Below, one piece after another: positions 1-64,000 of a stretch of 64,000 bases of DNA. The translations under genes were made by a program, and so were the position numbers. The stretch is taken from contig JBFMCS010000051.1 in NCBI GenBank assembly GCA_040754315.1, positions 74,840-138,839 of the forward strand. The letters are read 5' to 3'. This stretch comes from Bacillota bacterium. Its GTDB lineage: Bacteria; Bacillota; Sulfobacillia; DUSP01; JBFMCS01. How positions within the stretch are numbered: the stretch's first letter is position 1; every line of letters begins with the position of its first letter. Below the pieces are notes generated by a model. That model was given only the letters and a program-made list of their open reading frames with translations. It was not told where the DNA came from and searched no databases.

Positions 1-819
1 GAAGAAGTACTGGTGTAGCATGGCCGAGAATAACCTGGCGCATCCATGTTAAAGGTGGGCGATGAACGAGAGGGCCAATCCAGATTCTGTCTCCGGGGGG
101 CAGTGAAGCCCACGGGTAACAGGGCCTCAGCATGGGGTGCGAAGGCAGCCCCTGCCGTGGGGCGATGGTAGAACAGGGGTACGCCTGTACCTACTCCTGT
201 CGCCTCCAGGTTTCGATCCTCTCAAGGAACCCTTGGACTGCGGTTAGAATGCCAGCCATGGAGTTGGGAACACCGAACGCACCATTACGTCCATTCGCCC
301 TGCCACCCGGGCATTCACGTGCTCCCCAACGCAAGCAACGATTCTTTCGGCAGAAACCCCTCCTGAACACGGCTCCAGTCTTCATCCAGGGGAAGCGGCC
401 GGCTAGCCGTAGTCCGAACCGAAGGCAATCAATAGCACCGGCCTCCTGGGGTCCACAGACGAAGACTCAAGGCGCTGCTCTCGGGAGGCCAGTGCCACAG
501 CCAGGCTGGGTTACACGGTGCGTAGTAGTCCCCAGGGACTCCATAGCCTTCTCGTACTGGCGCACGCTGGTGGCGGCCATGGCCTTCATGGTCCGGACTA
601 TGGATGCCAGGTCCTGACTACTGTCCAGCTGTTTCTGTAGGGTTTCCAGGGTGGTGGACACTAAAGCTATCCCTCTCTTGACAAGTCCAACGCGCTGTGG
701 AGCCCGTCGGGCTGCTGAGCGATGGAACCTAGGGCCTGGGATACCGCCCGGCCCTGCCCCAGGGCTGGGGCGACGGAACCGATATCTATCGTCAAGGGAT
801 GCGAGTGAGCGGGGGCACG

Positions 820-1096
820 GTGCGCATGGCAAGAGAGGAACGATTGTCATACCTTCAGACTTGCGACGGCACTATGGTCTTGAGGAAGTGGCGGGGGCTG
901 AGGCAAAGCCCGAGGGGATTCCTGCTGCGTCCTGCAATAGCATTGCCGTTGGAGGTGTATTCTGCCGAGCGCAAAGCAAAGTTCCTGTTAAACACACGCC
1001 GTAACCCCTGAGGATTATGAATGGGTCGTGGAGCAGGTTCGCCAGCTTGGACTGGATCCTGAGACCATTCCCCATGACAAGGCGGGAGTGCGCTGA
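820..1096 (+). pseudogene. VapB/AbrB-MazE-type antitoxin remnant. A swapped-hairpin N-terminal motif and the C-terminus lie in three different frames
   Basis: Frame 0 encodes GTIVIPSDLRRHYGLEEVAGAE, which resembles the AbrB/MazE/VapB consensus. Frame 2 encodes EDYEWVVEQVRQLGLDPETIPHDKAGVR and ends 2 nt before the PIN gene start. No single frame is continuous. Confidence 0.35.
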
Positions 1097-1097
1097 C

Positions 1098-1500
1098 TTG
1101 CACCGTGTGTTCTTGGATGCGAACGTTCTCTTCTCGGCTACCTACGGAAGCCCTGGCCTTTGGCCTTGAGGTGTTGTGGCGTAAGGCAGAGGAGGGAGAG
1201 TGCACACTCCTGGCTCCAGAATATGTTCTCAAGGAAGCCGGGCGCAATCTGAAGTCCTGGAAGCATCTTCGCCGGCTGCGGGAGATAGACAGTTTTCTGG
1301 AGATGGCGCCTCACCCCGAGCCCGACCTGCCTTGCCCAGCTGACTTGCCCAAAAAGGATCGCCCGGTGTTAACGGGGCGTGGATGGCTAGGACGACGCAC
1401 CTCATTACCGGGGCTCTAAGGCACTTCGGCCAGTACCTGGGGGAGGAGATGGGGGGCATGAAGATAGTGACTCCCCGGTGGATACCTTGGTAAGTAGCCG
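1098..1500 (+). pseudogene. PIN-domain (VapC-like) toxin gene with at least two frameshifts
   Basis: HRVFLDANVLFSATYGSPG is a PIN N-terminal motif. The middle piece (LAPEYVLKEAGRNL ... ADLPKKDRPVL) is in a second frame. The C-terminal piece (HLITGALRHFG ... IVTPRWIPW) is in a third frame. Confidence 0.5.
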
Positions 1501-1529
1501 CAGGCAACTTCGCAGGTTCGATGCTAGAT

Positions 1530-2666
1530 TCACATACCACGGCCCATCTCCCGGGACTGGGACGCCATAAGACGGGGCGGAGCCTTCTGGGTGAAGCTTG
1601 AGAGGTCCAGATCGCCGCTGGCAAAGAGCCTTGAACAAGCGTCCGAGACCTCGGGATCGTAGAGGCTCCCGCGGTTTTGAAGTACTTCATCCAGCGCCCT
1701 TTCGAGGCCGAGCGCTTCCCGGTACGGACGGCGCGATGACATTGCCTCGACAACATCAGCGACCCCCAGGATCCTCGCCTGTATCATAATGTCTCCCCCC
1801 GATCGTGCGTGGGGATAGCCAGAACCGTTCAACCTCTCATGGTGTTGAAGGACAATGTCTGCGACGGGCCAGGGGAACTCGACGTCTTGCAGGATGTCGT
1901 ACCCTGCCTGCACGTGATGCCTTATGACGTTCATCTCGGGGACGCTTATGTGCCCTGGTTTGCTGAGGATCTCTATGGGAACAGCCATCTTGCCTAAATC
2001 GTGAACCAGCCCAGCGACACGAATGCCTTCGAGATGGTCATCTGGGAGGTTCATCTCCCTGGCTATTTCACATGCCAGGTTGCTCACTCGTTGCTGGTGC
2101 CCTGCGGTGTAGGGGTCCCTGCTCTCAACCATTCTTGTGAGAGCCTTGATAACCCCTTCCGTGATTCTCTCCAGTTTAGTGAGACTTTGCCTGAGGGCTT
2201 CCTGTCCATTCTTTCGTTCCGTAATGTCATAGGTCATATGGAGATAGAGGGCCTCACCATCACTATCACGGAGGCTCGTGGGGTAGATCGCCGAGCTTAT
2301 CCAACGGCCGGAGGGTAGATCAAATACCTCACTTTCCACCGTGGTTCCCTTCCGAACCGCCTCCTCCAGGGGGCAACCGGGGTAGGGTCCATCCGCTCCA
2401 TGCACCACCTTGTTGCAGGGCGCGCCGATAATCCCGCCAAGCTCAACCCCCAGCTGAGTACGGACCGCCTCATTGGCCAGCAGGATCCTGTGGTGCTTGT
2501 TGATCAGCATGACATAGAAGGGAAAGGCATCGAGAACCCCGAAAAGGTTGAACTCGCTTCTCTTTGAGGATACTCTTCGTCGAATGGCCACAGCAACCCC
2601 TCCAGTGCCTCTTGAGTCTAGCCTTGATTCCTGACCCTGGCAGGGTGACCTGTCCTTGACAAGCAC
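1530..2666 (-). CDS. PAS-sensor HD-GYP domain cyclic-di-GMP phosphodiesterase
   Basis: An intact 378 aa ORF. It has the HD motif (VHDLGKMAVP) and the HHERLNGSGYP HD-GYP signature. The N-terminal half is PAS-like. Confidence 0.8.
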   Translation of the reverse strand: MLVKDRSPCQGQESRLDSRGTGGVAVAIRRRVSSKRSEFNLFGVLDAFPFYVMLINKHHRILLANEAVRTQLGVELGGIIGAPCNKVVHGADGPYPGCPLEEAVRKGTTVESEVFDLPSGRWISSAIYPTSLRDSDGEALYLHMTYDITERKNGQEALRQSLTKLERITEGVIKALTRMVESRDPYTAGHQQRVSNLACEIAREMNLPDDHLEGIRVAGLVHDLGKMAVPIEILSKPGHISVPEMNVIRHHVQAGYDILQDVEFPWPVADIVLQHHERLNGSGYPHARSGGDIMIQARILGVADVVEAMSSRRPYREALGLERALDEVLQNRGSLYDPEVSDACSRLFASGDLDLSSFTQKAPPRLMASQSREMGRGM

Positions 2667-3380
2667 CCGTCTAGATGCCTTGCAGCGGACCGTGACTGGC
2701 CATGTGTTCCACTATTTAGGTAAAGACCTACGTAATAACCACATCGATCACATTCGTCTTATTTAGTAGAATGCACATTCCGAAATCAGCCATCTGTTCC
2801 CCAGTTTCCGGGCGGGTTGGAGCGAAGCGATGCCTGTCGTTGTGCATAGGGAATCGGTTAACCAGTTAACTGGGGGCATCCATATCACTCAGGTGACCTG
2901 TGGATTCTCATCCAAAGGTGATTGTTTTTTTCATGAAAGTGATCCACGAGCCTGTCGACGTCAAGGGAAAATGTCAGGGAGGCATTTGCGTTGTACCCGA
3001 TAGAGTAGGAATGTGAAGCACAGGGTTAGGAATTTGAGGCACAAGGGGCCGTTGCCGACGGCTTTAGGGAGGAATATGAAGGTGTAGTTAGGCCACGTGG
3101 TGCAGGTGTGTGGTACATCGGGCAAGGCGGGGCAGCCAGAACCATGGGTGCTCATGCCCCAGCGGAGTTGGGGGGTAGCGGGTTTTTCAGGCGGCCACCA
3201 AGCTCCTGATCTTGTCCTTTTGTTTTTCCTTCACCCTGCCAAGCGCCATGGCTAGCATGACGCATAACGCCAGGCCAGGCCGCATCTTACCTTCATCTTT
3301 CCGAGCCCCCGTATGAAGTGGTGCTCGAAGCCAAACTCACGTCAAGACGACTGTTAACCCTCTCTACGGCGGTACGTTTC

Positions 3381-3746
3381 TTATACAGCCCAGCGGTAAC
3401 TGGAGCGGGCCATCGGTGTGAATACCCGGCGGTTCTCCTTTAGGGGTATGCGTATCCCGCCTGAGGTCTTGCAGGCTCCCTGTCCCTTGCACTCGATACC
3501 GTACTGCTGCGCGGGACAGCGATATTTGAGACACTGCCTCTTTTGCTCAAAACCGCCATAGGCCATCTCACGACGCTTGAGCGTAACCGGGCAATAGCAG
3601 TACACGCAGCCCCGGAAGTCATAGACAACGCTGTCGCGTGCTTTCAACAGCCGGCTTTCCTCTCCATCCTTCCACATGTTCCGGATGTCTATAACGGGCC
3701 TGATGTGGTAATCATCCCATAGGCTTTTAGGGGTTTTGTGCGTCAA
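3381..3746 (-). mobile_element. Transposase internal fragment with a Cys-rich zinc-ribbon region (IS5/IS1182-like)
   Basis: A 121 aa ORF carries a YCYCP...C...C...YRCP...C...C cysteine array. The array is reminiscent of IS5/IS1182-type transposases. No DDE domain and no flanking transposase sequence is present. Confidence 0.3.
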
Positions 3747-4038
3747 ACATCACTTTGACAACGAGGGCAGGATCACCTGGTTTTTCCTGGGGTCGATTTT
3801 CAAAAACCCTCCCCTATCCATGACCAAAAATCCCACGTATGCACTCTCCCGTGGGGTAAACCTTTTCTTCCCTCAACTATACTCCGTGCTCAGCCCATCC
3901 GTTTTATACAACGCAAATGGCTCGTAAAACAATCTTTCGGACTGAACGCCACAGACCAGACACAGAGAACCAGATTGGCAACTTCGCCGCTTATGTAAGA
4001 AGACCCACCGCATCTTGGCGGGCCTTACTGGTCTTAAC

Positions 4039-4114
4039 TGGTCGGAGCGGCCGGACTTGAACCGGCGACCTCATGGTCCCGAACCATGCGCGCTACCGTC
4101 TGCGCTACGCCCCG
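4039..4114 (-). tRNA. tRNA-Pro (anticodon CGG), 76 nt with encoded CCA
   Basis: A cloverleaf was folded by hand on the reverse complement. The acceptor is CGGGGCG/CGCTCCG with one G-U pair. The D-arm is GCGC/GCGC. The anticodon stem is CATGG/CCATG with loop TTCGGGA. The T-arm is GCCGG-TTCAAGT-CCGGC. The discriminator is A and CCA follows. Confidence 0.9.
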
Positions 4115-4307
4115 ACCGTATCAGCCTCCATTATACCCTTCAAGGTCGTGAACAGTCAATAAAACCCGTCCAGCGGTCCAGCGAGTAAGAAACTACACCG
4201 CTGCTAAGGCATGACTGTGCGAGCGACTCTCGCTACACTGTCCCAGGTCATGGTGGCACCCAATCCCTCGGCCAACGCCCCAATTGGCATCATGGTCCTA
4301 CCAGGGT

Positions 4308-6240
4308 TTAAGACCGGTTCCCGTCCAGGGTCAAGTTTGTGTTGTTAAGCCTCATGGTCCTTGGCCCTATTATCAGCACTATCTTCGTGCTGTCCTTCGT
4401 GATGATTACCGGGCGCTTGTCGGGATCCCAATCAACCGCGGCCCCCAGGGCCTCGGACGCGAACCTTACTGGCATGAAGGTCCGGTTAATTCTTATATAT
4501 GGCACCATGTCCATGGTATGCCGCACCCCGTCTGCCCATAGGTAGTCACTCCCAATGGTCAGATTGGTGTCCTTAGCCCCGGTAGGGGAAACCCAAATAC
4601 CTGATGACGTCTTGATGACTAAGCCATGGGTGACGGTCCTGTTGGAGCTTGTTGTTCCGAACACGATGCCGAAGGTCTTGGAGCGTCTTCCCACCCGAGG
4701 CCGTCATGCCGCCCGATAATGGCCAGAGGGTCTTCAATGGTAATCGGTCTTGACATGCCCCGACTTGGTCAAGGCTGTAACAGTGAAGGCGGTGCAGACA
4801 CCCGCAGTGGCCGTCGCAGGAGTAACTATCTTGAACCCGCCCAGGGCACCATCCACGGCGGTAGCAGTGAACTCCAGGTGCGAACCACTGTTGCCTTGAC
4901 CCTGTAGATCCCCGTTTCAGAACCCAGGGTCACACTGATGGACGCTTGGCCCTGGGAGGCCGCTGCGCGTGACTTTGAGCTCAATGTGTGGTTCTTGGCC
5001 CCTGTGGGCACAGTGGAGAAGGCGAAGGAGACTTTCTTCCCCGACACCGGTCCCCGTGGGTGTCCGACACCCACACAACCATGCGAGCCAGGAGCTGCTG
5101 CCGGGCGATGCCGCCTCGTTGTTCCCTGAGGTTGGCAGGTTTATCTTGAAGGAGTTCACCTCTCGGGTTGTGGCTGTGGCCGCAAACTGTGACCCCTATG
5201 CATAGTGGTCGTAACTGGAAACAACAGCACTTCCATGGAGTAGTCAATAAGCCCCTTATAGGGTACCGGCTGAACCTGAGCAGCCTGCTGAACGAGGCGA
5301 CGCTTACCCCGACTCCTGGATGTTAGGCGGTTGAAGCGGGGTCACGGCGGTAGCAGTGAAGTCTATAATCCCCGAAAGCCCGCTGGAGACAGCTCTTATG
5401 GTATACATGCCCGGTTTGTTGTCCAGCTTCACCTGGGTCTCGGCTATGCCGTCACTCCCCGAGGTGGCCTGTGTGGCTGTAAGGCTCTGCCCTGTAGCAG
5501 ATGAGGGCACGGAAAGGAATCTGAAGGACACCATCCGGCCGGACACTGGGTTCACCTGGGTATCTAGAAACCTGACGGAAACAGGCAGGGTCAGGGTGGA
5601 GCCCGGTGGAGCCTGCTGGTTGTTCCCGCCGTCCGACTTGATCTTGGTTGCCGCCACCGTGAAGGCGGTCAAAGCCTCTGGGGACCCGGGCTCGGTCCAG
5701 ATCTCGAAGATCTCCCCTCCGGCGGGACTCCTGTCCACAAGGGTAATGCCGGCTACCGTGGCGAACAGCAGCCGGCACCATAACACCGGCGGAGGGGGAA
5801 GGACCGCTACCCCTGGTGCCGTTGACCCGCAATGTGTAGATGCTAGCCGTGCTGGGCGCAGTCTTCAGCACCACGGGTCAGGGTTCAAGGGCTGCCGGTC
5901 TGATGCGTAGATCACCGGTCCCTCCCCGGTGCTCCCAGTGCCGAGGTGGCGGGCTGGCGACGGCTTTATTGCCAAGGAGAAACTGGAGCCGTGAGCGCCC
6001 CCGACTGCACCATGGAACTCACCGTCAATACCGCAGTGTCGCTCACCTGAAGCTGCAGGCCCACACGGGTCCCTGCGGAGGCTCCCGCGCTAATCCTAGC
6101 CTGCCCGGTTAGTATAGGTTACCGTGAGGGTCACTGAGGTGGCAGACGGGACTCGATCACCACCTCCGCAGGATCTGGATTAGAGAGTTCCTGTGCCGAG
6201 GCCACCGGACTCAGAGGAACCGGTAGCAGTAGCACGGTGA
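4308..6240 (-). pseudogene. Fragmented cell-surface protein gene (Cu-amine-oxidase N-terminal-like stalk domain plus bacterial Ig-like domain) spread over at least 3 frames
   Basis: ORF 4308-4694 contains RINRTFMPVRFASEALGAAVDWDPDKRPVIIT, a Cu_amine_oxidN1-like motif. ORF 5304-5786 contains an Ig-like repeat (GQSLTATQATSGSDGIAETQVKLDNKPGMYTIRAV). The pieces are in different frames with gaps between them. Confidence 0.4.
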
Positions 6241-6502
6241 CCAGCAGGGCAAGAAGCCGCCTCGCCTTCATTCTTCTCTTACCTCCCTTGGCCGTTCTCG
6301 TGGCGGCTCACATGGCAAACTGGCCAACCTTGAAGACGCTCTCGGGATTTGGGAAGTTCCGCCTTTTCCCGCTCCTGGTACTTCTCCAGTCCGGGCTTGA
6401 TAATGGAGTGGACTACGGTTCCGGGCAGGTGGAGGACGGGCTGGATGGGGAAAGTCCGCCAGTCCCCCGGCATATTATTCGAACGACGGGAGGGACACTC
6501 TG

Positions 6503-7447
6503 GTGGCAAAGTCTTGGATGGTGTTCTTGGTGCTTCTGATCCTTGTCGTTCCCCCAGTAATCTCCAGCGCTCATTCCACAGCGGCCTGGCTGACTTCTCC
6601 AACCTGTGAGACCAGTAGGGATCTTCTCTTGACCGATCCTCCTCTTCAGGGGCCTGACGTGGAAGAACTTCAAATCAGGCTGGGCCAGCTCGGCTTCTAC
6701 CATGATCAGCCCACGGGTGTCTACGACCTGGCAACAAGCAGGGCTGTGGAAGAGTTCCAGCGCTTCACCGGGCTTGAACCGGATGGAGTTGTGACGCCAG
6801 ACACCTGGGACTACATGGCCCAAGGAGAGGAGGTGGCCGCTGAACCGCCAACACCCCCACCGCCGGGGGAGGTGGAGATTGTGGTAGACGTGAGCAGTCT
6901 CACGCTCTACATCTACTACAGAGGTCAGGTTCACAGCAGGTATCCCGTGGCGGTGGGCAGGCCCGGCAGCATGACCCCAGTGGGGGAGTTTCTCGTGAGG
7001 AACAAGGGTTTCCAGCCCGGCGGGCCCTTCGGTTCGCGCTGGCTCGGCTTGAACATTCCCTGGGGCACCTATGGGATCCATGGGACCAACAACCCAGCTT
7101 CCATAGGCACTATAGCCAGTGGTGGGTGTGTCAGGATGCACAACAAGCATGTGGAGGAGATCTACCCGTGGGTAAAGGTGGGTACTCGCGTGACCATCGT
7201 AGGCAGGGAGATCAGGGCAAGGCTCCGGAGGGACCTCAGGAAAGGTTCCATAGGGTACGACGTCCAGTACGCGCAGCTATGCATGAGGCAGGCGGGTTTC
7301 GATGCTGGGCTCCTGGACGGCCGGTTTGGAGAGGACATGGAGAGGGCGGCGAAGGAGCTCCAGGCCTACTACGGGCTCCCGGTAACAGGAGAGATAGGAG
7401 AAAACGAGCGCTGCGCCTTGGGCGTTAACAGGGGAGGATACCATTGA
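6503..7447 (+). CDS. L,D-transpeptidase (YkuD family) with N- and C-terminal peptidoglycan-binding domains
   Basis: Signal peptide. PG_binding_1-like stretch (LGQLGFYHDQPTGVYDLATSRAVEEFQRFTGLEPDGVV). Catalytic motif HGTNNPASIGTIASGGCVRM. A second PG-binding repeat follows. Confidence 0.85.
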   Translation: MAKSWMVFLVLLILVVPPVISSAHSTAAWLTSPTCETSRDLLLTDPPLQGPDVEELQIRLGQLGFYHDQPTGVYDLATSRAVEEFQRFTGLEPDGVVTPDTWDYMAQGEEVAAEPPTPPPPGEVEIVVDVSSLTLYIYYRGQVHSRYPVAVGRPGSMTPVGEFLVRNKGFQPGGPFGSRWLGLNIPWGTYGIHGTNNPASIGTIASGGCVRMHNKHVEEIYPWVKVGTRVTIVGREIRARLRRDLRKGSIGYDVQYAQLCMRQAGFDAGLLDGRFGEDMERAAKELQAYYGLPVTGEIGENERCALGVNRGGYH

Positions 7448-8820
7448 GGACCCTTTGGAGGCTCCTCCTGTTCGCCGCCGCTATCGCCTCCGGCCTGGCG
7501 GGATTGGGCTACTTCTGCCTGTCCCACCCCCAGTTGTTCAAGCCTGGCCCATACCATCCCATGTCCCTCTACTACGCCCACAGGGGCGTCCAGGTGCATC
7601 CCTACCACTCCATGAAAGATGGCCAGTACCGGCTGGTGGTGTGGGAAACCGGGTGGCCGCTGAGCTGGAGTGAGCACCTGGGGTTTGCGGATTTCGTGGA
7701 GTACATGGTCCTGGGTTTCCAGGAGAGTAACCCCAACGTTGAAGTGGAGTTCCGCCTAATTCGCATTACCGAGCTGGCCCTGGCGCTCCAAGAAGCCAGG
7801 GCCCTGGATACCCTCCCGGATATCTACGCGGGGCCCTTCTTCCCAGCCCTGGCCGAAATGGGGGCGGTGCCCCTGGAACCCTTCATTGACGAGCATGAGC
7901 TCTCCCTCTACGAACAAGCAGCCCTAGAGGCCTGCACCGTGGAAGGGAGCCTGGTGGCCTGGCCCAGGTGGGTGGAGGTTTGGGGCTGGGCTTCTACCCC
8001 CCGGTTTCTGGGGGACCTGGATGCCTCGCTGCTCGCCGAGGAGGGCTGGTCCTGGGAGGAGGCAGAGGACTTCCTGCTAAGCAAGGCTGAGGTAGCTCCC
8101 CAGGCTCTCGTACTTGACAGCGCCGGCACCAAGACCTTCGAACACCTCTTGACGGCCGCCGGCGTGCCCTCCGTGGTGAGTCCCAAGGGGGAACTACTAT
8201 GGCAAGGAGGCCCCGTGCTGGAGGTGGCACGCTTCCTTGAGAGGCTGAAGAGCGAAGGCGTGCTTCCCCGGGACACCAGCAACATGCACAGGAGACTCGT
8301 GGCGGATTTCCTCAAGGGCGAGGTCGCAGTGGCCGGCCCTGCCGGTTCCGGGTTCCTCCGCTTGTGCCGGGAGGTAAACCTTGCGGAGGAACTGGCCATG
8401 CTTCCAGTACCCCACCCGCCCGGCGGGCTTGCCCTGGTGCCAGCGGAGTACAACGCCGCTACGGTCTTCGACAAGGGGGATCCTGGCCGGGCCGCCCTGG
8501 CGGCCCGGCTGGCCCTCCACCTTAGCCGCGGCCCCATGACCTGGCTCACCGCCCGGGTATGCGGGGTTCCCGCCTACCTTCCCGACCGCCAGGCCTGGAG
8601 GGATTCAGTGGGCCTTCCCACCCAGGTGATGGCCTTTTTGGAGAAGGCCTCCCAAAGGGCGGCTCACCCCGCTCCCCTTGACCTGAGACACCAACGGGGC
8701 CAGGCGGTTATACTCTATAGCGTAATCCTTCCGGAAATCCGGGAGTTCTGGCAGGGGAAGATCGACCACAGGGGCTTGGAGGAAAGCATAAGGTACAGGG
8801 TCAAGGGCAAGGAGGAGTGA
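7444..8820 (+). CDS. Secreted protein, extracellular solute-binding-protein-like
   Basis: N-terminal signal/anchor, then loose ABC-type substrate-binding-protein resemblance (YRLVVWETGW ... PDIYAG). The assignment is tentative. Confidence 0.4.
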   Translation: MRTLWRLLLFAAAIASGLAGLGYFCLSHPQLFKPGPYHPMSLYYAHRGVQVHPYHSMKDGQYRLVVWETGWPLSWSEHLGFADFVEYMVLGFQESNPNVEVEFRLIRITELALALQEARALDTLPDIYAGPFFPALAEMGAVPLEPFIDEHELSLYEQAALEACTVEGSLVAWPRWVEVWGWASTPRFLGDLDASLLAEEGWSWEEAEDFLLSKAEVAPQALVLDSAGTKTFEHLLTAAGVPSVVSPKGELLWQGGPVLEVARFLERLKSEGVLPRDTSNMHRRLVADFLKGEVAVAGPAGSGFLRLCREVNLAEELAMLPVPHPPGGLALVPAEYNAATVFDKGDPGRAALAARLALHLSRGPMTWLTARVCGVPAYLPDRQAWRDSVGLPTQVMAFLEKASQRAAHPAPLDLRHQRGQAVILYSVILPEIREFWQGKIDHRGLEESIRYRVKGKEE

Positions 8821-8950
8821 TGTTCCCTCTGGAGAAATGAGGAAGCGACGATGCCCCCAGGCGAGAAGGGCTCAGCCGGTATTATTCTCTCCCTCCAAGG
8901 ACAGGCCTATTGCCGGGGCCGTTTGCCCATTGACCCAAGGAGGTGCGAGC

Positions 8951-9421
8951 GTGAAGATCCTCGTTGTCTATCACACCCTGTCCGGCAACACCGAGAAGGT
9001 GGCGAACACCCTGGCCGACCGCTTATCCAAGAACCACGAGGTGACACTCAAACGGCTGGAGCCCGTGGGCAGGTACAATCACTTCCACGTCTTCCTCGCC
9101 TTGGCGGGCCTAAAGGTGCCCATACGCCCCCTGGACGTGGAGCCGTTGGGTTACGATGCGATATGCCTGGGGTGCCCGGTCTGGGCGGGCTCGCCCACCC
9201 CTGCGGTCAACGCCTTCATCGACGGGCTGGAACTAAAGGGTGTGGTCTACCCCTTCGTCACTTGTGCCGCTCCCACTACGGGGGCTTTGAAGAAGATGAC
9301 CTCCCGCCTTGAGCGCAAGGGACTGAAGGTGGGCGCCTCCGCCTTCGTGTCGTTTCCACCGAAATCCCTGCCCAAGATGGAGGGTATCGAGGGATTGGCT
9401 GGAAGGGTCGCCCAGGAGTGA
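8951..9421 (+). CDS. Flavodoxin-family protein
   Basis: VKILVVYHTLSGNTEKVANTLADRL is a flavodoxin-like FMN-binding signature. The start is a GTG inside the longer ORF. Confidence 0.65.
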   Translation: MKILVVYHTLSGNTEKVANTLADRLSKNHEVTLKRLEPVGRYNHFHVFLALAGLKVPIRPLDVEPLGYDAICLGCPVWAGSPTPAVNAFIDGLELKGVVYPFVTCAAPTTGALKKMTSRLERKGLKVGASAFVSFPPKSLPKMEGIEGLAGRVAQE

Positions 9422-9511
9422 TTGCAGGGATGCTGAGCCTTAGTGACTCACGGGCAGGATTCCCCCCATTTTGCGGAGAATTGGGCAGGAAAAGCAGTGG
9501 GAGGTACGCAC

Positions 9512-10048
9512 ATGGCCGTCATCGATGGCTCGCTCTTCGGCCCGGGTGATATCCTGAGGCTGACCTGGGATGACGTGATGGAGCTCTGCAAGGACCTGGC
9601 CCAGGCCATCCACGAGGAGTTCAATCCCGACCTCATCGTGGGGGTGGCCAAGGGCGGCGTTATACCCGGTGTCATCATCTCCTCTCTCCTCAGGAAGGAC
9701 TTCGTTCCCGTGAGCCTCTCACGGAGGCATCGCGATCGTGTGGTCCACTCGCTGCCTCAGGTTCTGGTGCCCCTGAGCCCGGAGGTTGAGGGTCACTCAC
9801 TCCTTATAGTTGACGAGACGTCCGCTACGGGAGAAACCTTCCAGATGACTTTAAGGGAGGCGCACAGGAAGGGTGCCAGGAAGGTGAAGACTGCCGCCCT
9901 CTATGTTCCCGGGGCCGGGTACATGCCCAACTGGTATGCCCTGCAGACTGACGCCCTGGTGATGAAGCCCTGGGACTTTGAGGTCCTGGAAAACGACAGG
10001 TTTGTCATCCGGAAGGAGTATCTGGCGCAGATGGATCGCCTTGGATAG
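9512..10048 (+). CDS. Phosphoribosyltransferase-family protein
   Basis: Type I PRTase PRPP-binding motif LLIVDETSATGETF. The start was chosen at MAVIDGS. Confidence 0.65.
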   Translation: MAVIDGSLFGPGDILRLTWDDVMELCKDLAQAIHEEFNPDLIVGVAKGGVIPGVIISSLLRKDFVPVSLSRRHRDRVVHSLPQVLVPLSPEVEGHSLLIVDETSATGETFQMTLREAHRKGARKVKTAALYVPGAGYMPNWYALQTDALVMKPWDFEVLENDRFVIRKEYLAQMDRLG

Positions 10049-10058
10049 GGGGAGCATC

Positions 10059-11441
10059 TTGGGTCCGAAGGGTCTCCTGGCGTTGCATACGGGGAAGATC
10101 GCCATGCTGGCCAGCAGGGTAACGGGACGAGGGGGATCGACCCTTCCCGGCAGGCTGGCCTTGAAGATAGAGCCTGGCCTCATGAGGCACCTGGCTGGGC
10201 AGGCCCGGCGCTCCGTGATGGTGACGGGCACCAACGGCAAGACCACCACGGCTAGCCTGCTGGCCAGCATTCTCCGGCAGACGGGGGAAGGTGTGGTACA
10301 CAACGGCTCCGGGGCGAACCTCATCCCCGGGGTGACCTCGGCCCTCATCGGTGCCGCCAGCCCAGCGGGAAGGCTCAAGGCAGGTTGGGCCGTGCTGGAG
10401 GTAGACGAGGCAACAGTACCGCTGTTTCTACGGCAGGTCAGGCCTGATGTCTCTATAGTGACCAACTTCTTCCGGGACCAGCTGGACCGGTACGGTGAGA
10501 TAGAACACATAGTGGACCTGGTCAAGCAGGGCCTTTCCATGCTGCCGGATACCTCCTGGGTAGTGCTGAACGCCGATGACCCAATGGTGAGCGGGCTTGC
10601 CCAGGGGCTCGAGGCCCGGGTGCTCCACTACGGCCTTGACTTGCCCGAGATGACCTCAGGGGTGGGCTCCCACGCCGTGGACGTGAGGCACTGCAGGGTG
10701 TGTGACACGCCCTACTCCTACCAGGGCTACTACTACGCGCACCTGGGCATCTACCATTGCCCCAGCTGCGGCCGTGAGCGGCCCGCCCTCTCGGTCAAGG
10801 CGAGCAGGGTCGAACCGGCGGGCACTCGCGGCACAGGGGTGGTGCTTGGCTTCCCCGACGGGTCCTCCGAAAGGGTCTTCGTCCGGGTCCCCGGCCTCTA
10901 CAATGTCTATAACGTGCTGGCGGCCGCCACCGCCGCCTGGCGCCTGGGAGTCTTTCCAGCAAACATTAAGGCTGGGATCGAGGCGTTCCTGGCCGCCTTC
11001 GGCCGCATGGAGGAGGTCCGGATAAAGGGGCGCCGGGTGTTCCTGGCCCTGGCGAAGAACCCTGCCGGCTTCAACGAGGTTCTAAGGACCATCGGGGCCG
11101 ACCAGGGGGACAAGACGCTGCTCATCGCCATTAATGACAACACCGCCGATGGCAAGGATGTGTCGTGGCTGTGGGACGTGGACTTTGAGGTCCTGGCGGA
11201 GGAGGGCGCGCTCCGCGCCGTGGTGGCCTCTGGGATCAGGGCGGAGGACATGGCATTGAGGCTGAAGTATGGGGGGGTAGACCCCTCCCGGATTCGCTGG
11301 GACACGGACATCATGGCCGCTCTGGAGAGCGCGCTCCGCAAGACCCCGCCCGGGGAGGTGCTCTACGTGCTCCCCACCTACACAGCAATGCTTGATCTCC
11401 GGGGGAGGCTAGCGCGGAGGGGACTGGTGAAGCCTTGGTAG
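10059..11441 (+). CDS. murT: Lipid II isoglutaminyl synthase subunit MurT (Mur-ligase-like, with DUF1727-type C-terminus)
   Basis: Mur ligase P-loop VMVTGTNGKTTTASLLASIL. Cys4 ribbon CRVCDTPYSY ... HCPSCG. It is directly followed by and overlaps a GatD-like gene. Confidence 0.85.
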   Translation: MGPKGLLALHTGKIAMLASRVTGRGGSTLPGRLALKIEPGLMRHLAGQARRSVMVTGTNGKTTTASLLASILRQTGEGVVHNGSGANLIPGVTSALIGAASPAGRLKAGWAVLEVDEATVPLFLRQVRPDVSIVTNFFRDQLDRYGEIEHIVDLVKQGLSMLPDTSWVVLNADDPMVSGLAQGLEARVLHYGLDLPEMTSGVGSHAVDVRHCRVCDTPYSYQGYYYAHLGIYHCPSCGRERPALSVKASRVEPAGTRGTGVVLGFPDGSSERVFVRVPGLYNVYNVLAAATAAWRLGVFPANIKAGIEAFLAAFGRMEEVRIKGRRVFLALAKNPAGFNEVLRTIGADQGDKTLLIAINDNTADGKDVSWLWDVDFEVLAEEGALRAVVASGIRAEDMALRLKYGGVDPSRIRWDTDIMAALESALRKTPPGEVLYVLPTYTAMLDLRGRLARRGLVKPW

Positions 11442-12175
11442 GCCGAGGGGTGCTGAAGATATGCCACCTGTATCCTGACCTCATGAATCTGTACGGTGAC
11501 AGGGGCAACGTGATATGCCTGTGCCGCAGGGCCCAGTGGCGCGGGATCCGTCCTGAGGTTACTTGGGTGTCCCTGGGGACCAACCTGGACTTTGCCCAGT
11601 TCGACCTCATCTTCATGGGGGGCGGCCAGGACAGGGAGCAGCTCAGCGTGTGCCAGGACTTCCAGAGGGTCAAGGGGTCAAGCCTCCGGGAGGCGGTAGA
11701 GGCCGGTGTGGTGTGCCTTGCCATCTGCGGGGGATACCAGCTCATGGGCCACTCCTACAGCACCCACGATGGAAAGACCCTCCCTGGCATAGGGGTTATG
11801 GATGTGGTGACCCAGGCGGGCAAGAAACGCCTGATAGGCAATGTTGTCGTGGAGTCGGACCTCACAGGAGGCACCCTGGTGGGTTTCGAGAACCACTCGG
11901 GAAAGACCTACCTAGGCCCTAGTGTCAAGCCCCTGGGCCGTGTGGTCCAGGGCTACGGGAATAACGGTGAGGACGGTTGCGAGGGGGCTCTCTACAGGGG
12001 CCTGGTGGGCACGTACCTTCACGGCTCCCTCCTGCCCAAGAACCCTCGCCTGGCAGACTACCTCATAGAATCCGCCTTGAGAAGGAGGGACCCGGCTTTT
12101 TGCCTGGAGCCCCTGGATGATACCATCGAGATGGTAGCCCACCAGGCTGCCGTCAAGCGGGCTAAGGCCCGGTGA
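11435..12175 (+). CDS. gatD: Glutamine amidotransferase GatD (CobB/CobQ-like), partner of MurT
   Basis: LKICHLYPDLMNLYGDRGNVI, FMGGGQDREQ and catalytic ICGGYQLMG match GatD. Its start overlaps the murT stop, which suggests translational coupling. Confidence 0.85.
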   Translation: MVGRGVLKICHLYPDLMNLYGDRGNVICLCRRAQWRGIRPEVTWVSLGTNLDFAQFDLIFMGGGQDREQLSVCQDFQRVKGSSLREAVEAGVVCLAICGGYQLMGHSYSTHDGKTLPGIGVMDVVTQAGKKRLIGNVVVESDLTGGTLVGFENHSGKTYLGPSVKPLGRVVQGYGNNGEDGCEGALYRGLVGTYLHGSLLPKNPRLADYLIESALRRRDPAFCLEPLDDTIEMVAHQAAVKRAKAR

Positions 12176-12176
12176 G

Positions 12177-12632
12177 TCATTCCACGGGGATGCCGGGCCT
12201 GGCGGCGGCCGCGATATACAAGGAGAGCCTGGGGGAGATAAACACTGCCCTGACCTCAAGGGTGTAGATGGCGCCCCCGGCCTCTACCAGGCGCCCGTGG
12301 AAGAACTCGTACACCAGGACAGGGTCAAGGTCTTCAACCCGGCGTCCTATGAAGCTGGCAAGGAGCCCCTTGATCCCGTCCTCCAGGACCTTGCGGTCAG
12401 GGCTGTCATTTTCCAGGATAACGCTGGTCTCCCGCACAGTGATCCAGTGGGTGGAGGGGTTCTGGCGAAGTCTCCCCAGGGCGGCCTCCCGGTCCTGGAC
12501 TATGAAGATGAGGGACTCCCCCTCCATCATGAGGGTTTCCAGGCGGTGGCCCACCAGCGCCAGGGTGAGAGAGGCACCTAGTACCACCCCCAACACCAGG
12601 ACGCTGCTGCCGGCGACAAGCGCGCGCCTCAT
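12177..12632 (-). CDS. Membrane protein, possibly YtrI-like sporulation protein
   Basis: It has an N-terminal transmembrane segment. It lies immediately downstream of, and overlaps, the ytrH-like gene on the same strand, as in the Bacillus ytrHI operon. The sequence similarity is weak. Confidence 0.4.
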   Translation of the reverse strand: MRRALVAGSSVLVLGVVLGASLTLALVGHRLETLMMEGESLIFIVQDREAALGRLRQNPSTHWITVRETSVILENDSPDRKVLEDGIKGLLASFIGRRVEDLDPVLVYEFFHGRLVEAGGAIYTLEVRAVFISPRLSLYIAAAARPGIPVE

Positions 12633-12958
12633 TCACCCCTCACCATGCTGGTGAGGATGATGTATCCAGAGTGGGCCCCCAGGAAGGCGCTGGCGAGAAT
12701 GGACATCTGGTGGGCGACGGTCATGAGATGACCGCCCAGGAGGCCCGTCTCCAGGGTCTTGAGGGTGGCGAAGGTTCCGCCCAGGGCCGCAAGGACGGCC
12801 CAGAGCTTCAGCCTTTCGGTCAGGTCGGACACGGCAGCCATGGGCATCCCGCCGGTGAGGAGCCTCCCCAGGGCACCCACTAGCGAGCCGTCGGTGACAA
12901 CGCCCAGGGCGATGAAGTAGGCATCCACCAGCTGGGAGGGCACGGTCATCGAGGCCAC
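12629..12958 (-). CDS. ytrH: Sporulation membrane protein YtrH-like
   Basis: A 109 aa protein matches YtrH in size and pattern (LKLWAVLAALGGTFATLKTLETGLLGG ... TSMVRGE). Confidence 0.55.
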   Translation of the reverse strand: MASMTVPSQLVDAYFIALGVVTDGSLVGALGRLLTGGMPMAAVSDLTERLKLWAVLAALGGTFATLKTLETGLLGGHLMTVAHQMSILASAFLGAHSGYIILTSMVRGE

Positions 12959-13011
12959 CTCCCATAGAACAACCTATGCCAGTTCCCACAAGGTGAGAAC
13001 GGGGGTATTCC

Positions 13012-13713
13012 ATGGAGGTCAAGGTTGGAGTGGCAAAGGTGCCCAAGTTTGACTACAGGGAGAGCGGGGATAGCCTGGAGGTGGTAGAGAGGCCCAGGGG
13101 CGGGATCTCGGCCATTATGGCCGATGCCCAGGGTTCAGGGGTGCCCGCCAAGCGGGTGAGCCGCATGGTGGTGTCCAAGGCCATGGCCATGGTAGCCGAC
13201 GGTGCCAGGGACGGCGCGGTGGCCAGGGCGGTTCACGACTTCCTGCACGCTTCCAAGGATGGGAAGGTGCTTTCCACCCTTACCATGGTTTCTGTTGACG
13301 CCATGAGCCATACCCTGGTGGTGTCCAGGAACGGGGGGCCTGCGGTGTGGGTCTCCGGACCCCAGTGTGACATGTTCCTGGAGGATGACTGCCCGCCCAT
13401 TGGAGTGGGGAAGATGGTAAAGCCCTCTGTCACTGAGGTCCCGCTGGCAGAGGGACTCCTGGTTGTGGTGGTCACCGACGGTATCACCTCAGCAGGCAAG
13501 CGAACCCCCAGTGCCGAGCCCCTGGACCTGGCGAGCGTTGCCCGGGAGATAGGGCCCAGGGATCCTGAGACCATCGCCGATGCCATCCTCACCCTGGCAG
13601 TGAACCTCGATGCAGGCAAGCCCTCGGGCGACATGACCGTACTGGCCTTGAGCGTTTTGCCGGAGGCCTCACGTCCCAGGGTGAGACGGCTTAGCCTGTC
13701 GTTTCCCCTTTAG
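13012..13713 (+). CDS. PP2C/SpoIIE-family serine phosphatase domain protein
   Basis: AIMADAQGSG is a DGMGHG-like metal site. VVVTDGITSAG is a TDGxxE-like motif. The layout is typical of the SpoIIE/RsbU phosphatase fold. Confidence 0.5.
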   Translation: MEVKVGVAKVPKFDYRESGDSLEVVERPRGGISAIMADAQGSGVPAKRVSRMVVSKAMAMVADGARDGAVARAVHDFLHASKDGKVLSTLTMVSVDAMSHTLVVSRNGGPAVWVSGPQCDMFLEDDCPPIGVGKMVKPSVTEVPLAEGLLVVVVTDGITSAGKRTPSAEPLDLASVAREIGPRDPETIADAILTLAVNLDAGKPSGDMTVLALSVLPEASRPRVRRLSLSFPL

Positions 13714-13767
13714 GTTACGGGTTGGTGCCTGGCGGGGGTCTAGAACTTGAGCCCAGGAGGGCCTGGG

Positions 13768-14190
13768 ATGAAGGGCCTCGGGATAGTGGTGGTAGGGCCG
13801 TGCGCTTCGGGCAAGACTACACTGGTGGAAGCGCTGCGGGCCATGGGTTTTGAGGGCGCCTACTCGGTGCCCCAGGAGCACTCGGTGGCGCCCATGCTGT
13901 GGCGGGTCAAGAACCCGGACGTCCTGGTGTTCCTGGATGCATCTTACAGTGCCATCCGGAGGCGGCGCCCCGTGTCATGGGGTCCGGATCGCCTGGGGCT
14001 CCAGCAGAACCGCCTGTCCGGGGCCAGGAGCCAGTGTGACGTCTACCTGGATACCAGCGACCTCACCCGCCAGGAAATGATAGATTCCATCACCGGACAA
14101 GTCATGGGAAGGGACTGGAAAGATGAGCATAGTCACCCTGGAGACAGTGAAGAAGGACCCCGAGGTCCAGACATACCTCAGGAGGGGTAA
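13768..14190 (+). CDS. P-loop NTPase of unknown function
   Basis: Walker A motif GPCASGKTT near the N-terminus. There is no further recognisable family signature. The 3' end overlaps the next gene. Confidence 0.4.
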   Translation: MKGLGIVVVGPCASGKTTLVEALRAMGFEGAYSVPQEHSVAPMLWRVKNPDVLVFLDASYSAIRRRRPVSWGPDRLGLQQNRLSGARSQCDVYLDTSDLTRQEMIDSITGQVMGRDWKDEHSHPGDSEEGPRGPDIPQEG

Positions 14191-14791
14191 TGACCACCTT
14201 GGGTGCATCGGCTATACCGAGCATGGGCTGCGCCACGCAGACCTTGCCGCGAGCATCGCGCGGAACGTGCTTTCTCACCTGCAACACCCCGAGAGGGAGG
14301 CGGAGCTGGCAGCCATCGCCGGTTACCTGCACGATATAGGCAACGTGGTGAGCCGCTACGGGCACGGCCAGACCGGCGCCGTCATCGCCATGGGCATCCT
14401 CTCCAGGCTGGGGATGCCACACGGGGAGATCGCTAGCGTGGCATCGGCCATTGGCAACCATGACCCTGAGGAACTGGGCGCCTCGGTGAACAACGTGGCC
14501 GCCGCGCTGATCCTGGCGGACAAGTCCGATGTTCACCGGTCCCGGGTGCGGAACTGCGACAGGTCATCCTTTGACATCCATGACAGGGTGAACTACGCGG
14601 TGGAACGCTCCTTCCTGAGGGTAGATGGCAAGAAGAAGACTATCACCCTGGAGATCACCGTTGACACCAGCATATCCCCTGTGATGGACTACTTCGAGAT
14701 ATTCCTCGCTCGGATGCTTATGTGCCGGAGGGCCGCATCCTACCTGGAGTGTAACTTTGAACTGAGCATAAACGATGTGCGGCTGCTTTGA
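14123..14791 (+). CDS. HD-domain metal-dependent phosphohydrolase
   Basis: IGYTEHGLRHA ... YLHDIGN ... is an HD motif arrangement. Confidence 0.65.
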   Translation: MSIVTLETVKKDPEVQTYLRRGNDHLGCIGYTEHGLRHADLAASIARNVLSHLQHPEREAELAAIAGYLHDIGNVVSRYGHGQTGAVIAMGILSRLGMPHGEIASVASAIGNHDPEELGASVNNVAAALILADKSDVHRSRVRNCDRSSFDIHDRVNYAVERSFLRVDGKKKTITLEITVDTSISPVMDYFEIFLARMLMCRRAASYLECNFELSINDVRLL

Positions 14792-14848
14792 GAGGCCCTT
14801 GCCGGTAAAAGGCATGGTGCGCGCAAAGGGAGCCAGGGGGGACAGGCA

Positions 14849-15313
14849 GTGGAGGATCTGGTGCTTTGCCCCATAGGGTATGTGGAAAACGGGCTTCAGG
14901 AAAGGCCCCCAGGCGGCTGGGCCAGTGCCATATCCAGGGTGGTTGTATCCGAGGCCCTCTCATGCGCCCTGGAGGGGATTGAGGAGTTCTCCCACATCGT
15001 AGTGATCTTCTGGTTTCACCGGGCACCCCCTGGAGGCCCCCTGAAGGTGCATCCCAAGGGCCGGGGGGACCTGCCCCTGGTGGGTGTCCTCTCAACCCGG
15101 AGCCCACAGCGGCCAAACCGCCTGGGCATCCAGACCGTCAGGCTCAAGACGCGCCAGGAAAACGTCCTCACGGTCCAGGGTCTTGATGCCCTGGATGGTA
15201 CCCCCGTGCTCGACATAAAGCCCTTCATCGCGCCTGTGGAGGGTGATTTAAGGCTGCCCCAGTGGGCCCGTGTGCTCGAGTCTGAGAGGGAGGCGAGCCC
15301 TGACTGCGTTTGA
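14849..15313 (+). CDS. trmO: tRNA (adenine37-N6)-methyltransferase TrmO/TsaA (YaeB-like)
   Basis: Motifs LCPIGYVENG, HIVVIFWFH and LGVLSTRSPQRPNRLGIQTVRL, plus DGTPVLDIKP, are typical of the TsaA family. Confidence 0.7.
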   Translation: MEDLVLCPIGYVENGLQERPPGGWASAISRVVVSEALSCALEGIEEFSHIVVIFWFHRAPPGGPLKVHPKGRGDLPLVGVLSTRSPQRPNRLGIQTVRLKTRQENVLTVQGLDALDGTPVLDIKPFIAPVEGDLRLPQWARVLESEREASPDCV

Positions 15314-15374
15314 CAATAATCCAGCACAGGCGATATAATTGTGGACGTGCCAACACCTCGGAAGGGGGCGACCT

Positions 15375-16691
15375 ATGTTGGACCCCAGTGCCCTGATCCT
15401 TCCCGTGGCCATAGCCGCGGTCGCCATCATCATCTTCGTTCTCATCTACCGGAAGGCCGACCGGGTAGGCCGGGCCCGGCTCATGTTTCTCACGGTGGTT
15501 ACGCTCATCGTGTTCCTCTTCGGTTACAGCCTCTTCGGTCCCGACCCGGTCTACAACAGGATCAACCGGGGTCTTGACCTTCAGGGAGGCATCCATGTGG
15601 TGCTGGAGGCACAGGACACCCCCGACATGGTGGTGGATGAGGCAGCAATGCGCCAGTCCGTAGACATAATCCGGGAGCGCATAGACAAGCTGGGGGTGAG
15701 CGAGCCTGTCATCCAGCGCGAGGGCGCCCGGAGGATCATAGTGGAGCTTCCAGGCGTTAGCGAGGTGGAGCAGGCGCTGGATGTCATCGGTCGCCCGGCG
15801 TTCCTCGAATTCAAGGATGAGGCCGGGGAGACAGTGATCACCGGCAACGACCTCAAGAGGGCGGACATCGGCAGGAGGACCCAGCTGGCTGAGGAGTACG
15901 TGGTGACCCTGGAACTCGGCCCCGAGGGGGCCAAGAGTTTCGCCGAGGCTACCACCGCCAATGTCCAGCGCAGGATATTCATCCTCCTGGATGGCCAGGT
16001 CATTTCCGCACCCATTGTCATCGAACCCATACTGGACGGAAGCGCCCAGATCACCGGGTTCAGCACCCCGGAGGAGGCCTACGCCATGTCCGTCATGCTG
16101 AATTCCGGTGCCCTTCCCGTGAAACTGGAGATCGTTGAGAACAGGTCGGTCTCCGGTACCCTGGGGGAGGACTCGATGGCGCGAAGCCTCCGGGCGGCCG
16201 GCATTGGCACTGGCGCGGTGCTCCTTTTCATGCTGGCCTACTACCGGCTGCCAGGCCTCATGGCCGACCTGGCGCTCTTCGTCTACACCATGGTGGTCCT
16301 CGCGGTGCTGGCGGCCATCAACGCCACCCTGACACTGCCTGGCATCGCCGGGCTGATACTCTCCATTGGCATGGCGGTGGACGCCAATGTCATCATCTTT
16401 GAGGGGATCAAGGAGGAACTCCGGCAAGGCAAGACTGCCTGGGCATCGGTGGACTCCGGGTTCAGGCAGGCCTTCAGGGCTATTGTCGATGCCAACGTCA
16501 CGACCCTGATCGCCGCAGTGGTTCTCTTCTACCTGGGAGCTGGGCCCATCAGGGGGTTTGCCGTGACCTTAAGCACTGGCCTGGTTACCAGCATGCTCAC
16601 GGCAATAGTGGTCACGAAGTACCTCATGCGGCTAATGATAGGGAGCCGGTGGGCGAAAGACGCAAGGCTCCTGTTGGGGGTGAAGTTATGA
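15375..16691 (+). CDS. secD: Protein translocase subunit SecD
   Basis: N-terminal TM, periplasmic domain, and C-terminal 6-TM block (LLFMLAYYRLPG ... GMAVDANVIIFE). A strong GGAAGGGGG Shine-Dalgarno sequence sits before ATG 15375. Confidence 0.9.
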   Translation: MLDPSALILPVAIAAVAIIIFVLIYRKADRVGRARLMFLTVVTLIVFLFGYSLFGPDPVYNRINRGLDLQGGIHVVLEAQDTPDMVVDEAAMRQSVDIIRERIDKLGVSEPVIQREGARRIIVELPGVSEVEQALDVIGRPAFLEFKDEAGETVITGNDLKRADIGRRTQLAEEYVVTLELGPEGAKSFAEATTANVQRRIFILLDGQVISAPIVIEPILDGSAQITGFSTPEEAYAMSVMLNSGALPVKLEIVENRSVSGTLGEDSMARSLRAAGIGTGAVLLFMLAYYRLPGLMADLALFVYTMVVLAVLAAINATLTLPGIAGLILSIGMAVDANVIIFEGIKEELRQGKTAWASVDSGFRQAFRAIVDANVTTLIAAVVLFYLGAGPIRGFAVTLSTGLVTSMLTAIVVTKYLMRLMIGSRWAKDARLLLGVKL

Positions 16692-17584
16692 TCAGGCCCC
16701 GGGCGATAAACTTCATGGGTCACAGCAGGCTCTGGCTCACCCTGTCCCTGGTCCTGATCCTGGTAGGCCTCGCCTTCATTGCCTTGCCAGGCTACGGGAT
16801 GAGGCTGGGGATCGACTTTACCGGCGGCTCCCTTTTGGACCTCAAGTTCCAGGAGCCCACCAGCACCATGGCCATCAGGGAGGTCATGGCCAAGCACGGG
16901 CTTGGTAACAGCGTCATCCAGCGGGCCAGCGCGGACGGGCGGGAGATAATAATCAGGACCCGGCCCTTGGAGGAGGAGCTCCGCCGGGAGGTGACCCAGG
17001 ACCTCAAGTCCGAGGTTTCCGAGTTCGAAGTGGTCCGCATCGAGGAGGTCAAGGGTGTCATCAGCCGGGAGCTGACCCAGAAGGCCTTCCTGGCCCTGGC
17101 GATAGCTGTGGCAGGGATGCTCGTCTATATAACCTTGAGGTTTGAGTTCAAGTTCGCGGTGGCCGCCATTGTTGCCCTGGCGCACGACGTGCTGATAGTG
17201 GTGGGTGTCTTCTCCATACTGGGTATGGAGGTCAACAGTTCCTTCGTTGCGGCAGTGCTAGCCATCATCGGCTACTCCATCAACGACACCATCGTCATAT
17301 TCGACCGCATCCGGGAGAACCTGAAGTCCAGGAAGAAGGAGTCCCTAGAGGAAGTGGTAAATAACAGCCTTAACCAGACTTTGGGTAGGTCCATCAACAC
17401 ATCCCTCACCACCCTCCTTGCCGTGGGAGCCGTGTTTGTGTTCGGTGGGAAGACCACACAGGACTTCGCCCTGGCCCTCATTGTCGGCATAGTGAGTGGC
17501 ACCTATTCCTCGCTGTTAGTGGCAAGCCCCATCTGGGTGTGGTGGAAGAACCGGGAGGCCCTGGCGAAGTCGGCCAAGGCCTAG
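16688..17584 (+). CDS. secF: Protein translocase subunit SecF
   Basis: ATGA overlap with the secD stop. SecF motifs GIDFTGGS, AIIGYSINDTIVIFDRIRE. Confidence 0.9.
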   Translation: MIRPRAINFMGHSRLWLTLSLVLILVGLAFIALPGYGMRLGIDFTGGSLLDLKFQEPTSTMAIREVMAKHGLGNSVIQRASADGREIIIRTRPLEEELRREVTQDLKSEVSEFEVVRIEEVKGVISRELTQKAFLALAIAVAGMLVYITLRFEFKFAVAAIVALAHDVLIVVGVFSILGMEVNSSFVAAVLAIIGYSINDTIVIFDRIRENLKSRKKESLEEVVNNSLNQTLGRSINTSLTTLLAVGAVFVFGGKTTQDFALALIVGIVSGTYSSLLVASPIWVWWKNREALAKSAKA

Positions 17585-17605
17585 ACCCTACTAGTAGACA
17601 TTAGG

Positions 17606-17629
17606 CCCCGGCCTCGGCCGGGGCCTGGC
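17606..17629 (+). terminator. GC-rich hairpin after secF (GGCCCCGGCC-TCGG-CCGGGGCC), putative intrinsic terminator without a T-tract
   Basis: A perfect inverted repeat lies 22 nt after the secF stop. Downstream is not T-rich, which is common in high-GC genomes. Confidence 0.4.
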
Positions 17630-17714
17630 GTGCTTCAGGGCGGGTTGGTACCAGGGTCTCGGGTCTGTACAAGGCCATTCTCGAGATCAGAGGACGTGCA
17701 AGTGCCCCTTGGAT

Positions 17715-18100
17715 TCAAACTAGAGTAGCCCTGTACTCCCTCCGCCACGTGTCACACTGGATGAGGTAAACGAAGAGATGGGCCTTCGTCATCAGCTGCC
17801 CAAACCAGGGGTAGTGGATGGTATCCTCGGATGCCAGCAATGCCTGCACGTGCCCCTGGTCAATCAAGGGCACCAGGGGTGACACGTGATCCTCCAGGAT
17901 GGCCTGGAACCGCTGCTTGGCCATGGCCATGTAGGATGGGTTGTGAGTCTTGGGGTAGGGTGTCTTCCTGCGGTTGAGTATGGGCCTGGGCAGCAGCCCC
18001 TGGAGTGCCCTTCTGAATATGGCCTTCTCCACTCCCCCTTTGGCCTTGATTTCCCACGGACCCCAAGTGTTGGCAGAATCCTTTTTTCTCTTGCCCCATC
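17715..18100 (-). pseudogene. asnB: Asparagine synthetase (AsnB) C-terminal remnant with a frame change
   Basis: LLPRPILNRRKTPYPKTHNP matches the AsnB C-terminal region. The preceding EKKGF ... segment is in another frame. The N-terminal ~450 codons are absent. Confidence 0.55.
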
Positions 18101-18539
18101 TTACGCCGGCCCGCTCCCTTGGTGCCTGTCCTTGTCAGTTCTGGGGTTACTGGTGCTGGAAACTCAGAGAGACAAGACCACGAGCCCTGTGAATATGATG
18201 GTTAGTGGAACGGGAGGAGGGATGAGGGGAGTGCCCAAAGGGAAAGGCCAGCCAGATCACGGGCCTCACGCCCAGGCAGATCCGGTACTACCAGGAAAAA
18301 GGCCCGGTTGGACCTGGCGTCACCCCAGGGGGGCACCGGCAATTCAGCCGGGAAGACATTGAGGTCCTCATGGCCGTCAGGGACATGGTGCGGGAGGGTT
18401 TCTCCCTATGCCAGATCCGGGAGATCCTTGCCTCAGGGCCTGCCAGGGAACCCACCTTGGCGGAGTCCATCGAGCACAGGGGATACGAGGACGTGAAACT
18501 CTACTTCGGATCACAAGTTTGAGGGGTGAGTTGCTTGGG

Positions 18540-19862
18540 ATGATCCGGCCAGGAAATCCTCTCCGTCATCCGGGAGGCGAATATTCGATTCCTACGCCTT
18601 CAATTCAGCGACATCCTGGACACCGTTAAGAGCGTGGCAGTGCCCGAAAGCAGGGCAGAGGCAGTGGTGGACGGGGAGGTCGCCTTCGACGGCTCGGCCG
18701 TGGAAGGTTTCGGGTGGAGGAATCAGACATGCGCCTGGTTCCGGACACATCCACCTTCGCCGTGATGCCGTGGAGGTCCGAGGACGGGAGTGTGACAGGG
18801 CACTTTCACTGCGATGTCTTCCACCCAGATGGGCGGCCCTTCGAGGGATGCCCACGGCTTGCCCTGAAGCGCCAGGTGGATGCCGCAGCCCGGATGGGCT
18901 TCGGTGCCAGGGTAGGGCCGGAGGCGGAATTCTACCTGTTCAAGAAGGGTGAGGACGGCTTTGCCACCACGGTCCCCACCGATGAAGGCACCTATTTTGA
19001 CTATGCCGCTTCGGGGATAGGAGAGGAGACCCGCCGCGCCATGGTCATGGCCCTGCAGGATATGGGCTTCCAGGTAGAGACCTCGCACCACGAGAGTTCC
19101 CCAGGGCAGCACGAGATAGGGCTTGCCCATGCGGACGCGCTCACCACGGCAGATCGCATAGCAACCCTTCGCCTGGTGGTGCGCCGGATCGCGGGTCTCT
19201 ATGGACTTCACGCCACCTTCATGCCCAAACCAGTCCAGGGCCTCTCGGGCTCGGGATTGCACCTGCACATGTCCCTGGAGCGCCACGGCAGGAACGCCTT
19301 CCTGGACGAGCACCAGCCCATGGCCTTGAGCCAGGAGGCCCTGTGCTTCATCGGGGGACTAATGGAACATGCCCAAGCCTACACCGCTGTTGTGTGCTCC
19401 ACTGTGAACTCCTACAAGCGACTGGTACCAGGCTATGAGGCCCCGGTCTTCGTAGCCTGGTCAGAGCGGAACCGGAGCCCCTTGGTACGAGTGCCCGCCT
19501 TCCGGGGCCCAGATACCCGGGTGGAGCTGAGGAGCCCTGACCCTGCGGGAAACCCCTACTTGACCCTCGCCGTCACGCTAGGGGCGGGCCTAGACGGCAT
19601 TAGCCGGGGGGTCCTCCCGCCCAGACCTGTTGACAGGAACCTGTACAGGATGGATGCCCGGGAGAGGGCACGCCTTGGGATCGCCGATCTCCCCAGGGAC
19701 CTGGGAAGGGCATTGGAGCTGGCCGAGAAGAGCATGCTGGTGCGACAGGTGCTGGGGGATCACATTATGGAACGGTTCCTTGAGGCCAAGGGAATCGAGT
19801 GGGAGATCTACTCGACTTGCGTTCACAAGTGGGAGGTAGATCACTATCTCAACAGGGTCTGA
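18540..19862 (+). pseudogene. glnA: Glutamine synthetase type I (glnA) reading frame, interrupted by at least two frameshifts. The catalytic part 18714-19862 is intact
   Basis: The N-terminal beta-grasp motif IRFLRLQFSDILDT ... VAFDGSAVEGF is in frame 1. After the ATG at 18540 the frame is already shifted. The segment FRVEESDMRLVPD and the rest of the GS catalytic domain are in frame 0. Total span is 441 codons, typical of GSI. Confidence 0.7.
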
Positions 19863-20429
19863 CCCGAGGGATGGGTGCCCTCGCTCTGCGGCCTAGTTCC
19901 CTCCCCAAGGGGGAATGATAGAGATGAGCGCGGCGTCTCCTGTATTTACAGCGGACATCTTGGGCCTGGAGTGGGCAGTCTACTTTCTTGCCAGGGCCAG
20001 AAGGAATCGGCCGCGGGCATACAGAAGTTAGATTGCCACCAAAAGGCAATTTTTGGCATACTAATTCAGGGATCCTGATGATTTTAACGCGCCTGGCACA
20101 CTTAACCGTGAGAGCAGTCATAGGGGGTTCCGGTGAACTCGATTAATGTCTGCGTGGCAAGGGGACGGTGACTGCTTGGCTTTATCGAGAGGTGCGGCCC
20201 AGATAGACGTGGGGTTAAGAAACCGAGTGTGCGGTGGCGATGCTCTTGAGAGAGACGGTCTTCACGCCGGGCATCCAATTCCACGAGGAAAAGGGGGGTT
20301 TGGTGGCACTCTTCGGCACAGATCCTGTCTTCAGGGCGCACCCACAGGGCTTTTGGGGCCAGGTTGACAACGCCATATTCTGCGCCATGTATTAGCCCTC
20401 AAAGATGTGGCTAGAGTTGGAGGACGGAG

Positions 20430-21818
20430 GTGATGAACGCATCGCCGCAGGGACACGTGGACGAGGACATCCAACTTCACAGAATCGGAGGGGTATCGAA
20501 CTTGACAAAGACCAGAGTGCTCATCATGGGGGCTGCGGGGAGAGACTTCCACAACTTCAATGTCTTCTTCAGGGATAACCCCGCCTACGAAGTAGTATGC
20601 TTCACTGCTGCGCAGATCCCGGACATCGAAGGGCGACTCTACCCGCCCGCCCTCTCCGGGCGCATGTACCCGGACGGGATCCCCATCTTCGCCGAGGCGG
20701 ACCTGGAGACCTTGATAGATAAGCACGGCATCCAGCAGGTGGTGTTCGCCTACAGCGACGTGTCTCACGAGTTCGTGATGCACCAGGCCTCCAGGGCCCT
20801 TGCCAAGGGACCGGACTACGTCTTGATGGGCCCACGAAGCACGGGCCTGAAGTCATCCAAGAAGGTAGTCGGCATCGGTGCCGTGAGGACGGGGTCCGGC
20901 AAGAGCCAGACCACGCGCAGGGTATGCAAGGTCCTCAAGGATATGGGCAAGGTCCCCGTTGTTGTGCGTCACCCCATGCCCTACGGAGACCTGTCCGTCC
21001 AGGTGTGCCAGCGGTTTGCCACCTACGGAGACCTCGACAAGCACAAGTGCACCATCGAGGAAAGGGAGGAGTACGAGCCCCACATCGATGCGGGTACCGT
21101 GGTGTATGCTGGCGTGGACTACGAGGCCATCCTCAGGCAGGCTGAGGCCGAGGCGGACGTGGTGGTGTGGGACGGAGGCAACAACGACCTGCCCTTCTAC
21201 GTGCCAGACCTCTACCTGGTAGTGGCTGACCCCCATAGGCCGGGACACGAAACCCGGTATCACCCAGGGGAGGCTAACCTCCGCATGGCGGACGTGGTGG
21301 TCATCAACAAGATAGACACAGCGGACTACGCTGGCGTGGCAAGGGTCAGGGAGAGCATAGTTTCACTGAACCCCAGGGCGAGAGTGGTTGACGCAGCCTC
21401 ACCCATGACCGTGGACGACCCCGATGCCATCCGGGGCAAGGCGGTGCTGGTCATCGAGGACGGGCCCACACTGACCCATGGTGAGATGGCCTACGGTGCG
21501 GGGGTCATGGCCGCCAGGAAGTTCGGTGCCGCCAATCTCCTAGACCCCAGGCCCTATGCGGTGGGCAGCATCAAGGCGACCTTCACCAAGTACCCGCATA
21601 TGGGGCCCTTGCTCCCCGCCATGGGATACGGGGACGCGCAGGTGGCCGAGCTAGAAAAAACCATCAACGCCTGCCCCGTTGACCTGGTGGTGGCGGCAAC
21701 ACCCATCGACCTGAGACGCGTGGCGAAGATGCAGAAGCCCGCAGTGCGAGTAAGGTACGAGCTGCAGGAGATCGGGAGGCCCAACCTGGAGGACATACTC
21801 AAGGACCTCTGGCGTTAG
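20430..21818 (+). CDS. Cyclic 2,3-diphosphoglycerate synthetase-like P-loop protein (cDPGS family)
   Basis: About 460 aa. N-terminal RVLIMGAAGRDFHNFNVFFRDN and internal P-loop AVRTGSGKSQTT match cDPGS-like proteins as I recall that family. The true start is probably downstream of 20430. Confidence 0.5.
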   Translation: MMNASPQGHVDEDIQLHRIGGVSNLTKTRVLIMGAAGRDFHNFNVFFRDNPAYEVVCFTAAQIPDIEGRLYPPALSGRMYPDGIPIFAEADLETLIDKHGIQQVVFAYSDVSHEFVMHQASRALAKGPDYVLMGPRSTGLKSSKKVVGIGAVRTGSGKSQTTRRVCKVLKDMGKVPVVVRHPMPYGDLSVQVCQRFATYGDLDKHKCTIEEREEYEPHIDAGTVVYAGVDYEAILRQAEAEADVVVWDGGNNDLPFYVPDLYLVVADPHRPGHETRYHPGEANLRMADVVVINKIDTADYAGVARVRESIVSLNPRARVVDAASPMTVDDPDAIRGKAVLVIEDGPTLTHGEMAYGAGVMAARKFGAANLLDPRPYAVGSIKATFTKYPHMGPLLPAMGYGDAQVAELEKTINACPVDLVVAATPIDLRRVAKMQKPAVRVRYELQEIGRPNLEDILKDLWR

Positions 21819-21941
21819 GATCTGGGGAGCCTTGCGACTGTTGAGCGGGTTCCCCTGGTGCTGGGAAAACCGTTAGGGGGGGATGCCGCGCGCAGGTGTT
21901 TTAACGAGTGTCCAGCGGAGACCACAGTACGGGGGGTATTG

Positions 21942-22958
21942 GTGATGTTGGTTCGCAAGGGTCTGGCAGGCTATGCAGTTGCTGTTCTGCTGTGTGTTGC
22001 CCTGGCGGTGCCCGCGGTGGCCCTGCCGGAGCAGGCGAAGGCTGCCCACAAGGTGCTCCCCCAGTACTTCACCGGGGAGGTCGCGTGGGACCATGTATAC
22101 TACCTGTCGGAGGGAATCGGACCGAGGGTGGCAGGGGGCTCAAACGAAGCCTTAGCGGCAGCGTACGTCAAGAAGGAGTTCGAGGCCCTGGGACTAGAGG
22201 TCCATATCCAGCCATTCTCCTACGTTAGGCAGGGTGTGACTGGCAACTCACAGAACGTGGTGGCAGTCAAGCCTGGGCGTGGGCCTGTAACGTTGATAGT
22301 GGGCGCCCACTACGATTCCGTGGCCAGGGGTAAGGGTGCCGGCGACAACGCCAGTGGTGTAGGGGTCATGCTGGAGGCAGCCTCTCTCCTGAAGGACTTC
22401 CCCACATATGCCACCATCAAGTTCATAGCATGGGGGGCTGAAGAGGTAGGTCTCAGAGGGTCCAGGCACTACGTTGAACAGATGAGCGAGGAAGAGATAG
22501 CGTCGACGGTTGCCTACATCAACATGGACATGGTGGGCATTGGAGACTACTGTTACGTGTATGCAGGCCTCGAGGGCGAGACATGGGTTAGGGATATGGC
22601 GCTGGCCATTGGCACCCGGCAGGGACTGGATATTAGGACCACCCCTGACACCAGCTGGGGCGGCTTCACCGGGGACTGGAGTGACCACGTCGCATTCCGT
22701 CTTGCAGGCATTCCCGTGGCCTACTTCGAATGGTGGAACTGGCACCTGGATCCCTATGACATGTGGGGCATTGAAACTGAGAAGTTTGGGGACATTCTCC
22801 ACACAGACCTGGATACCATTGCCATGGTGAAGTTGGAGAAGCTCAAAATCACGGGCAAGATTGTGACGCCTCTCATCTATGAGCTGGCCAAGACGCCGCT
22901 TGCCAACACCAAGTCCCAGGGTGTTGGTAAGCGGACCGCCAGGTACGGCTCGGTTTGA
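21942..22958 (+). CDS. Secreted M28-family aminopeptidase
   Basis: Signal peptide. M28 zinc-ligand context VGAHYDSVARGKGAGDNASGV ... FIAWGAEEVGLRGS ... NMDMVG. Confidence 0.8.
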   Translation: MMLVRKGLAGYAVAVLLCVALAVPAVALPEQAKAAHKVLPQYFTGEVAWDHVYYLSEGIGPRVAGGSNEALAAAYVKKEFEALGLEVHIQPFSYVRQGVTGNSQNVVAVKPGRGPVTLIVGAHYDSVARGKGAGDNASGVGVMLEAASLLKDFPTYATIKFIAWGAEEVGLRGSRHYVEQMSEEEIASTVAYINMDMVGIGDYCYVYAGLEGETWVRDMALAIGTRQGLDIRTTPDTSWGGFTGDWSDHVAFRLAGIPVAYFEWWNWHLDPYDMWGIETEKFGDILHTDLDTIAMVKLEKLKITGKIVTPLIYELAKTPLANTKSQGVGKRTARYGSV

Positions 22959-23379
22959 GGGGCTAGTGTCATGAGGAGGGCCTGAGAACTGGCAATCGAC
23001 TGGCGACCGCAGGGAGGCCGGTTGGATCCGGCCTCCCCATCCCCTCAGGGCCGCCGCGCCCGGTTTTTCCAACTCCCCTCCAGTGAAGATACGAGGGCTC
23101 AATGGAAAAGACTACTTATCTGAAAGGCCTGTCCTCAGTCTAGCCGGGCTAACCGCCCCACGGGTTAGCATGGCGACCACCGGCACCAAACCCAGCATAG
23201 CCACCAGGGAACCACTATGTATGAGCCTGGACGCCGTGAGACTGCCTCAGGCTCTCACAGCCACGAAGCCCACAGTGTTCCAGCCCGCAAGGGTCGCCCA
23301 CGAATGAATTCGAGGGATTCCGGTTCATGGAAGGACGCCCGCCGAAGCAGGTCTTACTCCTTCTCCCCAAGGGTCGGAT

Positions 23380-23770
23380 GCACCCACCCTGAAAATATTC
23401 CGGGCAGCGTTCAGATCCCGATCATGTTTTGCGCTACATACCGGGCAGGTCCACTCTCTCATAGTGAGAGACAGATCATCCAATACGTGGCCGCAATAGA
23501 AACAGGTCTTAGACGATGAATAGAATCTGGGGATTTCGACTACCGCCGCTCCAGTCTTGGCGCACTGGAGATCTTTGTACCCTAGAGTCTTTTCATCGCC
23601 TTGAGGTTCAGATCCTCGACGCAGATCAGCGAGTACTTTTCAGCCAGTTCTTTCGCCAGGGCGATCCGGTGTGCCCTGGCAAGTTCGATCCTGGCTCTCT
23701 CGCGGTTTTGGGAATCCTTCTCTTTGCGGGACAGAGACCTGTTTAGATTGCGGATCTCTTTATTGCCTCG
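23380..23770 (-). mobile_element. tnpB: IS200/IS605-family TnpB (OrfB) remnant with a premature stop, an internal deletion and no N-terminal domain
   Basis: Minus-strand translation gives EIRNLNRSLSRKEKDSQNRERARIELARAHRIALAKELAEKYSLICVEDLNLKAMKRL* (the TnpB middle region with the RuvC-II EDLN motif). A further ~50 nt on, in another frame, it gives SKTCFYCGHVLDDLSLTMREWTCPVCSAKHDRDLNAARNIF (zinc finger plus RuvC-III). Confidence 0.6.
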
Positions 23771-23771
23771 C

Positions 23772-24070
23772 CTGGCCCTTTATACCAGGCATTGAAGTAG
23801 TGATGCTCACCGGGGACAGCCACGTGGCAGCCAAGGTACCGGAGCAGATGGGGATCCAGCGTTTCCTTACGGGGGGCTCTCCCCCACGAGTAAGCCGGGA
23901 TGGTACAGGTCCTCATAGAGGAAGGGAAGGTCGTGGTCATGGTAGGCGACGGCGGGAACGACACCCCCCCTGGCGGCGGGTGTGGGGGTCTTTGGGGGCG
24001 GCCACCGGTGTGTCCGCAAGAAAGGGACATCCTCCAGGGCCTGTCCAGGGTACCTATCACAAGATGGCAG
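23772..24070 (+). pseudogene. P-type (heavy-metal) ATPase internal fragment with a frameshift and an in-frame stop
   Basis: GIEVVMLTGDSHVAAKVPEQMGIQRFL matches the HAD-domain segment VMLTGD ... GI. In the next frame, ALPHE*AGMVQVLIEEGKVVVMVGDGGNDTP matches the VLPHEK ... MVGDGINDAP hinge. There is no sequence for the A-domain, the TM helices or the C-terminus. Confidence 0.6.
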
Positions 24071-24417
24071 AAAACCTTGTATGGACTACAGGCTCCAATG
24101 TCGTACCGCTGGCCTAGGGGCCCCGGCCCTGGGGTTTCACGCTCCCAACGCCGGTAGCGGACTTGGCAATACCGACGAGCCCCATTGCTGTGGCCCCGAA
24201 CTCCCAGCTCCTTCGGGGGGTCGCAGCGCCGGTATCTTGGCTCTCCTTCGTGCGAGGCTCCGTGTCAACCCACCTAAGAATGTTACCCAAGAGAGATCTT
24301 GTGAAACCTTTGAGCATGTGATAGTTTAAATAATGAGGTCAAGCCTCTTCTGGCCGGGCATATGCAGCGGTACTACCGCGGGACTTCCACAGCGAAGCCC
24401 GCTTTTCTTGTGGGGGG

Positions 24418-25296
24418 ATGGCCGTGCTCCGGGAAGAACGTCTCAGACAAGGCCAGACTGGTGCCTTGGTGGGGATAATGGGAAATCTGCTCCTAGGTGC
24501 CGCCAAGGTGGCGGCGGGATCCCTGGCATCCTCCCACGCCATGCTGGCCGACGGGCTCCACTCCCTGGCGGATTTCGCAAGCTCCATAGCCCTCCTGGTG
24601 GTGGTCCGGGTGGCCAACCGGCCCTCTGACACCTGTCACCCCTACGGGCACGGCAAGGCCGAGCCCGTTGGCGCCAAGATCATAGGGATTATAGTGGTCC
24701 TGGCAGGGTTCCAGATCGGGCTTTCGGCAATAGGGCAGCTCAGGGCGGGGAACTACGCTGCCCCGGGGGTCCTGGCCCTGTGGATGGCGTTGATATCCAT
24801 CGTGGTGAAGGAGACTATGTTCCGCTACAAGTTTCGCCTGGCCACGAGGGCGAACTCCAAGGCCATCCTAGCCAGCGCCTGGGAACACCGCTCGGATGCC
24901 GTTTCCTCCGTGGCGGTCCTGGCCGGGGTGGGACTTGCACGCCTTGGGATGCCCTACCTGGATCCTGTGGCCGGCCTTTTGGTCTCCGGCTTCATAGTCA
25001 AGATGGGCTGGGACATAACCCGCAGCGCTGTGGATGACCTCATGGACAAGGTGACCGACCTGCCCCTCCTGGACCGTGTGTGCCGGGCAGCCTCCGAGAC
25101 CGCCGGCGTCATCAGGGTGGATGCCGCCAGGATCCGCCCAATGGGCCCTGATTTCCTGGTTGACCTGGCAATTTGCGTGGACCCACAGATCACTGTCAAG
25201 GAAGGCCATGACGTTGCCTCAAGCGTGAAGTCAGCGGTCATGATCGCAATCCCCGAGGTGGCCGGTGTCATGGTGCATGTGAACCCCTGCCGGTAG
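24418..25296 (+). CDS. Cation diffusion facilitator (CDF) family divalent-metal efflux transporter
   Basis: TM1-2 signature HAMLADGLHSLADF. HPYGHGKAEP. Six TM segments followed by a cytoplasmic C-terminal domain. Confidence 0.85.
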   Translation: MAVLREERLRQGQTGALVGIMGNLLLGAAKVAAGSLASSHAMLADGLHSLADFASSIALLVVVRVANRPSDTCHPYGHGKAEPVGAKIIGIIVVLAGFQIGLSAIGQLRAGNYAAPGVLALWMALISIVVKETMFRYKFRLATRANSKAILASAWEHRSDAVSSVAVLAGVGLARLGMPYLDPVAGLLVSGFIVKMGWDITRSAVDDLMDKVTDLPLLDRVCRAASETAGVIRVDAARIRPMGPDFLVDLAICVDPQITVKEGHDVASSVKSAVMIAIPEVAGVMVHVNPCR

Positions 25297-25416
25297 CCTC
25301 ACCCAGGCCAGGCAAGATTTTTCCAGCATCCAAATCCCCCCGCAAGTCCTCTTATCTCCCTTCCGCCGGGACATACTACACTTTGCCAGAAACACAAGGC
25401 ACGGGAGGGACAACCT

Positions 25417-26769
25417 ATGATGCGACAGTACCAGGCCCTCATACGCCATGAGGGCAATGACGCGCTATTCAGGGCCATTGACATGTCCGTGGTCTCCACG
25501 CTGGAGAACGTTCCCCTTCACATCCATGTCGAGGGGCTCAGGGGCACGGGGAAGACCACCATCATGCGGGCGGCCCGCTCAGTGCTTCCCCCCATTACCC
25601 GGGTTAAGGGCTGCCTCTACAACTGCGACTCAGAGAGACCCCACTGCCCTGACCATCGTGGTCTTGACCGTAAGACCCTGAAGGAATTGGGCACTGAGGC
25701 ATGCCCCATGCCCTTCCTGGAGATCTCGGCCTCAGTGAAGATGGGTACTGCCGTGGGAAGCCTGGACCTGGCTCGCATCACCAACAGGTCGCAACCGGAC
25801 GCGGCGCTCCTGCCGGGCACCATACCCCAGGCGCACCGTGGCATACTCTTCATCGATGAGATCAACCGCCTGGCGGAGACAGCGCCCGAGATTGCCGACG
25901 TACTCCTGGGGGTCATGGGGACAAAGCCCGGCATCATCAAGGTGGAGGAGACAGGCCTGCCCCCGGTGACCATGCCTATAACCGTCTCGGTCTGGGCGGC
26001 GTCCAATCCGGATGAAGACCCCGGCCCGCTAGAGGATATCAGGAAGCAGCTCTCCGACAGGTTCGACCTAGGGGTGGGCACACAGCGCCCCTCGGACGCC
26101 GGCTGCGTCCTAGACATCCTCCGTGACTGCCAGGCAGCAGCCCCTGGCGAGCACTCCAGGAAGGCCCAGGAGTTCCTGGCGGCCCTGGCCTTTCTCGACG
26201 AGGTTCACCTCCCGTGGGCAATAAGAAACGTCATAGCCGGGCTCTACGTGGAGTTCCAGCTGGAGAGCCTCAGGGCGGTAGAGGCACTCCAGGCCTGTTC
26301 CCGCCTGACGGCAGCGCTGGAGAGGAGCCGGGAGGTGAGGCTGGACCACCTGGCGGCGGTGGTGCCCCTGGTCTTGAAGCACCGGGTGGACCTATCTGCC
26401 ATGGAGAAGATAGTGGAGCGCCTCCTGGAGTCCAAGGACGATAACCAAGACGTGGCTGGGGCCAAACCTGGGCCCCAAGGCGCCCGGGCCAAGAGCCAGG
26501 ACAAGGAGGCCAAGCCTGCGGGATCCCTCCACCGCATGGTGACGGACCTGAGGAACAAGCTCTTCCCGGGCAGCAACGGGGAAGGCCAGGGCCAGCCCGG
26601 GGCGGGGAACAGGCGCTCCTCACCGGGCAACGATCACCCAGGGATGTCCGGCATGGGTTCTTCCTCGGCCTCGGTGCCCCTGACGTGCCCGCCGCTTCTT
26701 GCGTGCCCCCTGGCCAAGCTGCGCTCTGACGAGGTCCTCAGGGGAGAAGAGGAGCTAATGTCACGGTGA
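25417..26769 (+). CDS. ChlI/BchI-family AAA+ ATPase (Mg-chelatase-I-like) with a Cys-rich insertion and a low-complexity Pro/Gly-rich tail
   Basis: Walker A GLRGTGKTT. Walker B/sensor region GILFIDEINRL. A ChlI-like arginine-finger region DRFDL. Insertion CLYNCDSERPHCPDH ... C. The C-terminal ~120 aa are low-complexity. Confidence 0.7.
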   Translation: MMRQYQALIRHEGNDALFRAIDMSVVSTLENVPLHIHVEGLRGTGKTTIMRAARSVLPPITRVKGCLYNCDSERPHCPDHRGLDRKTLKELGTEACPMPFLEISASVKMGTAVGSLDLARITNRSQPDAALLPGTIPQAHRGILFIDEINRLAETAPEIADVLLGVMGTKPGIIKVEETGLPPVTMPITVSVWAASNPDEDPGPLEDIRKQLSDRFDLGVGTQRPSDAGCVLDILRDCQAAAPGEHSRKAQEFLAALAFLDEVHLPWAIRNVIAGLYVEFQLESLRAVEALQACSRLTAALERSREVRLDHLAAVVPLVLKHRVDLSAMEKIVERLLESKDDNQDVAGAKPGPQGARAKSQDKEAKPAGSLHRMVTDLRNKLFPGSNGEGQGQPGAGNRRSSPGNDHPGMSGMGSSSASVPLTCPPLLACPLAKLRSDEVLRGEEELMSR

Positions 26770-28424
26770 GGCAGCTCATAGGATTGGCGGCGGGGCTCAG
26801 GGAGCGTCTCCACAGGGGCGCCGTGCGAATAGGGGAGGCGTGTTGCGCCAGTTACTTCGTCCACTGCATAGACCCCTCCGTGCCCGAGGAGGTAAGGGTG
26901 CTCCCCCGGTGTGACGCTGGGGGGACCTTCTACGGGCGGGCGAATCCTGGCGAGATAATCCACCTGGATATATTTCACGACGTGGGCCTGGTAGTTCCCC
27001 AGCCCCTGGCCCGGGCATGCCGCGAGGCCATTGCTCGCTACCGCGGCGACACCGGGGGTGAGGTCTCAGCAGACCTGATAGACATCCAAACAGGTGGCGG
27101 AGGGGGGCGCATTACCGGGCATCTCCACGGGGGGAGGCTGGAGAGCCTGAAGAGGGCCCACATGAACCACGTGCACCTGGCCTGCGGCATCGGCCAGGAG
27201 AGCCTGGGTGTCCTTTTCTACCTGGTATCAGCGGTAGAAGACGAGGTGTCCAGGCAGGGCCTCCACATACGCAAGGTGGAACGCGTCAGGCGAGATATCC
27301 AGGCACAACCCACGCCCGAGGAGCTCTCCCACTACAGGGCCACCTCCGACTCCAACCTCAGGCAAGGAAATAACACGCCTTCCCCTCGCCAAGTCCAGGA
27401 TATCCACAACCTCAGGCTGGCCCTGGAGCTGGCCGAGGAGGTAGACGGTGCCTCCAACTTGCAGCATGCCCTGGAGTCCTTCGGGCCAGGTGGGCAGGCT
27501 GAGACGGGCTCAGCCCCGGTGCCCAGGGATGTGATAGAAACCCTCAGGGTACGCAGGCTCCTGGAGAGGGACGGCCTCACGTACCGCCTCACGGAGGAGG
27601 GCATAGCCCTGAGGAACTTCCTGCGAACTCACCGGAAGGAGATGGAGATGCACCTCCGCCGCATAGTGAGGCGCCTGCCCAGGGGCGCCGTGCCCAGGGC
27701 TTGCCAGCAGGGGAAGCCCTGCAAGGGCCAGGGGAGGCGGGGTCCGGGACCCAGGGCAGCAAAGGCTGTGGACGGTGAGTGGGCAGAAGAACTGGCAGTG
27801 GCTGAGACGGTGATTTCCTCAGCGGGCCGGTGCGCGGAGAGGAGTATCATCATACTGCCAGAGGACCTGTGGGTGGTCCACTATAAGAGCCGGAGATACT
27901 CTGACATATGCCTCCTTTTGGACGCCAGCGCCAGCATGGCGGGGCGCCGCATTAGGACCGGCAAGTACCTGGCCAGGCACCTTCTGCTCAAAAGCAAGGG
28001 GCGGATGGCGGTGATAACCTTCCAGGAGAGTCGCGTGGACATCAGGGTTCCCCTCACAAGGAGCTTCGATGAGGCCGAAAGGGGGCTGGGGGCCATCGTG
28101 CCCCAGGGCCTCACCCCCATGGCCCAGGGCATACTGGCGGCGGTGAAGTACATGAAGGAGGCCAGGGCGAGAAACCCCCTCATACTCATGATCACTGACG
28201 GGATACCCACGGTTGCCCTGAGGACCGCCAATCCCGTGGCCGACGCCCTGGCGTCAGCGGAGGAGATCCCGGAGGCCCGGGTGGACTTCGCCTGTGTCGG
28301 GCTGGAACCCAACAGGGGATTCCTGGACGAGCTGGCGAGGCGAGCTGAGGGTGCCCTCTACGTCCTGGAGGAGCTGGAAAAGGAAGATCTCGCACGAATC
28401 CTACAAAAAGAGTCCTCGAAGTAG
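26766..28424 (+). CDS. VWA-domain protein (ChlD-like C-terminus) with a large N-terminal domain of unknown function
   Basis: The C-terminal 190 aa are a von Willebrand A domain with a MIDAS motif (LLLDASASMAG ... ITDG). The N-terminal 350 aa resemble no AAA domain. There is a winged-helix-like stretch (LTYRLTEEGIALRNFL). Its start overlaps the upstream ATPase stop. Confidence 0.65.
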   Translation: MRQLIGLAAGLRERLHRGAVRIGEACCASYFVHCIDPSVPEEVRVLPRCDAGGTFYGRANPGEIIHLDIFHDVGLVVPQPLARACREAIARYRGDTGGEVSADLIDIQTGGGGGRITGHLHGGRLESLKRAHMNHVHLACGIGQESLGVLFYLVSAVEDEVSRQGLHIRKVERVRRDIQAQPTPEELSHYRATSDSNLRQGNNTPSPRQVQDIHNLRLALELAEEVDGASNLQHALESFGPGGQAETGSAPVPRDVIETLRVRRLLERDGLTYRLTEEGIALRNFLRTHRKEMEMHLRRIVRRLPRGAVPRACQQGKPCKGQGRRGPGPRAAKAVDGEWAEELAVAETVISSAGRCAERSIIILPEDLWVVHYKSRRYSDICLLLDASASMAGRRIRTGKYLARHLLLKSKGRMAVITFQESRVDIRVPLTRSFDEAERGLGAIVPQGLTPMAQGILAAVKYMKEARARNPLILMITDGIPTVALRTANPVADALASAEEIPEARVDFACVGLEPNRGFLDELARRAEGALYVLEELEKEDLARILQKESSK

Positions 28425-28523
28425 GTCTCCAGTCCACGCGGCCTGTAGAGGAATCTCGCTGAGTACTATAGAAGTAGCCAAATAGCGGGATTCCAGACTC
28501 GTGTGGATTGGGAGTGAGCCCAT

Positions 28524-28880
28524 ATGTACAGGCTGATCCTGGTGCTGCTCTTTGCCTTGATTGTAGCGATGTTCGCCATACAGAACGCCCTGGTGGTGGA
28601 TGTGAACTTTCTGTTCTGGACCCTTCACGGGATCTCGCTTGCCCTGGTGATACTGGGCGCCACCGCGGCCGGAGCCACTATCGTGGGGATCCTCTACGTC
28701 TTCAGGCAGGTCCAGTTCATGAGGACCCGCAAAGACCTTCTTTCCCAGGTGAAGAAGATGGAGGGTGACCTGAAGGAGAAGTGCCTGGAGGAGAACAGGC
28801 TGAGGGAGCAGGTGGACGTCCTGCGAAAGGCCTTGGAGGCTCAGGCGGCTGGCGGTCCTGAGCCCGTTCAACAGGCCTGA
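28524..28880 (+). CDS. Small membrane protein (LapA/DUF1049-like) with a C-terminal coiled coil
   Basis: Two TM helices, then RTRKDLLSQVKKMEGDLKEK ... charged coiled-coil. Confidence 0.5.
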   Translation: MYRLILVLLFALIVAMFAIQNALVVDVNFLFWTLHGISLALVILGATAAGATIVGILYVFRQVQFMRTRKDLLSQVKKMEGDLKEKCLEENRLREQVDVLRKALEAQAAGGPEPVQQA

Positions 28881-31822
28881 TGGCTTCATTCTTCCCGCGC
28901 AGGCACCGGGAGAGAGTTCCATGGAGGGTGCTTCCCGGATGTGATGAGGGGAGCGCCCTTTCGCATAGCCTCGGCATTCACCCTGTCACTGCCCAGATCC
29001 TGGCCAGCCGCGGTATTGCCAATCCCGAGGCGGCTCGCCGCTTCCTCGATCCCCATACTCGCTACCTGGGGGATCCCTTCGATATGAAGGGGATGCCCGT
29101 GGCCGTGAAACGCCTTGAGAAAGCGTTTGAATCAGGAGAGCACGTGGCGATCTACGGGGACTACGATGTTGACGGTCTCTCCGCCACGGCCCTGCTGGTC
29201 CAGGTGTTCAGTAGCCTCGGTGTGGGGGTGTCCTGGTACATACCCCACCGCCTGGATGAGGGATACGGCGTCCATCGAGAGGCGGTGGAGGCCGTGGCGG
29301 GCCGGGGCGCATCCCTCATGGTGACGGTGGATACGGGGATAGGGGCGGCGGAGGAGGTCCGCCTTGCCCGGTCCCTGGGATTGGATGTGATAGTAACCGA
29401 CCACCACCAGGTGGTAGGACCGCTGCCGGAGGCGTGCGTGATAAACCCGCTCCAGGAGGGGTGTGCCTACCCCTTCAAGGGGCTTTGCGGGGCGGGGATT
29501 GCCTTCCAGCTGGCCAGGGCGCTTGCTACCCGGGGGCTGCTGGGAGCGGGGGGAGATGACATGGTGATGTCCCTTGTGGACCTGGCCGCCCTGGGAACCC
29601 TGGCGGACCAGGTTCCATTACTCGAGGACAACCGGATTATAGCGTGCGAGGGCATCAGGGCCATGGGGCAATCCCTCAGGGTAGGTCTCCAAGCCCTGGC
29701 TAAAGTGGCGGGCTCGAAGGGAGTGGACGAGTACAGTGTTGGGTTTGGCCTGGCGCCAAGGCTCAACGCTGCAGGTAGGATGGGCAGCCCCGAGCCGGCC
29801 CTGGATCTACTGCTCACCTCCGACGATGAGCGGGCGAAGGACCTGGCGGCCCAGCTTGAACTGCTCAATGTGGAGAGGCAGGCCACCGAGAGCATCATAC
29901 TCGAGGAGGCCGGCCACATCCTGAGCCTTGACCCGTCCCTCCTGGACGGTGTTGTGGTGCTGGCGTCCTGGGGGTGGCACCGAGGGGTGCTCGGCATAGT
30001 CGCCGCACGACTGGCCCAGGTCCACAACAGGGCCTGCATACTGGTATCTCTGGAAGACGGCATCGGGCGGGGGTCCGGGCGGAGCGTGCCCGGGGTAGAC
30101 CTCTTAGACCTGGCGGGGCGCGCCTCGGAAACCCTCTTGAGACTGGGGGGCCACTCCCAGGCCATAGGTGTGGAACTCAGGGAGGACAAAGTGGACCAGT
30201 TCAGGAGGGTACTAGGCCAGCTGGCCCCCCCTGCGCGCCCCAGGGAGGTTCTGGCGGATGCCAGGGTCTCCCTGGGGGAGATGACATCCCATCTAGCCGC
30301 TGAGATGGGGGCGCTGGCTCCCTTCGGGCACGGAAACCCCAGGCCGCTCCTGGCGGTAGGGGCGTGGGCCTGGTCTGTGAGGCCCGTGGGCAAGGACGGG
30401 GGCCACCTGCAGATGAGGCTTACGGACGAGGAAGGCTCGGTCAGCCTGGATGCCGTAGCCTTCGGAATGGCCGGGGCCCGGGATACCCTTGATGCCCCCT
30501 GTGACTTCCTAGTGAGGCTGGAGGAGGACACCTGGCGCGGCCGGAAGCGCCCCAGGGCCATAGTTGAAGACCTGCGGGCCTGGGAGGGCTGGGCCCATGA
30601 CTGGCTCAGATCCGGGGAGTATCACCGGTTTTTCGGCCACCGGGTGCTGGTTGCTTTGCCTGATGAGGTGCCGTTGATGGCCCCTGTGCCAAGGCCACCC
30701 CGGTTTCCCCCTGGTGGTCCAGTGCCTCAGGATGCCTCATGGCGGGTCCAGGACATAAGGCCGATTATGGAAAGGCTGGCTCGGGAGGCTCCGGGCCGCA
30801 CGCTGGTAGTATTGGCAGGTGCGCGGCAGGTGGTATGGTGGGCCCATCACCTCGCTATAGCTCACAGCGAACGTGCGGTGCAGGCCTGCCACGGCCTTGA
30901 GCCGGTGACGCCTCCAGATAACTACGAAGTGCTCGTGGTATCATTCGAGCTCTACCGCCAGTGGCGGCGCGCCTGCCCTAGGACATGGACGAACCCTGCC
31001 CTGGTGGCGTTCCCCGGCTGTCTTGAGGTGGAAACCTTGTCCGAAGGCAGGTGGGCGTGGGAAGAGGTGGGTCCCGACGTTACTGTTGTGGATGCCAAGC
31101 GTAACACAAACCGGGCAGCCTATGTGGAGAGCCTAGCCATGCAGGGACCGTGCTTCGTCTACACGAACACTCCCTCCAGATCCGGCCAGGTGGCAAAGGC
31201 GTTGCGCCAGGTACTGAAGCCCAAAGGGCTGGAGGCGATGTACTATCACCCTGGCCTGGGGGCGAAGGCCAGAGGCAGGCTGGCGGCGGAGTTCTCGGAA
31301 GGACACATCGCTGTCCTGGTGGGCACAGGAGCCGAGGGACTGCCCTCGAAGGGGATAGAGGTTGTCTTCTGGGACATGCCCCTGGGGCCGGCGGAGTTTC
31401 GTTTCACGTCCGCCCTCGCGCTCCCAGATGCCCGGGTGCACCTGCTATACAGCGCTGAGGATGCCGCCAGGGCGGATGCCATGGTACGCGCCGCGATGCC
31501 TGGCCGGGCGCTCCTGGTGAGCCTGTACACTGTCATAAGGGACCGTGGACCGGTTGCCTACCGGTGGCCAGAGGACATCGCAAGGATGCTCCCGGGCAAG
31601 CCTGCGAGGGCCCTGGTTTATGGCCTCGAGGTACTGATTGAACTTGGCCTGGTGCTGAAGGAGGGCACGGGCCCGTGGGCCCTAAGGGCCGTTGAGCCTG
31701 AAGAGAGGCGGGATCTGTGCGACAGCGTCAGGTTCAGGGAGGCATCCCTCATCCTCTCCGAATTCGAGGAGTGGCAGAGGCGGGCGCTGGGGGACCCGGT
31801 TCACGGACTGTCTGGCCTGTAG
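28880..31822 (+). CDS. recJ: Single-stranded-DNA exonuclease RecJ with a ~400 aa C-terminal extension that contains a helicase-C-like (RecA-fold) region
   Basis: DHH motifs (IYGDYDVDGLSA, TVDTGI, VIVTDHHQ) and DHHA1 (AAGRMG ... GGHSQAIG). The C-terminal portion has helicase motif V/VI-like text (AMYYHPGLGAKARGRLAAEFSEGHIAVLVGTGAEGLPSKGIEVVFWDMP) with no Walker A or B. Confidence 0.85.
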   Translation: MASFFPRRHRERVPWRVLPGCDEGSALSHSLGIHPVTAQILASRGIANPEAARRFLDPHTRYLGDPFDMKGMPVAVKRLEKAFESGEHVAIYGDYDVDGLSATALLVQVFSSLGVGVSWYIPHRLDEGYGVHREAVEAVAGRGASLMVTVDTGIGAAEEVRLARSLGLDVIVTDHHQVVGPLPEACVINPLQEGCAYPFKGLCGAGIAFQLARALATRGLLGAGGDDMVMSLVDLAALGTLADQVPLLEDNRIIACEGIRAMGQSLRVGLQALAKVAGSKGVDEYSVGFGLAPRLNAAGRMGSPEPALDLLLTSDDERAKDLAAQLELLNVERQATESIILEEAGHILSLDPSLLDGVVVLASWGWHRGVLGIVAARLAQVHNRACILVSLEDGIGRGSGRSVPGVDLLDLAGRASETLLRLGGHSQAIGVELREDKVDQFRRVLGQLAPPARPREVLADARVSLGEMTSHLAAEMGALAPFGHGNPRPLLAVGAWAWSVRPVGKDGGHLQMRLTDEEGSVSLDAVAFGMAGARDTLDAPCDFLVRLEEDTWRGRKRPRAIVEDLRAWEGWAHDWLRSGEYHRFFGHRVLVALPDEVPLMAPVPRPPRFPPGGPVPQDASWRVQDIRPIMERLAREAPGRTLVVLAGARQVVWWAHHLAIAHSERAVQACHGLEPVTPPDNYEVLVVSFELYRQWRRACPRTWTNPALVAFPGCLEVETLSEGRWAWEEVGPDVTVVDAKRNTNRAAYVESLAMQGPCFVYTNTPSRSGQVAKALRQVLKPKGLEAMYYHPGLGAKARGRLAAEFSEGHIAVLVGTGAEGLPSKGIEVVFWDMPLGPAEFRFTSALALPDARVHLLYSAEDAARADAMVRAAMPGRALLVSLYTVIRDRGPVAYRWPEDIARMLPGKPARALVYGLEVLIELGLVLKEGTGPWALRAVEPEERRDLCDSVRFREASLILSEFEEWQRRALGDPVHGLSGL

Positions 31823-31877
31823 GTGTATTACAGGGAAGTGCCTCGGTAGGCAGAACACGGTTCGTTTCAGTCCTGTC

Positions 31878-32165
31878 TCAGTCAGGTCCCCGGGTCCCGA
31901 CATTCGCGTTAAGCTCCTCGAACAGTTCACGAGCCGAAGCGTAGGATTTCGCTGGGATTCTTCCGCCAGCAATAGCTCTTACTTCCTGTATGGCTGCTTC
32001 GGTTTCAGCACTATAGATGGGCTGCTTCATCTCAAAAGGCAGGCCGCCTACCATTAAGGACTGATGCAGGAAGATGTTCACCGCACCGGTTACAGTAATG
32101 CTGAAATTTGGCGAAAAGCTGTTCTGCTTTTCTTTTTTGCTTCCGGGTCAATGCGAATGTTGATG
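31878..32165 (-). pseudogene. DinJ/RelB-family antitoxin gene with two frameshifts near its 5' end and no adjacent toxin gene
   Basis: ANINIRIDPEAKKK is in frame b. AEQLFAKF is in frame c. ITVTGAVNIFLHQSLMVGGLPFEM ... SAETEAAIQEVRAIAGG ... ARELFEELN is in the annotated ORF frame. The shifts coincide with the ttttcttttttgc run at 32119-32137. The downstream 55 bp reach the recJ stop. Confidence 0.55.
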
Positions 32166-32755
32166 TTTGCCGTCTTCGCCAACCTCACCTCCTCGTCCCC
32201 TCGTTGTACCCGTACGCACAATAACAGCACAACGTGAAACATTCTTCTGGGGAGTGAGCGGCTTGAAGCCTATCGCACTGCAAGCAGGACCCGAGCATCC
32301 CAGCACATATACCCACAACAGAAGATGCAGCAATAACTGGAACACAAGGCCCTTAACCACCCCGATAGAGTCAGGCTGAAGCAACAGGAGTTCAAACGGG
32401 GCCGCAGCCTACGCGGTTCCCAAAAAACGGCGCATCCCATGCGGGAGCCGTGTAGCGAACGAGCAGCAAGATTCAGAAAGAAAGCGGGCAGAAAAGGCAA
32501 GTATCACGGCGCGCAACAGGAGCAAACATCCCTAAGGCGGTCATGGACCTGAGCTCAGGGACTCCGCCTGGCCTTGCCGAGACTGCCTTATGCCGGCCCA
32601 TTCTGTATGGGCTCGCCCTCCACCGATCATACCACCTCACTCTGCAGTAGCACCGAATGCACTGCCCAGATTCCAGGGTTTTGATCCATGTTTTCGCATC
32701 GTCCTGAAGGAATCGGGCGGATCGCATAGAAAGATGTTCACGAAGCGGGAGAGAT

Positions 32756-32770
32756 TTCCGCATTGCGGAA
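32756..32770. promoter_or_regulatory. Perfect 15-bp palindrome TTCCGCA-T-TGCGGAA, 13 bp upstream of the carbamoyltransferase ORF start at 32783 (28 bp from the alternative ATG at 32798), candidate operator
   Basis: The inverted repeat was read directly. It sits in the only substantial intergenic gap (about 600 bp) before the 30-gene + strand cluster. Confidence 0.3.
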
Positions 32771-32782
32771 CTCTGTTCAAAC

Positions 32783-33793
32783 ATGGAAGGGAGGGCCATG
32801 CGAGTGAACCATCTGAAAGGGAGCGACCTGTTGTCCACGAAGGGCCTGACGCTTGAGGACCTCCGATTCATATTCGGTACCACCACAGACCTTAAGATGG
32901 CCCAGAAACGCGGCGAGATCCAGGAGATCCTGAAGAACAAGGTGCTGGCCATGATCTTCGAGATCCCCTCGACCAGGACCAGCATATCCTTCGAGACAGC
33001 CATGACCAAGCTGGGGGGCCACGCCATCTACCTGGGTACGGACAGGTACTGGGCAGGCAAGGCCAAGGAAGAGAGCTGGCTGGATACCTGCGGCACCATT
33101 GACCGGTACGCCGATGCCCTTGCCGCCAGGGTCATGTCACATGACGACCTGGTTAAAGGGGCTGAGAAGATGCGGATCCCCGTCATCAATGCATCCAATG
33201 ACTATGAACACCCCTGCCAGGCGCTGACTGATTTCCAGACCGTCCTGGAGAAGCGGGGGCGCTTTGAAGGCCTGAAGTACGTCATTACCTGGGCCTGGCG
33301 CCACTCGAATCCCCCGATCGGTCTGGTGAACTCCAGCATGCACATAGCAGCCAAGCTGGGCATGGAATTCGTCATCGCGTGCCCCGAGGGTTACGAGCCT
33401 CTAGACCAGGAGCTGGAGGCGGCGAGGGCCGAGGCGTCCAAGTACGGCTCGGAGATAAATATCGTGCATGACATGAGGGGGGCGGCCAGGGGCGCCGATT
33501 TCCTGAACATCTACAGCTGGGTATCACCCGAGGTCTTCCGGAAGGGAATAGAGACCCACTTCGCCGCACCGGCCCCCCATAATGAGTTCCCCGAGAAGTA
33601 CCAGCACTGGAAGGTAACTCCCGACGTCGTGGACCTTCTTAATCCGGCGGGTCTGATCATGCACTGCATGCCTGCGGCCAGGGGCGAAGAGGTAGTCGAT
33701 GAGGTGCTCGACGGTTCGAGGTCCATCATCTTCGATGAAGCCGAAAACCGGCTCCACGTCCAGAAGGCACTGCTGGCGCTGCTCATGGGGTGA
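32783..33793 (+). CDS. ygeW: YgeW-like (knotted, oxamate-type) carbamoyltransferase
   Basis: Carbamoyl-phosphate binding motif STRTSISFE. HPCQALTD. The YgeW-type motif ITWAWRHSNPPIGLVNS aligns with the AMTWAYSPSYGKP motif I recall from E. coli YgeW, rather than with the OTC/ATC motif. Confidence 0.7.
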   Translation: MEGRAMRVNHLKGSDLLSTKGLTLEDLRFIFGTTTDLKMAQKRGEIQEILKNKVLAMIFEIPSTRTSISFETAMTKLGGHAIYLGTDRYWAGKAKEESWLDTCGTIDRYADALAARVMSHDDLVKGAEKMRIPVINASNDYEHPCQALTDFQTVLEKRGRFEGLKYVITWAWRHSNPPIGLVNSSMHIAAKLGMEFVIACPEGYEPLDQELEAARAEASKYGSEINIVHDMRGAARGADFLNIYSWVSPEVFRKGIETHFAAPAPHNEFPEKYQHWKVTPDVVDLLNPAGLIMHCMPAARGEEVVDEVLDGSRSIIFDEAENRLHVQKALLALLMG

Positions 33794-35148
33794 GTGATAT
33801 GAAGAAGACAGTAGACCTCTTGATCCTTGGCGGGCTCGTGGGGACCATGGACCCGGCGTACACCACCATTCCGGACGGCGCCATCGCCCTGGACCACGGG
33901 ATCATCGTTGAGATTGGCTCCAGGAGGGAACTGGAGGATAGGTACGAGGCCCAGACGGTTGTGGAGGCATCCGGCCGTGTGGTGTTTCCGGGTCTGGTCA
34001 TCTCCCACACCCACATGCCCAGTGTCGTTGGCCATAACATGCCCGTGGACTTCTCCAAGTTCCACGACTTCATGGACCTCCTGACCAAGTGGTGGTGGCC
34101 TGATATCGAGGACCAGACAACGCCCGAGGACATATACTGGACGACCCTTTTTGCCTCCATGAAGATGCTGAAGGCAGGGACGACCTGCGTAGGTGAGATG
34201 GTGGAGGCGCCCATGGCGCTTCCGGGATGCCTTGACGCCAGCGCCAGGGCCTTGGAGGAGATCGGGCTGAGGGCCGTCGTGGCGTTTGAGGCCACCGAGA
34301 GGATAAGCCAGGAGAACGGGCGCCTGGGGATCGAGGAGAACCTGAGGTTCGTGAAGGAGCGAAACACCCCAGCATCGAGGATCCGGGGGCGATTTGGCCT
34401 ACACACCGTCGATACCTGTTCCCCCCAGATGATCCAGGTGGTCAGGCAGCTGGCCGGTGAAAACGGCGCAGGTATCTTCATTCACGTCTCTGAGATCCCC
34501 CCTAGCCTGACCGTTGCCACGCGGGGGACCACAGCCGTGCGGCTCCTGGACCAACTGGGTTGCCTTGGCCCTGACGTCCTGGCGGTTCACTGCATCCACC
34601 TGGATGAGGAAGAGATGGACCTCCTTGCTGCATCCGACGTCAAGGTGGCCCACACGCCCATGAGCAACATGCTCGGGGGTAACGGCGTATCTCCCATCCC
34701 GGACATGCTTGACCGGGGGATAACCGTGAGCATCGGTCACGACTGCTTCTTCACCCTGGACACCTTCGAGTACCTCCGGGCGGCGTACCTGATCCACAAG
34801 GTTCACCGGCAGAACCCCGGGCTGGTTCCCCCAAACCAGGCCTTGGAGATGGTGACCTCCAAGGGAGCCAGAGCCCTGGGTCTCGATGCCGAGGTGGGTT
34901 CCCTCGAGGTGGGCAAGCGGGCTGACCTGATCGTCGTCAAACCCCAGGGGCCGACCCCCGTGATCCCGGCGACCCTGATGCCCTTCATGGTGTCCGACGT
35001 GAACGGCCGGGACGTGGAGACGGTGGTTGTTGACGGGAGGGTCGTTGTGGACCAGGGGCGCGTGGTGACCGTTGACGAAGAGAAGGTCACCCGCAGGTGT
35101 ATCGAGAGGTCTAGTGCCCTCTGGCGGCGCGCTGGCGCCATTGATTGA
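33790..35148 (+). CDS. Amidohydrolase of the cytosine-deaminase/chlorohydrolase (SsnA-like) family
   Basis: Metal-ligand motif PGLVISHTHMP in the N-terminal barrel. Length and layout match the SsnA/TRZ-ATZ family. Confidence 0.75.
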   Translation: MSDMKKTVDLLILGGLVGTMDPAYTTIPDGAIALDHGIIVEIGSRRELEDRYEAQTVVEASGRVVFPGLVISHTHMPSVVGHNMPVDFSKFHDFMDLLTKWWWPDIEDQTTPEDIYWTTLFASMKMLKAGTTCVGEMVEAPMALPGCLDASARALEEIGLRAVVAFEATERISQENGRLGIEENLRFVKERNTPASRIRGRFGLHTVDTCSPQMIQVVRQLAGENGAGIFIHVSEIPPSLTVATRGTTAVRLLDQLGCLGPDVLAVHCIHLDEEEMDLLAASDVKVAHTPMSNMLGGNGVSPIPDMLDRGITVSIGHDCFFTLDTFEYLRAAYLIHKVHRQNPGLVPPNQALEMVTSKGARALGLDAEVGSLEVGKRADLIVVKPQGPTPVIPATLMPFMVSDVNGRDVETVVVDGRVVVDQGRVVTVDEEKVTRRCIERSSALWRRAGAID

Positions 35149-35163
35149 CTGGGAGGTGTCCAA

Positions 35164-37239
35164 GTGTCCGGTTACAGGGTGGGCATAGACATTGGTGGGA
35201 CCTTTACCGACGCTGTTGTGGTAGACGATGAGGGTCACATTGAGATCTTCAAGGATCCGTCGACGCCTCATGACCCGTCAATAGGGCTGATGAACTGCAT
35301 TAGGAAGGCGGCGTCCTTTTACGGCCACCCCTTTGGCGACTTCCTGGGGCGCATCGAGATCCTTGTGCACGGCACAACGGTGGCTACTAACACGATGATC
35401 CAGTACAAGGGTGCCAAGACCGGCCTCATCACCACCAAGGGCTTCAGGGATGCGCTGGAGATGTTCAGGGCGCACAAGAACGACATCTGGAACCTGTCCG
35501 AGGCGCGGCCCCCCATGATCGTCCCGCGCTATCTCAGGGTGGGTGTCCGAGAGCGGATAGCGTGGGACGGGGAGGTCATCGAGGCCCTGGACGAACGAGA
35601 GGTCCGGGAGGCCGCGCGCTACCTCCGGGATCAGGGCGTCATATCGGTTGCCGCGTGTACCCTGTTCTCCTACGTCAACGACACGCACGAGGAGCAGATA
35701 GGTGAGATCATCCGGCAGGAGTGGCCGGAGGCCCACGTATCTCTCTCCTCTGATGTCCTCAGGCAGATCCGGGAATTCGAGAGAACCTCGACAACCGTCG
35801 TTAACGCGTACGTATCCCCGGTTCTGGGCAGTTACCTAGCGAACCTCAAGGCCCAGCTCAAGGAAAGCGGGCTTCCCAGGGACTTTCTGGTGACAGAGTC
35901 CAACGGTGGGGTCATGTCCGCCGACTACGCCATCGGCCACGGCGTGACCACCCTGCTGTCTGGGCCCTCAGCAGGGGCCGTTGGGGGTCGCTTCTTCTCC
36001 GAGATACTGGGCATCAAGGACCTGATAATCACGGATATGGGGGGTACCAGCTTCGATGTGACCCTCATCAAGGACGGCGACTTCTCCATCACCCTTGATG
36101 GCTGGGTGTCAGGATACAGGATCGCCATCCCCAGCATAGACATCCATACCGTTGGCGCCGGGGGCGGGAGCCTCGCTCACATCGATGAGGGCGGCCTCCT
36201 GAAGGTGGGTCCCCTGTCCGCCGGGGCCGTCCCGGGTCCGGCATGCTACGGCCGCGGCGGCACGAGGCCTGCCGTGACCGATGCAAACCTCGTCCTGGGG
36301 TACCTCAACCCCGACTTCTTCCTGGGAGGGGAGATGAGGCTCGACGCCAGGACGGCACGGGAGGCCATCACGAGGCACATCGCTGAGCCGCTGGACATTG
36401 ATGTGGTCAAGGCGGCTCACGGCATATTCTCCGTTGTCAATAGCAATATGGCCGATGCGATACGGGTGGTCAGCCTTGAAAGGGGCCATGACCCCAGGGA
36501 GTGCGCCCTGGTGGCTGCTGGCGGGGCTGGACCAGTCCACGCCTCCATGCTTGCCAGGGAGGTCGGGATAGGGAGAATCATCGTGCCCATGGCGGCATCG
36601 GTGTTTTGCGCCCTGGGTATGCTGGAGTCCGACCTAAAACACGACTACGTCCGGACGATGAAGGGTGTGCTCTCCCAGCTGGACTGGGAGACCACCAGAA
36701 GCCTTGTGGACCAGCTGGAGACGGAAGGCAAAAGGACCCTCGAGGATGAGGGGGTACCCCCGGAGCGCATCAGAATGGAACGCTTCATGGATATGAGATA
36801 CGTGGGCCAGCACCATGAGGTGACAGTGGGTGTGCCGGGAGGCTGGCTCGGACCCGAGGCAGCCCCGGCGATAGCCGAGGCCTTCCACCAGGTGCACGAA
36901 CGGCTCTACACCTACTCAGAGCCTGGCAACGAGATCGAGGTTGTAAACCTGAGGGTCACCGCCATCGGCGAGGTGCCCAAGACGCCCCTGGCGTCTGCGC
37001 CCGAGACAGGCCCGGATGCCTCGGCATCCTTCAAGGGCAGGCGTGACGCCTACTTCGTGGAGGCAGGGGGACTTGTCCCCACAGCGCTCTATGACGGCCA
37101 CAGGCTCAGGCCCGGCAACACGGTGGAGGGGCCCGCCATCATCGAGATGGTGACCACCAGCGTGGTACTGTTTCCCAAGGATGTGGCCAGATTGGACCGT
37201 TACGGCAATGTCCTGGTGGAGGTGGCCCAGAATGGCTAG
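35164..37239 (+). CDS. hyuA: ATP-dependent hydantoinase/oxoprolinase family subunit A (HyuA-like)
   Basis: N-terminal VGIDIGGTFTDAVVVD. Whole-length hydantoinase_A architecture of 691 aa. Confidence 0.85.
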   Translation: MSGYRVGIDIGGTFTDAVVVDDEGHIEIFKDPSTPHDPSIGLMNCIRKAASFYGHPFGDFLGRIEILVHGTTVATNTMIQYKGAKTGLITTKGFRDALEMFRAHKNDIWNLSEARPPMIVPRYLRVGVRERIAWDGEVIEALDEREVREAARYLRDQGVISVAACTLFSYVNDTHEEQIGEIIRQEWPEAHVSLSSDVLRQIREFERTSTTVVNAYVSPVLGSYLANLKAQLKESGLPRDFLVTESNGGVMSADYAIGHGVTTLLSGPSAGAVGGRFFSEILGIKDLIITDMGGTSFDVTLIKDGDFSITLDGWVSGYRIAIPSIDIHTVGAGGGSLAHIDEGGLLKVGPLSAGAVPGPACYGRGGTRPAVTDANLVLGYLNPDFFLGGEMRLDARTAREAITRHIAEPLDIDVVKAAHGIFSVVNSNMADAIRVVSLERGHDPRECALVAAGGAGPVHASMLAREVGIGRIIVPMAASVFCALGMLESDLKHDYVRTMKGVLSQLDWETTRSLVDQLETEGKRTLEDEGVPPERIRMERFMDMRYVGQHHEVTVGVPGGWLGPEAAPAIAEAFHQVHERLYTYSEPGNEIEVVNLRVTAIGEVPKTPLASAPETGPDASASFKGRRDAYFVEAGGLVPTALYDGHRLRPGNTVEGPAIIEMVTTSVVLFPKDVARLDRYGNVLVEVAQNG

Positions 37240-39007
37240 AGGAGCGAAGGCTAGGTTCCAGGGAGCCGCGGATGCCATCACCATGTCCGTGGTATTCCAC
37301 CGCCTGCAGGCGATCAACAGGGAGATGGGGATCACCATGGTCAAGACATCGAGGTCCCCCATCTTCGCCGAGGTCCACGACTTCTCGTGCGCCATATGCG
37401 ATTGGGTGCCGCGGATCATCTCCCAGGTGGATGGCGTGCCTTCCCACACGGCGTCGTCCATGATGGCTGCCAAGGCCATATCCGACACCTTCAAGGGGGA
37501 CATCTCTCCAGGGGATGTGTTCGTCATCAATGACCCCTATAACGGCGGCACCCACCTGGCTGACGTCACGGTGATAAAGCCCATCTTCTATGAGGGTGAA
37601 CTGCTGTTCATGGGGGTCAACAGGGCGCACCACGCCGATGTGGGCGGCCTGTCCCCAGGCAGCTACAGCCCTCTTGCGACGGAGATCTTCCATGAGGGTA
37701 TCCGCATACCCCCGCTCAGGATCTACCGGAATGACAAGCCTATCAGCGATGTCCTGGAGATGGTCAGGATGAACACGCGCATGCCAGACCTCTTCCTCAG
37801 CGACATCAAGGCTCAGGTTGCCTCCTGCAGCGTCGCCGAGCGCCGGCTGGAGGAGATGGCAGCGAAATACGGTGTCCCGGCACTCAAGGAGATCCTTGAC
37901 GGGATACAGGAGTACGCCGAGATGAGGATGCGCCAGGAGATCGAGGCAATGCCGGACGGCGTCTACGAGGGTGAGACCTTCCTCGACGACGACGGTCACG
38001 GGCGCACGCAGGTAAGGGTGAAGGTCACCGTCACTATAGACGGGGACAGGATGTATGTGGACTTCGCGGGTACCGACCCGCAGACAGAGGGCTTCATCAA
38101 CAGCCCATTCGCCAACTCCTGTACCTCTGTCTACGTGTCTGTCCTGACCACCGCCAGGGGGGACGTGCCCCACAACGAAGGCGCCTACGCCCCCATAAGC
38201 ATCACGGCGCCGGAGGGCTGTCTTGTCAACCCCGTCCCGCCGGCCCCAGTCGCCAGCGCCACGCTGGACACGGCCTGCGCCATACTGGAGGCTATGTATA
38301 TAGCCTTGTCCAAGGCCCTGCCCGACAGGGCGCCCGCTGGCTGGAACCGGTGGTGCGGGCCGTCCATCGCGGGGATAGACCCCCGGAACGGCGAGTTCTA
38401 CGTGCAGTACGCGTTCTGCGGGATGGGCGGCGGAGGGGCGCTGCCCCACGCCGACGGCCTGAGCTATGTGGGCGATGGCATTGACCTCGGAGGGCTGACT
38501 GCCCCCAACATTGAGTCCAACGAGGTGGACTACCCGCAGATCACCGAGTACCACGAGTTCGAGACGGATTCAGGAGGGGCGGGCAAGTTCCGCGGAGGAT
38601 TGGGCGTTCGTTACAGGATCCGGTTCTACGATGAGAGCCCCTCCCTGATCATGTTCGGCGATGGCAAGGTAACCCCCCCATACGGCCTGTACGGGGGCCG
38701 GCCTGGCTCGACCAACAGGCCCATGGTGAACGAGGGCACCGGGAAAGAGGAGGATCTCCCCGCCAAGGGCATGAGCAGCCTGGCGAAGGGCGACACCTAC
38801 TCCATAAGGTCCTCGGGCGGCGGGGGCTGGGGGGACCCCCTGGAAAGGGATCCCGAGAGGGTTGCCTACGATGTCAAGTGCGGTTTCATCTTGCCCGAGT
38901 CGGCCCTGCGAGACTACGGAGTAGTTCTAGAGCCCGACGGCAGTGTGGATGAGTCCGGGACAGCCGAGCTGAGGACGAAGATGGCCGGAAGGGGGGTTAC
39001 GTCTTGA
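37232..39007 (+). CDS. hyuB: ATP-dependent hydantoinase/oxoprolinase family subunit B (HyuB-like)
   Basis: Hydantoinase_B-type sequence (FEGELLFMGVNRAHHADVGG, IDLGGLTAPN ... DSGGAGKFRGG). An 8-nt overlap with hyuA. Confidence 0.85.
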   Translation: MARGAKARFQGAADAITMSVVFHRLQAINREMGITMVKTSRSPIFAEVHDFSCAICDWVPRIISQVDGVPSHTASSMMAAKAISDTFKGDISPGDVFVINDPYNGGTHLADVTVIKPIFYEGELLFMGVNRAHHADVGGLSPGSYSPLATEIFHEGIRIPPLRIYRNDKPISDVLEMVRMNTRMPDLFLSDIKAQVASCSVAERRLEEMAAKYGVPALKEILDGIQEYAEMRMRQEIEAMPDGVYEGETFLDDDGHGRTQVRVKVTVTIDGDRMYVDFAGTDPQTEGFINSPFANSCTSVYVSVLTTARGDVPHNEGAYAPISITAPEGCLVNPVPPAPVASATLDTACAILEAMYIALSKALPDRAPAGWNRWCGPSIAGIDPRNGEFYVQYAFCGMGGGGALPHADGLSYVGDGIDLGGLTAPNIESNEVDYPQITEYHEFETDSGGAGKFRGGLGVRYRIRFYDESPSLIMFGDGKVTPPYGLYGGRPGSTNRPMVNEGTGKEEDLPAKGMSSLAKGDTYSIRSSGGGGWGDPLERDPERVAYDVKCGFILPESALRDYGVVLEPDGSVDESGTAELRTKMAGRGVTS

Positions 39008-40128
39008 AGGTAGCGGTTCTGGGATCCGGAAACGGGGGGTACGCGTGCTCCGCGGACCTTGCCCTAAGGGGTCACGAGGTGCGCTTGGCGGAGGCCCCCT
39101 CTCACGCTGAGCGCTTGAGGCCCCTTATCGACGATCCCTACATCGACGTCGTTAACATCGATGGCAGGCCGGTGGGCAGGGCTCACCTCTCGCTGGTTAC
39201 CTCCGATGCCGCCGAGGCGGTGACCGGGGCCGATGTGGTGTTAAACCCCGTGCCCATCTTCGCCTACAGGGTTTTTGCCCAGCTTGTGGCGAACACCATC
39301 GAGGAGGGACAGGTAGTCTGCACCCTGGGGAAAGGGGGCGGCTCTCTAGTCTACGCCAAGGCGCTCCGGGAGGCCGGCGCGGTCCTCCCCATCCTGGGAG
39401 AGACCAACACACTTCCCTACGGTGCCACTCGCCTTGGCCAGCACCAGGTCAGGATCGAATCCCCCACGGTCGAGCTCATAACAGCGGCCTTCCCTTCCCG
39501 GCGCACCGGGGAGGTGGTGGCCGCCTTCGGGGATCTCTACCCTGAGTACTCCATCCGGAAGGCCGCCAATGTCCTGGAGACCATCCTGGTGGACTACAAC
39601 GCCATCACGCACCCGCCTCCCATGATATGCAACGCTGCCAGGATAGCCTCCGGCTACGGGCAGGAGGACTTCCACCTGTTCGGGCCCTCGGAGAACCCCG
39701 AGGCTGTGGTAAGGGTAATCGAAGCGGTGGACAGGGAGAGGATTGCCCTCTCCAGGGCCCTGGGCATCAAGGCCTACACCCTTGAGGAGGAGATAAACCA
39801 CGTCGGTTTCAACCCCAGGGGCAAGGAGGGCAGGGTTCTGCCGCTGTTTGAGGCTATCCACACGGAGAAGCTGGAGGTCTGCGAGGGCCCCTATTCACTC
39901 ATGTCACGGCACCTGGTCGAGGACATCCCGTACGGGCTCGTCACCTTCTGTTCCCTCGGAGAGATGCTCGGGGTTCCGACCCCGGTCTCGAGGGCCCTGT
40001 CCGTGATGGCCTCGGTTCTAAATGGCGAGGACTACTTCCTGACCGGCAGGACGGTGGAGCGTCTCGGGATAGACCCGGCTTGGAGAATAGACCAGCTGTG
40101 CCGGTACCTGGAGGAGGGTCAGGCCTGA
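39004..40128 (+). CDS. NAD(P)-binding opine/octopine-dehydrogenase-family oxidoreductase
   Basis: N-terminal Rossmann motif KVAVLGSGNGGYA. The C-terminal half is like opine dehydrogenase family proteins. Confidence 0.5.
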   Translation: MKVAVLGSGNGGYACSADLALRGHEVRLAEAPSHAERLRPLIDDPYIDVVNIDGRPVGRAHLSLVTSDAAEAVTGADVVLNPVPIFAYRVFAQLVANTIEEGQVVCTLGKGGGSLVYAKALREAGAVLPILGETNTLPYGATRLGQHQVRIESPTVELITAAFPSRRTGEVVAAFGDLYPEYSIRKAANVLETILVDYNAITHPPPMICNAARIASGYGQEDFHLFGPSENPEAVVRVIEAVDRERIALSRALGIKAYTLEEEINHVGFNPRGKEGRVLPLFEAIHTEKLEVCEGPYSLMSRHLVEDIPYGLVTFCSLGEMLGVPTPVSRALSVMASVLNGEDYFLTGRTVERLGIDPAWRIDQLCRYLEEGQA

Positions 40129-40149
40129 GTTGCGGCCAGACCAGGGAAG

Positions 40150-40653
40150 GTGGGACGAACGGTGAAGGCCTTAGTCTCTTATCCGGATCTCTGCACTGGC
40201 TGCAGGCTCTGCGAGCTGGCGTGCGCCTTCCGGGTAGGGAAGACCATGCACCCGGCACGCTCGAGGATAACGGTGGTGAAGTGGGAGGATACCGGCTTCT
40301 ACCTTCCCTTCACCTGCCTGCAGTGTGAAAAGCCGGCATGTGCCTCGGCGTGTCCCGTTGAGGCCATAACGCGCCGAGAGGACACCGGTGCCATGGTGGT
40401 TGACGCCGAACGCTGCATAGGATGTGGGATGTGCCAGGTGTCATGCCCCTTTGGCGCTGCCTGTGTTGACCGGGGGACACGCGTGGCATCCAAGTGCGAC
40501 CTTTGCGACGGGTCGCCCAGGTGTGCTGAGATTTGCCCGGCCTCGGCCATCCGGTACCAGGATGAGCAGGAGGCGGCTGCGCACCGGCGACGGTCGCAAG
40601 TAGCCAGGGCGCTGTCCCATCCCGAGATCTTTCCGGGGGGTGAGGCGCGTTGA
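40150..40653 (+). CDS. Polyferredoxin (4x [4Fe-4S]), AorA-like electron-transfer subunit
   Basis: Four CxxCxxCxxxCP-type clusters. It lies immediately upstream of an AOR gene and overlaps it. Confidence 0.75.
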   Translation: MGRTVKALVSYPDLCTGCRLCELACAFRVGKTMHPARSRITVVKWEDTGFYLPFTCLQCEKPACASACPVEAITRREDTGAMVVDAERCIGCGMCQVSCPFGAACVDRGTRVASKCDLCDGSPRCAEICPASAIRYQDEQEAAAHRRRSQVARALSHPEIFPGGEAR

Positions 40654-42560
40654 AGTACCAAGGATACGCAGGCAAGGTGCTTAGGGTGGACCTGACGGAC
40701 CGCAAGGTGAGCGTCGAGGAGACCCCAGAGGAACTAGCCCGGGGCTTCCTGGGGGGTAACGGGTTCGGGGTGCGGGTGCTGTGGGACGAGACAGGGCCAG
40801 GGGTTGATGCCCTTGACCCGGGCAATCGCCTGGTATTCGCCTCTGGCCCTCTCTCTGGCACAACGTGGCCAGGAGCAGGGAGACTCGAGGTGATCGCCAA
40901 ATCACCGCTCACGGGCATCTACGGGGATTCCAACAGCGGGGGCTTCTTTGCCCCCGAGCTGAAGTACGCAGGGTTTGACATGGTGGTGATCACAGGGAGG
41001 GCCGAAGCGCCCGTCTTCCTGTCCATCACTCCGAGGGGGGTCGAGATCCGGGATGCCGGCCACCTCTGGAGTATGGGTGCCAGGAGCGCTGAAAAGGCAA
41101 TAGCGGCCCAGCTGGGGGACCCCGATGTGAAGACCTGCACGATAGGGCCTGCCGGCGAGAACCTCGTGCGCTTTGCCTCCATCCTGGTTTCCAGCGGGCG
41201 GTCAGCTGGGCGGTCGGGGATGGGTGCCGTCATGGGCTGCAAGAACCTCAAGGCCATCGCTGTCAGGGGTTTCGGCGGAGTTACCTTGGCTAGACCCGAC
41301 CTCTTCTATGATCTTAGCCTAAAGATGCACAAGGCCATTCGCGAGAACAAACTCTACGGCGTCGTGCACGAGTACGGCTCGCCGGGGTTGACCCCCCTGG
41401 TGAACATGACCGGGCGTTTCCCCACGAAGAACTTCCAGCTGGGTTCCTTCGAGCACCACGATAAGATCGGCGGCGAGGCGCTGAAGGCCCACTTCGTAAA
41501 GCACCTGGCGTGTTTCTCCTGCGGAGTCGGCTGCGACAAGATGTTCCACGTAAGGAGCGGCCCGTTCGCGGGGACCCGGTCAACGAGCCTGGAGTACGAG
41601 GTCCTCGGGGCGCTGGGCGCCGGGGTCCTGGTGGATGACCTGGACGCGGTTGTGAAGGCCAACAGCCTCTGTGACGAGCTCGGCATGGACGTGATCTCCG
41701 CTGGAAGGACCATCTCGTTTCTCATGGAGATCTTCGACAGGGGCATAGTGAGCCCCTCTGATATCGACGGGCTAGAGCCCCGGTGGGGGGATGCCCGCCT
41801 GGTGCTGGACCTACTCCAGCGGATCGCTGCCAGGCAAGGCATCGGCGATCTCCTGGCGGAAGGGGTACGCAGGATGGCCCAGAGGATCGGCCGGGGCTCC
41901 GAGGGGTACGCCATGGAGGTCAAGGGACAGGAGATTGCCTGCCAGGACGGCAGGGCCCAGCAGTCGATGGGGCTTGCGCACGTCACGTCTGCCAGGGGTG
42001 CCGACCACCTGAAAGCGTACCCCACCATCGATGAGACCGGGTTCCCGTCCAAGGCCATAGGGCGTTACGGGGAGCAGTACATGCCCGACCTCATCGATCC
42101 CCACTCCTCCCGGCACAAGGCAATGGTGGTGAAGGACGGGGAGGACTACGCCGCGGTCGTTGATTCGGCGGGCCACTGCAAGATCGGAGGGGCCTTCGTC
42201 ATTGCCGAGATATACTGGCCCGAAGAGGCCATGGGACTAGCGTACGCCACCGGCATGGAGGTGGACGAGGCGTCCTTGAGGGCTACCGGGGAGCGCATCT
42301 ACAATCTCATGCGCCTCTACAACGTCCGGCTTGGTATCAGCAGGGCCGATGACCGCCTGCCCAGGCGCTTCACAGAGGAACCGGCCCAGTCGGGCACCGC
42401 CACGGGCAGGGTCGTCGACCTTGACGCGATGCTAAAGGAGTACTACCGACTCAGGGGATGGGATCCCGAAAGGGGCCTTCCCGAGAGGGATACGCTCAGA
42501 AGGCTGGGCTTGGACTTCGCCATGGAGTGCCTGGAGAGGGAGGGCGTCTTGCTTGCCTGA
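40650..42560 (+). CDS. Tungsten-type aldehyde:ferredoxin oxidoreductase (AOR family), AorB-like
   Basis: 636 aa. N-terminal GKVLRVDLTDRKV. AOR cluster-binding region HLACFSCGVGCDK. Overall AOR length. Confidence 0.85.
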   Translation: MKYQGYAGKVLRVDLTDRKVSVEETPEELARGFLGGNGFGVRVLWDETGPGVDALDPGNRLVFASGPLSGTTWPGAGRLEVIAKSPLTGIYGDSNSGGFFAPELKYAGFDMVVITGRAEAPVFLSITPRGVEIRDAGHLWSMGARSAEKAIAAQLGDPDVKTCTIGPAGENLVRFASILVSSGRSAGRSGMGAVMGCKNLKAIAVRGFGGVTLARPDLFYDLSLKMHKAIRENKLYGVVHEYGSPGLTPLVNMTGRFPTKNFQLGSFEHHDKIGGEALKAHFVKHLACFSCGVGCDKMFHVRSGPFAGTRSTSLEYEVLGALGAGVLVDDLDAVVKANSLCDELGMDVISAGRTISFLMEIFDRGIVSPSDIDGLEPRWGDARLVLDLLQRIAARQGIGDLLAEGVRRMAQRIGRGSEGYAMEVKGQEIACQDGRAQQSMGLAHVTSARGADHLKAYPTIDETGFPSKAIGRYGEQYMPDLIDPHSSRHKAMVVKDGEDYAAVVDSAGHCKIGGAFVIAEIYWPEEAMGLAYATGMEVDEASLRATGERIYNLMRLYNVRLGISRADDRLPRRFTEEPAQSGTATGRVVDLDAMLKEYYRLRGWDPERGLPERDTLRRLGLDFAMECLEREGVLLA

Positions 42561-42843
42561 TCTGATCAGGGTTAAGGTCAAAGGCTATAACCTCATCTGG
42601 TCTGCCCTGGGCGGCCACGACGCGGAGGTCACCCTGGCCGCTCCGGCCACCTTCGCGGACCTCCTGGACCACCTGGTCAGAGAGAGGGGGGCCCTGGCCC
42701 AGGTTGTGCTGGACGGGCGGGAAGGCATCAGGCCGAACCTCAGGGTCTTCCTGAACGGCCGCCCTTTACCCAACGTATCGGGTCCGGAACAGTTGAATGA
42801 CGGCGATGAAGTCATCATGCTCATGGCGGCCGCGGGCGGCTGA
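42553..42843 (+). CDS. MoaD/ThiS-like ubiquitin-fold protein ending in Gly-Gly
   Basis: 96 aa with a C-terminal ... MAAAGG. The position after AOR parallels bacterial aor operons that carry MoaD-like maturation factors. Confidence 0.5.
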   Translation: MPDLIRVKVKGYNLIWSALGGHDAEVTLAAPATFADLLDHLVRERGALAQVVLDGREGIRPNLRVFLNGRPLPNVSGPEQLNDGDEVIMLMAAAGG

Positions 42844-42866
42844 CACATGAGCGGGGAGGCGTAGGA

Positions 42867-44048
42867 ATGGACCTCAGCGTTGATATAGGAGGCCTCAGGC
42901 TGAAGAACCCGCTGATCGTCGCGGCAGGTGCGCACGGCCGGGACAGTCGGACCATGGCTCACGTGGCGTCCTTCGGGCCGGGAGCCGTCACAACCAAGAC
43001 GATTGTGTCCCAGCCAGCCAAGGATGTCCTACCCTGCTTTGCACGGGTGCCCGGGGGGTTCCTCAATTGCGTTTTCGGTTCCACCACAGGGCCCGACCAG
43101 TGGTTTGGCGTGGACATACCCGAAGCCAAGCGAGCGGGAGTCACCGTTATCGCCAACCTGGCGGGGGTAACGGCGGAGGAAACGGCGGACCTGGCCGAGA
43201 GAGCCGCCCTGGCGGGGGCCGACATCATCGAGATCCCGACGATCTGCTGTCACATGAAGGAGATCCTTGAGGCCATGTTCCCCGGGCTGGTCATCGACCT
43301 CCCGGCGATAGAGGACCCCAGTCCCTACGTGGGGATACTGCGGACTGTCAAGGAGCGCACGGGGCTCCCCCTCATAGCCAAGCTGAGCGCCATCTTCCTG
43401 AACAACACGGTGGACTGGGCGAAGGCCGCGAAGGAGGGAGGGGCGGACGCGGTGGCCTGCTCCGACGCCCTCGGCCCTGCCCTGGCTGTTGACGTCCAGA
43501 CGGGTGAGCCCCTCCTGGGCGGGCCCAGGGGTGTCGGCGGGCTCACAGGGGGCGCCCTGAAGCCCATATCCCTGCGCATGTGCCTGGAGGTCGCCATGAA
43601 CGTGGACATAGATGTCATCGGGGTGGGCGGGGTTTCCTCCGCACAGGATGCCCTGGAGTACTTCATGGTCGGGGCCAAGGCGGTCGGGGCATGCACCAGC
43701 GGGCACCTGAGAGGTCCGAGAGCCTATTCAGAGATCCTCAAGGGCCTCGAGGAGAGCCTCGAGGCCAGGGAGGCTTCCCTGGAGGACGTCAGGGGCCTGA
43801 CCACAAAAAGGCTGGAAGCTCGAAAGGCCCTGGGTACCCACGTCATGACGGAGCCCCGAATCCCCCAGGTCATAGAGGAACGCTGTAACGCCTGTGGGAG
43901 GTGCAAGGATTCCTGCATATACCAGGCCATCCACATTGACGGCATCATGGTCATCAATAACGAGGCGTGTTACGGGTGCGGTCTTTGCCGCCAGGCCTGT
44001 CCGCGCATGGCAATACTCCACGACTGCTTCGGGGGAGGCCCTTCGTGA
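42867..44048 (+). CDS. Dihydroorotate/dihydropyrimidine-dehydrogenase-family (PreA-like) flavoprotein with a C-terminal 2x[4Fe-4S] ferredoxin domain
   Basis: Class-1 DHOD N-terminus LKNPLIVAAG. FMN-barrel motifs. C-terminal CNACGRCKDSC ... CYGCGLCRQACP. Confidence 0.7.
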   Translation: MDLSVDIGGLRLKNPLIVAAGAHGRDSRTMAHVASFGPGAVTTKTIVSQPAKDVLPCFARVPGGFLNCVFGSTTGPDQWFGVDIPEAKRAGVTVIANLAGVTAEETADLAERAALAGADIIEIPTICCHMKEILEAMFPGLVIDLPAIEDPSPYVGILRTVKERTGLPLIAKLSAIFLNNTVDWAKAAKEGGADAVACSDALGPALAVDVQTGEPLLGGPRGVGGLTGGALKPISLRMCLEVAMNVDIDVIGVGGVSSAQDALEYFMVGAKAVGACTSGHLRGPRAYSEILKGLEESLEAREASLEDVRGLTTKRLEARKALGTHVMTEPRIPQVIEERCNACGRCKDSCIYQAIHIDGIMVINNEACYGCGLCRQACPRMAILHDCFGGGPS

Positions 44049-45370
44049 TGGCGCTGGGAAGGCTCTTTAACGCCCAATCGGTAGCCGTTGTGGGCGCGTC
44101 CGCGAATCCCGCCAAGACGGGCCACACCATACTGGCCAATATGATCGGCGGGGGCTACACCGGGCAGGTCTATCCCATCAACCCGGGGTCCTCGGAGATC
44201 CTGGGTCTTCAGGCCTACCCCTCGGTATCCCTAGTGCCTGGAGATATCGACCTGGCCGTCGTGTGCGTGCCATCAAGGCTTGTGCCCGGCGTCATCGAGG
44301 AGTGCGGCGAGAAGGGCGTGGGGGCGGCGGTTGTTATTAGCGGGGGCTTCCGGGAGATAGGCGAGGAGGGCCTTGAGGCCGAGCTAGTCCGGGCCGCACG
44401 CCGGCACGGCGTGAGGATCGTTGGACCGAACTGCCAGGGGGTCAACTACACGCCGGCAGGGCTGTGCGCGTCCTGGCCGCTCATCACCAAGAAGGGGCCC
44501 ATGGCCATCGTCTCCCAGAGCGGGACCATCGGCGCCGCCCTGGCCATGCGGGCCGAGGAGGAGGGGATAGGGTTCTCCGCCTTCGTCAGCCTGGGCAACA
44601 AGGTTGATGTGGACGAGGTGGACCTCCTCAGGTACTTCGCTGATGATGTCTCCACTCAGGTGATCTGCATGTACCTGGAGGGTGTGACTGACGGGCGGGC
44701 CTTCATGGCCGCTGCCAGGGAGGCATCCGGGAAGAAGGGCGTGGTGGTCCTAAAGGGGGGCAAGACGAGGGCGGGACGCAGGGCGGCCCAGTCCCACACC
44801 AGGTCTGTGGCGGGAAGCGATGAGGCCTTCACCGCTGCGTGCCGCCAGTCTGGGGTAAGTCAGGTCTCGGATATCGACCAGCTCTACGACGCGGGCAAGG
44901 CCCTGGGAGCCCTGAAGAGGCCCGGTGGAAGGCGGCTCTTCGTTGTCACCAGTTCCGGTGGCAGCGGCATACTTGCGACGGACGCGGCTGAGATGGCGGG
45001 CCTCGAGGTGCCTTCTTTACCCGAGGACCTATCCTGGGACCTCGCATCCAGACTGCCGGGCCACTGTGTCGTGGGTAACCCCCTGGACCTGACGGGTGAC
45101 GCTGACGCCGAAAGGTACGGGTTGGTGCTGGATATGGTCATGGATAGGCCTGATGTCTTTGACGCCTGCGTGGTCATCTTCGGCGATCCCATTGCGGGGG
45201 CGTCGTCGGTGATAGAGAGGGTTAGTAGCATTACCCAGAAACCCCTGGTCATCAGCTATCTTGGGGGAGGGGACGTCGAGAAGGAAGAGACCCGGCTCAT
45301 CCAACGCCTGGGTATCCCCGTGTTTCCCACCCCTGAAAGGGCCGTTAGGGCCTTTGGCCTCACACTGTGA
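44048..45370 (+). CDS. acdA: ADP-forming acyl-CoA synthetase, alpha (CoA-binding/ligase-CoA) subunit
   Basis: CoA-binding motif SVAVVGASANPAKTGH. Phosphohistidine-region-like IVSQSGTIG. Confidence 0.75.
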   Translation: MALGRLFNAQSVAVVGASANPAKTGHTILANMIGGGYTGQVYPINPGSSEILGLQAYPSVSLVPGDIDLAVVCVPSRLVPGVIEECGEKGVGAAVVISGGFREIGEEGLEAELVRAARRHGVRIVGPNCQGVNYTPAGLCASWPLITKKGPMAIVSQSGTIGAALAMRAEEEGIGFSAFVSLGNKVDVDEVDLLRYFADDVSTQVICMYLEGVTDGRAFMAAAREASGKKGVVVLKGGKTRAGRRAAQSHTRSVAGSDEAFTAACRQSGVSQVSDIDQLYDAGKALGALKRPGGRRLFVVTSSGGSGILATDAAEMAGLEVPSLPEDLSWDLASRLPGHCVVGNPLDLTGDADAERYGLVLDMVMDRPDVFDACVVIFGDPIAGASSVIERVSSITQKPLVISYLGGGDVEKEETRLIQRLGIPVFPTPERAVRAFGLTL

Positions 45371-45423
45371 AGGCCAAGCACTGAGGCATCCAAGGGAGGT
45401 TAGACTTGGTGAACCCGTTGGCG

Positions 45424-47349
45424 ATGAGAGAACCGGGCAAACGTGTGCTCCTCATGGGCAATGAGGCAATAGCGCGGGGAGCCCTTGAAGGCGGATTGGA
45501 GGTGGCCGCGGCGTATCCTGGGACGCCCAGTTCAGAGGTGCTTGAGGCGCTGTCCGGTGTTGCCGAGGAACTGGGAATCTACGTGGAGTGGAGCACCAAC
45601 GAGAAAATAGCGATGGAGGTGGCCGTGGGGGCGTCGCTGGTGGGCAGGCGCTCGCTTGTGGCCATGAAGAACGCGGGGCTTAACTGGGCCATGGACACCT
45701 TCATGACTGTTCCCTACGGAGGCATCAGGGGAGGCTGCCTGGTGGTGGTCGCGGACGACCCCGGCGCTCACTACTCCTCCACCGAACAGGACACTCGGGT
45801 TCTGGGGAGGTACGCCGAGATACCGGTCCTGGAGCCGATGGACCAGCCAGAGACCAAGGAGATGGCCCGGGTGGCCCTGGAGCTCTCAGAACGGCTGGAA
45901 ATACCAGTGTTCCTGAGGTCCGTGACTCGCATATCGCACGCCTCCGGAGACGTCGAGATGGGCGGCCTGCCGGGCCCCAGGGAAGGCGCCATAGGCTTCA
46001 ACAAGCACTGGAAAGTCCCATACCGTTTCAACGTCTACGGGCCACCAGGGCCGGTATCCAAGCATCGCTGGCTTCACTCGCGTATACCGCTGGCATTGGA
46101 ATGGAGTGAGCGCTCCCCCTTCAACGAGATCAGGCCCGGGGGGGAATACGGGGTCATCGCATCGGGATTGGGTGCCGCGTACGTCCTGGACCAGGTAAAA
46201 GCCTTGAGCCTGGAGGGGGAGATCACCCTCCTGAAGATCGGGGTGCCCTGGCCGCTCCCGGTGTCCATGGTGAGGAAGGTCCTCAGGGGCTGCCGGCGAG
46301 TGCTGGTTGTTGAGGAGGGAGACCCGGTTGTGGAGGAGCAGGTGAAGGCCTTGGCCCACGAGGAGGGCGCCACCGTGGAGGTCTGGGGCAAGGGCGACGG
46401 CCAGCTGCCCGCCTGCGGGGAGCTGGACCCTGACCTCGTGGCCGGGGCACTGGCGGGACTCGTGAACTGGACATCGCCCGCCGACAGCCTGGAGGGCCGC
46501 CGCCAGGAGGTTCGGCAGCTGGTCTCGCCACGTTCCTCAGCCCTCTGCCCAGGATGCGGGCATCTGGGCGCCTACTGGGGGATCAGCCGGGCACTCCGTA
46601 AGGAGAGGATCGCCCCGGTAGTCAACGGAGATATCGGGTGCTATGAACAGGGCGGGTACGGCCTCTTCTCCTGCTCGGTGGCCGTTAGCGATGAACCGGA
46701 GAAGATCCACAAGGTGACCTCTCCCTATGAGGTCCTGGATACCATCCACGTGATGGGGAGCGGCATAGGCCTGGCCCAAGGCCAGTTCCACGGGGGTCAC
46801 CAGGGGAAGATCCTGGCTGTTGCCGGAGACAGCACCTACTTCCACGCTACGTTGCCCGCCGTGGCCAACGCGGTGGTGAACAATGCCAATGTTACCTTCG
46901 TGGTGCTGGACAATCGCTGGACAGCCATGACGGGGCACCAACCCAGCCCACGCACGGGGCGGAACGCCGTTGACAGGCAGGTCCCTGTCCTGGATATTGA
47001 GGCCGTGGCGGGTGCCCTGGGGGTAAGGGACACCCGCAGGGTCGACGCCTACGATCTCCCAGAAGTGGAGAGGGCGGTCGAAGAGGCCCTGGCCTCGGAC
47101 GGTTTCTCCCTGGTGCTGGTGGAGAGGGAGTGTGCCCTGCAGGTGGCCCGGAGGGTGCGTCCCGGGAGGGCCGAAACCCGGGTCGATGAGGGGATCTGCA
47201 TTGGATGCAGGATCTGCCTAGGGCTCGGCTGCCCGGCCCTGGTGTTCAGGGACAAAAAAGCGTCCATAGATGTTCTGGCATGCGTGGACTGCGGCATGTG
47301 CCAGCAGGTATGCCCGTCGTCTGCCATAGTAGAAGGGGTGAAAGGCTGA
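45424..47349 (+). CDS. iorA: Indolepyruvate/arylpyruvate:ferredoxin oxidoreductase alpha subunit (IorA)
   Basis: N-terminal LLMGNEAIARGALEGG ... YPGTPSSE. TPP-binding region. C-terminal 2x[4Fe-4S] (CIGCRICL ... CVDCGMCQQVCP). Confidence 0.85.
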   Translation: MREPGKRVLLMGNEAIARGALEGGLEVAAAYPGTPSSEVLEALSGVAEELGIYVEWSTNEKIAMEVAVGASLVGRRSLVAMKNAGLNWAMDTFMTVPYGGIRGGCLVVVADDPGAHYSSTEQDTRVLGRYAEIPVLEPMDQPETKEMARVALELSERLEIPVFLRSVTRISHASGDVEMGGLPGPREGAIGFNKHWKVPYRFNVYGPPGPVSKHRWLHSRIPLALEWSERSPFNEIRPGGEYGVIASGLGAAYVLDQVKALSLEGEITLLKIGVPWPLPVSMVRKVLRGCRRVLVVEEGDPVVEEQVKALAHEEGATVEVWGKGDGQLPACGELDPDLVAGALAGLVNWTSPADSLEGRRQEVRQLVSPRSSALCPGCGHLGAYWGISRALRKERIAPVVNGDIGCYEQGGYGLFSCSVAVSDEPEKIHKVTSPYEVLDTIHVMGSGIGLAQGQFHGGHQGKILAVAGDSTYFHATLPAVANAVVNNANVTFVVLDNRWTAMTGHQPSPRTGRNAVDRQVPVLDIEAVAGALGVRDTRRVDAYDLPEVERAVEEALASDGFSLVLVERECALQVARRVRPGRAETRVDEGICIGCRICLGLGCPALVFRDKKASIDVLACVDCGMCQQVCPSSAIVEGVKG

Positions 47350-47957
47350 TGGCTCTGGAGGTAATCATTTCGGGCGTGGGTGGGCAGGGCACCATCATCA
47401 TGTCCCACATCCTGGCCGAGGCCGTCATAGAGGCCGGTCTGAACGTGCGAGTGGGGGAGACCTTCGGCGCAGCGATGCGCGGGGGGGCCGTCATGTCCCA
47501 CGTGCGCATAGGTGATGTGAAGAGCCCGCTGGTTCCCTCGGGTAAGGCCGATGTCATAGCGGCGCTGGAGCCCCTGGAGGCGCTGCGGGTCGGCTGGCGC
47601 TGGGCGAAGGGGGACACTGAGGTGCTCTGTAACACAGGGCGCATCTACCCCATGGACGTGAACATAGGCGCTGCCAGGTACCCGGAAATGAACGAGATTG
47701 AGGACAGCCTGCGGTCCCTGGGGGCGTCCGTATTCTGCATAGATGCCGTCACCCTAGCCGAAGAGGCCGGCAATCCCCGCACAGCCAACGTGGTTATACT
47801 GGGCGCCCTCTCAGTCCTGGGCCACCTGCCCGTGACATCCGAGACGCTGCTAGGCGCGGTGAAATCCCGGGTGCCGGCCAAGGCCCTGGAGGCTAACGTC
47901 ATGGCTTTCCAGCTGGGTGTCAAGGCGGCCCAAGAAAGGGGAGGTTGGGAGCGTTGA
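47349..47957 (+). CDS. iorB: Indolepyruvate:ferredoxin oxidoreductase beta subunit (IorB)
   Basis: MALEVIISGVGGQGTI is a pyruvate/ketoisovalerate oxidoreductase gamma-like motif. ATGA overlap with the iorA stop. Confidence 0.8.
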   Translation: MALEVIISGVGGQGTIIMSHILAEAVIEAGLNVRVGETFGAAMRGGAVMSHVRIGDVKSPLVPSGKADVIAALEPLEALRVGWRWAKGDTEVLCNTGRIYPMDVNIGAARYPEMNEIEDSLRSLGASVFCIDAVTLAEEAGNPRTANVVILGALSVLGHLPVTSETLLGAVKSRVPAKALEANVMAFQLGVKAAQERGGWER

Positions 47958-48670
47958 GCCAAGGTCATCCCAAGGTTTTCCTGGAGACGGAGGCCCTGGC
48001 GCTGCTGCAGTCCAGGGGCGTGCCCGTACCGCGCTCGAGGGCGGTGACCGATCCGGCCGAGGCAGTCCTCGCAGCCAGGGGGATCGGCTACCCCGTGGTC
48101 ATGAAGGTGCTATCCCCTGAGATCCTCCACAAGTCGGATGTGGGAGGGGTAAGGATCGGCCTCGGTGACGACCAGGCCGTCGAGGCAGCCTTTAAGGAGA
48201 TTATGTCTTCGGTAAAGGCCGCCCTTCCTGACCGGGAGGTGCTCGGCATAGGGGTCTTCTCCCAAGAGCCTCCAGGCACTGAGGTAATTGTAGGGATGAT
48301 GAACGATCCCAAGTTTGGCCCAATGATCATGTTCGGCCTGGGGGGAGTGCACGTCGAGCTACTGAGGGATGTGACCTTCAGGGTGTGCCCGGTGTCGGCC
48401 GAAGAGGCCAGGAAGATGGTTGCTGAGATAAGGGGCTATCCGCTGCTCACCGGCTGGCGCGGTGCCCCCCCGTGTGACCTCGATGCGCTGGCAAGGCTCA
48501 TCGCCGTGGTATCGGAGATCTCCATGGAGCGGGGTGACCTCGACAGCATCGACCTGAACCCAGTAGCCCTCTATCCCGCCGGTCTCAGGGTGCTGGACGC
48601 CAAGTTCGTGTTCCTGGATGGCGATGGCGCTCGCTCGAGCTGGGTTGACATATGTCCAGAGCGGGGTTGA
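47945..48670 (+). CDS. acdB: ADP-forming acyl-CoA synthetase, beta (ATP-grasp) subunit
   Basis: An ATP-grasp-type segment after the N-terminal LETEALALLQSRGVPVP. GYPVVMKVLSPEILHKSDVGGV. It closes the acdA-iorAB-acdB unit. Confidence 0.7.
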   Translation: MGALSQGHPKVFLETEALALLQSRGVPVPRSRAVTDPAEAVLAARGIGYPVVMKVLSPEILHKSDVGGVRIGLGDDQAVEAAFKEIMSSVKAALPDREVLGIGVFSQEPPGTEVIVGMMNDPKFGPMIMFGLGGVHVELLRDVTFRVCPVSAEEARKMVAEIRGYPLLTGWRGAPPCDLDALARLIAVVSEISMERGDLDSIDLNPVALYPAGLRVLDAKFVFLDGDGARSSWVDICPERG

Positions 48671-48970
48671 TCGCTCGCCGGGACCCCAAGCAGAGAGAGG
48701 CTTTCCAGGAAGCAGCATCCTCCGGGGACCTGAGCCCTGAGGGTACTGGCCCAAGCCCGGTGGCGCCGGGCAGGGACTCAAGGTGCCGGTGGCCTGACCG
48801 CTGCCCGGGGCTGAAGCCCAGAGAGTCCATCTTTTGATGGCGGTTTTACTCAGGCGTTTTGACGGAGGCCAAGAGGTGTGGCAGGGGAGGTGAATGCACC
48901 GGTAGACGGCCTCGTGTCCCATGATAGGAGCCTGTGTTCCAGTGACTAACGTTGAAAGGTGGGAAGAGTC

Positions 48971-50338
48971 ATGGGAGGTCCTGAGCAGAACGGAGGTACG
49001 GAACTAAAGGCGGGTGCTCTCGGCTTCTGGGACTGCGTGATGATGGCCGTGGGTGGCATGGTGGGTATGGCGATATTCTCCCTCTCGGGGGTTACCTTCT
49101 CCCTGTCCGGACCAGCATCGCTCCTGGCCTGGGTGGTTGGCGGTGCCATCCTGTTCCTCTACGCCATGAACGTGGCGGAGATGGCAACCAAGTTCCCCAG
49201 GGCCGGAGGGGTTTTCGTATACCCGGCGGAGTGCCTGGGCAGGACCGCCGCGACCAGGGATTTCTGGGCATGGCTGGCAGCCTGGTCGTGGATAAACGTC
49301 ACGGTCCTGGGTACTGCCTTCGGGGCCATCTTCATAGCGCAGTATCTCTCTGGGATAATACCGGGGGCTGCGCCCCACGTGGTACCCCTGGGGGTGCTAT
49401 GGGTGGCCTTAGTGTGGCTTCTGAACGTCCTGGGCATCACACTCATGGGCAAGACCAATCTGATCCTCACTGCCTTGCTGGTCATCATCTGTCTGGTATA
49501 TGTGGGATACGCGTTCGGCGCCTTCAACCCTGCGATGCTCAGCCCGTTCTTCGCGGGTTTCCTGGGGGTGAAGGGCTTCTACGCCTCGATCCCCATCTCC
49601 ATGCTGGCCTATGGCTCGGTAATCGCGATATCTGCCGCGGCTGAGGAGATCCGCGAACCCAGGAAGACCATACCCAAGGCCATGGCTACCGCGCTCATCG
49701 CCACCGTGGTCCTGTACGCCCTCATCCTGGTTTCGACTTATGGCGTCATCCCGTGGCAGCAGGTAACAGAGGGATCCTTTGGCTTCTATGCCCCGCTCCA
49801 CTTCGCCATAGCGATCTTCGCTCCTGACAAGCCTTGGCTCATGGCCCTGATCTCCGTCGCGGCGCTCCTTGCCATAACCACAACTATGCTGGTGATGGTC
49901 ATGGATGCCGGGAGAACCCTCCTGGCTATCGGCCGCTCGGGCATCCTGCCCAAGCAGTTCGCCTCGGTGAATCCCAGCACCAGGACACCGGTGCTCTCCT
50001 TGACGGTAGTGGCTATCGCCTCAGCCATCGTTGCCTGTTTCCCCGGGTTCACCATGCAGATCATAGGTACCGGCTCCCTGACGTTTGGCATCCTCGTGGC
50101 CATAATGGTGTTCAGCGTTATCGGCTCCAGGGTCTATCGCAAGGACGTCCAGGGCACCTTCGTCACCCCGGGCGGCTACACCCTGCAGGTGCTGACCCTG
50201 GCGGTGCTCGTGTTCGTGCTCTCCCAGCTGGGCCGTGACGCCCTGGTGCTGTCTGGCTGGTGGTACCTGATTGGACTTGTCTACTTCGGCCTCCGTTATG
50301 TCACCAAGCCTGACCTGTTCAAAGACGCAAAGGGCTAG
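48971..50338 (+). CDS. APC-superfamily amino-acid permease
   Basis: 12 predicted TM segments and an amino-acid permease pattern. Confidence 0.8.
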   Translation: MGGPEQNGGTELKAGALGFWDCVMMAVGGMVGMAIFSLSGVTFSLSGPASLLAWVVGGAILFLYAMNVAEMATKFPRAGGVFVYPAECLGRTAATRDFWAWLAAWSWINVTVLGTAFGAIFIAQYLSGIIPGAAPHVVPLGVLWVALVWLLNVLGITLMGKTNLILTALLVIICLVYVGYAFGAFNPAMLSPFFAGFLGVKGFYASIPISMLAYGSVIAISAAAEEIREPRKTIPKAMATALIATVVLYALILVSTYGVIPWQQVTEGSFGFYAPLHFAIAIFAPDKPWLMALISVAALLAITTTMLVMVMDAGRTLLAIGRSGILPKQFASVNPSTRTPVLSLTVVAIASAIVACFPGFTMQIIGTGSLTFGILVAIMVFSVIGSRVYRKDVQGTFVTPGGYTLQVLTLAVLVFVLSQLGRDALVLSGWWYLIGLVYFGLRYVTKPDLFKDAKG

Positions 50339-50345
50339 ATGAGAC

Positions 50346-50384
50346 GGGGCGCGGGGGCGCCCCGGGAGGACGCCCCCGCGGGAG
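50346..50384 (+). terminator. GC-rich inverted repeat (GCGGGGGCG ... CGCCCCCGC) just after the permease stop
   Basis: A 9-bp perfect inverted repeat with an 11-nt spacer, read from the sequence. There is no T-tract. Confidence 0.35.
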
Positions 50385-50408
50385 CCCCAAGTCACGCTTG
50401 GAGGTCTG

Positions 50409-51578
50409 TTGATGGATTACTCCGTGCTGAAGTGCCCGTCCCTGGTTACGGGGCGCGGATCCCTGGAGTACCTGGCCGGCATTGACGCTAGGCGCGTGGC
50501 CGTGATCACGGATGTGCCCGCAATGGAACCCTCAGGGTTTCTCGGGGAGACCCTGCGCCACATAGAAGCCTCTGGTGCCACCTGCTCCATGGTGGGCAGC
50601 GTGGAGAGGGAACCCACGATGGGGGACATCGAGGCTATCCTGGCTGAGCTCGGCCGCTCCGGGCCGGATACCATCGTGGCCCTCGGGGGCGGCTCCGTGA
50701 TGGACGCCGCAAAGGCCCTGCGGTTCTTCCTGGAGTACCCGGACGCTGCCTGGGACCGAGCCTTCAGGCCCTTTGGCCTGGGGGTCCTGGGGAGGGTGAA
50801 TCTGGTGGCGGTTCCCACCACCAGCGGGACGGGATCGGAGAATACCTGCGTGGCCGTCTTGATCGATGATGATACCTGCCTCAAGCGCCTCATGATGTCC
50901 CATGAGCTCGTGCCAACCTTGGCCATTCTGGATGCGCGTCTGGCCGATACCATGCCCGACCCTGTCAGGGCGAATTCCGGTGCTGACGCGCTGGCTCACG
51001 CCGTGGAGGCGGCGGTCTCCAGGAAGGCAGGCCCCCTGACCGTGCGCCTGGCCTTCGCCGCTGCCCAAGATATTCTCCAGGCGCTTCCCCAGTCGCTGTC
51101 GGAGTCTCGGGGCGATCGCCTCCCGGCCAGGGAGACCATGCAGGCTGCCGCCAGTGTCGCGGGGATGGCCATCACGAGTTCCAGCGCGGGCCTCTCCCAT
51201 GCCATGGACCAGGTGGGCCCTGCGTTTGGGCTTCCCCACGGGCTCGTCTGCGGCGTTCTCTTGCCCCATACGATGCGCTTTCACAGTCCTTGCCCCGAGT
51301 ACGCCACCCTTGCCAGGCGCCTGGGCCACTCGGGGAGCGAGGAGGACCTCTGCGCGTCGCTGGCAGCCGCCATCTGGGACCTCTTCAGGGCAACAGGGAT
51401 GCCTGCGGGTTTTGCCGCGGCGGGCCTCGGCCGGGTAGAGTTTGAGAGGGCCCTCCCTGGCCTAGTGGAAGAGACGCTCCGGTCTCCGGCGGCGCTCCTG
51501 TCACCGGCCTGCCCGCAGCCATCAAAGGTAGAGGCTATCTACGAGAGGGCATACAGCGGCACCCACCCACTGGACTAG
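50409..51578 (+). CDS. Iron-containing (group III) alcohol dehydrogenase
   Basis: GGGSVMDAAK motif. Fe-ADH length and a histidine-rich metal site. Confidence 0.8.
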   Translation: MMDYSVLKCPSLVTGRGSLEYLAGIDARRVAVITDVPAMEPSGFLGETLRHIEASGATCSMVGSVEREPTMGDIEAILAELGRSGPDTIVALGGGSVMDAAKALRFFLEYPDAAWDRAFRPFGLGVLGRVNLVAVPTTSGTGSENTCVAVLIDDDTCLKRLMMSHELVPTLAILDARLADTMPDPVRANSGADALAHAVEAAVSRKAGPLTVRLAFAAAQDILQALPQSLSESRGDRLPARETMQAAASVAGMAITSSSAGLSHAMDQVGPAFGLPHGLVCGVLLPHTMRFHSPCPEYATLARRLGHSGSEEDLCASLAAAIWDLFRATGMPAGFAAAGLGRVEFERALPGLVEETLRSPAALLSPACPQPSKVEAIYERAYSGTHPLD

Positions 51579-51581
51579 CCT

Positions 51582-53474
51582 GTGGCTTCCAGGCCCGGTC
51601 TTGACCGGGGCGCATTTTGGGGAGGCCGGGTGCCACGAAAGGATGATGTAGGATTGCCTCTAGAAGGCTATCACAACAAGGTGCTGCATGTGGATCTGAC
51701 ATCCGGTCACAGTGAGGTCCTGCCGGTCAGCGAGGAACGCCTGGCGGGATATGTGGGTGGCATTGGCCTTAGCACCAGGTTTGTCACGGAAATAGTTCCA
51801 GCGGGCGCTGACCCGTTTTCGCCTGAGAACGCCCTTGCCTTCTTCTCGGGGCCCCTTAGCGGTACGACGGCTCCGGCCTTCGCCCAGACGGTCCTGGTAA
51901 CGAAGTCGCCGCTGACTGGGGGCGTTATCAACGCCTACTCGGGCGGCAACCTTGCCGCGGCGCTGAAGGGCACCGGGTACGATGGTGTCCTGGTAACCGG
52001 GCGGGCCCCGCGCCTGTGCTACCTTGTGGTGACTCCGGCGGGGGCCCAGGTGACGGAGGCCCCGGAGATGGCCGGCAGGCACGCCCTCGACGCGGAGGAC
52101 TACATCCGGTCCCGCGTGGGAGGCAAGCGGGTGGGCGTGGCTGCCATCGGCCTTGCCGGCGAAAACCGGGTGAGGTTCGCCGCGGTGATGTCTCAAACCC
52201 GGGCCTTCGGTCGCGGCGGCGCAGGGGCTGTCATGGGGTCCAAGAACCTCAAGGCGGTAGCCTTCTCGGGCGATGTGTCAACGCGGCTTTGGGATCCGAA
52301 CGGGTTCCGGCGGGCTGTGGAAGAGGCCAGGGCCTCCCTAGCTGAGGCTACCTCCAACGAGTGGAGCCTCCTGGGCATGTTCTCGAGGTATGGGACGGGG
52401 AGTGGGATGGCCCTGGTAAATGAGAAGCACGCCCTCGCCACGGAGAACCACCGGAAGGCCACGTTCGAAGGGGCTTTGGCCATCGATGCCCACGCCTACC
52501 TCTCCCTGTTCCCGTCCAGGAGATATGCCTGCTGGGCCTGCCCAATCCACTGCGGCCAGGTGAGAGCCGTGGACGCCTCGGTGTTCGGCCGGCCGAGCCT
52601 CAGGGGTCCAGAGTATGAGACCATGTACTCCCTTGGGTCGAACCTGGCACTGGCTGACCCCCAGGCCTTGGCCCTGGCAAACCAGCTGGCGGAGGACTAC
52701 GGGATGGATACCATCTCTGCCGGTGGCGTGATAGGCTTCGCCATGGAGTGCGCTGAAAAGGGCATCCTTGCCAAGGGAGCCCTGGGGGAGGAACCCTTGC
52801 GCTTCGGAAATGGGGCCACTGTGACCCTGGCCCTTCACAGGATCGCCCGCAGGGAGGGCGTAGGCGACCTCCTGGCGGAAGGGGTCAAGAGGGCTTCGGC
52901 TCACCTGGGGCAGGGCAGCGGTGTCTTCGCCATGCACGTCAAGGGCATGGAGTTCGCCGCCTGGATGCCGGCGAGGATGAGGGGCATCGCGCTGGCCTTC
53001 GCCACGTCCAACAGGGGCGCCTGCCACAAGAGGGCGCCGGTTGGCGCCGAGATAATGGGGTTTATGCCCATGGAAAGCACCCAGGGCAAGGCTGCAGTTG
53101 TCAAGGAGATCCAGGACAAGGTGAACGCTGTGTTTACCCTCATATCCTGCCGGTTCGCCGAGTTCCAGCTCAAGATGGACCACTACCTGGCGCTTCTCAA
53201 GGCAGCGACGGGCCTGGACATGAGCGAGGAAGGCCTTCTTACCCTGGGAGAGAGGATCTGGAACCTCGAGCGCGTCTACAACAGGGCCGGAGGCTGGACG
53301 CGACAGGATGACTGGCTCCCCGACCGGTGCTTCGAGCCAGTGGTTGGGCCGGATATAGGTTCCCCACTGACCCGGGAGGAATTGGCGGCCATGATCGAGG
53401 AGTACTACCACCTGAGGGGCTGGGACGAACAGGGTGTACCGCTGCCCGAAACCCTGGGGGCTCTTGACCTTTAG
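51582..53474 (+). CDS. Second aldehyde:ferredoxin oxidoreductase (AOR family); the true start is probably near 51650
   Basis: GYHNKVLHVDLTSG is an AOR N-terminus. Paralogous to 40650-42560 over its whole length. Confidence 0.85.
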   Translation: MASRPGLDRGAFWGGRVPRKDDVGLPLEGYHNKVLHVDLTSGHSEVLPVSEERLAGYVGGIGLSTRFVTEIVPAGADPFSPENALAFFSGPLSGTTAPAFAQTVLVTKSPLTGGVINAYSGGNLAAALKGTGYDGVLVTGRAPRLCYLVVTPAGAQVTEAPEMAGRHALDAEDYIRSRVGGKRVGVAAIGLAGENRVRFAAVMSQTRAFGRGGAGAVMGSKNLKAVAFSGDVSTRLWDPNGFRRAVEEARASLAEATSNEWSLLGMFSRYGTGSGMALVNEKHALATENHRKATFEGALAIDAHAYLSLFPSRRYACWACPIHCGQVRAVDASVFGRPSLRGPEYETMYSLGSNLALADPQALALANQLAEDYGMDTISAGGVIGFAMECAEKGILAKGALGEEPLRFGNGATVTLALHRIARREGVGDLLAEGVKRASAHLGQGSGVFAMHVKGMEFAAWMPARMRGIALAFATSNRGACHKRAPVGAEIMGFMPMESTQGKAAVVKEIQDKVNAVFTLISCRFAEFQLKMDHYLALLKAATGLDMSEEGLLTLGERIWNLERVYNRAGGWTRQDDWLPDRCFEPVVGPDIGSPLTREELAAMIEEYYHLRGWDEQGVPLPETLGALDL

Positions 53475-53504
53475 GGTGGCCAGCCCTAGGCCGAACAGGG
53501 GAGG

Positions 53505-54338
53505 GTGGTGTCGGTGGAGGATACGAGACCCAGGGGACACCGTGTCCAATCGGTAGACAGGGCGCTCATGTTGATGGAGGCCCTAGCCTCTGAAGGCAGG
53601 CCCATGGGCCTGGTGGAGCTGGCGCAGGCGGTCGGGCTCGAGACCACCACGGTGCACCGTTTGCTTCACACCCTGATAGAACGGGGATTTGTTAGACAAG
53701 ACAGCGAGAGGGGCAAGTACGAGCTGGGTTTGAAGGCGTTTCACGTGGGTAACGCGGTCACCTACATCGCACAGCTGAGGAAGATCCTCAGGCCGTACCT
53801 GGAGAGGCTCGTCCAGGACACGGGGGAGACATCCAACCTCGCTGTCTCGGATGGCTGGGATGGCATCTACATCGAGCAGATACCAGGCTCTCAGTTCCTG
53901 AGGATGTCCACCGAGGTGGGCCGGCGGGTGCCACTTCACTCAACGGCTGTAGGCAAGGCGCTCATGGCCTGGCTTCCCCAGGAGGAGATCGAGGCATTCA
54001 TCAAAAGCAACGGCCTGCGCAGGCTGACGCCCAACACCATCGTGGAGCCCGCCGTTTTCAAGGCGGAGCTGGAGAGGGTAAGGGCCCAGGGCTATACCCT
54101 GGACCTGGAGGAGTTCGAGCTGGGGGCTAACTGCATCGGGGCTCCGGTCTTTGGCAAGCGCGGCTCCGTTGTGGCGGCGGTGAGCGTATCCGGTCCCACG
54201 GTCCGGTTCAGGTCCGAGGACATGGAGCGGTTCAAGGTTTATGTGTGCCGGTGCGCCTCGGCCATCTCCAAGGAGATGGGCTATGCCTTCGAGTTGCCCA
54301 GGCTGTCTTCCAAGGGGTGGGAGATGGTGAGGCCCTAG
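53505..54338 (+). CDS. IclR-family transcriptional regulator
   Basis: An N-terminal wHTH (VQSVDRALMLMEALA ... LVELAQAVGLETTTVHRLL) plus a C-terminal IclR effector domain. Confidence 0.85.
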   Translation: MVSVEDTRPRGHRVQSVDRALMLMEALASEGRPMGLVELAQAVGLETTTVHRLLHTLIERGFVRQDSERGKYELGLKAFHVGNAVTYIAQLRKILRPYLERLVQDTGETSNLAVSDGWDGIYIEQIPGSQFLRMSTEVGRRVPLHSTAVGKALMAWLPQEEIEAFIKSNGLRRLTPNTIVEPAVFKAELERVRAQGYTLDLEEFELGANCIGAPVFGKRGSVVAAVSVSGPTVRFRSEDMERFKVYVCRCASAISKEMGYAFELPRLSSKGWEMVRP

Positions 54339-54552
54339 CGGAGGGACGCGGCAAGGTTTTCTCGAGGCTCTTGCCAAGGAGCACAGAGAAAACGGCCCTG
54401 GATCCCGGGGCATGCCGGGCTATTAGGATGGAGCGGGAACAATCGGCGGCAGTGTCAATGGGGGTGGCGATCCCGGGACTGCCGTCACTCGAGTGGCGGC
54501 ACGGGGCCATGGCCCCGGCATCCCCAAAGTCGCCCTTTCAGGGGGGAGAAGA

Positions 54553-55869
54553 GTGTCAGAAGTCAGGGTGGTGCACTACGTGAACCAGTTCTTTGGCGGC
54601 ATCGGGGGAGAGGAGAAGGGAAACCATCCGGTCACGACCAGACAAGGGCCGGTAGGACCAGGCTTGGCCCTCCAGAAAGCCCTTGGAGACGACGCCATGA
54701 TCGTCGGGACAGTGATTGCGGGAGACAACTACTTCAGCGAGAACCTCGAGGGTACATGCCGGGAGGCGCTGGAGGCCGTCAAGGGGTTCGGGCCGGACGT
54801 GCTGGTGGCGGGCCCTGCCTTTGGCGCCGGGCGTTACGGAGTGGCCTGCGGGGCGCTGTGCGAGGCAGCTACCGGGGAGGGCATCCGCTCCGTGACCGCC
54901 ATGGCCGAGGATAACCCAGCCGTTGGCATCTACCAGAAGACCGTCTTCATAGTCCCGAGCGGGGATTCGGCCGCTGGGATGGGCAAGGTCATGCCAAAGA
55001 TTGCCCGGCTCGCCCTGAAACTGGTCCGGGAAGGTAGCCTGGGGCCAGCCTTGGCTGAGGGGTACATACCCACGGGTCACCGCTACAACGAGTACGATGA
55101 CAAGACAGCGGCCGAACGCCTGGTGGCAATGATCCACAAGAAGCTGCGGGGCGAGGCCTTCACAACGGAGATACCGCTGCGGGGCTTCGATGTAGTGCCC
55201 CCGGCGCCGCCCTTGGAGGATCTCAGGTCTTTAACGGTAGCCCTGGTAACCGGCGGCGGCATCGTGCCCAAGGGTAATCCGGACAGGCTAAAGCAGGCCT
55301 TCTCAACAACTTACGCCTCCTATCGTCTTGACTGCCAGGAGCGCCTGGAGCCCGGTTACTATGAGGGGATCCACGGCGGGTTCGACTGCCTGTGGGCGAA
55401 CGAGGACCCCAACAGGGTGGTTCCCGTGGACGTCATGCGCGACCTGGAAAGGGAGGGCGTCCTCGGGAGGCTCTTCGAGAGGTTCTTCGTTACCGTTGGT
55501 ATCGGCACCAACGTGGCCAATGCCAAGCGAATAGGGGAGGGCATAGCACAGGAGCTGAATAGCGCAGGGGTGAGCGCAGCAATCTTCACATCCACGTGAG
55601 GGACGTGCACTCGTTGCGTGGCAACGATGACCAAAGAGGCGGAACGTGCTGGCATTCCCTCAGCCCTGATAACGGCGATACCCTCGGTTGCGCTCTCGGT
55701 GGGTGCCAGCAGGGTGGTCGTGGGAGGCGGGATCCCGCATCCCACGGGTAACCCGGAGCTTCCGCCCGACAGGGAGAGGGCCTTTCGAAGAAGATGCGTG
55801 GAAATGGCCTTGAAGGCCATCCAGTCACCGGCGTCAGGTCCAACTGAGTTCAAGGTGGAACTGGGCTAG
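54553..55869 (+). CDS. grdB: Glycine/sarcosine/betaine-reductase selenoprotein B family (GrdB/GrdF/GrdH-type), with in-frame UGA (Sec) at 55597-55599
   Basis: VVHYVNQFFGGIGGEEK ... ALVTGGGIVPKGNPDR ... then AIFTST-TGA-GTCTRC. This matches the conserved selenoprotein B TSTUGTC active site. Translation resumes in frame in ORF 55618-55869. SD GGGGGGAGAAGAG precedes the GTG start. Confidence 0.8.
55611..55627 (+). other. SECIS-like stem-loop 12 nt downstream of the grdB UGA
   Basis: TCGTTGC-GTG-GCAACGA, a 7-bp stem with a 3-nt loop, read directly. The distance from the UGA matches bacterial SECIS placement. Confidence 0.4.
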
Positions 55870-55876
55870 GGAGGGG

Positions 55877-57178
55877 ATGCCGTTGCTTCTTGAACGCTAT
55901 GTATTCGACGTGAAGGACTTGAGGTTTGACAAACCCACTCGCCTGGAGAATGGCACGCTCTACATTGACGGGGCTGGGCTGAAAGAGACCTTATCGTCCA
56001 TCCCAGGCCTTTCACAGATCGACCTGCACTTGGTCAAGCCCGGTGAGGCATCGAGGATCATCCACGTTCTCGATACGATCATGCCCATGGCCAAGGATGA
56101 CGGCCGTCAGGCCTACCCGGGTAATCTTGGGCCGCCGGACCTGGTGGGCAACGGGATAACCAGGGTCATGCCATCGGTGGCGGTGATGGAGTGCGCGGCC
56201 CTGCCCTGGACGGCCACGGGGCTTCTGTACGCCAGGGAGGCCATGGTTGACATGACTGGCCCTTACGCAGGGTTAAGCCCGTTTTCCGAAACCCTTAACC
56301 TAGTGCTGGAGATGGAGCTGGAGGCGGGCAAGTCGGATCCTGAGTACGACCACGCCGTGAGAACGGCGGGCCTGAAGGCGGCTGCCTACGTGGCCCAGGC
56401 CATGGCTGGACAGGAGCCCGACAGGGTGGAGCGATACGATACAACGCAAGGCCGGGCAGATGGCCTTCCCTCCATCGCCTATGTCTACCAGGTGCAGAAC
56501 CAGGGTCCCTACTCCAACACGCTCCTTTATGGCAAGACCGTGGATAACCTGGTGCCCACAGTGCTCGATCCCAACGAGTTGCTGGATGGCGCGCTGGTGA
56601 GCGGCAACTACGTGTGGCCTTGCTTTAAGGTTCCCACCTACCTTCATGCGATGTCCCCGGTTGTGCTAGAACTGTACAAGGGCCACGGCAGGGACCACAA
56701 TTTCGCCGGGGTGGTCTTCAGCAGGGGTCACAACTACTCGCACTTCGACAAGACGCGGTCGGCGAACATCGCGGCCAAGCTGGTACGCCACCTGGGCGCG
56801 CAGGCCATGGTCATTACCTGGGAGGGCGGCGGCAATGCCGCCACCGACGCCATGCTGACCATTCAGGCCTGCGAGAAGATGGGCATAAGGTCGGCGGCCA
56901 TAAGCTTCGAGTTTGGCGGACCTGACGGTACCGAGGGTATCCTCCTGGTGGATGATGTGCCCGAGGCCGATGCCCTCGTTTCGTCGGGCAGCATCGAAAA
57001 ACCGATTGAACTGCCTAGGGTCGAGAGGGCGGTGGGGGGTCCCTTCCTGAGGCTCAACCGGGAAATGGGCGGTGAGGAGCGAGAGCCTACGGCGGCCATC
57101 TCCTTTGATAACACCACATTGATGTACTGTGCGGCGAACCAGACGGGCTTTGGCTGGTTGATCGGCCGTGCGTACTAG
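55877..57178 (+). CDS. grdE: Grd protein B proprotein (GrdE/GrdG-like, pyruvoyl-forming)
   Basis: 433 aa. GrdE-like N-terminus (LLERYVFDVKDLRF). The size and family match GrdE/PrdA-type proproteins. SD GGGAGGGG before the ATG. Confidence 0.7.
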   Translation: MPLLLERYVFDVKDLRFDKPTRLENGTLYIDGAGLKETLSSIPGLSQIDLHLVKPGEASRIIHVLDTIMPMAKDDGRQAYPGNLGPPDLVGNGITRVMPSVAVMECAALPWTATGLLYAREAMVDMTGPYAGLSPFSETLNLVLEMELEAGKSDPEYDHAVRTAGLKAAAYVAQAMAGQEPDRVERYDTTQGRADGLPSIAYVYQVQNQGPYSNTLLYGKTVDNLVPTVLDPNELLDGALVSGNYVWPCFKVPTYLHAMSPVVLELYKGHGRDHNFAGVVFSRGHNYSHFDKTRSANIAAKLVRHLGAQAMVITWEGGGNAATDAMLTIQACEKMGIRSAAISFEFGGPDGTEGILLVDDVPEADALVSSGSIEKPIELPRVERAVGGPFLRLNREMGGEEREPTAAISFDNTTLMYCAANQTGFGWLIGRAY

Positions 57179-57218
57179 GATCGCAGAAGATAGACTTGGA
57201 GGGAGCGCTGTAGGGACG

Positions 57219-58676
57219 ATGGTCAAACCGGTGGTAAAGGGAGTATCATATGTGCTCGCCCACGGGCCTGGCTTGGTACGGTATGGATCAAAGCCGGCCA
57301 GGGAGTGCCAGAAGGACTCTGGCCTCCTGGGGAGGATCGAAGCCTCGCTCAGGAGCTACGATGAGGTCATCGGTTATCCCCCAAACCAAGTCTTCATCGG
57401 CAATGCTCGACCCGAAGACCTGTGGCGAATTGAAAGACCCTGGTGGAAGCATCTTGTGCCCAATGCTCCGCGTCGCGGGCGGTGGGGGGAGATCATACCC
57501 GAGGATGAGCTGTACTGCCTCATAAAGGCCGTGGACGATTTCGACCTGGTGAAGCTGGACGAGGGCTTCTTGGCCGGTGGTGCGAGAGAACGATACCTGG
57601 CAAGCCCGGTGTGCCGGGAAGGAGATGCCGGAAGGCTCGGGGGTGAATCTGCCCAAGGGGTTGAAAGGGGCCTTGCCGAGGGCCACGCGCTTGCCCTGCG
57701 TCACCGCGGGGATGTCGTGGGCCGGGTTTCCCGGGGCCATGACGAGGATGAGACCCTCCAAGCGGCGGTGCTCCTTGAGAACCTCGCCTGCAAGGCTACG
57801 GGCGTTGCGGCCCTGAGGCACCTCCTGGCCCAGGACGGGATGCCGGAGCCATCCCGGGTCGGATACGTCATGAACAGCGGTGAAGAGGCGGTGGGCGACC
57901 GCTACCAGCGGGGAGGGGGTAACCTGGCCAAGGCGATGGCAGAACGTTCCGGCCTCCTGGAGGCAACCGGGTCAGACATCAAGGCCTTCTGCTGTTCACC
58001 AGTACACGCTGTTGTCATGGCTTCGAGCCTGGTAAGTTCCGGCCTGTTCGAAAACGTAATGGTCGTCGGCGGAGGGTCGCTGGCGAAGATGGGGATGAAG
58101 TTCAGGGGCCACCTGGCCAGCGGCTACCCCATAATGGAGGATGTGCTCGGGGCGTTCGCGTTGATGGTGAGCGCCGATGACGGCGTAAATCCTGTTGTGA
58201 GGCTGGATGGTGTGGGGAGGCACAAGGTGAAATCCGGTTCCTCGCCCCAGCAGATCCTCGAGGCGCTGGTCGTGGAACCGCTCGAACGCTTGGGACTAAG
58301 GATGACCGACGTGCCGAAGTACGCCCTGGAGCTGCACAACCCCGAGGTCACCGAACCCGCGGGGAGCGGTGATGTTCCCAGGAACAACTACAGGGCCCTG
58401 GCAGGCATGGCAGTGATACGCCGGGAGACGGACAGATCCGGGATGGACAGGTTCGAGGCCTCCCACGGGATGCCTGGGTTCTCGCCGACCCAGGGTCATG
58501 TTCCGGCGTCGCTTCCCTTCATGGGCCACGCGCGAGATCGCATCCTGTCAGGGGAACTGGAGAGGGCCATGTTTATAGCCAAGGGGAGCCTCTTTCTGGG
58601 GAAGATGACGGGGCTTTCGGACGGCATGTCCTTCCTGGTGGAAAGGAATGGTGATGAGCGTGAAGGAGGTCGATAG
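57219..58676 (+). CDS. grdC: Grd protein C beta subunit (GrdC, thiolase/KAS-III-like)
   Basis: MVKPVVKGVSYVLAHGPGLVRYGSKP ... YPPNQVFIGN and the overall 485 aa length fit GrdC. Confidence 0.65.
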   Translation: MVKPVVKGVSYVLAHGPGLVRYGSKPARECQKDSGLLGRIEASLRSYDEVIGYPPNQVFIGNARPEDLWRIERPWWKHLVPNAPRRGRWGEIIPEDELYCLIKAVDDFDLVKLDEGFLAGGARERYLASPVCREGDAGRLGGESAQGVERGLAEGHALALRHRGDVVGRVSRGHDEDETLQAAVLLENLACKATGVAALRHLLAQDGMPEPSRVGYVMNSGEEAVGDRYQRGGGNLAKAMAERSGLLEATGSDIKAFCCSPVHAVVMASSLVSSGLFENVMVVGGGSLAKMGMKFRGHLASGYPIMEDVLGAFALMVSADDGVNPVVRLDGVGRHKVKSGSSPQQILEALVVEPLERLGLRMTDVPKYALELHNPEVTEPAGSGDVPRNNYRALAGMAVIRRETDRSGMDRFEASHGMPGFSPTQGHVPASLPFMGHARDRILSGELERAMFIAKGSLFLGKMTGLSDGMSFLVERNGDEREGGR

Positions 58677-58965
58677 GGAGGGTTTCGTCCAGGAGACCGC
58701 AGAGGGGACGGTGGTAGTGGACTTCTGGGGCCCTAGATGCGCCCCGTGCCTGGCCTTGATGCCAGTGGTAGAGGAGTTGGCTAGCCAGCTGGAGGGTAAG
58801 GTCAGGTTCCTAAAGGTTGACTCGTCCAAGAACCGGAGGCTGTGCGTGGATCTTGGGGTCATGAGCCTTCCCACATTCCTCGCCTACAGGGACGGGCAGG
58901 AGGTTGAGAGGCTTACAGGGCATGTAGATGCCAGGTCCTTGAGGGAAATGGTTCAACGTCTCTAG
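58648..58965 (+). CDS. trxA: Thioredoxin
   Basis: WGPRCAPC active site in a thioredoxin fold. Its start overlaps the grdC stop. Confidence 0.8.
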   Translation: MVMSVKEVDREGFVQETAEGTVVVDFWGPRCAPCLALMPVVEELASQLEGKVRFLKVDSSKNRRLCVDLGVMSLPTFLAYRDGQEVERLTGHVDARSLREMVQRL

Positions 58966-58977
58966 GAGGTGACGGCA

Positions 58978-59448
58978 ATGGTGCTCGGAGGAAAGAAGAT
59001 CATCTGCATTGGAGAGCGAGACGGCGTGCCGGCGCCAGCTATGGCTGAGTGTGTCGCCAGTGCTGGTGCCCAGGTAGTCCTGGCTTTAACCCAGTGTTTT
59101 GTGTGAACGGCCGCAGGAGCCATGGACCTGGAGGATCAGGGGACCATCAAGCGAGTCGCCGAGGAACACGCCGGGGATAACCTGGTGGTGATACTCGGAT
59201 CCCCCACTAGTGAGGCCGCGGAGATATACGCGGAGACGGTAACTGTGGGAGACCCCACCTACGCGGGTCCATTGGCCGGAGTCTCGTTGAGACTCCCCGT
59301 ATATCATATCCTGGAGCCGGAGATAAAGGCTGAGATCGACCCGGATACCTACGACAAGCAGGTAGGCATGATGGAACTGGTGCTGGATACCGAAGGGATC
59401 ACTAAGGCGATGAAGATGGCGAGGGAGAGGCATCTTGGCCAGGCCTAA
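58978..59448 (+). CDS. grdA: Grd selenoprotein A (GrdA), with in-frame UGA (Sec) at 59104-59106
   Basis: From ATG 58978: [56 protein letters not shown] ... This matches the GrdA [13 protein letters not shown] site. The C-terminal part equals ORF 59122-59448. SD AGGAGGTGA. Confidence 0.85.
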
Positions 59449-59899
59449 CAGCACGCTATCCTCCCAGGGTATCGCTTCCGGCCCGAGGCCGGGGGCCGTC
59501 CTGGCTGCCCTCCACGACCTTCAGGAGCGCCACGGCTACCTTCCTGAGGACGGGCTGCGAGCGGCGGCGAAGGGCCTGGGGGTGCCGCTAGGCCAGGTGT
59601 TCTCCGTGGCTGCCTTCTATGATGGCTTCCGCCTGGAACCCAGGGGACGATGCCTCGTCGAGGTCTGCCAAGGAACGGCATGCCATGTGCGGGGGGCGGA
59701 CGGGGTAGCCAGGGCCTTTCAGGATGAGACGGGCGCCCCTGTGGGGGGTTCAAGCGAGGATATGGCCTACTCCGTGGAGAACGTTCGGTGCATAGGCTGC
59801 TGCAGCCTGGCTCCTGTCGCCAGGATCGACGGCCAGGTGTTCGCTAGGCTTACGCCCAAGAAGGCCCGTAGCCTGGTAAGGAGGGAGGCGCCCCAGTGA
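59435..59899 (+). CDS. NuoE/HndA-like [2Fe-2S] thioredoxin-fold subunit (24 kDa-type)
   Basis: HGYLPEDGLRAAAKGLGVPLGQVFSVAAFYDGF ... CQGTACHVRGA ... CIGCCSLAP is the NuoE cluster motif. Confidence 0.75.
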   Translation: MARPNSTLSSQGIASGPRPGAVLAALHDLQERHGYLPEDGLRAAAKGLGVPLGQVFSVAAFYDGFRLEPRGRCLVEVCQGTACHVRGADGVARAFQDETGAPVGGSSEDMAYSVENVRCIGCCSLAPVARIDGQVFARLTPKKARSLVRREAPQ

Positions 59900-61752
59900 C
59901 CTGGGATCTTGCAGAGCTCCGGGAGGAGGGGCTCAGGAGCCTGTATCCTGGCATCCCCAGGATCGGTGTTGGCACGTCCACGTGTGGAAGGGCTGCCGGG
60001 GCGGGTGATGTGTACCAGGCGCTGGTGGAGGCGGGCCAAGACAGGGTCCAGGTCAAGGAGGTGGGCTGCGCCGGTTACTGCCAGGTAGAGCCTGTGGTGA
60101 CCGTGCACGTGCCGGGAAGGGCCAGGGTGGTCTTTCACACAGTTTGTCCCTCGATGGCTCCGGCCATGGTATCCTGGGCGCTGGGATCATCTGGCCCCCT
60201 AGACCCTGTCGCCGAGATGGAGTCGGATGGTCTGGCGCCAGGCGCCGAGCGCAGGCTGGGTCGGGGATGGGGGCTTTCGCCCCTGCGTGACCTGGACTTC
60301 TATCGCGGGCAGAACAGGCTTGTCATGAGGAACTGCGGGATTATAGACCCCTCAAGCCTGCCCGAGTACGTTGCTGTGGGCGGGTTTGCCTCCCTGGTTA
60401 TGGCGCTGGGACGGCCTCCCGAGGAGATCCTGGAGGAAATCACTGCGTCCGGCCTTAGGGGGAGGGGAGGCGCAGGTTTTCCCACGGGATATAAGTGGCA
60501 GGCGACGAGGTCGGTGCCCAGCGAGGACAGGTACGTGATATGCAATGCCGATGAGGGTGATCCAGGCGCCTACATGGACAGGGGGCTCCTTGAGTCAGAT
60601 CCCTTCGCGGTACTGGAGGGGCTCATCATCGCCGCCTACGTGGTGGGCGCCCATACGACGATCATCTATGTTAGGGCTGAATACCCATTGGCAGTAGCCA
60701 GGCTAGAGTCGGCCATCGAATCGGCCCGGATGGCAGGGCTTACCGGTCCATCCATCCTCGGAACGGGCTTTGGCGTTGATATAATACTGGTAAAGGGAGC
60801 GGGCGCCTACGTTTGCGGGGAGGAGACGGCGCTCATAGCCTCGGTGGAGGGAAGGCCTGGGGAGCCCAGGCCCAGACCACCCTTCCCCGCCCAGAAGGGG
60901 CTTTGGGGCAGGCCCACCGTGATCAACAACGTTGAGACACTCGCCAACGTCCCGGCGGTGCTGGCGATGGGGAAGGACAGGTTCCGTTCCTTTGGTACCG
61001 AGGCATCCCCCGGGACTAAGGTGTTCAGCCTTGTGGGTGATGTTCGAAACGCGGGGCTGGTGGAGGTGGAGATGGGTACGCCGCTTGAGGCCTTAATGGC
61101 AATGGGTGGGGTCGACGCCTCCAGTGTCAAGGCGGTGCAGACAGGCGGGCCGTCAGGCGGTGTGATCCCCGGTTCCATGCTGGATCTGCCGGTTGACTAC
61201 GAGGCCCTCGCCAGGGCGGGGAGCATCATGGGCTCCGGCGGCCTGGTTGTGATGGGACACACCGCATGCATGGTGGATGTGGCTCGGTACTTCCTGGGCT
61301 TCGCGGCACAGGAAGCCTGCGGCAAGTGCACTCCCTGCAGGGAAGGGATGGCCAGGATGAGGGGGGTCCTCGACAGACTCGTGGAAGGGAGTGGGCGACC
61401 AGGTGACCTGGAGACCCTGGAGGAATGGGCGCTGGCCGTGAAGGATGCGTCCCTGTGCGGCCTTGGGCAGAACACCCCGAACCCTGTGTTGACTACCCTG
61501 AGGCACTTCGCTGGCGAATATGAGGCACACCTGGAGGGCCACTGCCTCGCAGGCGTGTGCCGGGCGCTGATCAGATACCACATTGACACGGCTCGTTGTC
61601 TAGCCTGCGGGGTGTGCCAGGACGAGTGCGCCGCGGGTGCCGTTTTAGGCGAAGAGGAGCGGCTGATAGACCCGGACCGCTGCATCCGTTGCGGGTCGTG
61701 CAAAGAGGTATGCCCGGCGGAGGCGATCAGCATTGGCAATGGACATCGATGA
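59896..61752 (+). CDS. NuoF/HndC-like NAD(P)H-binding FMN flavoprotein with C-terminal 2x[4Fe-4S] ferredoxin domain
   Basis: LRGRGGAGFPTGYKW is the NADH/FMN site. The 51-kDa 4Fe-4S region CGKCTPCREG. C-terminal CLACGVCQDEC ... CIRCGSCKEVCP. Confidence 0.85.
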   Translation: MTWDLAELREEGLRSLYPGIPRIGVGTSTCGRAAGAGDVYQALVEAGQDRVQVKEVGCAGYCQVEPVVTVHVPGRARVVFHTVCPSMAPAMVSWALGSSGPLDPVAEMESDGLAPGAERRLGRGWGLSPLRDLDFYRGQNRLVMRNCGIIDPSSLPEYVAVGGFASLVMALGRPPEEILEEITASGLRGRGGAGFPTGYKWQATRSVPSEDRYVICNADEGDPGAYMDRGLLESDPFAVLEGLIIAAYVVGAHTTIIYVRAEYPLAVARLESAIESARMAGLTGPSILGTGFGVDIILVKGAGAYVCGEETALIASVEGRPGEPRPRPPFPAQKGLWGRPTVINNVETLANVPAVLAMGKDRFRSFGTEASPGTKVFSLVGDVRNAGLVEVEMGTPLEALMAMGGVDASSVKAVQTGGPSGGVIPGSMLDLPVDYEALARAGSIMGSGGLVVMGHTACMVDVARYFLGFAAQEACGKCTPCREGMARMRGVLDRLVEGSGRPGDLETLEEWALAVKDASLCGLGQNTPNPVLTTLRHFAGEYEAHLEGHCLAGVCRALIRYHIDTARCLACGVCQDECAAGAVLGEEERLIDPDRCIRCGSCKEVCPAEAISIGNGHR

Positions 61753-62578
61753 CCGCGAGGTCCCCTGGGAAGAAGGACAGACTGTGCTCGAGGCCGCAAG
61801 GCGGGGAGGCATAGAGATACCCACCCTCTGCCACCACCCGGGCCTTGAGCCCTATGGCGCGTGCAGGGTTTGCCTGGTAGAGATCGTGGACGGCGGGCGG
61901 AAGGGCCTCTCTGCTTCCTGTTGCCTAGCGGCTGCCGACGGCCTCCGGGTGGTGACATCCTCCGACAGGGTGCTGAGGGCCCGCCGCGTGGTGGTGGGGT
62001 TCCTGCTGGACAGGCTACCCCCCTCAAGCCCCCTGCGGTCGCTGGCCCCTTCCCTGAGGGTGAGCCCTGCTCCAGACGAGACAGGCCAGGATGATTGCGT
62101 AGCCTGCGGGCGTTGCATGAGGGCGTGCGCTGCCGTGGGCAGGCATGCCATCTCCTTTGCCTGGCGCGGCACCCGGAGGCGGCCTGTGACCCCCTTCGAG
62201 GCCTCCTCGCCAGACTGCGTGGGATGCACCGCCTGTGCCCAGGTCTGTCCCACCGGAGCCATAAGGGCTGAGGCTGGCAATGATTCGATGCTTCTTGATC
62301 GGTGGAAGACCAGGGTTCCCCTGGTGTTGTGCCAGGCCTGCGGTCAAGCCGCAGGTCCGGAGCCACTCTTGGCTCGGGCCGGGGACCTTCACCAGCAGGT
62401 CTACTTGTGCGCGGCATGCCGCCGGCGCCATGCCGTGCGCTTTGGCAGCGGTTGGCCCGTCCGGCGGGCAGCCGGTCCATCATGGCCGGGGGCGACTCCC
62501 TGTCTCCCCTCTTCTGCCCCGGGGCACAGGCCGGTAGCCATCGTTGCGCACCTGCGGGGGTGTTCAGGTGAGAGTTGA
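61733..62578 (+). CDS. NuoG/HndD N-terminal-like [2Fe-2S]+[4Fe-4S] ferredoxin protein lacking a catalytic (hydrogenase/FDH) domain
   Basis: 2Fe-2S motif LCHHPGLEPYGACRVCLVEI. His/Cys and CxxCxxC clusters (CVACGRCMRAC, CVGCTACAQVCP). It ends after about 280 aa. Confidence 0.65.
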   Translation: MAMDIDDREVPWEEGQTVLEAARRGGIEIPTLCHHPGLEPYGACRVCLVEIVDGGRKGLSASCCLAAADGLRVVTSSDRVLRARRVVVGFLLDRLPPSSPLRSLAPSLRVSPAPDETGQDDCVACGRCMRACAAVGRHAISFAWRGTRRRPVTPFEASSPDCVGCTACAQVCPTGAIRAEAGNDSMLLDRWKTRVPLVLCQACGQAAGPEPLLARAGDLHQQVYLCAACRRRHAVRFGSGWPVRRAAGPSWPGATPCLPSSAPGHRPVAIVAHLRGCSGES

Positions 62579-62855
62579 GATCTGTTTCTGCGGACCCTTC
62601 GCCGAGCGGGCGGGCAGGGACCGACTCGTGGTGGACCTGGCGGATGGCGCGACGATCAGCGATTTGATCAAGTCCATCGGGGAAAGGGTGGAACCTGCGT
62701 TTAACGAAGCCTTTCTGGAGCGCCTCGGGTCCGGAGGAGCCCTTCTGAGGCTTCTTCTTCACAATGGCAGACACGTGTGCCGGCCCTCTGGTCTCCTGAC
62801 GCGGCTATCCCACGGTGACCGCATAACGCTGGTGCCTCCCATGGAGGGTGGCTAA
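62568..62855 (+). CDS. Second MoaD/ThiS-like small protein ending in Gly-Gly
   Basis: About 95 aa ending ... LVPPMEGG, with a beta-grasp-like pattern. The start is assumed at GTG 62568. Confidence 0.45.
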   Translation: MRVEICFCGPFAERAGRDRLVVDLADGATISDLIKSIGERVEPAFNEAFLERLGSGGALLRLLLHNGRHVCRPSGLLTRLSHGDRITLVPPMEGG

Positions 62856-63897
62856 CGTGGCAGGGGGCGACATGAAGCCAAAGCATGGCACATCAGGGGC
62901 AAGCAGGCTCGAGCCCGGGGACAGGTGGGCCGTCCTCTCCATGCTCTCATCGGCCGGGGGGACCCTCTTTGACCGGATGGCCTCGGTTTCCGCGGACCCC
63001 TTCGTCGGGTCGCTCATCAAGGTGGTGCCCACCTTTGTGTTCTCAGGGCTAGCCCTTGCCGCTGGCGGGACACGCCACTTCGGGCGAGCGTGGCCGCGAT
63101 CTCCAGGTTTCGCCGGCAACAGCGCTGTGCTCCCAACCGTCGCCTGTGGCATCCTCTCCCAGGGCCTTGCCTTCCCCATGCTCCTGGCAGCCCTCCGTTA
63201 CGGAGGCGCCTTCCTGGTCACACCCATGGTGCACGGCGCAGTGTTGTGGGCTGCGATAACCAGCCACTTCCTGCTGGATGACAGGCTAGACCGGAGGATG
63301 CTGGTGGGATGCGTCATGCTGGCGGCCGGCCTAGGCTGCATGGCCGCCGGGCAGGCTATGGGTATCCCAGTCAGCCATCGCTGGGTTGAGGGTATGTGGC
63401 TGGGGCTTGGGGTCGGCCTCATCTATGGTGTGGCAGGGACGCTCCGGCGCTGGAGTCTCCTTCACGGGCTCCGGGTTGGAGATGCCCTGTTTCTCAGGTC
63501 CGGCGGAGGCTTGGCGTCGCTTGGGGTCTGGTGGCTGGTCTTGGGGAAGACGGAGGCAGCCCGGGGGATCCCCTTTCCTGTCATCGCCATACTGCTGGGC
63601 TCCGGAGGCTTCGCGCTCCTCTATGACTACTTCACAACGAGCGCCTGGGGCAAGACCACCATCGCGAAGGCTGGCAGCATCACGTCGTTGAGCACGCCAC
63701 TGGTGGCCTTGGTTTCCTGGGGGTTCCTGGGAGAGCGGGTGAACCTGCTCATGTGCGTAGGCCTCGTCATGAGCGTGCTGGGGGCCTGGGTGGTTCACCG
63801 GGGAAAGGGCGAGCCTCACGGAGGAGGCGGCGGGGTTTCTCCCGACAGGACCGGCCCGGTCTCCCATGGCCCAGCACTGTCGGAGCGAATGAGTTGA
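62848..63897 (+). CDS. Polytopic membrane protein (EamA/DMT-like, tentative)
   Basis: About 10 hydrophobic segments and Gly-rich helices. No specific family signature was recognised. Confidence 0.4.
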   Translation: MANVAGGDMKPKHGTSGASRLEPGDRWAVLSMLSSAGGTLFDRMASVSADPFVGSLIKVVPTFVFSGLALAAGGTRHFGRAWPRSPGFAGNSAVLPTVACGILSQGLAFPMLLAALRYGGAFLVTPMVHGAVLWAAITSHFLLDDRLDRRMLVGCVMLAAGLGCMAAGQAMGIPVSHRWVEGMWLGLGVGLIYGVAGTLRRWSLLHGLRVGDALFLRSGGGLASLGVWWLVLGKTEAARGIPFPVIAILLGSGGFALLYDYFTTSAWGKTTIAKAGSITSLSTPLVALVSWGFLGERVNLLMCVGLVMSVLGAWVVHRGKGEPHGGGGGVSPDRTGPVSHGPALSERMS

Positions 63898-64000
63898 GGG
63901 CCCATTGACCTAGCCAGTTACCGCACGCCCTTGCTTCAGGGACTGGTCAATGGCTTCGATGACGTGAAGCGGGAGTCCAGAGAGGTTCAGGATCAGCCTG

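Follow-up and report, generated by a model that had tools for sequence, protein, structure and literature searches.

AAA+/VWA protein pairs are a standard bacterial means for carrying out difficult steps in the assembly of metal centres or complexes. In CobS/CobT and in the MoxR-type pairs, it is usually a metal centre that is remodelled. The general mechanism combines the capture of a peptide by the MIDAS site with ATP-driven remodelling, and several conflict systems are also built around an AAA+/vWA pair (PMC7159879). In the class I chelatases, the I-subunit is a ChlI/BchI-type AAA+ protein, while the D-subunit consists of an AAA-like N-terminal half, a linker and a VWA domain with a MIDAS; a large porphyrin-binding subunit (ChlH/BchH/CobN), for the most part encoded close by, and an association with tetrapyrrole genes (chlorophyll, cobalamin, F430) belong to the same picture.

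Here we analyze a gene pair from a member of the Bacillota, present in a stretch of 64 kb of DNA (hereafter referred to as the window). We favor the reading that it encodes a two-part AAA+ machine that arose from the motor of a class I chelatase (ChlI plus ChlD), was re-purposed for a non-tetrapyrrole task and is made in the forespore; to this reading as a whole we assign a probability of roughly 0.45.

Architecture of the two proteins

The first gene of the pair (25417-26769; + strand; 450 amino acids), identified as an open reading frame with profile matches, encodes a ChlI/BchI-type AAA+ ATPase, and the second (26766-28424; + strand; 552 amino acids), recognized by its open reading frame and Pfam, encodes the VWA partner. 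The two genes share the four bases GTGA (26766-26769; + strand), so that translational coupling is implied, as had been proposed in a sequence-only reading of this locus; a 4-nt overlap is also the commonest arrangement among relatives (37 of 72 loci). The Shine-Dalgarno sequence of the partner gene (GAGGAG; 26749-26754) sits inside the EEE codons of the ATPase gene. As the acidic EEEL terminus of the ATPase overlaps this ribosome-binding site, it may be conserved at the nucleotide level.

When the ATPase profile was compared with the PDB, ChlI (8osf; 1.3e-30) and BchI (1g8p; 1.3e-26) were matched over amino acids 38-334, the whole AAA+ module. Foldseek searches with the AF2 model placed BchI at the top (6.8e-17) and ChlI next; the MoxR-like structure 2r44 ranked below every ChlI/BchI chain, and MCM and ComM were the next structural relatives after ChlI and MoxR. 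In Pfam, AAA_lid_2 and Mg_chelatase exceeded their cut-offs, while AAA_5 (0.044) remained under its own. The family assignment made from the sequence alone is therefore upheld. Across 20 aligned ATPase homologs (alignment A3), the Walker A motif (amino acids 40-48), the Walker B residues D147/E148, sensor 1 (N197), the arginines R209/R215 and sensor 2 (R323) are invariant and, as judged from this alignment, the protein retains all predicted catalytic motifs of a ChlI-type AAA+ ATPase.

Unlike in ChlI, one loop of the ATPase is replaced by a Cys/His motif, C66-x3-C70-x5-H76-C77-x2-H80 (25612-25656; + strand), a putative zinc knuckle that follows the Walker A helix. It is invariant in alignment A3, is modelled with a pLDDT of about 75-88 and probably binds zinc. 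Since this motif aligns gaplessly with the ChlI loop DPFNSDPSDPDL, it represents a substituted loop; the CxxC...CPDH insertion described previously is thus real and invariant as a motif, but its spacing is C-x3-C and it is not an insertion. The low-complexity tail that had likewise been noticed corresponds to a disordered, Gly/Pro/Ser-rich segment (amino acids 345-424; 26449-26688; + strand; pLDDT < 50) that varies in length and sequence among the homologs in A3. It is closed by the peptide motif APPxxARP[LI]xxL (amino acids 423-436; 26683-26724; + strand; CPPLLACPLAKL in the window), in which P425 and A429 never vary and L435 hardly does, and this peptide may dock to the partner protein. A disordered Pro/Gly-rich linker between the ATPase and VWA modules is found both in ChlI-ChlD and in the present pair, where it is part of the ATPase.

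The C-terminal part of the partner resembles ChlD/BchD, as previously noted, in that it comprises a VWA domain (27888-28400; + strand) with a complete MIDAS, whose DxSxS triplet is located at 27921-27935. Pfam detected VWA_2 over amino acids 382-479 (2.3e-10), the VWA domain of BchD (2x31) was matched at 6.4e-11, and the MIDAS residues D386-x-S388-x-S390, T450 and D478 are invariant in alignments A1 and A5. However, the AAA-like N-terminal half of ChlD/BchD is missing, and in its place the partner possesses a His/Asp-rich domain exclusive to its family and a winged helix. No match in Pfam or NCBIfam was obtained for the first approximately 340 amino acids, in agreement with the initial impression that this region lies outside known families. 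Structure prediction yielded a confident alpha/beta domain of about 180 residues (amino acids 1-180; 26766-27305; + strand; pLDDT about 90), followed by the winged helix; this domain had no sequence match in the PDB and no Foldseek match under an E-value of 0.1. The idea, raised in the sequence-only reading, that it might be a diverged ChlD AAA domain was rejected, as neither a comparison with the ATPase profile (hhalign probability 0.14%) nor the fold searches pointed to a degenerate AAA+ module.

The invariant residues of the N-domain are H33, D50-A-G52, H66, D68, H71, D106, Q108, T109, G112-G114, H132, H135, H137 and E158. H33, D50, H66, D68, H71, H135, H137 and E158 survive even in a divergent clade that represents the deepest split in the family and has lost both H132 and the DIQTGxGGGR motif. 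An exhaustive HMMER search of 1.84 billion representative proteins with the N-domain recovered 167 matches, nearly all of which have the same architecture; by this measure, the domain is exclusive to the ATPase/VWA pair among these representatives. Downstream of it lies a linker peptide, D[LM]SPYxxxSDSxL (amino acids 186-198; 27321-27359; + strand; ELSHYRATSDSNL in the window), with Y190, D195 and S196 being invariant in alignments A1/A2; model confidence is low in this segment, and the motif is absent from the divergent clade. A winged helix-turn-helix and a long helix follow (amino acids 254-302; 27525-27671; + strand), as seen from Pfam matches of family members and the AF2 model (helix 254-262, strands 266-269 and 272-275, helix 277-302). 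HTH_45 was detected in eight of 19 members and HVO_A0261_N in seven of 19, with Sso10a and MarR as weak matches by both sequence and fold. This winged helix, the confinement of the N-domain to one architecture and the forespore-type promoter-like element described below had escaped the sequence-only reading.

In gene order, the pair is similar to CobS/CobT, CoxD/CoxE, NorQ/NorD, CbbQ/CbbO and RavA/ViaA, in each of which an AAA+ gene is followed by a VWA gene with a non-AAA+ N-terminal part. The N-domain matches none of the N-terminal regions of CobT/CoxE/NorD/CbbO/ViaA-type proteins in Pfam. An adjacent, co-transcribed MIDAS-VWA gene is also a hallmark of MoxR-VWA pairs, and here the adjacent gene overlaps that of the ATPase. 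Unlike in these pairs, the ATPase is not of the MoxR type (AAA_3/AAA_5); it belongs to the chelatase branch, as indicated by Mg_chelatase, AAA_lid_2 and ChlI as the best structure.

The region upstream of the ATPase gene

A promoter-like element is present at 25352-25378 (+ strand). Its −10 sequence, GGGACATACTA (25368-25378), stands 38 nt upstream of the ATPase ATG, and a weak −35 candidate, TTATC, is located at 25352-25356. The motif G...A.A[AC]TA was found 5' of the ATPase gene in 53 of 70 loci, compared with 13 of 204 other genes and 4.3 of 70 shuffled sequences; together with a −35-like element, it was present in 46 of 70 loci and in a single one of the 204 control genes. The −35 element is poorly conserved across the loci and is particularly weak in the window. 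When both strands of the window were scanned, the full motif occurred twice, one occurrence being that upstream of the ATPase gene, and the closest relative of the locus (L082) has retained the exact −10 sequence despite differing flanks.

Among mapped Clostridioides difficile promoters, the form GG..A.A[AC]T is present in 12 of 44 that are SigF/SigG-dependent, as counted by eye, and in none of 70 that are SigE/SigK-dependent (PMC3789822). By its −35 (GHATR-like, although weak), its −10 (GG..A.A.TA-like) and its distance from the gene, the element ahead of the pair corresponds to a promoter of the forespore regulon and is, as judged from its sequence, a conserved promoter-like element of the SigF/SigG type, an assignment made by matching the consensus of a single, distant species. 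From it, we infer that both genes are transcribed inside the forespore as it develops.

The Shine-Dalgarno sequence of the ATPase gene (GGGAGGG; 25403-25409; + strand) is separated by 7 nt from the ATG at 25417, and a candidate anti-Shine-Dalgarno sequence (CCCTTCC; 25358-25364; + strand) directly precedes the −10 sequence. The two can form 7 bp, including one G.U pair. Taken alone, this duplex is not significant (p 0.15); the closest relative carries a perfect CCCTCCC at the equivalent position, and such duplexes were better than 95% of their own shuffles in 27 of 54 loci, with 2.7 expected. The location of the anti-Shine-Dalgarno sequence 5' of the predicted start site in half of the loci fits a transcript that has to start at the internal promoter in order to be translated.

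An alternative reading, which we judge to be improbable but the strongest of the competitors, assigns the pair a housekeeping role in vegetative cells, as a chaperone or a maturation factor, without any link to sporulation; the upstream motif would then be the site of another sigma factor or of a regulator. The pair indeed resides among housekeeping genes, and the poor conservation of the −35 element agrees with this proposal. SigB-type promoters also begin their −10 region with GGG. Some carriers are described as non-spore-forming, and several cultured ones, such as Thermosediminibacter and Tepidanaerobacter, are not known as spore formers, which weighs against a role in sporulation. However, where conservation is strongest, namely in A.A[AC]TA following GG, the motif agrees with the SigF/SigG class and not with GGGTAT, and no SigA-like (sigma-70-like) site was found in the intergenic region preceding the ATPase gene. 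Furthermore, the family is confined to the Bacillota, to our knowledge the sole phylum with endospores, except for a few MAGs with other labels.

Chromosomal position and competing readings

The annotated neighbors of the pair in the window are secDF, glnA, a peptidase gene, a CDF gene (24418-25296), which forms the upstream flank, lapA and recJ (28880-31822), which forms the downstream flank, followed by metabolic genes. Remnants of a P-type ATPase are discernible between 23671 and 24330 in the translations of two reading frames (VVMLTGD, MVGDGGND, ENLVWT..N); being so short, these pieces yield no Pfam score, and they represent a frameshifted remnant. The flanks are hence those given in the sequence-only reading, namely a CDF gene plus a degraded P-type ATPase on one side and recJ on the other.

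We surveyed 80 genomes/loci, nearly all of which are labelled as Bacillota. The ATPase gene lies directly upstream of the partner gene in 72 of 76 loci, i.e., wherever the contig allows it. On the same strand, recJ follows within three ORFs in 47 of 70 loci, and secD/F is found upstream in 25 of 63; the usual setting in relatives is the secDF–recJ–relA–dtd block (secDF...recJ-apt-relA-dtd). In the closest relative, the order reads CDF-pair-LapA-RecJ-RelA-Dtd-MBL-HisS-AspS, and in the Fermentithermobacillaceae the pair occupies another site, beside genes for a decarboxylase and an amidase. The same block presumably exists in Bacillota such as Bacillus subtilis as well, where no ATPase/VWA pair of this kind is known to us. 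Neither phage or plasmid relatives of the pair nor a third conserved gene or variable effector beside it were found in the surveyed loci. The pair is vertically inherited at a fixed chromosomal place in many lineages of the Bacillota.

The frequent proximity of recJ, from which the partner gene is not separated by any terminator-like site in the window, suggests a further reading, doubtful in our view: a DNA-directed machine acting together with RecJ, in which the MarR/Sso10a-like winged helix would bind DNA and the N-domain would be a metal-dependent, nuclease-like enzyme, for instance in the processing or repair of the spore chromosome. A zinc-bearing AAA+ protein would in this case act like its MCM/ComM relatives, and both the Cys/His knuckle and the structural kinship with MCM and ComM can be cited in its favor. 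Yet the adjacency to recJ belongs to the larger block, the pair is situated elsewhere in the Fermentithermobacillaceae, the ATPase is much closer to ChlI than to MCM, and the N-domain matches no nuclease family.

There is little reason to regard the pair as the I- and D-subunits of an ordinary class I tetrapyrrole chelatase for cobalt, magnesium or nickel, with CobN/ChlH encoded elsewhere, even though relatives are named magnesium chelatase subunit I or D in public records and the best NCBIfam matches are TIGR02442 (putative cobaltochelatase), BchI-ChlI and BchD-ChlD. Among curated families, TIGR02442 gives the top score with either protein: the ATPase covers its positions 29-352 (1.4e-41), and the VWA region of the partner covers 426-640 (1.1e-25). 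These are the two halves of a fused protein, suggesting that a ChlID-like ancestor was split and gained a new module at the break. However, TIGR02442 describes a single polypeptide of about 640 amino acids scoring above 779 bits, whereas here two separate genes encode proteins that reach 142.7 and 90.2 bits, one fifth of the family cut-off or less; the second protein opens with approximately 340 amino acids of novel sequence, and there is no cobalamin context. The scores against BchI-ChlI (98.5 bits; equivalog cut-off 467) and BchD-ChlD (57 bits; cut-off 499.55) are similarly low, and the partner lacks the AAA-like half that defines ChlD/BchD. Unlike at magnesium chelatase loci, neither a large subunit nor pigment genes are nearby: the longest ORF in the window measures 980 amino acids, which bears out the earlier statement that no large chelatase subunit is close by; none of the 80 related loci contains a CobN/ChlH-sized neighbor, the sole unassigned ORF of at least 950 amino acids encoding a methyltransferase; and no cob/chl or corrin genes were detected among the window ORFs scanned, nor tetrapyrrole genes among annotated window neighbors or in related loci. 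The CobQ-like GATase at 11435 has MurT as its partner, which points to peptidoglycan amidation. The fixed housekeeping position and the forespore-type promoter-like motif also speak against a chelatase.

A role in metal homeostasis together with the adjacent CDF exporter and the P-type ATPase, as implied by the metal-transport setting initially ascribed to the pair, is very unlikely. In the window and in the closest relative, the pair does directly follow a CDF gene, and the partner has a His-rich domain. However, a CDF gene is found within three ORFs upstream in only two of 76 other loci, a survey result that largely refutes this reading; all that is left of the P-type ATPase is a frameshifted remnant, and a promoter-like element of the pair's own lies between it and the CDF gene. 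The least probable reading, in which the pair would be a MoxR-vWA-type system for conflict or phage defence, echoes the central place of AAA+/vWA pairs in such systems and the former suggestion of a mobile or defence-like module, but it conflicts with the chelatase-type ATPase, with the PADLOC models, which gave no match beyond a 0.011 AAA match, with the lack of phage/plasmid relatives and of a variable effector or third component, and with a chromosomal position that is the same across classes.

Proposed action and significance

According to our preferred reading of a re-purposed chelatase motor, the ATPase would assemble into a hexameric ring like ChlI. The partner would be tethered to this ring, with the conserved C-terminal tail peptide possibly replacing the AAA-like domain that ChlD has and the partner lacks. 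Its MIDAS site would grip an acidic residue of the client or of the ATPase tail, and ATP hydrolysis would bring about a conformational step through which the putative His/Asp metal site of the N-domain acts on the client, either by inserting or extracting a metal ion or by metal-dependent hydrolysis. By analogy with nearly all AAA+/VWA pairs studied, the client would most likely be a metalloprotein or a step in the maturation of a metal centre. Only tentatively do we go further and suggest an unrecognized sporulation factor of deep-branching Bacillota: a forespore-only, chelatase-derived motor with a metal-dependent domain of an apparently new fold, for which, in half of the lineages, an anti-Shine-Dalgarno hairpin would restrict translation to transcripts that begin at the forespore promoter. 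Such a factor would load, remove or use a metal ion on a spore-specific client.

The public label of the pair as a magnesium chelatase is almost certainly wrong, and a corrected annotation would eliminate false chelatase calls from metabolic reconstructions of the organisms that carry it. The N-domain of the partner, 180 amino acids without relatives, is a target for structure determination and assay; so far, every new partner domain of an AAA+/VWA pair has indicated a new client. We know of no such ATPase/VWA pair in the Bacillus and Clostridium models. Many thermophilic and syntrophic Bacillota have inherited the pair vertically, and it occurs widely among them; if the forespore promoter is real, it would represent a conserved sporulation function that is invisible to these models.

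Gene pair and genomic neighbourhood

The ATPase gene (25417-26769; an ORF of 450 aa) and the partner gene (26766-28424; an ORF of 552 aa) lie on the same strand, and the TGA stop codon of the former overlaps the GTG start codon of the latter as GTGA. The ribosome-binding site of the ATPase gene (GGGAGGG, 25403-25409) is positioned 7 nt before its ATG start codon, and that of the partner gene (GAGGAG, 26749-26754) 11 nt upstream of its start. The two-gene observation made from the sequence alone is confirmed with small corrections. The G+C content of the window (57-66%) shows no compositional break at the pair. It dips to 53.6% only over positions 2001-4000; an ORF-poor stretch of lower G+C content (2666-5356) contains one tRNA gene (4042-4114, minus strand), and nothing else was identified there. 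This tRNA was the single Rfam match in our search, and no riboswitch or other RNA was detected near the pair.

We surveyed the neighbourhood of the pair in 80 species-level genomic loci. The ATPase gene was found immediately upstream of the partner gene in 72 of 76 loci, the remaining four being cut by contig ends, and a 4-nt overlap was the commonest junction (37/72). The recJ gene follows within three ORFs in 47 of 70 loci and secD/secF precede the pair in 25 of 63, the typical order being secD-secF-[pair]-(LapA-domain protein)-recJ-apt-relA-dtd-MBL hydrolase. At the closest related locus (L082; partner 75% identical), the order is CDF-[pair]-LapA-RecJ-RelA-Dtd-MBL-HisS-AspS. We take the secDF-recJ-apt-relA-dtd surroundings to be a conserved housekeeping block of the Bacillota, which gives the pair the look of a chromosomal resident passed on vertically. 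The label Bacillota applies to nearly all carriers; for the few MAGs labelled Ignavibacteriales, Pseudomonadota, Chloroflexota or Bacteroidota we suspect mis-binning, and at two such loci (L054 and L068) the genes are ordered as in the Bacillota.

A second context is present in the Fermentithermobacillaceae (loci L013, L023, L030, L031, L041, L042, L044, L045, L060, L062, L071 and L075). Here, the pair resides outside the secDF-recJ block, between an M20 peptidase gene and downstream genes for an Orn/Lys/Arg decarboxylase, an Amidase_3 protein (N-acetylmuramoyl-L-alanine amidase) and an F420-ligase-like protein, and the promoter-like box described below is retained upstream of it.

The sequence-only reading had placed the pair in a metal-transport setting and had considered a mobile or defence-like module, and neither proposal survived the survey. 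A gene for a CDF metal exporter, as found upstream of the pair in the window, occurs near it in only 2 of 76 loci, and a link to the CDF gene was rejected on this ground. A defence system is rejected, as PADLOC has no model for either protein, no relatives of the partner's N-terminal region occur among 50,697 phage or 72,556 plasmid records, and the pair is resident in the housekeeping block. The remark that no large chelatase subunit is nearby held: no CobN-sized gene is conserved near the pair in the surveyed loci, and the single large unassigned neighbour proved to be a methyltransferase.

Several other features of the window were recorded. Just before the intact CDF gene are the remains of a heavy-metal P-type ATPase, broken by frameshifts (23671-24330; motifs VVMLTGD, MVGDGGND and ENLVWT..N in two reading frames) and too short for a Pfam score. 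In the 980-aa RecJ protein (28880-31822), the DHH, DHHA1 and RecJ_OB domains end at residue 564, and the last ~415 residues matched no Pfam family; near-complete RecJ copies in related loci range from 567 to 1102 aa. At 9978-12172, a gene for a Mur ligase resembling MurT overlaps one for a glutamine amidotransferase of the CobQ type; the two presumably form a MurT/GatD pair for peptidoglycan amidation, rather than marking a cobalamin gene, and an L,D-transpeptidase with PG-binding domains is encoded at 6503-7447. A 462-aa protein (20430-21818) resembles, by eye, cyclic 2,3-diphosphoglycerate synthetase; its sole Pfam match, to the CobW/HypB/UreG nucleotide-binding domain, is weak (3.7e-05).

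Domain composition of the two proteins

The Pfam matches of the ATPase are AAA_lid_2 and a short Mg_chelatase match. Within NCBIfam, the best match of residues 37-366 is the fused model TIGR02442, over its N-terminal half (1.4e-41); BchI-ChlI is next (4.2e-28), and all NCBIfam scores are far under the curated cut-offs. Of the solved structures, a profile built from 20 homologs picked out ChlI and BchI alone (1.3e-30 to 1.3e-26; aa 38-334), and the AF2 model (mean pLDDT 63.8) matched BchI (1g8p; 6.8e-17) and ChlI chains, then a MoxR-like protein, MCM and ComM. Since Walker A (G40-T48), Walker B (D147, E148), N197, R209/R215 and R323 are invariant among the homologs, the protein should hydrolyse ATP. 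Equally invariant is the motif C66-x3-C70-x5-H76-C77-x2-H80, a putative zinc-binding site. Previously described as a Cys-rich insert, it aligns gap-free with the ChlI loop DPFNSDPSDPDL and thus corresponds to a replaced loop, not to an insertion. The last 100 residues of the ATPase are disordered in the AF2 model, variable among the homologs, and terminate in a conserved APPxxARP[LI]xxL peptide. The acidic EEEL run that closes the protein is encoded where the overlapping partner gene has its GAGGAG ribosome-binding site, so that its conservation at the protein level may be a by-product of a nucleotide signal; for this reason, we downgraded EEEL as a candidate MIDAS ligand.

The sole Pfam match of the partner is VWA_2 (aa 382-479), and residues 334-534 align with the C-terminal half of TIGR02442 (1.1e-25); the MIDAS residues D386, S388, S390, T450 and D478 are invariant. 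Full-length homologs (96-100% coverage) are common, and the N-terminus is therefore a conserved part of this family. An AF2 model of residues 1-345, built on 19 sequences, comprises a confident alpha/beta domain (the N-domain; aa 1-180, pLDDT about 90), a low-confidence linker with a conserved D[LM]SPYxxxSDSxL peptide, and a winged helix plus long helix (aa 254-302). Winged-helix matches were weak but recurrent (HTH_45 in 8 of 19 members, HVO_A0261_N in 7 of 19, and also Sso10a and MarR).

The N-domain lies outside known families, as had been proposed from the sequence alone. Neither the window protein nor 19 relatives gave a Pfam or NCBIfam match to it at E up to 10, its profile matched no PDB sequence, and a Foldseek search against PDB and BFVD returned nothing below E 0.01, the best matches being the winged helix and generic alpha/beta sandwiches (the aIF2-alpha C-terminal domain, KH, HPr). 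For the N-domain, PDB gave no Foldseek match under E 0.1, and BFVD none that was significant. A diverged ChlD or degenerate AAA+ domain, the first part of the outcome that the sequence-only reading had set against its own proposal, is rejected by an hhalign probability of 0.14% and the lack of an AAA+ fold match. Two H-x-[DH] strands had suggested a 2H-phosphoesterase (LigT/ThpR), which was dropped when hhalign against E. coli ThpR gave a probability of 0.23%, a weak test with a single sequence; likeness to LAS/M15/M23 peptidases, HIT or HNH came from motif reading only and found no support from any tool. An exhaustive HMMER search of 1.84 billion representative proteins with the N-domain profile yielded only 167 matches with E values of 0.001 or lower. 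Almost all of these proteins are 500-660 aa long and carry the domain N-terminally, and those that are shorter look like fragments; within this search, the N-domain is thus confined to the architecture of the partner.

Invariant N-domain residues comprise H33, D50-A-G52, H66-x-D68-x-x-H71, D106-x-Q-T, G112-G114, H132-x-N-H135-x-H137 and E158. A divergent clade (Syntrophomonadaceae and other Clostridia MAGs) has lost the glycine loop and H132 and keeps H33, D50, H66, D68, H71, H135, H137 and E158. The H-x-D and H-x-H motifs on two predicted strands, together with the other His, Asp and Glu residues, may form a metal site.

A promoter-like box upstream of the ATPase gene

When the sequences preceding the ATPase start codons were aligned, most loci proved to share a box, GG[GC]x[AC]AxA[AC]TA, which is situated 18-50 nt ahead of the start codon within sequence that is otherwise unalignable. 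Its core, G...A.A[AC]TA, is present upstream of 53 of 70 ATPase genes, compared with 13 of 204 other genes of the same loci and 4.3 of 70 shuffled ATPase upstream regions. When a -35-like element ([GT][ACT]A[TA]) was required 13-18 nt upstream of the core, these counts became 46 of 70 for the ATPase gene and 1 of 204 for other genes. The full motif occurs twice in the window (both strands, 128 kb), one copy lying exactly at 25352-25378. The -10 element of L082, GGGACATACTA, is identical to that of the window, with diverged flanks, and no sigma-70-like site was found in the 120-bp intergenic region (25297-25416) before the ATPase gene. A second GG..A.A[AC]TA box (GGCAAGACTA, 13810-13819) is intergenic and precedes an HD-domain gene (14123-14791) by about 300 nt, a distance too great for it to be called the promoter of that gene.

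We set the box against the sporulation promoters that had been mapped by experiment in C. difficile (Saujet et al., 2013, PMC3789822; Tables S6 and S7). The sigma-F/G promoters include TTGGACATAAT (spoIIR), GGGAATACTA, GGGAAAAATA and GGTAAAAATA (spoVT), and the GG..A.A[AC]T form is found in 12 of 44 of them (counted by eye) versus 0 of 70 sigma-E/K promoters. According to the same study, sigma-F promoters are distinguished by a G preceding the -10 element and sigma-G promoters by an A following it (PMC3789822); the box of the pair has both, as does spoVT. As the -35 element is weakly conserved across the loci and poor in the window, transcription of the pair in the forespore is put forward as what we infer from these likenesses. 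Literature on chelatase-like or VWA proteins in sporulation yielded nothing relevant.

In about half of the loci, the ATPase Shine-Dalgarno region has a complement in the sequence preceding the predicted start site. Perfect complements of 7 nt or more were counted in 17 of 53 loci (2.4 expected), and the duplex beats 95% of its own shuffles in 27 of 54 (2.7 expected). Examples are AAACCTCCTGC...-10...GCAGGAGGTTT in the Fermentithermobacillaceae and CCCTCCC...GGGAGGG in L082 (8605-8660); in the window, CCCTTCC (25358-25364) faces GGGAGGG (25403-25409) with one G.U pair, a pairing that alone is not significant. Loci listed with such an anti-Shine-Dalgarno sequence upstream of the box are L023, L030, L031, L038, L041, L042, L044, L045, L075 and L078. 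If the box is a promoter, the ribosome-binding site would be sequestered in read-through transcripts and free in those begun at the box, and ATPase translation may depend on transcription start at this internal promoter.

Possible function of the pair

Because the ATPase and the partner each find their best match in a different half of a single fused ChlI-ChlD-like model (TIGR02442), the simplest history would be that such a protein was split and that its second half gained a new module at its head, made up of the N-domain and the winged helix. Most studied AAA+/VWA pairs mature metal centres. AAA+/VWA pairs capture a peptide at the MIDAS site and use ATP hydrolysis to remodel the client they have bound (PMC7159879); the pair would work in the same manner, and the promoter evidence suggests the forespore as its site of action. 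Given the invariant His/Asp cluster of the partner and the metal-centre role of most studied pairs, our best guess is a metal-dependent step on some client.

A DNA-related role together with recJ is a serious rival to this metal-dependent step, as the partner carries a winged helix and the ATPase a Cys/His motif. A tetrapyrrole chelatase fares worse: its D subunit has an AAA-like half, whereas the partner has none; neither a large subunit nor pathway context is seen around the pair; and the scores are far under the cut-offs, so that the pair fails the tests for such an enzyme. Of the interpretation offered from the sequence alone, the orphan ChlI-like ATPase, the MIDAS-VWA partner and the novel N-terminus stand, while the metal-transport link and the defence-like reading fall. 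The label 'magnesium chelatase' is almost certainly a mis-annotation for this pair, which carries a domain without relatives and offers a testable link to sporulation.

Follow-up and report, generated by a model that had tools for sequence, protein, structure and literature searches.

A conserved hydantoinase, opine-type dehydrogenase and carbamoyltransferase gene core with a possible role in energy-conserving cyclic-ureide catabolism

Results

Five co-directional ORFs were confirmed on the + strand of the window (the whole 64-kb stretch of DNA analysed) where the initial annotation had placed a cyclic-ureide module (32783-40128), and their Pfam domains were matched with E-values from 1e-29 to 1e-170. 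Neighbouring genes in the five-gene run (32798-40128) overlap by 4-8 nt or are separated by no more than 23 nt, and the run thus fits a single transcription unit. However, while the genes of the proposed module stand, its end at 40128 does not, because the run continues unbroken to 48670. The five genes open a co-directional unit of 13 genes (32798-48670) in which all junctions overlap or leave gaps of at most 35 nt, and a gap of 288 nt follows the ACD beta gene. The genes of this unit and the permease gene beyond the gap are as follows.

32798..33793 (ORF from 32783), +, carbamoyltransferase (CTase); Pfam OTCace_N and OTCace
33790..35148, +, metal-dependent amidohydrolase of the chlorohydrolase/SsnA/deaminase group; Pfam Amidohydro_1
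35164..37239, +, HyuA, alpha subunit of an ATP-dependent hydantoinase/lactamase; Pfam Hydant_A_N, Hydantoinase_A and Hydant_A_C
37232..39007 (ORF from 37181), +, HyuB, beta subunit; Pfam Hydantoinase_B, E 4e-170
39004..40128, +, opine-type NAD(P) dehydrogenase (OpDH); Pfam Octopine_DH, 101 bits
40150..40653, +, AorA-like poly-[4Fe-4S] electron-transfer subunit; Pfam Fer4 families
40650..42560, +, tungsten-type aldehyde:ferredoxin oxidoreductase (AOR); Pfam AFOR_N and AFOR_C
42553..42843, +, MoaD/ThiS-like small protein; NCBIfam MoaD family, 35 bits
42867..44048, +, DHO_dh flavoenzyme with 2x[4Fe-4S], PydAc/UacX architecture; Pfam DHO_dh plus Fer4
44048..45370, +, ADP-forming acyl-CoA synthetase (ACD) alpha; Pfam CoA_binding and Succ_CoA_lig, TIGR02717 464 bits
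45406..47349, +, indolepyruvate-type 2-oxoacid:ferredoxin oxidoreductase (IOR) alpha; TIGR03336, 602 against a cut-off of 651
47205..47957, +, IOR beta, true start probably near 47346; Pfam POR
47945..48670, +, ACD beta (ATP-grasp) subunit, final gene of the tight run; Pfam ATP-grasp_5
48959..50338, +, APC-family amino-acid permease; Pfam AA_permease_2

The AOR, reductase and IOR/ACD genes had been left out of the initial annotation as members of the same unit. Start sites were refined to ATG 32798 for CTase, 3' of GGAAGGGAGGG, and to ATG 37232 for HyuB, which lies in ATGGCTAG over the HyuA stop and 3' of GGAGG, resulting in a protein of 591 aa (592 aa in the L001 orthologue). The ACD alpha start (ATG 44048) overlaps the stop of the upstream reductase gene.

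The comparison set comprised 73 related loci in genomes of other species. All of these genomes are MAGs, and they represent at least nine phyla. A subset of 47 loci, each at least 15 kb long and drawn from a different species, is referred to as the long loci. HyuA, HyuB, OpDH and CTase occur together in 42 of the 47 long loci and nearly always in the same order, indicating an association of these core genes far beyond chance. Loci bearing the core were found in Spirochaetota, Chloroflexota, Bacillota, Cloacimonadota, Bipolaricaulota, Thermotogae, Atribacteria, Omnitrophota and Bathyarchaeia, with one additional Asgard locus, and homologues of single cluster proteins were also present in Hadarchaea, Caldiserica and Nitrososphaerota MAGs. 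The carriers are anaerobes, both bacteria and archaea, and come from subsurface sites, digesters and sediments. We found no cultured organism with the cluster and no account of it in the literature.

CTase scored below both OTC cut-offs and that of PTC in NCBIfam (OTC 271 against 306, PTC 239 against 500; ATCase 137 bits). An STRTS motif takes the place of STRTR in OTC, and 'TWAWRHSNPPIGLVNS' and 'YSWVSPEVF...HW' are found for GDGNNV and DVWASMG, so that neither STRTR nor DxxxSMG is retained. CTase is therefore neither an anabolic OTC nor an anabolic ATC. The AF2 model (pLDDT 94) had P. furiosus OTC as its top Foldseek match. By contrast, the two second-substrate (specificity) loops align with YgeW and not with OTC. 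The 'YgeW-like' label therefore holds for these two loops but not for family membership, given a score of 76-80 bits against YgeW cut-offs of 453-500, 25% identity and an OTC/PTC-like backbone. CTase represents a distinct subfamily with an OTC/PTC-like fold, lost ornithine motifs and two YgeW-like specificity loops, and its homologues at 47-69% identity were seen in MAGs and metagenomes only.

A similar picture emerged for the amidohydrolase, which is a distant relative of SsnA but not a close one (280 bits against a cut-off of 444; 26% identity to E. coli SsnA versus 23% to GuaD). It also scored 292 against 609 for chlorohydrolase, and its earlier assignment to the cytosine-deaminase family was not borne out, with no cytosine/creatinine deaminase model among its best 25 NCBIfam matches. 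Any functional analogy of CTase and amidohydrolase to YgeW and SsnA would draw on 25-26% identity, the two loops and gene context. Ring opening or deamination is the predicted activity of the amidohydrolase, with the reductase (42867-44048) as its functional partner: the 393-aa reductase architecture adjoins the amidohydrolase in L005, L008 and L087, and both co-occur beside the core, mostly adjacent, in 22 of the 47 long loci. The reductase scored 154 against 335 for NCBIfam PreA, and 92 and 70 bits to DHODH-1B and DPD of the PDB, respectively. Its DHO_dh plus Fer4 architecture has been described for PydAc and UacX (PMC7332683; 10.1101/2025.05.19.654654), and we predict a ferredoxin-linked ring C=C reductase.

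HyuA and HyuB belong, as had been proposed, to the ATP-dependent lactam/hydantoin hydrolase branch. The closest solved structures of HyuA, caprolactamase (6yra, 530 bits) and N-methylhydantoinase (7hk5, 487 bits), outscore acetophenone carboxylase (397 bits) and acetone carboxylase (296 bits), while the score for NCBIfam CapA stayed below its cut-off (737 against 1000). OpDH is a true relative of opine dehydrogenases: it aligns over its full length to CENDH (1bg6, E 1e-41), and H203/R302/D307, which correspond to the catalytic H202/R292/D297 of CENDH, are invariant across six orthologues from different lineages.

The downstream genes recur among the relatives as well. Of the 47 long loci, 40 carry AOR or IOR together with the core; the window AOR scored 429 bits to P. 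furiosus AOR and 239 bits to BamB, and an AorA-like Fe-S gene lies alongside AOR in 17 long loci. IOR alpha is kept in 17 long loci (18/73 overall), copies of ACD alpha 48-56% identical exist in 17 related loci, and a ThiS-family gene occupies the position of the MoaD-like gene in L001 and L088. Homologues of the APC-family permease, a possible substrate importer, sit within the cluster in L025, L034, L070 and L077.

Xdh-like Mo, FAD and 2Fe-2S subunits (31%, 29% and 46% identical to XdhA, XdhB and XdhC, respectively) were found in 31 of the 47 long loci, only some of these enzymes retaining the purine-binding Glu/Arg pair of xanthine oxidoreductase; either they or the reductase/amidohydrolase pair are present in 37. 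Carbamate kinase (TIGR00746, 387 against 358; 51% identical to YqeA) clusters with the core in seven relatives, including the closest one at the syntenic spot. The expected nearby carbamate kinase thus exists among relatives but not in the window, where Xdh is absent too. Less frequent companions are an M20 hydrolase (2 loci), a Bmp/PnrA purine-nucleoside-type binding protein (5 loci) and, in the same operon in 9/47 long loci, a non-pyrrolysine MtmB/MttB-corrinoid-OCD module. Cluster transporters are of the APC, ECF, NMT1, Bmp or SBP_bac_5 types, and no NCS1/NCS2 purine or hydantoin permease was seen in the window or related loci. What is directly observed here is which genes are present, the families they belong to, the changed motifs and the conservation of the module with its companions.

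Downstream of the run, the window encodes a selenoprotein reductase of the Grd type preceded by a regulator gene.

53505..54338, +, IclR-family regulator, 5' of the Grd genes; Pfam IclR
54493..59445, +, Grd-type selenoprotein reductase genes, non-canonical subtype; Pfam GRDB and Gly_reductase
54493-55866, +, GrdB, with an in-frame TGA at 55597-55599 that read-through shows to be a Sec codon
55877-57178, +, GrdE
57168-58676, +, GrdC
about 58609-58962, +, Trx
about 59107-59445, +, GrdA

These genes scored below all NCBIfam cut-offs compared (GrdF 484 against 800, GrdB 462 against 602, GrdH 414 against 775, GrdG 259 against 780). The suggested link between cluster and Grd gained comparative support: GrdB follows directly 3' of CTase in 10 of the 73 loci, all but one of them Spirochaete MAGs and one with a transketolase-like gene in between, and these Grd proteins are 50-55% identical to those of the window and of the same non-canonical subtype by score. 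The IclR regulator is 50% identical to the one divergent from CTase in the closest relative (L001/L009).

Discussion

We tentatively favour, at slightly short of an even chance, an explanation in which the HyuA-HyuB-OpDH-CTase core degrades a cyclic ureide, likely derived from a purine-type N-heterocycle, and conserves energy. We infer all substrates, the sequence of reactions and the part played by OpDH as follows. The ferredoxin-linked PydA/UacX-like flavoenzyme would reduce a uracil-like ring, in most relatives after action of an XdhABC-like molybdenum enzyme, and the SsnA-related amidohydrolase would then open it. HyuAB could open the remaining hydantoin-type ring at the cost of one ATP, yielding N-carbamoyl amino acid(s), whose ureido group(s) CTase would release by phosphorolysis as carbamoyl phosphate, for ATP formation by a carbamate kinase encoded outside the window. 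NAD(P)-linked C-N oxidation by OpDH at the freed alpha-amino or secondary-amine centre may give a 2-oxo acid, which IOR and the ADP-forming acyl-CoA synthetase would convert to the next shorter acid with gain of ATP, any aldehyde being handled by AOR. Finally, a dedicated Grd, of a new subtype, would reduce a glycine-type product to acetyl phosphate.

This purine-ureide reading is supported by the tight run, the conservation of the core and companion genes paralleling the reductive urate pathway; by the YgeW-like loops of CTase, the proximity of HyuA to hydrolytic lactamases and the retained catalytic residues of OpDH; and by the frequent AOR or IOR and the same-subtype Grd behind CTase. Against it stand the lack of Xdh and carbamate kinase in the window and of NCS1/NCS2 permeases, the partly kept purine-binding pair of Xdh, and CTase and amidohydrolase scores under every curated cut-off. 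The MtmB/MttB-corrinoid-OCD module has no role in it, and an opine dehydrogenase would be unusual in oxidising a primary or ureido amine. Moreover, the reductive urate pathway, as known, leaves a C3 unit at its end, but Grd substrates known so far are of the C2 type (X-CH2-COO-).

Creatinine or N-methylhydantoin, as considered in the initial annotation, is a less probable but still credible substrate. The amidohydrolase would convert creatinine to N-methylhydantoin, HyuAB would form N-carbamoylsarcosine, and CTase would release sarcosine and carbamoyl phosphate; sarcosine could then go via Grd to acetyl-P and methylamine, via OpDH to methylamine and glyoxylate, or to MtmB-like demethylation. 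The HyuA score to the solved N-methylhydantoinase fits this route, and the sarcosine models GrdF and GrdG score best for both Grd B-component proteins, although far under their cut-offs. It would also accommodate the non-pyrrolysine MtmB homologue, which adjoins CTase in the closest relative, a creatininase-family gene near the cluster in L008, an acetate kinase gene adjacent in L001, and accessory 2-hydroxyacid dehydrogenase and DHDPS-family genes suiting a glyoxylate hub. However, it leaves the PydA-like reductase paired with the amidohydrolase and the Xdh-like enzymes, companions in most relatives, unexplained, and the amidohydrolase is not near creatinine deaminases. The core even occurs with no amidohydrolase in the fetched flank in Anaerolineales-type loci (L003, L016, L037 and L080) and in eight Spirochaete loci of the Grd type. 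Further counting against it, N-carbamoylsarcosine amidase genes have been reported in anaerobic creatinine/N-methylhydantoin degraders, and the N-methylhydantoin hydrolase of Clostridium sp. FS41 does not need ATP (PMC4417704, PMC5364220).

We consider it improbable that the substrate is a 5-substituted hydantoin from an imidazole or pyrimidine acid, such as hydantoin-5-propionate (histidine/ergothioneine) or 5-carboxymethylhydantoin or dihydroorotate (orotate/imidazole acetate). HyuAB and CTase would here yield N-carbamoyl-glutamate/-aspartate and then glutamate/aspartate plus carbamoyl phosphate, with OpDH forming a 2-oxo acid and IOR and acyl-CoA synthetase an acid plus ATP. Dihydroorotate dehydrogenase is the closest solved relative of the reductase. 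Taken together, reductase, cyclic amidohydrolase and carbamoyltransferase resemble pyrimidine biosynthesis run backwards, in view of what is known of orotate fermentation and EC 3.5.2.4. IOR plus ACD would suit the 2-oxo acid product, MttB-family genes a betaine such as hercynine or ergothioneine, and an oxaloacetate-decarboxylase-like gene lies 5' of the core in L056 and beside OpDH in L052. By contrast, Grd directly follows CTase in Spirochaetes although neither glutamate nor aspartate is a substrate of the Grd type; CTase is farther from ATCase than from OTC; and the flanks of related loci showed no genes for histidine utilisation or ergothionase. Slighter still is the probability of opine or opine-lactam catabolism. 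In this case HyuAB would open the lactam of a cyclised opine, a reaction suggested for agropinic acid in Agrobacterium, while OpDH would split the opine into amino acid and 2-oxo acid and CTase would degrade a citrulline-like product. The intact catalytic residues of OpDH, SBP_bac_5 ABC transporters (a type including opine-binding proteins) in Cloacimonadota loci and the HyuAB homologues of the Agrobacterium aga genes, with a proposed role in opening opine lactams, point this way. However, CTase is devoid of ornithine/citrulline-binding motifs, the ecology of the cluster has no opine link, and the reductase and amidohydrolase pair, Xdh-like enzymes and carbamate kinase would be left unexplained.

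The purine-ureide reading has a parallel in the reductive urate pathway, in which YgeW carries out phosphorolytic decarbamoylation (bioRxiv 10.1101/2025.05.19.654654; 10.1101/2025.04.24.650524), and a transcarbamoylase in place of a hydrolytic amidase, initially regarded as novel, is thus already known in principle. Like that pathway, the cluster loci contain Xdh-like subunits, a UacX-architecture reductase and an SsnA-related amidohydrolase, with carbamate kinase, M20 hydrolase and Bmp/PnrA binding protein as further parallels. Unlike the pathway described in 2025, the cluster is without YgeX, YgeY and D-hydantoinase.

Organization of the gene cluster

The window has a G+C content of about 62% by base composition, and all convincing genes from that of a 980-residue RecJ-like protein (28880-31822) to the end of the window lie on the plus strand. 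Following a 975-nt gap, thirteen tightly packed genes were found, with junctions that mostly overlap (ATGGCTAG, GTGATGG) and otherwise measure no more than 35 nt.

Genes of the thirteen-gene run (position, strand, product)
32798-33793, +, carbamoyltransferase (CTase)
33790-35148, +, amidohydrolase
35164-37239, +, HyuA
37232-39007, +, HyuB
39004-40128, +, opine-type dehydrogenase (OpDH)
40150-40653, +, poly-ferredoxin
40650-42560, +, aldehyde:ferredoxin oxidoreductase (AOR)
42553-42843, +, MoaD-like protein
42867-44048, +, flavoenzyme with DHO_dh domain and two [4Fe-4S] clusters (reductase)
44048-45370, +, ADP-forming acyl-CoA synthetase (ACD), alpha
45406-47349, +, indolepyruvate-type 2-oxoacid:ferredoxin oxidoreductase (IOR), alpha
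end at 47957, +, IOR beta
47945-48670, +, ADP-forming acyl-CoA synthetase, beta

The five genes that the initial annotation had grouped into a cyclic-ureide module at 32783-40128 are all present and real, but they represent only the front of this larger unit. By comparison with solved structures, the AOR within the run is of the canonical aldehyde-oxidising type. A 288-nt gap after position 48670 is followed by an APC permease, an iron alcohol dehydrogenase, a second AOR, an IclR regulator and an operon for a glycine/sarcosine/betaine reductase-type selenoenzyme (Grd). The first three of these occupy 48959-53474, and the second AOR (630 residues) is a copy separate from that of the run. The IclR regulator is 50% identical to the one divergent from the CTase gene in the closest relative (L001/L009).

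The stretch upstream of the CTase gene (31823-32797) holds no convincing gene; minus-strand ORFs at 31682-31972 and 32473-33027 had no Pfam match, and no Rfam family was matched within the stretch. A terminator-like hairpin lies at 32113-32132, and the 2-kb composition window around this stretch (32001-34000) has a lower G+C content (0.57). Scanning 31500-50500 for promoters and terminators gave counts not above shuffled expectation. Just upstream of the RecJ-like gene, a MoxR-like AAA ATPase (AAA_lid_2, Mg_chelatase) is paired with a VWA-domain protein (25417-28424).

Searching the window and 14 related loci with Rfam at gathering thresholds revealed no relevant riboswitch or other RNA clue to a ligand, the only matches being one tRNA, one tRNA-Sec and one Clostridiales-1 RNA. 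The tRNA gene (4042-4114, minus strand) is the sole match in the window, while the Clostridiales-1 RNA (114 bits; L032:13802-13953, plus strand) lies downstream of the CTase gene in a Lachnospiraceae version of the cluster.

Relationships of the carbamoyltransferase

The CTase scored below the cut-offs of both NCBIfam models for ornithine carbamoyltransferase (OTC), with 256.5 versus 280.85 for TIGR00658 and 271.4 versus 306 for NF001986, and its best scores per family descended from OTC (271) through PTC (239), AOTC (188) and ATC (137) to YgeW (80). The label of a YgeW-type transcarbamoylase in the initial annotation had to be given up, as the YgeW models gave 80 versus 453 (NF005538) and 76 versus 500 (TIGR03316) and the protein is 25% identical to E. 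coli YgeW. Among solved structures P. furiosus OTC comes nearest, both domains being 37-44% identical to it. An AF2 model (pLDDT 94.3) had 1a1s (TM 0.88), PTC and AOTC as its top Foldseek matches, and this predicted structure confirmed a transcarbamylase fold; Foldseek did not separate OTC, PTC and AOTC, and YgeW was absent among the best 50 matches.

The ornithine-binding motifs DxxxSMG and GD(G/A)(R)NN are both replaced. Where OTC has DVWASMG, the CTase has YSWVSPEVF and an 11-residue insertion ending in a conserved Trp, and where OTC has GDGNNVAHS it has TWAWRHSNPPIGLVNS; these replacements are kept across 119 family members (47-69% identity). In the carbamoyl-phosphate site, HPCQ and HCMP are kept and STRTR has become STRTS, a change kept in at least about 90% of the family. 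In a joint alignment, TWAW..NPP and SWVSPEV...HW of the CTase line up with TWAYSPSYGKP and SWAPYKV...DW of YgeW, loops that OTC, argF and PyrB do not have. Judged from these alignments, the CTase is orthologous to neither OTC nor YgeW and forms a separate subfamily with an OTC/PTC-like backbone and a second-substrate site of YgeW-like appearance. An anabolic OTC, which the initial annotation had weighed against its own reading, is at odds with the scores below OTC cut-offs and with the replaced ornithine motifs, and the database name 'ornithine carbamoyltransferase' for this family is probably wrong.

A class-III aminotransferase beside GntR in Spirochaete loci was considered as a pathway member and rejected, because it adjoins an ordinary argF (29% identical to the CTase) in L011, L019 and L074; in these three it is probably a neighbour from arginine biosynthesis.

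Hydantoinase, dehydrogenase, amidohydrolase and reductase

HyuA carries the Hydant_A_N, Hydantoinase_A and Hydant_A_C domains in one protein, and HyuB carries Hydantoinase_B (Pfam). Among solved structures, HyuA matched caprolactamase (530 bits) and N-methylhydantoinase (487) better than acetophenone carboxylase (397) and acetone carboxylase (296), and among NCBIfam models it matched CapA better than ApcC (737 versus 423), with both caprolactamase equivalog cut-offs (1000) unreached. HyuA and HyuB thus group with hydrolytic ATP-dependent lactamases (caprolactamase, N-methylhydantoinase) and not with carboxylases, in keeping with the ATP-dependent hydantoinase pair named in the initial annotation.

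OpDH matched Octopine_DH (PF02317) with 101 bits against a cut-off of 30, and aligned end to end with CENDH (1bg6; residues 3-357, E 1e-41). The catalytic residues of CENDH (H202, R292 and D297) correspond in the alignment to H203, R302 and D307 of OpDH, and the latter three are invariant in six orthologues.

The amidohydrolase scored 280 versus 444 (NF005540) and 278 versus 455.5 (TIGR03314) with the SsnA models, and matched a chlorohydrolase model equally well or better (292 versus 609); it is 26% identical to E. coli SsnA and 23% to GuaD. These scores place it in the chlorohydrolase/SsnA/deaminase group, below all cut-offs, so that the description 'SsnA-like' holds for a distant relation but not for family membership. 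The database name 'MTA/SAH deaminase' for its family is probably wrong. The reductase consists of an FMN barrel and two [4Fe-4S] clusters without an NAD(P)H domain, matching the PydAc/UacX architecture (PMC7332683); in the window it lies 7.7 kb from the amidohydrolase in the same gene run.

Conservation of the core and its companions

Scanning one genome per GTDB species with an alignment of six OpDH orthologues yielded 76 loci, all from MAGs, of which three were set aside for an OpDH identity of only 30-44% with the rest of the cluster missing. The loci come from Spirochaetota, Chloroflexota, Bacillota, Cloacimonadota, Bipolaricaulota, Thermotogae, Atribacteria, Omnitrophota and Bathyarchaeia. 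Protein searches added a full locus from Asgard archaea (L005), and OpDH alone in Hadarchaea, Caldiserica and Nitrososphaerota. Neither the genome scan nor the protein searches returned a cultured carrier, all carriers being MAGs and metagenomes. Locus ORFs received their labels from BLASTP matches to Pfam-annotated genes, and companions were counted over the 47 loci that span 15 kb or more.

Gene content of the loci of at least 15 kb
HyuA, HyuB, OpDH and CTase (the core), order nearly always kept: 42/47
Xdh-like molybdenum subunit with FAD and 2Fe-2S partners: 31/47
DHO_dh and Fer4 reductase with amidohydrolase beside the core, mostly adjacent: 22/47
Either the Xdh set or the reductase/amidohydrolase pair: 37/47
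AOR or IOR/ACD: 40/47
Grd (GrdB): 8/47
MtmB homologue, mostly with corrinoid protein, MttB homologue and OCD-family gene: 9/47
Carbamate kinase: 7/47

Chance juxtaposition of the core genes is ruled out by the conservation statistics. Loci without Xdh and the reductase pair are mostly Grd-type Spirochaete loci, in which Grd genes fill the 10-kb flank. Xdh is also absent from the 64-kb window. The XdhABC-like enzyme of the relatives is 31% identical to XdhA and 28% to XdhD, and its substrate-pocket residues vary; in the alignment, the positions matching bovine E802 and R880, examined as a pointer to the substrate, differ from lineage to lineage and are missing from E. coli XdhA itself. In the Anaerolineae-type loci L087 and L088 a single run reads GntR-MttB-OCD-corrinoid-MtmB-Fer4-AOR-ThiS-CTase-reductase-amidohydrolase-HyuA-HyuB-OpDH-Xdh-ECF transporter.

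The ATP-yielding carbamate kinase that the initial annotation had envisaged is not encoded anywhere in the 64-kb window, but is present above cut-off in the seven related loci counted above (TIGR00746, 387 versus 358; 51% identity to YqeA), the closest among them. This closest relative (L009; 62-73% identity) has the same gene order as the window, with a kinase gene between those of reductase and synthetase, a place at which the window lacks it.

In at least five phyla the operon of the core includes four further genes, for an MttB homologue, an OCD/mu-crystallin protein, a corrinoid protein and an MtmB homologue (L087:561-5138, L008:5372-9899, L046:12738-16658). All four are absent from the window, and its closest relative has only the MtmB homologue (L001:8218-9603, minus strand). 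The MttB and MtmB homologues are of the non-pyrrolysine kind; the ORFs are uninterrupted and need no amber codon, and the MtmB homologue matched no NCBIfam model. This corrinoid methyltransferase module is the main observation that the model preferred below leaves unexplained.

Directly after the CTase gene, two Spirochaete loci (L018:12217-14250, and L038) encode a transketolase-like ThDP enzyme of 678 residues, which could be a decarboxylase feeding AOR. In Christensenellaceae-type loci (L051:5667-5758; L063:1999-5405), the genes just upstream of HyuA are those of tRNA-Sec, SelA and SelB; they adjoin GrdC/GrdD genes and link the cluster to selenoprotein synthesis.

The Grd operon

The Grd operon of the window (54493-59445) encodes GrdB with selenocysteine, GrdE, GrdC, Trx and GrdA. 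The in-frame TGA of GrdB (55597-55599) has conserved sequence on both sides. GrdD and thioredoxin reductase were not found anywhere in the window, and the fused GrdCD of L006 matches through its GrdC half only.

Scores of the window Grd were 484 versus 800 for GrdF, 462 versus 602 for GrdB, 414 versus 775 for GrdH and 259 versus 780 for GrdG. Ten of the 73 species loci, nine of them labelled Spirochaete, have GrdB-GrdE-GrdA-Trx-GrdCD directly after the CTase gene; in one of the ten, a transketolase-like gene comes in between. This Spirochaete Grd shows the same scoring pattern as that of the window: sarcosine models are the best for both, far below cut-off, and both are also below the glycine and betaine cut-offs. 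Together with an identity of 50-55%, the shared pattern indicates that the window Grd is of the same special subtype.

Directly after GrdA, a NuoE/HoxE-like protein, a NuoF-like protein (Complex1_51K) and a 2Fe-2S/4Fe-4S HoxU/NuoG-like protein are encoded (59435-62578). The set resembles the module through which a bifurcating hydrogenase or formate dehydrogenase takes up electrons from NADH, and may supply Grd with electrons.

A tentative pathway and its alternatives

We tentatively propose that the core and its companions (reductase/amidohydrolase, Xdh, AOR, IOR/ACD and Grd) represent an unrecognised purine-type ureide fermentation widespread in uncultured anaerobes, a reading that we consider possible though still doubtful, and of which gene content and its conservation are the only part observed directly. 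The companions fit the scheme of the reductive urate pathway, whereas HyuAB, OpDH, AOR, IOR/ACD and Grd set the cluster apart, as do the missing YgeX and the nearly always missing YgeY. We therefore propose a variant that would conserve more energy, to us the likeliest reading though short of even odds, for which we infer the substrates, the order of steps and the role of OpDH. HyuAB would spend one ATP and CTase would give back carbamoyl phosphate; OpDH would convert the freed amino or secondary-amine centre into a 2-oxo acid, which would be shortened with ATP gain by IOR/ACD, or by decarboxylation followed by AOR, and a glycine-type end product would pass to Grd. One speculative route that uses every module runs from 2,3-diureidopropionate via albizziin, 3-ureidopyruvate, N-carbamoylglycyl-CoA and N-carbamoylglycine to glycine. 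If such a ureide fermentation exists, the hydrolytic steps of known pathways would be replaced by up to three or four sites of substrate-level phosphorylation (carbamoyl phosphate once or twice, acyl-CoA and acetyl phosphate), and Asgard archaea and probably Bathyarchaeia would be among the hosts of ureide fermentation. It would also imply a new carbamoyltransferase specificity, a new substrate class for Grd selenoenzymes and the first catabolic role of an opine-type dehydrogenase in ureide breakdown.

The creatinine pathway, which proceeds through creatinine deaminase, the ATP-dependent N-methylhydantoinase HyuA/HyuB, N-carbamoylsarcosine amidase and, in anaerobes, sarcosine reductase, underlies the suggestion of the initial annotation that creatinine or N-methylhydantoin is degraded. 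The cluster likewise has an ATP-dependent hydantoinase of two subunits, an amidohydrolase of the deaminase family and a Grd that best matches the sarcosine type, and this reading would also account for the MtmB homologues, for the acetate kinase of L001 and for a gene of the creatininase family in L008. By contrast, the reductase and Xdh, far commoner companions, have no place in this pathway, and neither have OpDH, AOR and IOR; the amidohydrolase falls outside the cytosine/creatinine deaminases, and Grd scores far under the sarcosine cut-offs. Moreover, a carbamoyltransferase stands where known anaerobic degraders are reported to carry the hydrolytic N-carbamoylsarcosine amidase, and the N-methylhydantoin hydrolase of Clostridium sp. 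FS41 needs no ATP (PMC4417704, PMC5364220). Degradation of creatinine or N-methylhydantoin seems unlikely to us. Catabolism of 5-substituted hydantoins derived from histidine, ergothioneine or orotate would suit the DHODH-like reductase, IOR/ACD and an oxaloacetate-decarboxylase-like gene seen in two loci, but not the adjacency of Grd; we rate it as quite improbable. Catabolism of opine lactams, to us very improbable, explains OpDH and HyuAB but little beyond them.

A full-text literature search found no paper on HyuAB, opine dehydrogenase and carbamoyltransferase together. Gaining ATP from a ureido group via a transcarbamylase is a principle already known; what is new lies in the set of enzymes, the CTase subfamily, the involvement of OpDH and the Grd subtype. 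How purines and ureides are broken down anaerobically stayed obscure for decades and was partly solved in 2025, in gut bacteria only. In sediments, the subsurface and digesters, nucleic-acid necromass ranks among the main sources of nitrogen and energy. The cluster would extend such breakdown to dominant uncultured anaerobes of these habitats, namely Anaerolineae, Spirochaetota, Cloacimonadota, Bipolaricaulota, Atribacteria and several archaeal groups. As targets for enzymology it offers the specificity of an OTC-fold CTase, an opine dehydrogenase in an unexpected setting and a Grd subtype matching none of the three known substrates.

Comparison with known systems

With OTC and PTC of the arginine- and agmatine-deiminase pathways, the CTase shares the fold, the S-T-R-T core of STRTR, HPxQ and HCxP, and would also share the catabolic direction and the pairing with carbamate kinase for ATP. 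It differs in the replaced DxxxSMG and GDGNN motifs, in Ser as the fifth residue of STRTR, in scores below the OTC and PTC cut-offs and in a gene context quite unlike theirs. OpDH has in common with opine dehydrogenases (CENDH of Arthrobacter, octopine dehydrogenase) a full-length alignment to CENDH and the catalytic positions, but belongs to a clade of its own, with tight conservation (50-62% identity between phyla) and an occurrence limited to anaerobes and to the neighbourhood of HyuAB and CTase. To our knowledge, known opine dehydrogenases serve opine synthesis or use and not ureide catabolism.

In the reductive urate pathway reported in 2025, urate is reduced by XdhD, the ring is reduced by YgfK or UacX and opened by SsnA to ureidomethyl-hydantoin, and the second ring is opened by a D-hydantoinase; YgeW then splits off one ureido group by phosphorolysis, yielding carbamoyl phosphate as substrate of the carbamate kinase YqeA, and YgeY and YgeX carry out the final steps to pyruvate (10.1101/2025.05.19.654654; 10.1101/2025.04.24.650524). 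The corresponding urate (2,8-dioxopurine) cluster of E. coli and C. difficile comprises xdhD-ygfM, ygfK or uacX, ssnA, hyuA, ygeW, yqeA, ygeY and ygeX, and both preprints are silent on HyuAB with opine dehydrogenase and carbamoyltransferase (10.1101/2025.05.19.654654; 10.1101/2025.04.24.650524). No YgeX homologue was found in the window or any of 88 fetched loci (E < 1e-20), and an M20 gene, the family of YgeY, occurs in only two loci. The cluster described here further departs from that of urate in having ATP-dependent HyuAB in place of D-hydantoinase, a CTase of OTC backbone (25% identity) in place of YgeW and an amidohydrolase 26% identical to SsnA and below its cut-offs; opine dehydrogenase, AOR and IOR/ACD come in addition, often together with Grd or with a set of corrinoid methyltransferase genes, and the window is without Xdh. 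Features common to both are an Xdh-family molybdenum hydroxylase in the relatives, a PydA-type reductase adjoining a chlorohydrolase-family amidohydrolase, a predicted hydantoin-opening step, a carbamoyltransferase that would yield carbamoyl phosphate and, in some relatives, carbamate kinase. By analogy, both would dearomatise their substrate reductively, open two rings and draw ATP from a ureido group.

Follow-up and report, generated by a model that had tools for sequence, protein, structure and literature searches.

Two predicted selenoprotein genes with in-frame UGA codons in a Grd-family cluster of a Bacillota bacterium

Two pairs of neighbouring open reading frames in a 64,000-nucleotide stretch of DNA from a Bacillota bacterium (the window; all features described here lie on its + strand) are each separated by a single TGA codon. 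The sequence-only reading of this DNA had taken them for two selenoprotein genes, one of grdB type and one grdA. We wanted to determine if these TGA codons are read as selenocysteine (Sec) and, if so, to what kind of enzyme the genes belong. Sec recoding itself is a textbook feature of a known kind; the grdAB operon of Clostridium litorale, for instance, carries a pair of in-frame TGA codons (Kreimer and Andreesen 1995, cited by PMC13188914).

Translation across the two in-frame UGA codons

The reading frames 54493..55599 and 55618..55869 were both present, with TGA 55597-55599 between them. Translation of 54493-55869 gave ...AAIFTST*GTCTRCVATM..., in which the only internal stop was that at 55597-55599, so the claimed junction of the two frames was borne out. 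Reading the UGA as Sec restored the expected active site TST-U-GT-C-TR-C, that is, the motif U-xx-C-xx-C. The likely start is GTG 54553, preceded by GGGGGGAGAAGA. The resulting gene (54553..55869) encodes a selenoprotein B, the Sec subunit of component B, of 438 aa with U349-xx-C352-xx-C355, the UGA at 55597..55599 specifying residue 349. Its read-through product matched the selenoprotein B subfamily model TIGR01918 with 480 bits (cut-off 65) over residues 5-426, spanning the Sec site, and Pfam GRDB (PF07355) with 440 bits.

Similar results were obtained for the second pair. The frames 58969..59106 and 59122..59448 were present, and translated 58969-59448 was interrupted by a stop at 59104-59106. 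Starting from the likely initiation codon ATG 58978, which has GGAGGTG in front, read-through yielded the GrdA redox motif C-xx-U and continued into the downstream frame, as had been predicted. The gene (58978..59448) encodes a GrdA (selenoprotein A) of 156 aa carrying C40-F-V-U43, with residue 43 encoded by the UGA at 59104..59106. This product matched NF040748 across the UGA with 226 bits (cut-off 130; model positions 1-149 of 151) and Pfam GRDA (PF04723) with 220 bits.

The window has a GC content of 62%, and about 100 pairs of reading frames joined by a single TGA were found in a screen. Since such pairs are common, pairing alone proves nothing, and it is homology that places both sites above chance, through the end-to-end matches across the UGA and the presence of TGA in the same column of every homolog examined. 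Among the related loci collected, TGA occupied the Sec column in 77 of 77 genes homologous to that of selenoprotein B and in 49 of 49 grdA genes; Bathyarchaeota homologs of selenoprotein B have Cys at this column. The segment after the UGA was more conserved than that before it in selenoprotein B (0.78 versus 0.62), and in GrdA it was at least as conserved (values 0.54-0.64). When the flanking peptides of the other TGA-joined pairs in the window were inspected, none besides the two grd sites was selenoprotein-like. These results support the assignment of both genes to selenoproteins of the glycine/sarcosine/betaine reductase family, the U aligning with the Sec column in each, and the UGA codons are the predicted catalytic Sec positions, in the U-xx-C-xx-C of selenoprotein B and the C-xx-U of GrdA, with conserved coding sequence after each. 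Taken as an operon-like Grd-family cluster in which two genes depend on UGA being decoded as Sec, the region 54553-59448 is explained with a probability that we put at about 0.9.

The source of the DNA is a metagenome-assembled genome and the Sec machinery was not seen in the window, both of which would suit a reading of the two TGAs as nonsense mutations or assembly errors in pseudogenes. The occurrence of TGA at exactly these columns in every homolog examined, the post-UGA segments, free of additional stops and no less conserved than those before the UGA, and the conserved hairpin of the selenoprotein B gene described below make that reading extremely unlikely. Genome-wide reassignment of UGA, for example to Trp or Gly, has on its side the many database homologs of selenoprotein B that show Trp at the Sec site. 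These are mistranslated entries, produced by gene callers that applied a code with TGA = Trp. In the window TGA is the usual stop, ending 25 of 42 well-supported genes, and the matches of these 25 to Pfam domain models run as far as the stop. Recoding is therefore site-specific, and reassignment has a practically negligible probability. Horizontal transfer as the cause of the stop-codon run found no support, as GC and GC3 are homogeneous.

It had also been claimed that standard gene callers would truncate both genes. The nearest database homologs agree with this, being entered either in pieces (350 + 80 aa and 41-44 + 106 aa) or with a Trp at the Sec position. The genes selA, selB, selD and tRNA-Sec were not found within the 64-kb window, and a scan of the whole window at Rfam gathering scores returned only a tRNA-Pro. 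That the organism uses selenocysteine is a strong inference only.

Hairpins downstream of the UGA codons

A perfect 7-bp hairpin, proposed as the expected bacterial SECIS and said to begin 12 nt past the UGA of the selenoprotein B gene, was located at 55611-55627 (TCGTTGC-GTG-GCAACGA). The gap between the UGA and the hairpin is 11 nt, and the first base of the hairpin is the 12th nucleotide. In a chance test, 2.3% of positions had a perfect 7-bp hairpin within the appropriate interval. The stem is formed by 55611-55617 and 55621-55627 and the loop GUG by 55618-55620. The element as a whole (55600..55637) matched the full length of Rfam RF01990 (SECIS_4), the described grdB SECIS, with 33.6 bits (E 6.5e-5), 4.4 bits short of the gathering score of 38; the outer two pairs of the model are not formed. 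The same model gave 66 bits with a canonical grdB and 45 bits with the nearest relative. The window hairpin shares with SECIS_4 the 6-bp stem CGUUGC/GCAACG and differs from it in the loop, which is GUG (a Val codon) and not GGU, and in the absence of the outer 2-bp helix.

The hairpin lies entirely within the codons of the invariant active-site peptide, and it could thus be a by-product of the conserved residues T-R-C-V/G-A-T with no function as RNA. The energies of 64-nt segments in single-sequence folding were unremarkable (z-scores -0.7 to +0.9), which fits that possibility. Against it stands the behaviour of synonymous sites. The 5-bp core of the stem was kept in 68 of 68 selenoprotein B homologs, five of which carried U-A to C-G exchanges; in these a silent substitution on one side of the stem is matched by a Thr-to-Ala replacement on the other, such that CGU/CGC covary with ACG/GCG. 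Other synonymous positions in the stem were fixed, the Ala codon being GCA in 68/68 genes, with an invariant third base, and the Cys codon TGC in 67/68. As SECIS_4 is moreover a curated cis-regulatory family of Rfam, we regard a mere by-product of the peptide as very unlikely. The comparison of sequences indicates that the selenoprotein B gene has a conserved SECIS_4-type hairpin 11 nt past its UGA.

Prediction of a SECIS at both sites had been suggested as a check; it gave the SECIS_4 match for selenoprotein B, and for grdA no Rfam family matched. For grdA we can put forward no more than a weak candidate SECIS, at 59127..59140 (CCUGG-AGGA-UCAGG). Its local fold contained only four pairs (CCUG/CAGG) around a 6-nt loop (-5.2 kcal/mol); the structure imposed on the alignment adds a G-U as fifth pair and has AGGA as its loop. 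Across that alignment the helix was paired in no more than 72.6% of cells, covariation was weak, and neither RNAalifold nor an exhaustive scan for 4-bp helices found a grdA hairpin conserved across taxa.

By analogy with Sec insertion in bacteria, which is established knowledge, SelB with Sec-tRNA(Sec) would bind the hairpin while the ribosome stands at the UGA, and Sec would be inserted, giving complete products of 438 aa and 156 aa.

Component B and its place in the family

The gene following that of selenoprotein B (55877..57178) encodes the alpha/beta-type subunit of component B, a 433-aa member of the GrdE/GrdG/GrdI family (Pfam Gly_reductase, 391 bits) that is 100% identical to NCBI MEW6082332.1. 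In the alignment it reads SGN-Y-VWPC where canonical GrdE has SGN-C-VSAC, so that Tyr replaces the pyruvoyl-forming Cys and the Asn-Cys cleavage site of the GrdE proprotein is missing. In a motif survey of 81 homologs, SGN-C-VSAC was found in 59 canonical GrdE proteins, and the putative GrdI class read ISGSFMPCSSK at the same place, which also differs from the window protein. The specific models of the family pointed in the same direction. Selenoprotein B scored 462 bits with the GrdB equivalog TIGR01917 (cut-off 602), 487 with GrdF (NF040794; 800) and 414 with GrdH (NF040795; 775). The large subunit scored 259 with GrdG (NF040793; 780) and 141 with FarE of fluoroacetate reductase (NF053623; 675). 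The label 'grdB-type' therefore holds at the level of the family; it does not extend to GrdB, GrdF or GrdH, whose cut-offs were missed, and the partner subunit has no pyruvoyl-forming Cys.

A classical glycine reductase, with GrdB and a GrdE proprotein that take up glycine through a pyruvoyl Schiff base, would account for the same family, the same Sec motif and the same type of SECIS, and some members of the clade are labelled 'glycine reductase' by JGI. The resemblance extends to two Sec codons per cluster, with C-xx-U in GrdA and U-xx-C-xx-C in component B, to neighbouring genes for GrdC and thioredoxin, and to the near absence of Cys forms among homologs (PMC1794560; also in the loci collected here). 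The failure at the GrdB cut-off and the Tyr of the large subunit speak against it. With the GrdG model, moreover, the window subunit scored less (259 bits) than canonical GrdE (647) or the putative GrdI class (362), and the window lacks a glycine riboswitch, unlike the canonical locus L079. The gene order differs as well, being grdX-E-A-B-C-D in glycine reductase and B, large subunit, grdC, trx, grdA in the window, from which grdD, trxB and grdX are absent. We consider a classical glycine reductase unlikely. As far as sequence can tell, selenoprotein B is not a glycine-specific GrdB, and the half of the enzyme that binds the substrate falls into an uncharacterised family branch.

A large subunit without the pyruvoyl Cys is also found in betaine reductase (GrdH/GrdI) and fluoroacetate reductase (FarB/FarE; PMC10838667), and is presumably not a self-cleaving proprotein. 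The scores with GrdH and FarE lay far under the cut-offs, and unlike FarB the window selenoprotein B keeps C-xx-C after the Sec. Sarcosine reductase was considered as well, since the highest-ranking NCBIfam models were GrdF and GrdG and creatinine-type genes lie nearby; it was rejected on the cut-offs and the pyruvoyl site. In Clostridium sp. FS41 sarcosine reductase is tied to the degradation of N-methylhydantoin (PMC4417704). The two cases are alike in having Grd-type component B genes in an organism that opens hydantoin rings, and in subunits A and C that are encoded apart from B, or fused in relatives; in the window the link to a substrate is one of gene neighbourhood only. With Tyr in place of the pyruvoyl Cys, the substrate probably needs no Schiff base for its cleavage. 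No relative above 53% identity was found in a scan of species-representative genomes, and a search by sequence for relatives of solved structure returned none for any of the three proteins searched.

Gene neighbourhood and proposed function

Directly upstream of the cluster lies a gene for an IclR-family transcription regulator (53505..54338; Pfam HTH_IclR and IclR_C), and an IclR gene with 52% identity occurs near a related selenoprotein B gene in locus L003. Between the large subunit and GrdA are encoded GrdC, the component C beta subunit (57168..58676, likely start ATG 57219; NF040746, 617 bits versus a cut-off of 450, model positions 1-476 of 477), and a 105-aa thioredoxin with the active site CAPC (58648..58965; Pfam Thioredoxin and TrxA-type models of NCBIfam). 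GrdD is a subunit of component C in characterised enzymes. A tblastn search with a GrdD query found nothing in the window, no Pyr_redox_2 protein that could be a thioredoxin reductase was present among its scanned reading frames, and grdX was likewise not in the window; the genes for GrdD and thioredoxin reductase may lie elsewhere in the genome.

Downstream, genes for a NuoE-like protein (59435-59899), a NuoF-like protein (59896-61752) and a 2Fe-2S/4Fe-4S protein (61733-62578) overlap end to end with grdA and one another (59435..62578 in all; Pfam 2Fe-2S_thioredx, Complex1_51K, NADH_4Fe-4S, Fer2_4 and Fer4). These genes are possibly an electron-input module. No such arrangement adjoining grd genes was seen among the 84 loci compared.

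A module further upstream (32783..44048) encodes, as judged from Pfam, carbamoyltransferase-like, amidohydrolase, hydantoinase A and B, octopine-dehydrogenase-like, ferredoxin, AOR and DHODH-like proteins, the last with 4Fe-4S domains. It is probably linked to the grd cluster. In locus L087 its orthologs (49-62% identity) lie within the grd cluster or next to it, four of them directly upstream of the component B genes and those of the amidohydrolase and DHODH-like proteins further downstream. Next to the homolog P0124, genes for HyuA, HyuB, an ODH-like and a carbamoyltransferase-like protein again directly precede the component B genes. The link between this branch of component B and the hydantoinase, opine-dehydrogenase-like and carbamoyltransferase-like set was thus observed in the window and in two other organisms, and component B may be co-inherited with ATP-dependent hydantoinase A and B and the other two enzymes.

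By analogy with the Grd mechanism (reviewed by Andreesen and summarised in PMC13188914), the Sec of component B would attack the alpha-carbon of a substrate X-CH2-COOH with release of X, and the carboxymethyl group would pass to the Sec of GrdA. GrdC would then receive the group as an acetyl thioester, from which it would leave as acetyl phosphate, and GrdA would be re-reduced by thioredoxin. The candidate class is marked by a Sec-containing selenoprotein B and a large-subunit motif SGN-Y/S-VWP that cannot form a pyruvoyl group, and its distance from GrdE/GrdG exceeds that of the putative GrdI class. We tentatively propose, at odds below even, that component B (54553-57178) represents an uncharacterised Grd substrate class and, as an ATP-yielding reductase, forms the last step of an anaerobic pathway, so far undescribed, for the use of a hydantoin-like or N-carboxymethyl compound. 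In this organism it would operate with no GrdD or TrxB gene close by and together with the NuoE/F-type flavoprotein module of its operon.

For annotation, both genes are to be called as full-length selenoproteins; in public protein sets their relatives are fragmentary or show Trp at the Sec position, and the active site is thereby obscured. The biological interest lies in the substrate of a Sec-dependent reductase without a pyruvoyl group, and its recurrent association with genes for hydantoinase and for opine-dehydrogenase-like and carbamoyltransferase-like enzymes suggests one more Stickland-type reduction that conserves energy, as yet undescribed biochemically.

In-frame UGA codons and their read-through products

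The ORF listing contained all four ORFs from which the sequence-only reading had assembled two selenoprotein genes. In translation, TGA 55597-55599 was the sole internal stop of frame 54493-55869, within AAIFTST*GTCTRCVATM, and TGA 59104-59106 was the sole internal stop of frame 58969-59448. The likely starts are GTG 54553 for selenoprotein B and ATG 58978 for GrdA, both preceded by a purine-rich ribosome-binding sequence; read-through from these starts would give products of 438 aa with U349 and 156 aa with U43. Since the window is 62% GC and a mechanical screen returned about 100 TGA-joined ORF pairs, the joining of ORFs over a TGA is by itself no evidence, and the folding energies of the 64-nt stretches were ordinary. 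At the level of sequence, it is homology that decides between real recoding and chance. The read-through selenoprotein B aligned across the UGA with TIGR01918 (480 bits against a cut-off of 65, residues 5-426) and also matched Pfam GRDB, and the read-through GrdA aligned across its UGA with NF040748 (226 bits against 130, 149 of 151 positions). Across 83 related loci taken from public genomes and assemblies, all 77 of 77 aligned selenoprotein B genes and all 49 of 49 aligned grdA genes had TGA at this codon. Cys occupied the Sec site of selenoprotein B in Bathyarchaeota homologs; Cys forms of GrdA and GrdB have been described as almost nonexistent (PMC1794560). Among the nearest relatives, identity of selenoprotein B was 78% after the UGA versus 62% before it, and the GrdA segments on either side showed 54-64% identity, the post-UGA segment being as conserved as the pre-UGA one or more.

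TGA is the stop of 25 of the 42 well-supported window genes, so the genetic code is the standard one and UGA is recoded locally. Nine successive genes at 48959-59448, from an amino-acid permease to grdA, end in TAG or TAA, and 25 of the remaining 33 end in TGA; this run was noticed post hoc, and homogeneous GC and GC3 gave no obvious sign of an island there. Trp stands at the Sec position (TSTWGTCTRC) of the public 'full-length' selenoprotein B entries P0003, P0005, P0006, P0007 and P0014, and likewise in many database entries, as a result of translation with a code that assigns TGA to Trp; further entries are broken into pieces of 350 and 80 aa.

SECIS searches and probable selenocysteine use

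The proposed hairpin TCGTTGC-GTG-GCAACGA was found at 55611-55627, 11 nt past the selenoprotein B UGA; 2.3% of positions have a perfect 7-bp hairpin within the appropriate interval. A permissive Rfam scan matched 55600-55637 to the full model of the grdB-type SECIS, RF01990 (SECIS_4), with 33.6 bits against a gathering score of 38 (E 6.5e-5, 5.2-kb search). The canonical grdB of Paraclostridium (locus L079) scored 66 bits and the nearest relative, L001, 45 bits. The sub-threshold score is explained by the GUG loop, otherwise present only in the related loci L001-L003, and by two outer model pairs that are unformed in the window element. In an ungapped alignment the core GUUGC/GCAAC was paired in all 68 distinct sequences, and the Ala codon of the stem ended in A in every one. 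Five of the 68 (from Blastocatellia/Acidobacteria, Sporomusaceae and Synergistales genomes) exchanged U-A for C-G through a synonymous Arg change coupled with a Thr-to-Ala change. The frozen Ala third position and the coupled exchanges show that the constraint bears on the RNA and not on the peptide alone.

For grdA, RNAalifold gave no consensus across aligned homologs, an exhaustive helix scan found no hairpin formable by more than 40% of sequences, and no Rfam family matched after the UGA. Of the aligned helices, the best (59127-59131 with 59136-59140) was paired in 72.6% of cells and showed weak covariation, and we regard 59127-59140 as a candidate SECIS hairpin only.

ARAGORN and Rfam detected only tRNA-Pro within the 64-kb window; together with Pfam scans of 52 ORFs, which contained no Sec-pathway domains, they revealed no selA, selB, selD or tRNA-Sec there. 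Two conserved Sec codons together with a conserved SECIS make selenocysteine use by this organism a strong inference. The conserved TGA columns, the end-to-end family matches and this SECIS bear out both the observation and the interpretation of the sequence-only reading.

A component B with tyrosine at the pyruvoyl site

The label 'grdB-type' held for the selenoprotein B subfamily (TIGR01918) but not for glycine-specific GrdB, which was ruled out by missed cut-offs (462 against 602) and by Tyr in place of the pyruvoyl-forming Cys of the partner. Selenoprotein B also scored below the curated cut-offs of GrdF (487 against 800) and GrdH (414 against 775), and the window enzyme falls outside the sarcosine enzyme family. 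In the alignment, the window large subunit (55877-57178) reads SGN-Y-VWPC versus SGN-C-VSAC in canonical GrdE, where the Cys of the Asn-Cys site becomes a pyruvoyl group, according to Bednarski et al. 2001 as cited in PMC10838667. The canonical Cys motif was present in 59 of 81 large-subunit homologs of the loci; a second class, ISGSFMPCSSK, is probably GrdI, and the window protein groups with Y/S forms (SGNYVWPA, SGNSVWPL, SGN[YS]AYQS). GrdG model scores were 259-275 bits for the window clade, 647 for canonical GrdE and 362 for the putative GrdI class. The Tyr, the missed GrdB, GrdF and GrdH cut-offs and the low GrdG-model score make it very likely, as judged from sequence, that the enzyme operates without a Schiff-base carbonyl. 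No such carbonyl is used by betaine reductase or by the proposed fluoroacetate reductase either, but the window enzyme belongs to neither family.

The large subunit has a 100% identical counterpart, NCBI MEW6082332.1, encoded on a 147-kb contig of a metagenome-assembled 'Bacillota bacterium' genome, and the species-representative genomes scanned held no relative above 53% identity. Its clade comprises more than 100 database proteins with 50-66% identity, and SGN-Y/S-VWP was found in all 11 clade sequences read and in the three closest loci. Two Acidobacteria genomes encode selenoprotein B with a variant active site, FTSN-U-ATCSRC versus TST-U-GTCTRC (L011 11045 and L032 3775), partnered by a Y/S-type large subunit.

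The cluster and its linked genes

The cluster is a glycine-reductase-family system. After an IclR regulator (53505-54338) come selenoprotein B (54553-55869), the large subunit, GrdC (57168 or 57219 to 58676; 617 bits against 450), thioredoxin (58648-58965) and GrdA (58978-59448), then NuoE-like, NuoF-like and 2Fe-2S/4Fe-4S protein genes (59435-62578), overlapping end to end and with the end of grdA, and an EamA-type transporter. By established family knowledge (summarised in PMC13188914 and PMC10838667), the Sec of B would attack the alpha-carbon of the substrate and the carboxymethyl group would be transferred onto the GrdA Sec; on GrdC an acetyl thioester would form and be released as acetyl phosphate, GrdA being re-reduced by thioredoxin. 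Relatives are ordered B, large subunit, TrxB-like, Trx and GrdA (either order) and fused GrdCD, whereas the window GrdC stands alone: tblastn with a GrdD query gave no window match, and no TrxB was seen there. The order grdC-trx-grdA without grdD also occurs in Acidobacteria and Thermodesulfobacteriota loci (L011, L019, L032, L034), and the GrdC proteins most similar to that of the window come from such loci. NuoE/F-like genes adjoined grdA in none of 84 loci compared. A glycine riboswitch precedes the canonical grd locus of Paraclostridium bifermentans (L079 5858-5979; Rfam, 48.6 bits); the window cluster has none, with the IclR regulator instead. The NuoF-like and Fe-S genes of the plus strand, both with Pfam support, are overlapped by a 525-aa minus-strand ORF (61197-62774), probably an artefact of high GC; the plus-strand Fe-S protein (61733-62578) ends in an unusual C-terminal tail of ~80 aa, rich in Pro/Ala/Arg and without domain match.

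In locus L087 and the contig of database protein P0124, more distant clade members (each 55% identity), the B genes are immediately preceded by HyuA, HyuB, octopine-dehydrogenase-like and carbamoyltransferase-like genes. The window orthologs of these four lie at 32783-40128 (49-62% identity), in a module (32783-44048) that also has orthologs of the L087 amidohydrolase and DHODH-like Fe-S protein; the L087 counterparts (612-6614 and 19492-21311, 49-62% identity) are in or beside its grd cluster. This shared set suggests that the hydantoinase module and grd may form one pathway. An N-methylhydantoin-degrading Clostridium that possesses sarcosine reductase is a precedent for ring-opening enzymes linked to a Grd reductase (PMC4417704). 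Remaining clade members are surrounded by DeoC aldolase, Zn-ADH, aldehyde dehydrogenase, EamA and sugar-transport genes. The stretch 40150-53474, between the hydantoinase module and the grd cluster, carries a gene set typical of amino-acid fermentation: two genes for aldehyde:ferredoxin oxidoreductase (40650-42560 and 51582-53474), a polyferredoxin, a pair resembling indolepyruvate/pyruvate:ferredoxin oxidoreductase, an iron alcohol dehydrogenase and an ADP-forming acyl-CoA synthetase divided between two genes.

Recoded grd genes are a well-known kind of feature: a grdAB operon carrying two in-frame TGAs was reportedly described in 1995, and SECIS_4 is in Rfam. The chief value of the finding is the correct annotation of both selenoprotein genes; beyond this, it draws attention to a non-pyruvoyl branch of component B that is uncharacterised and has a conserved gene neighbourhood.
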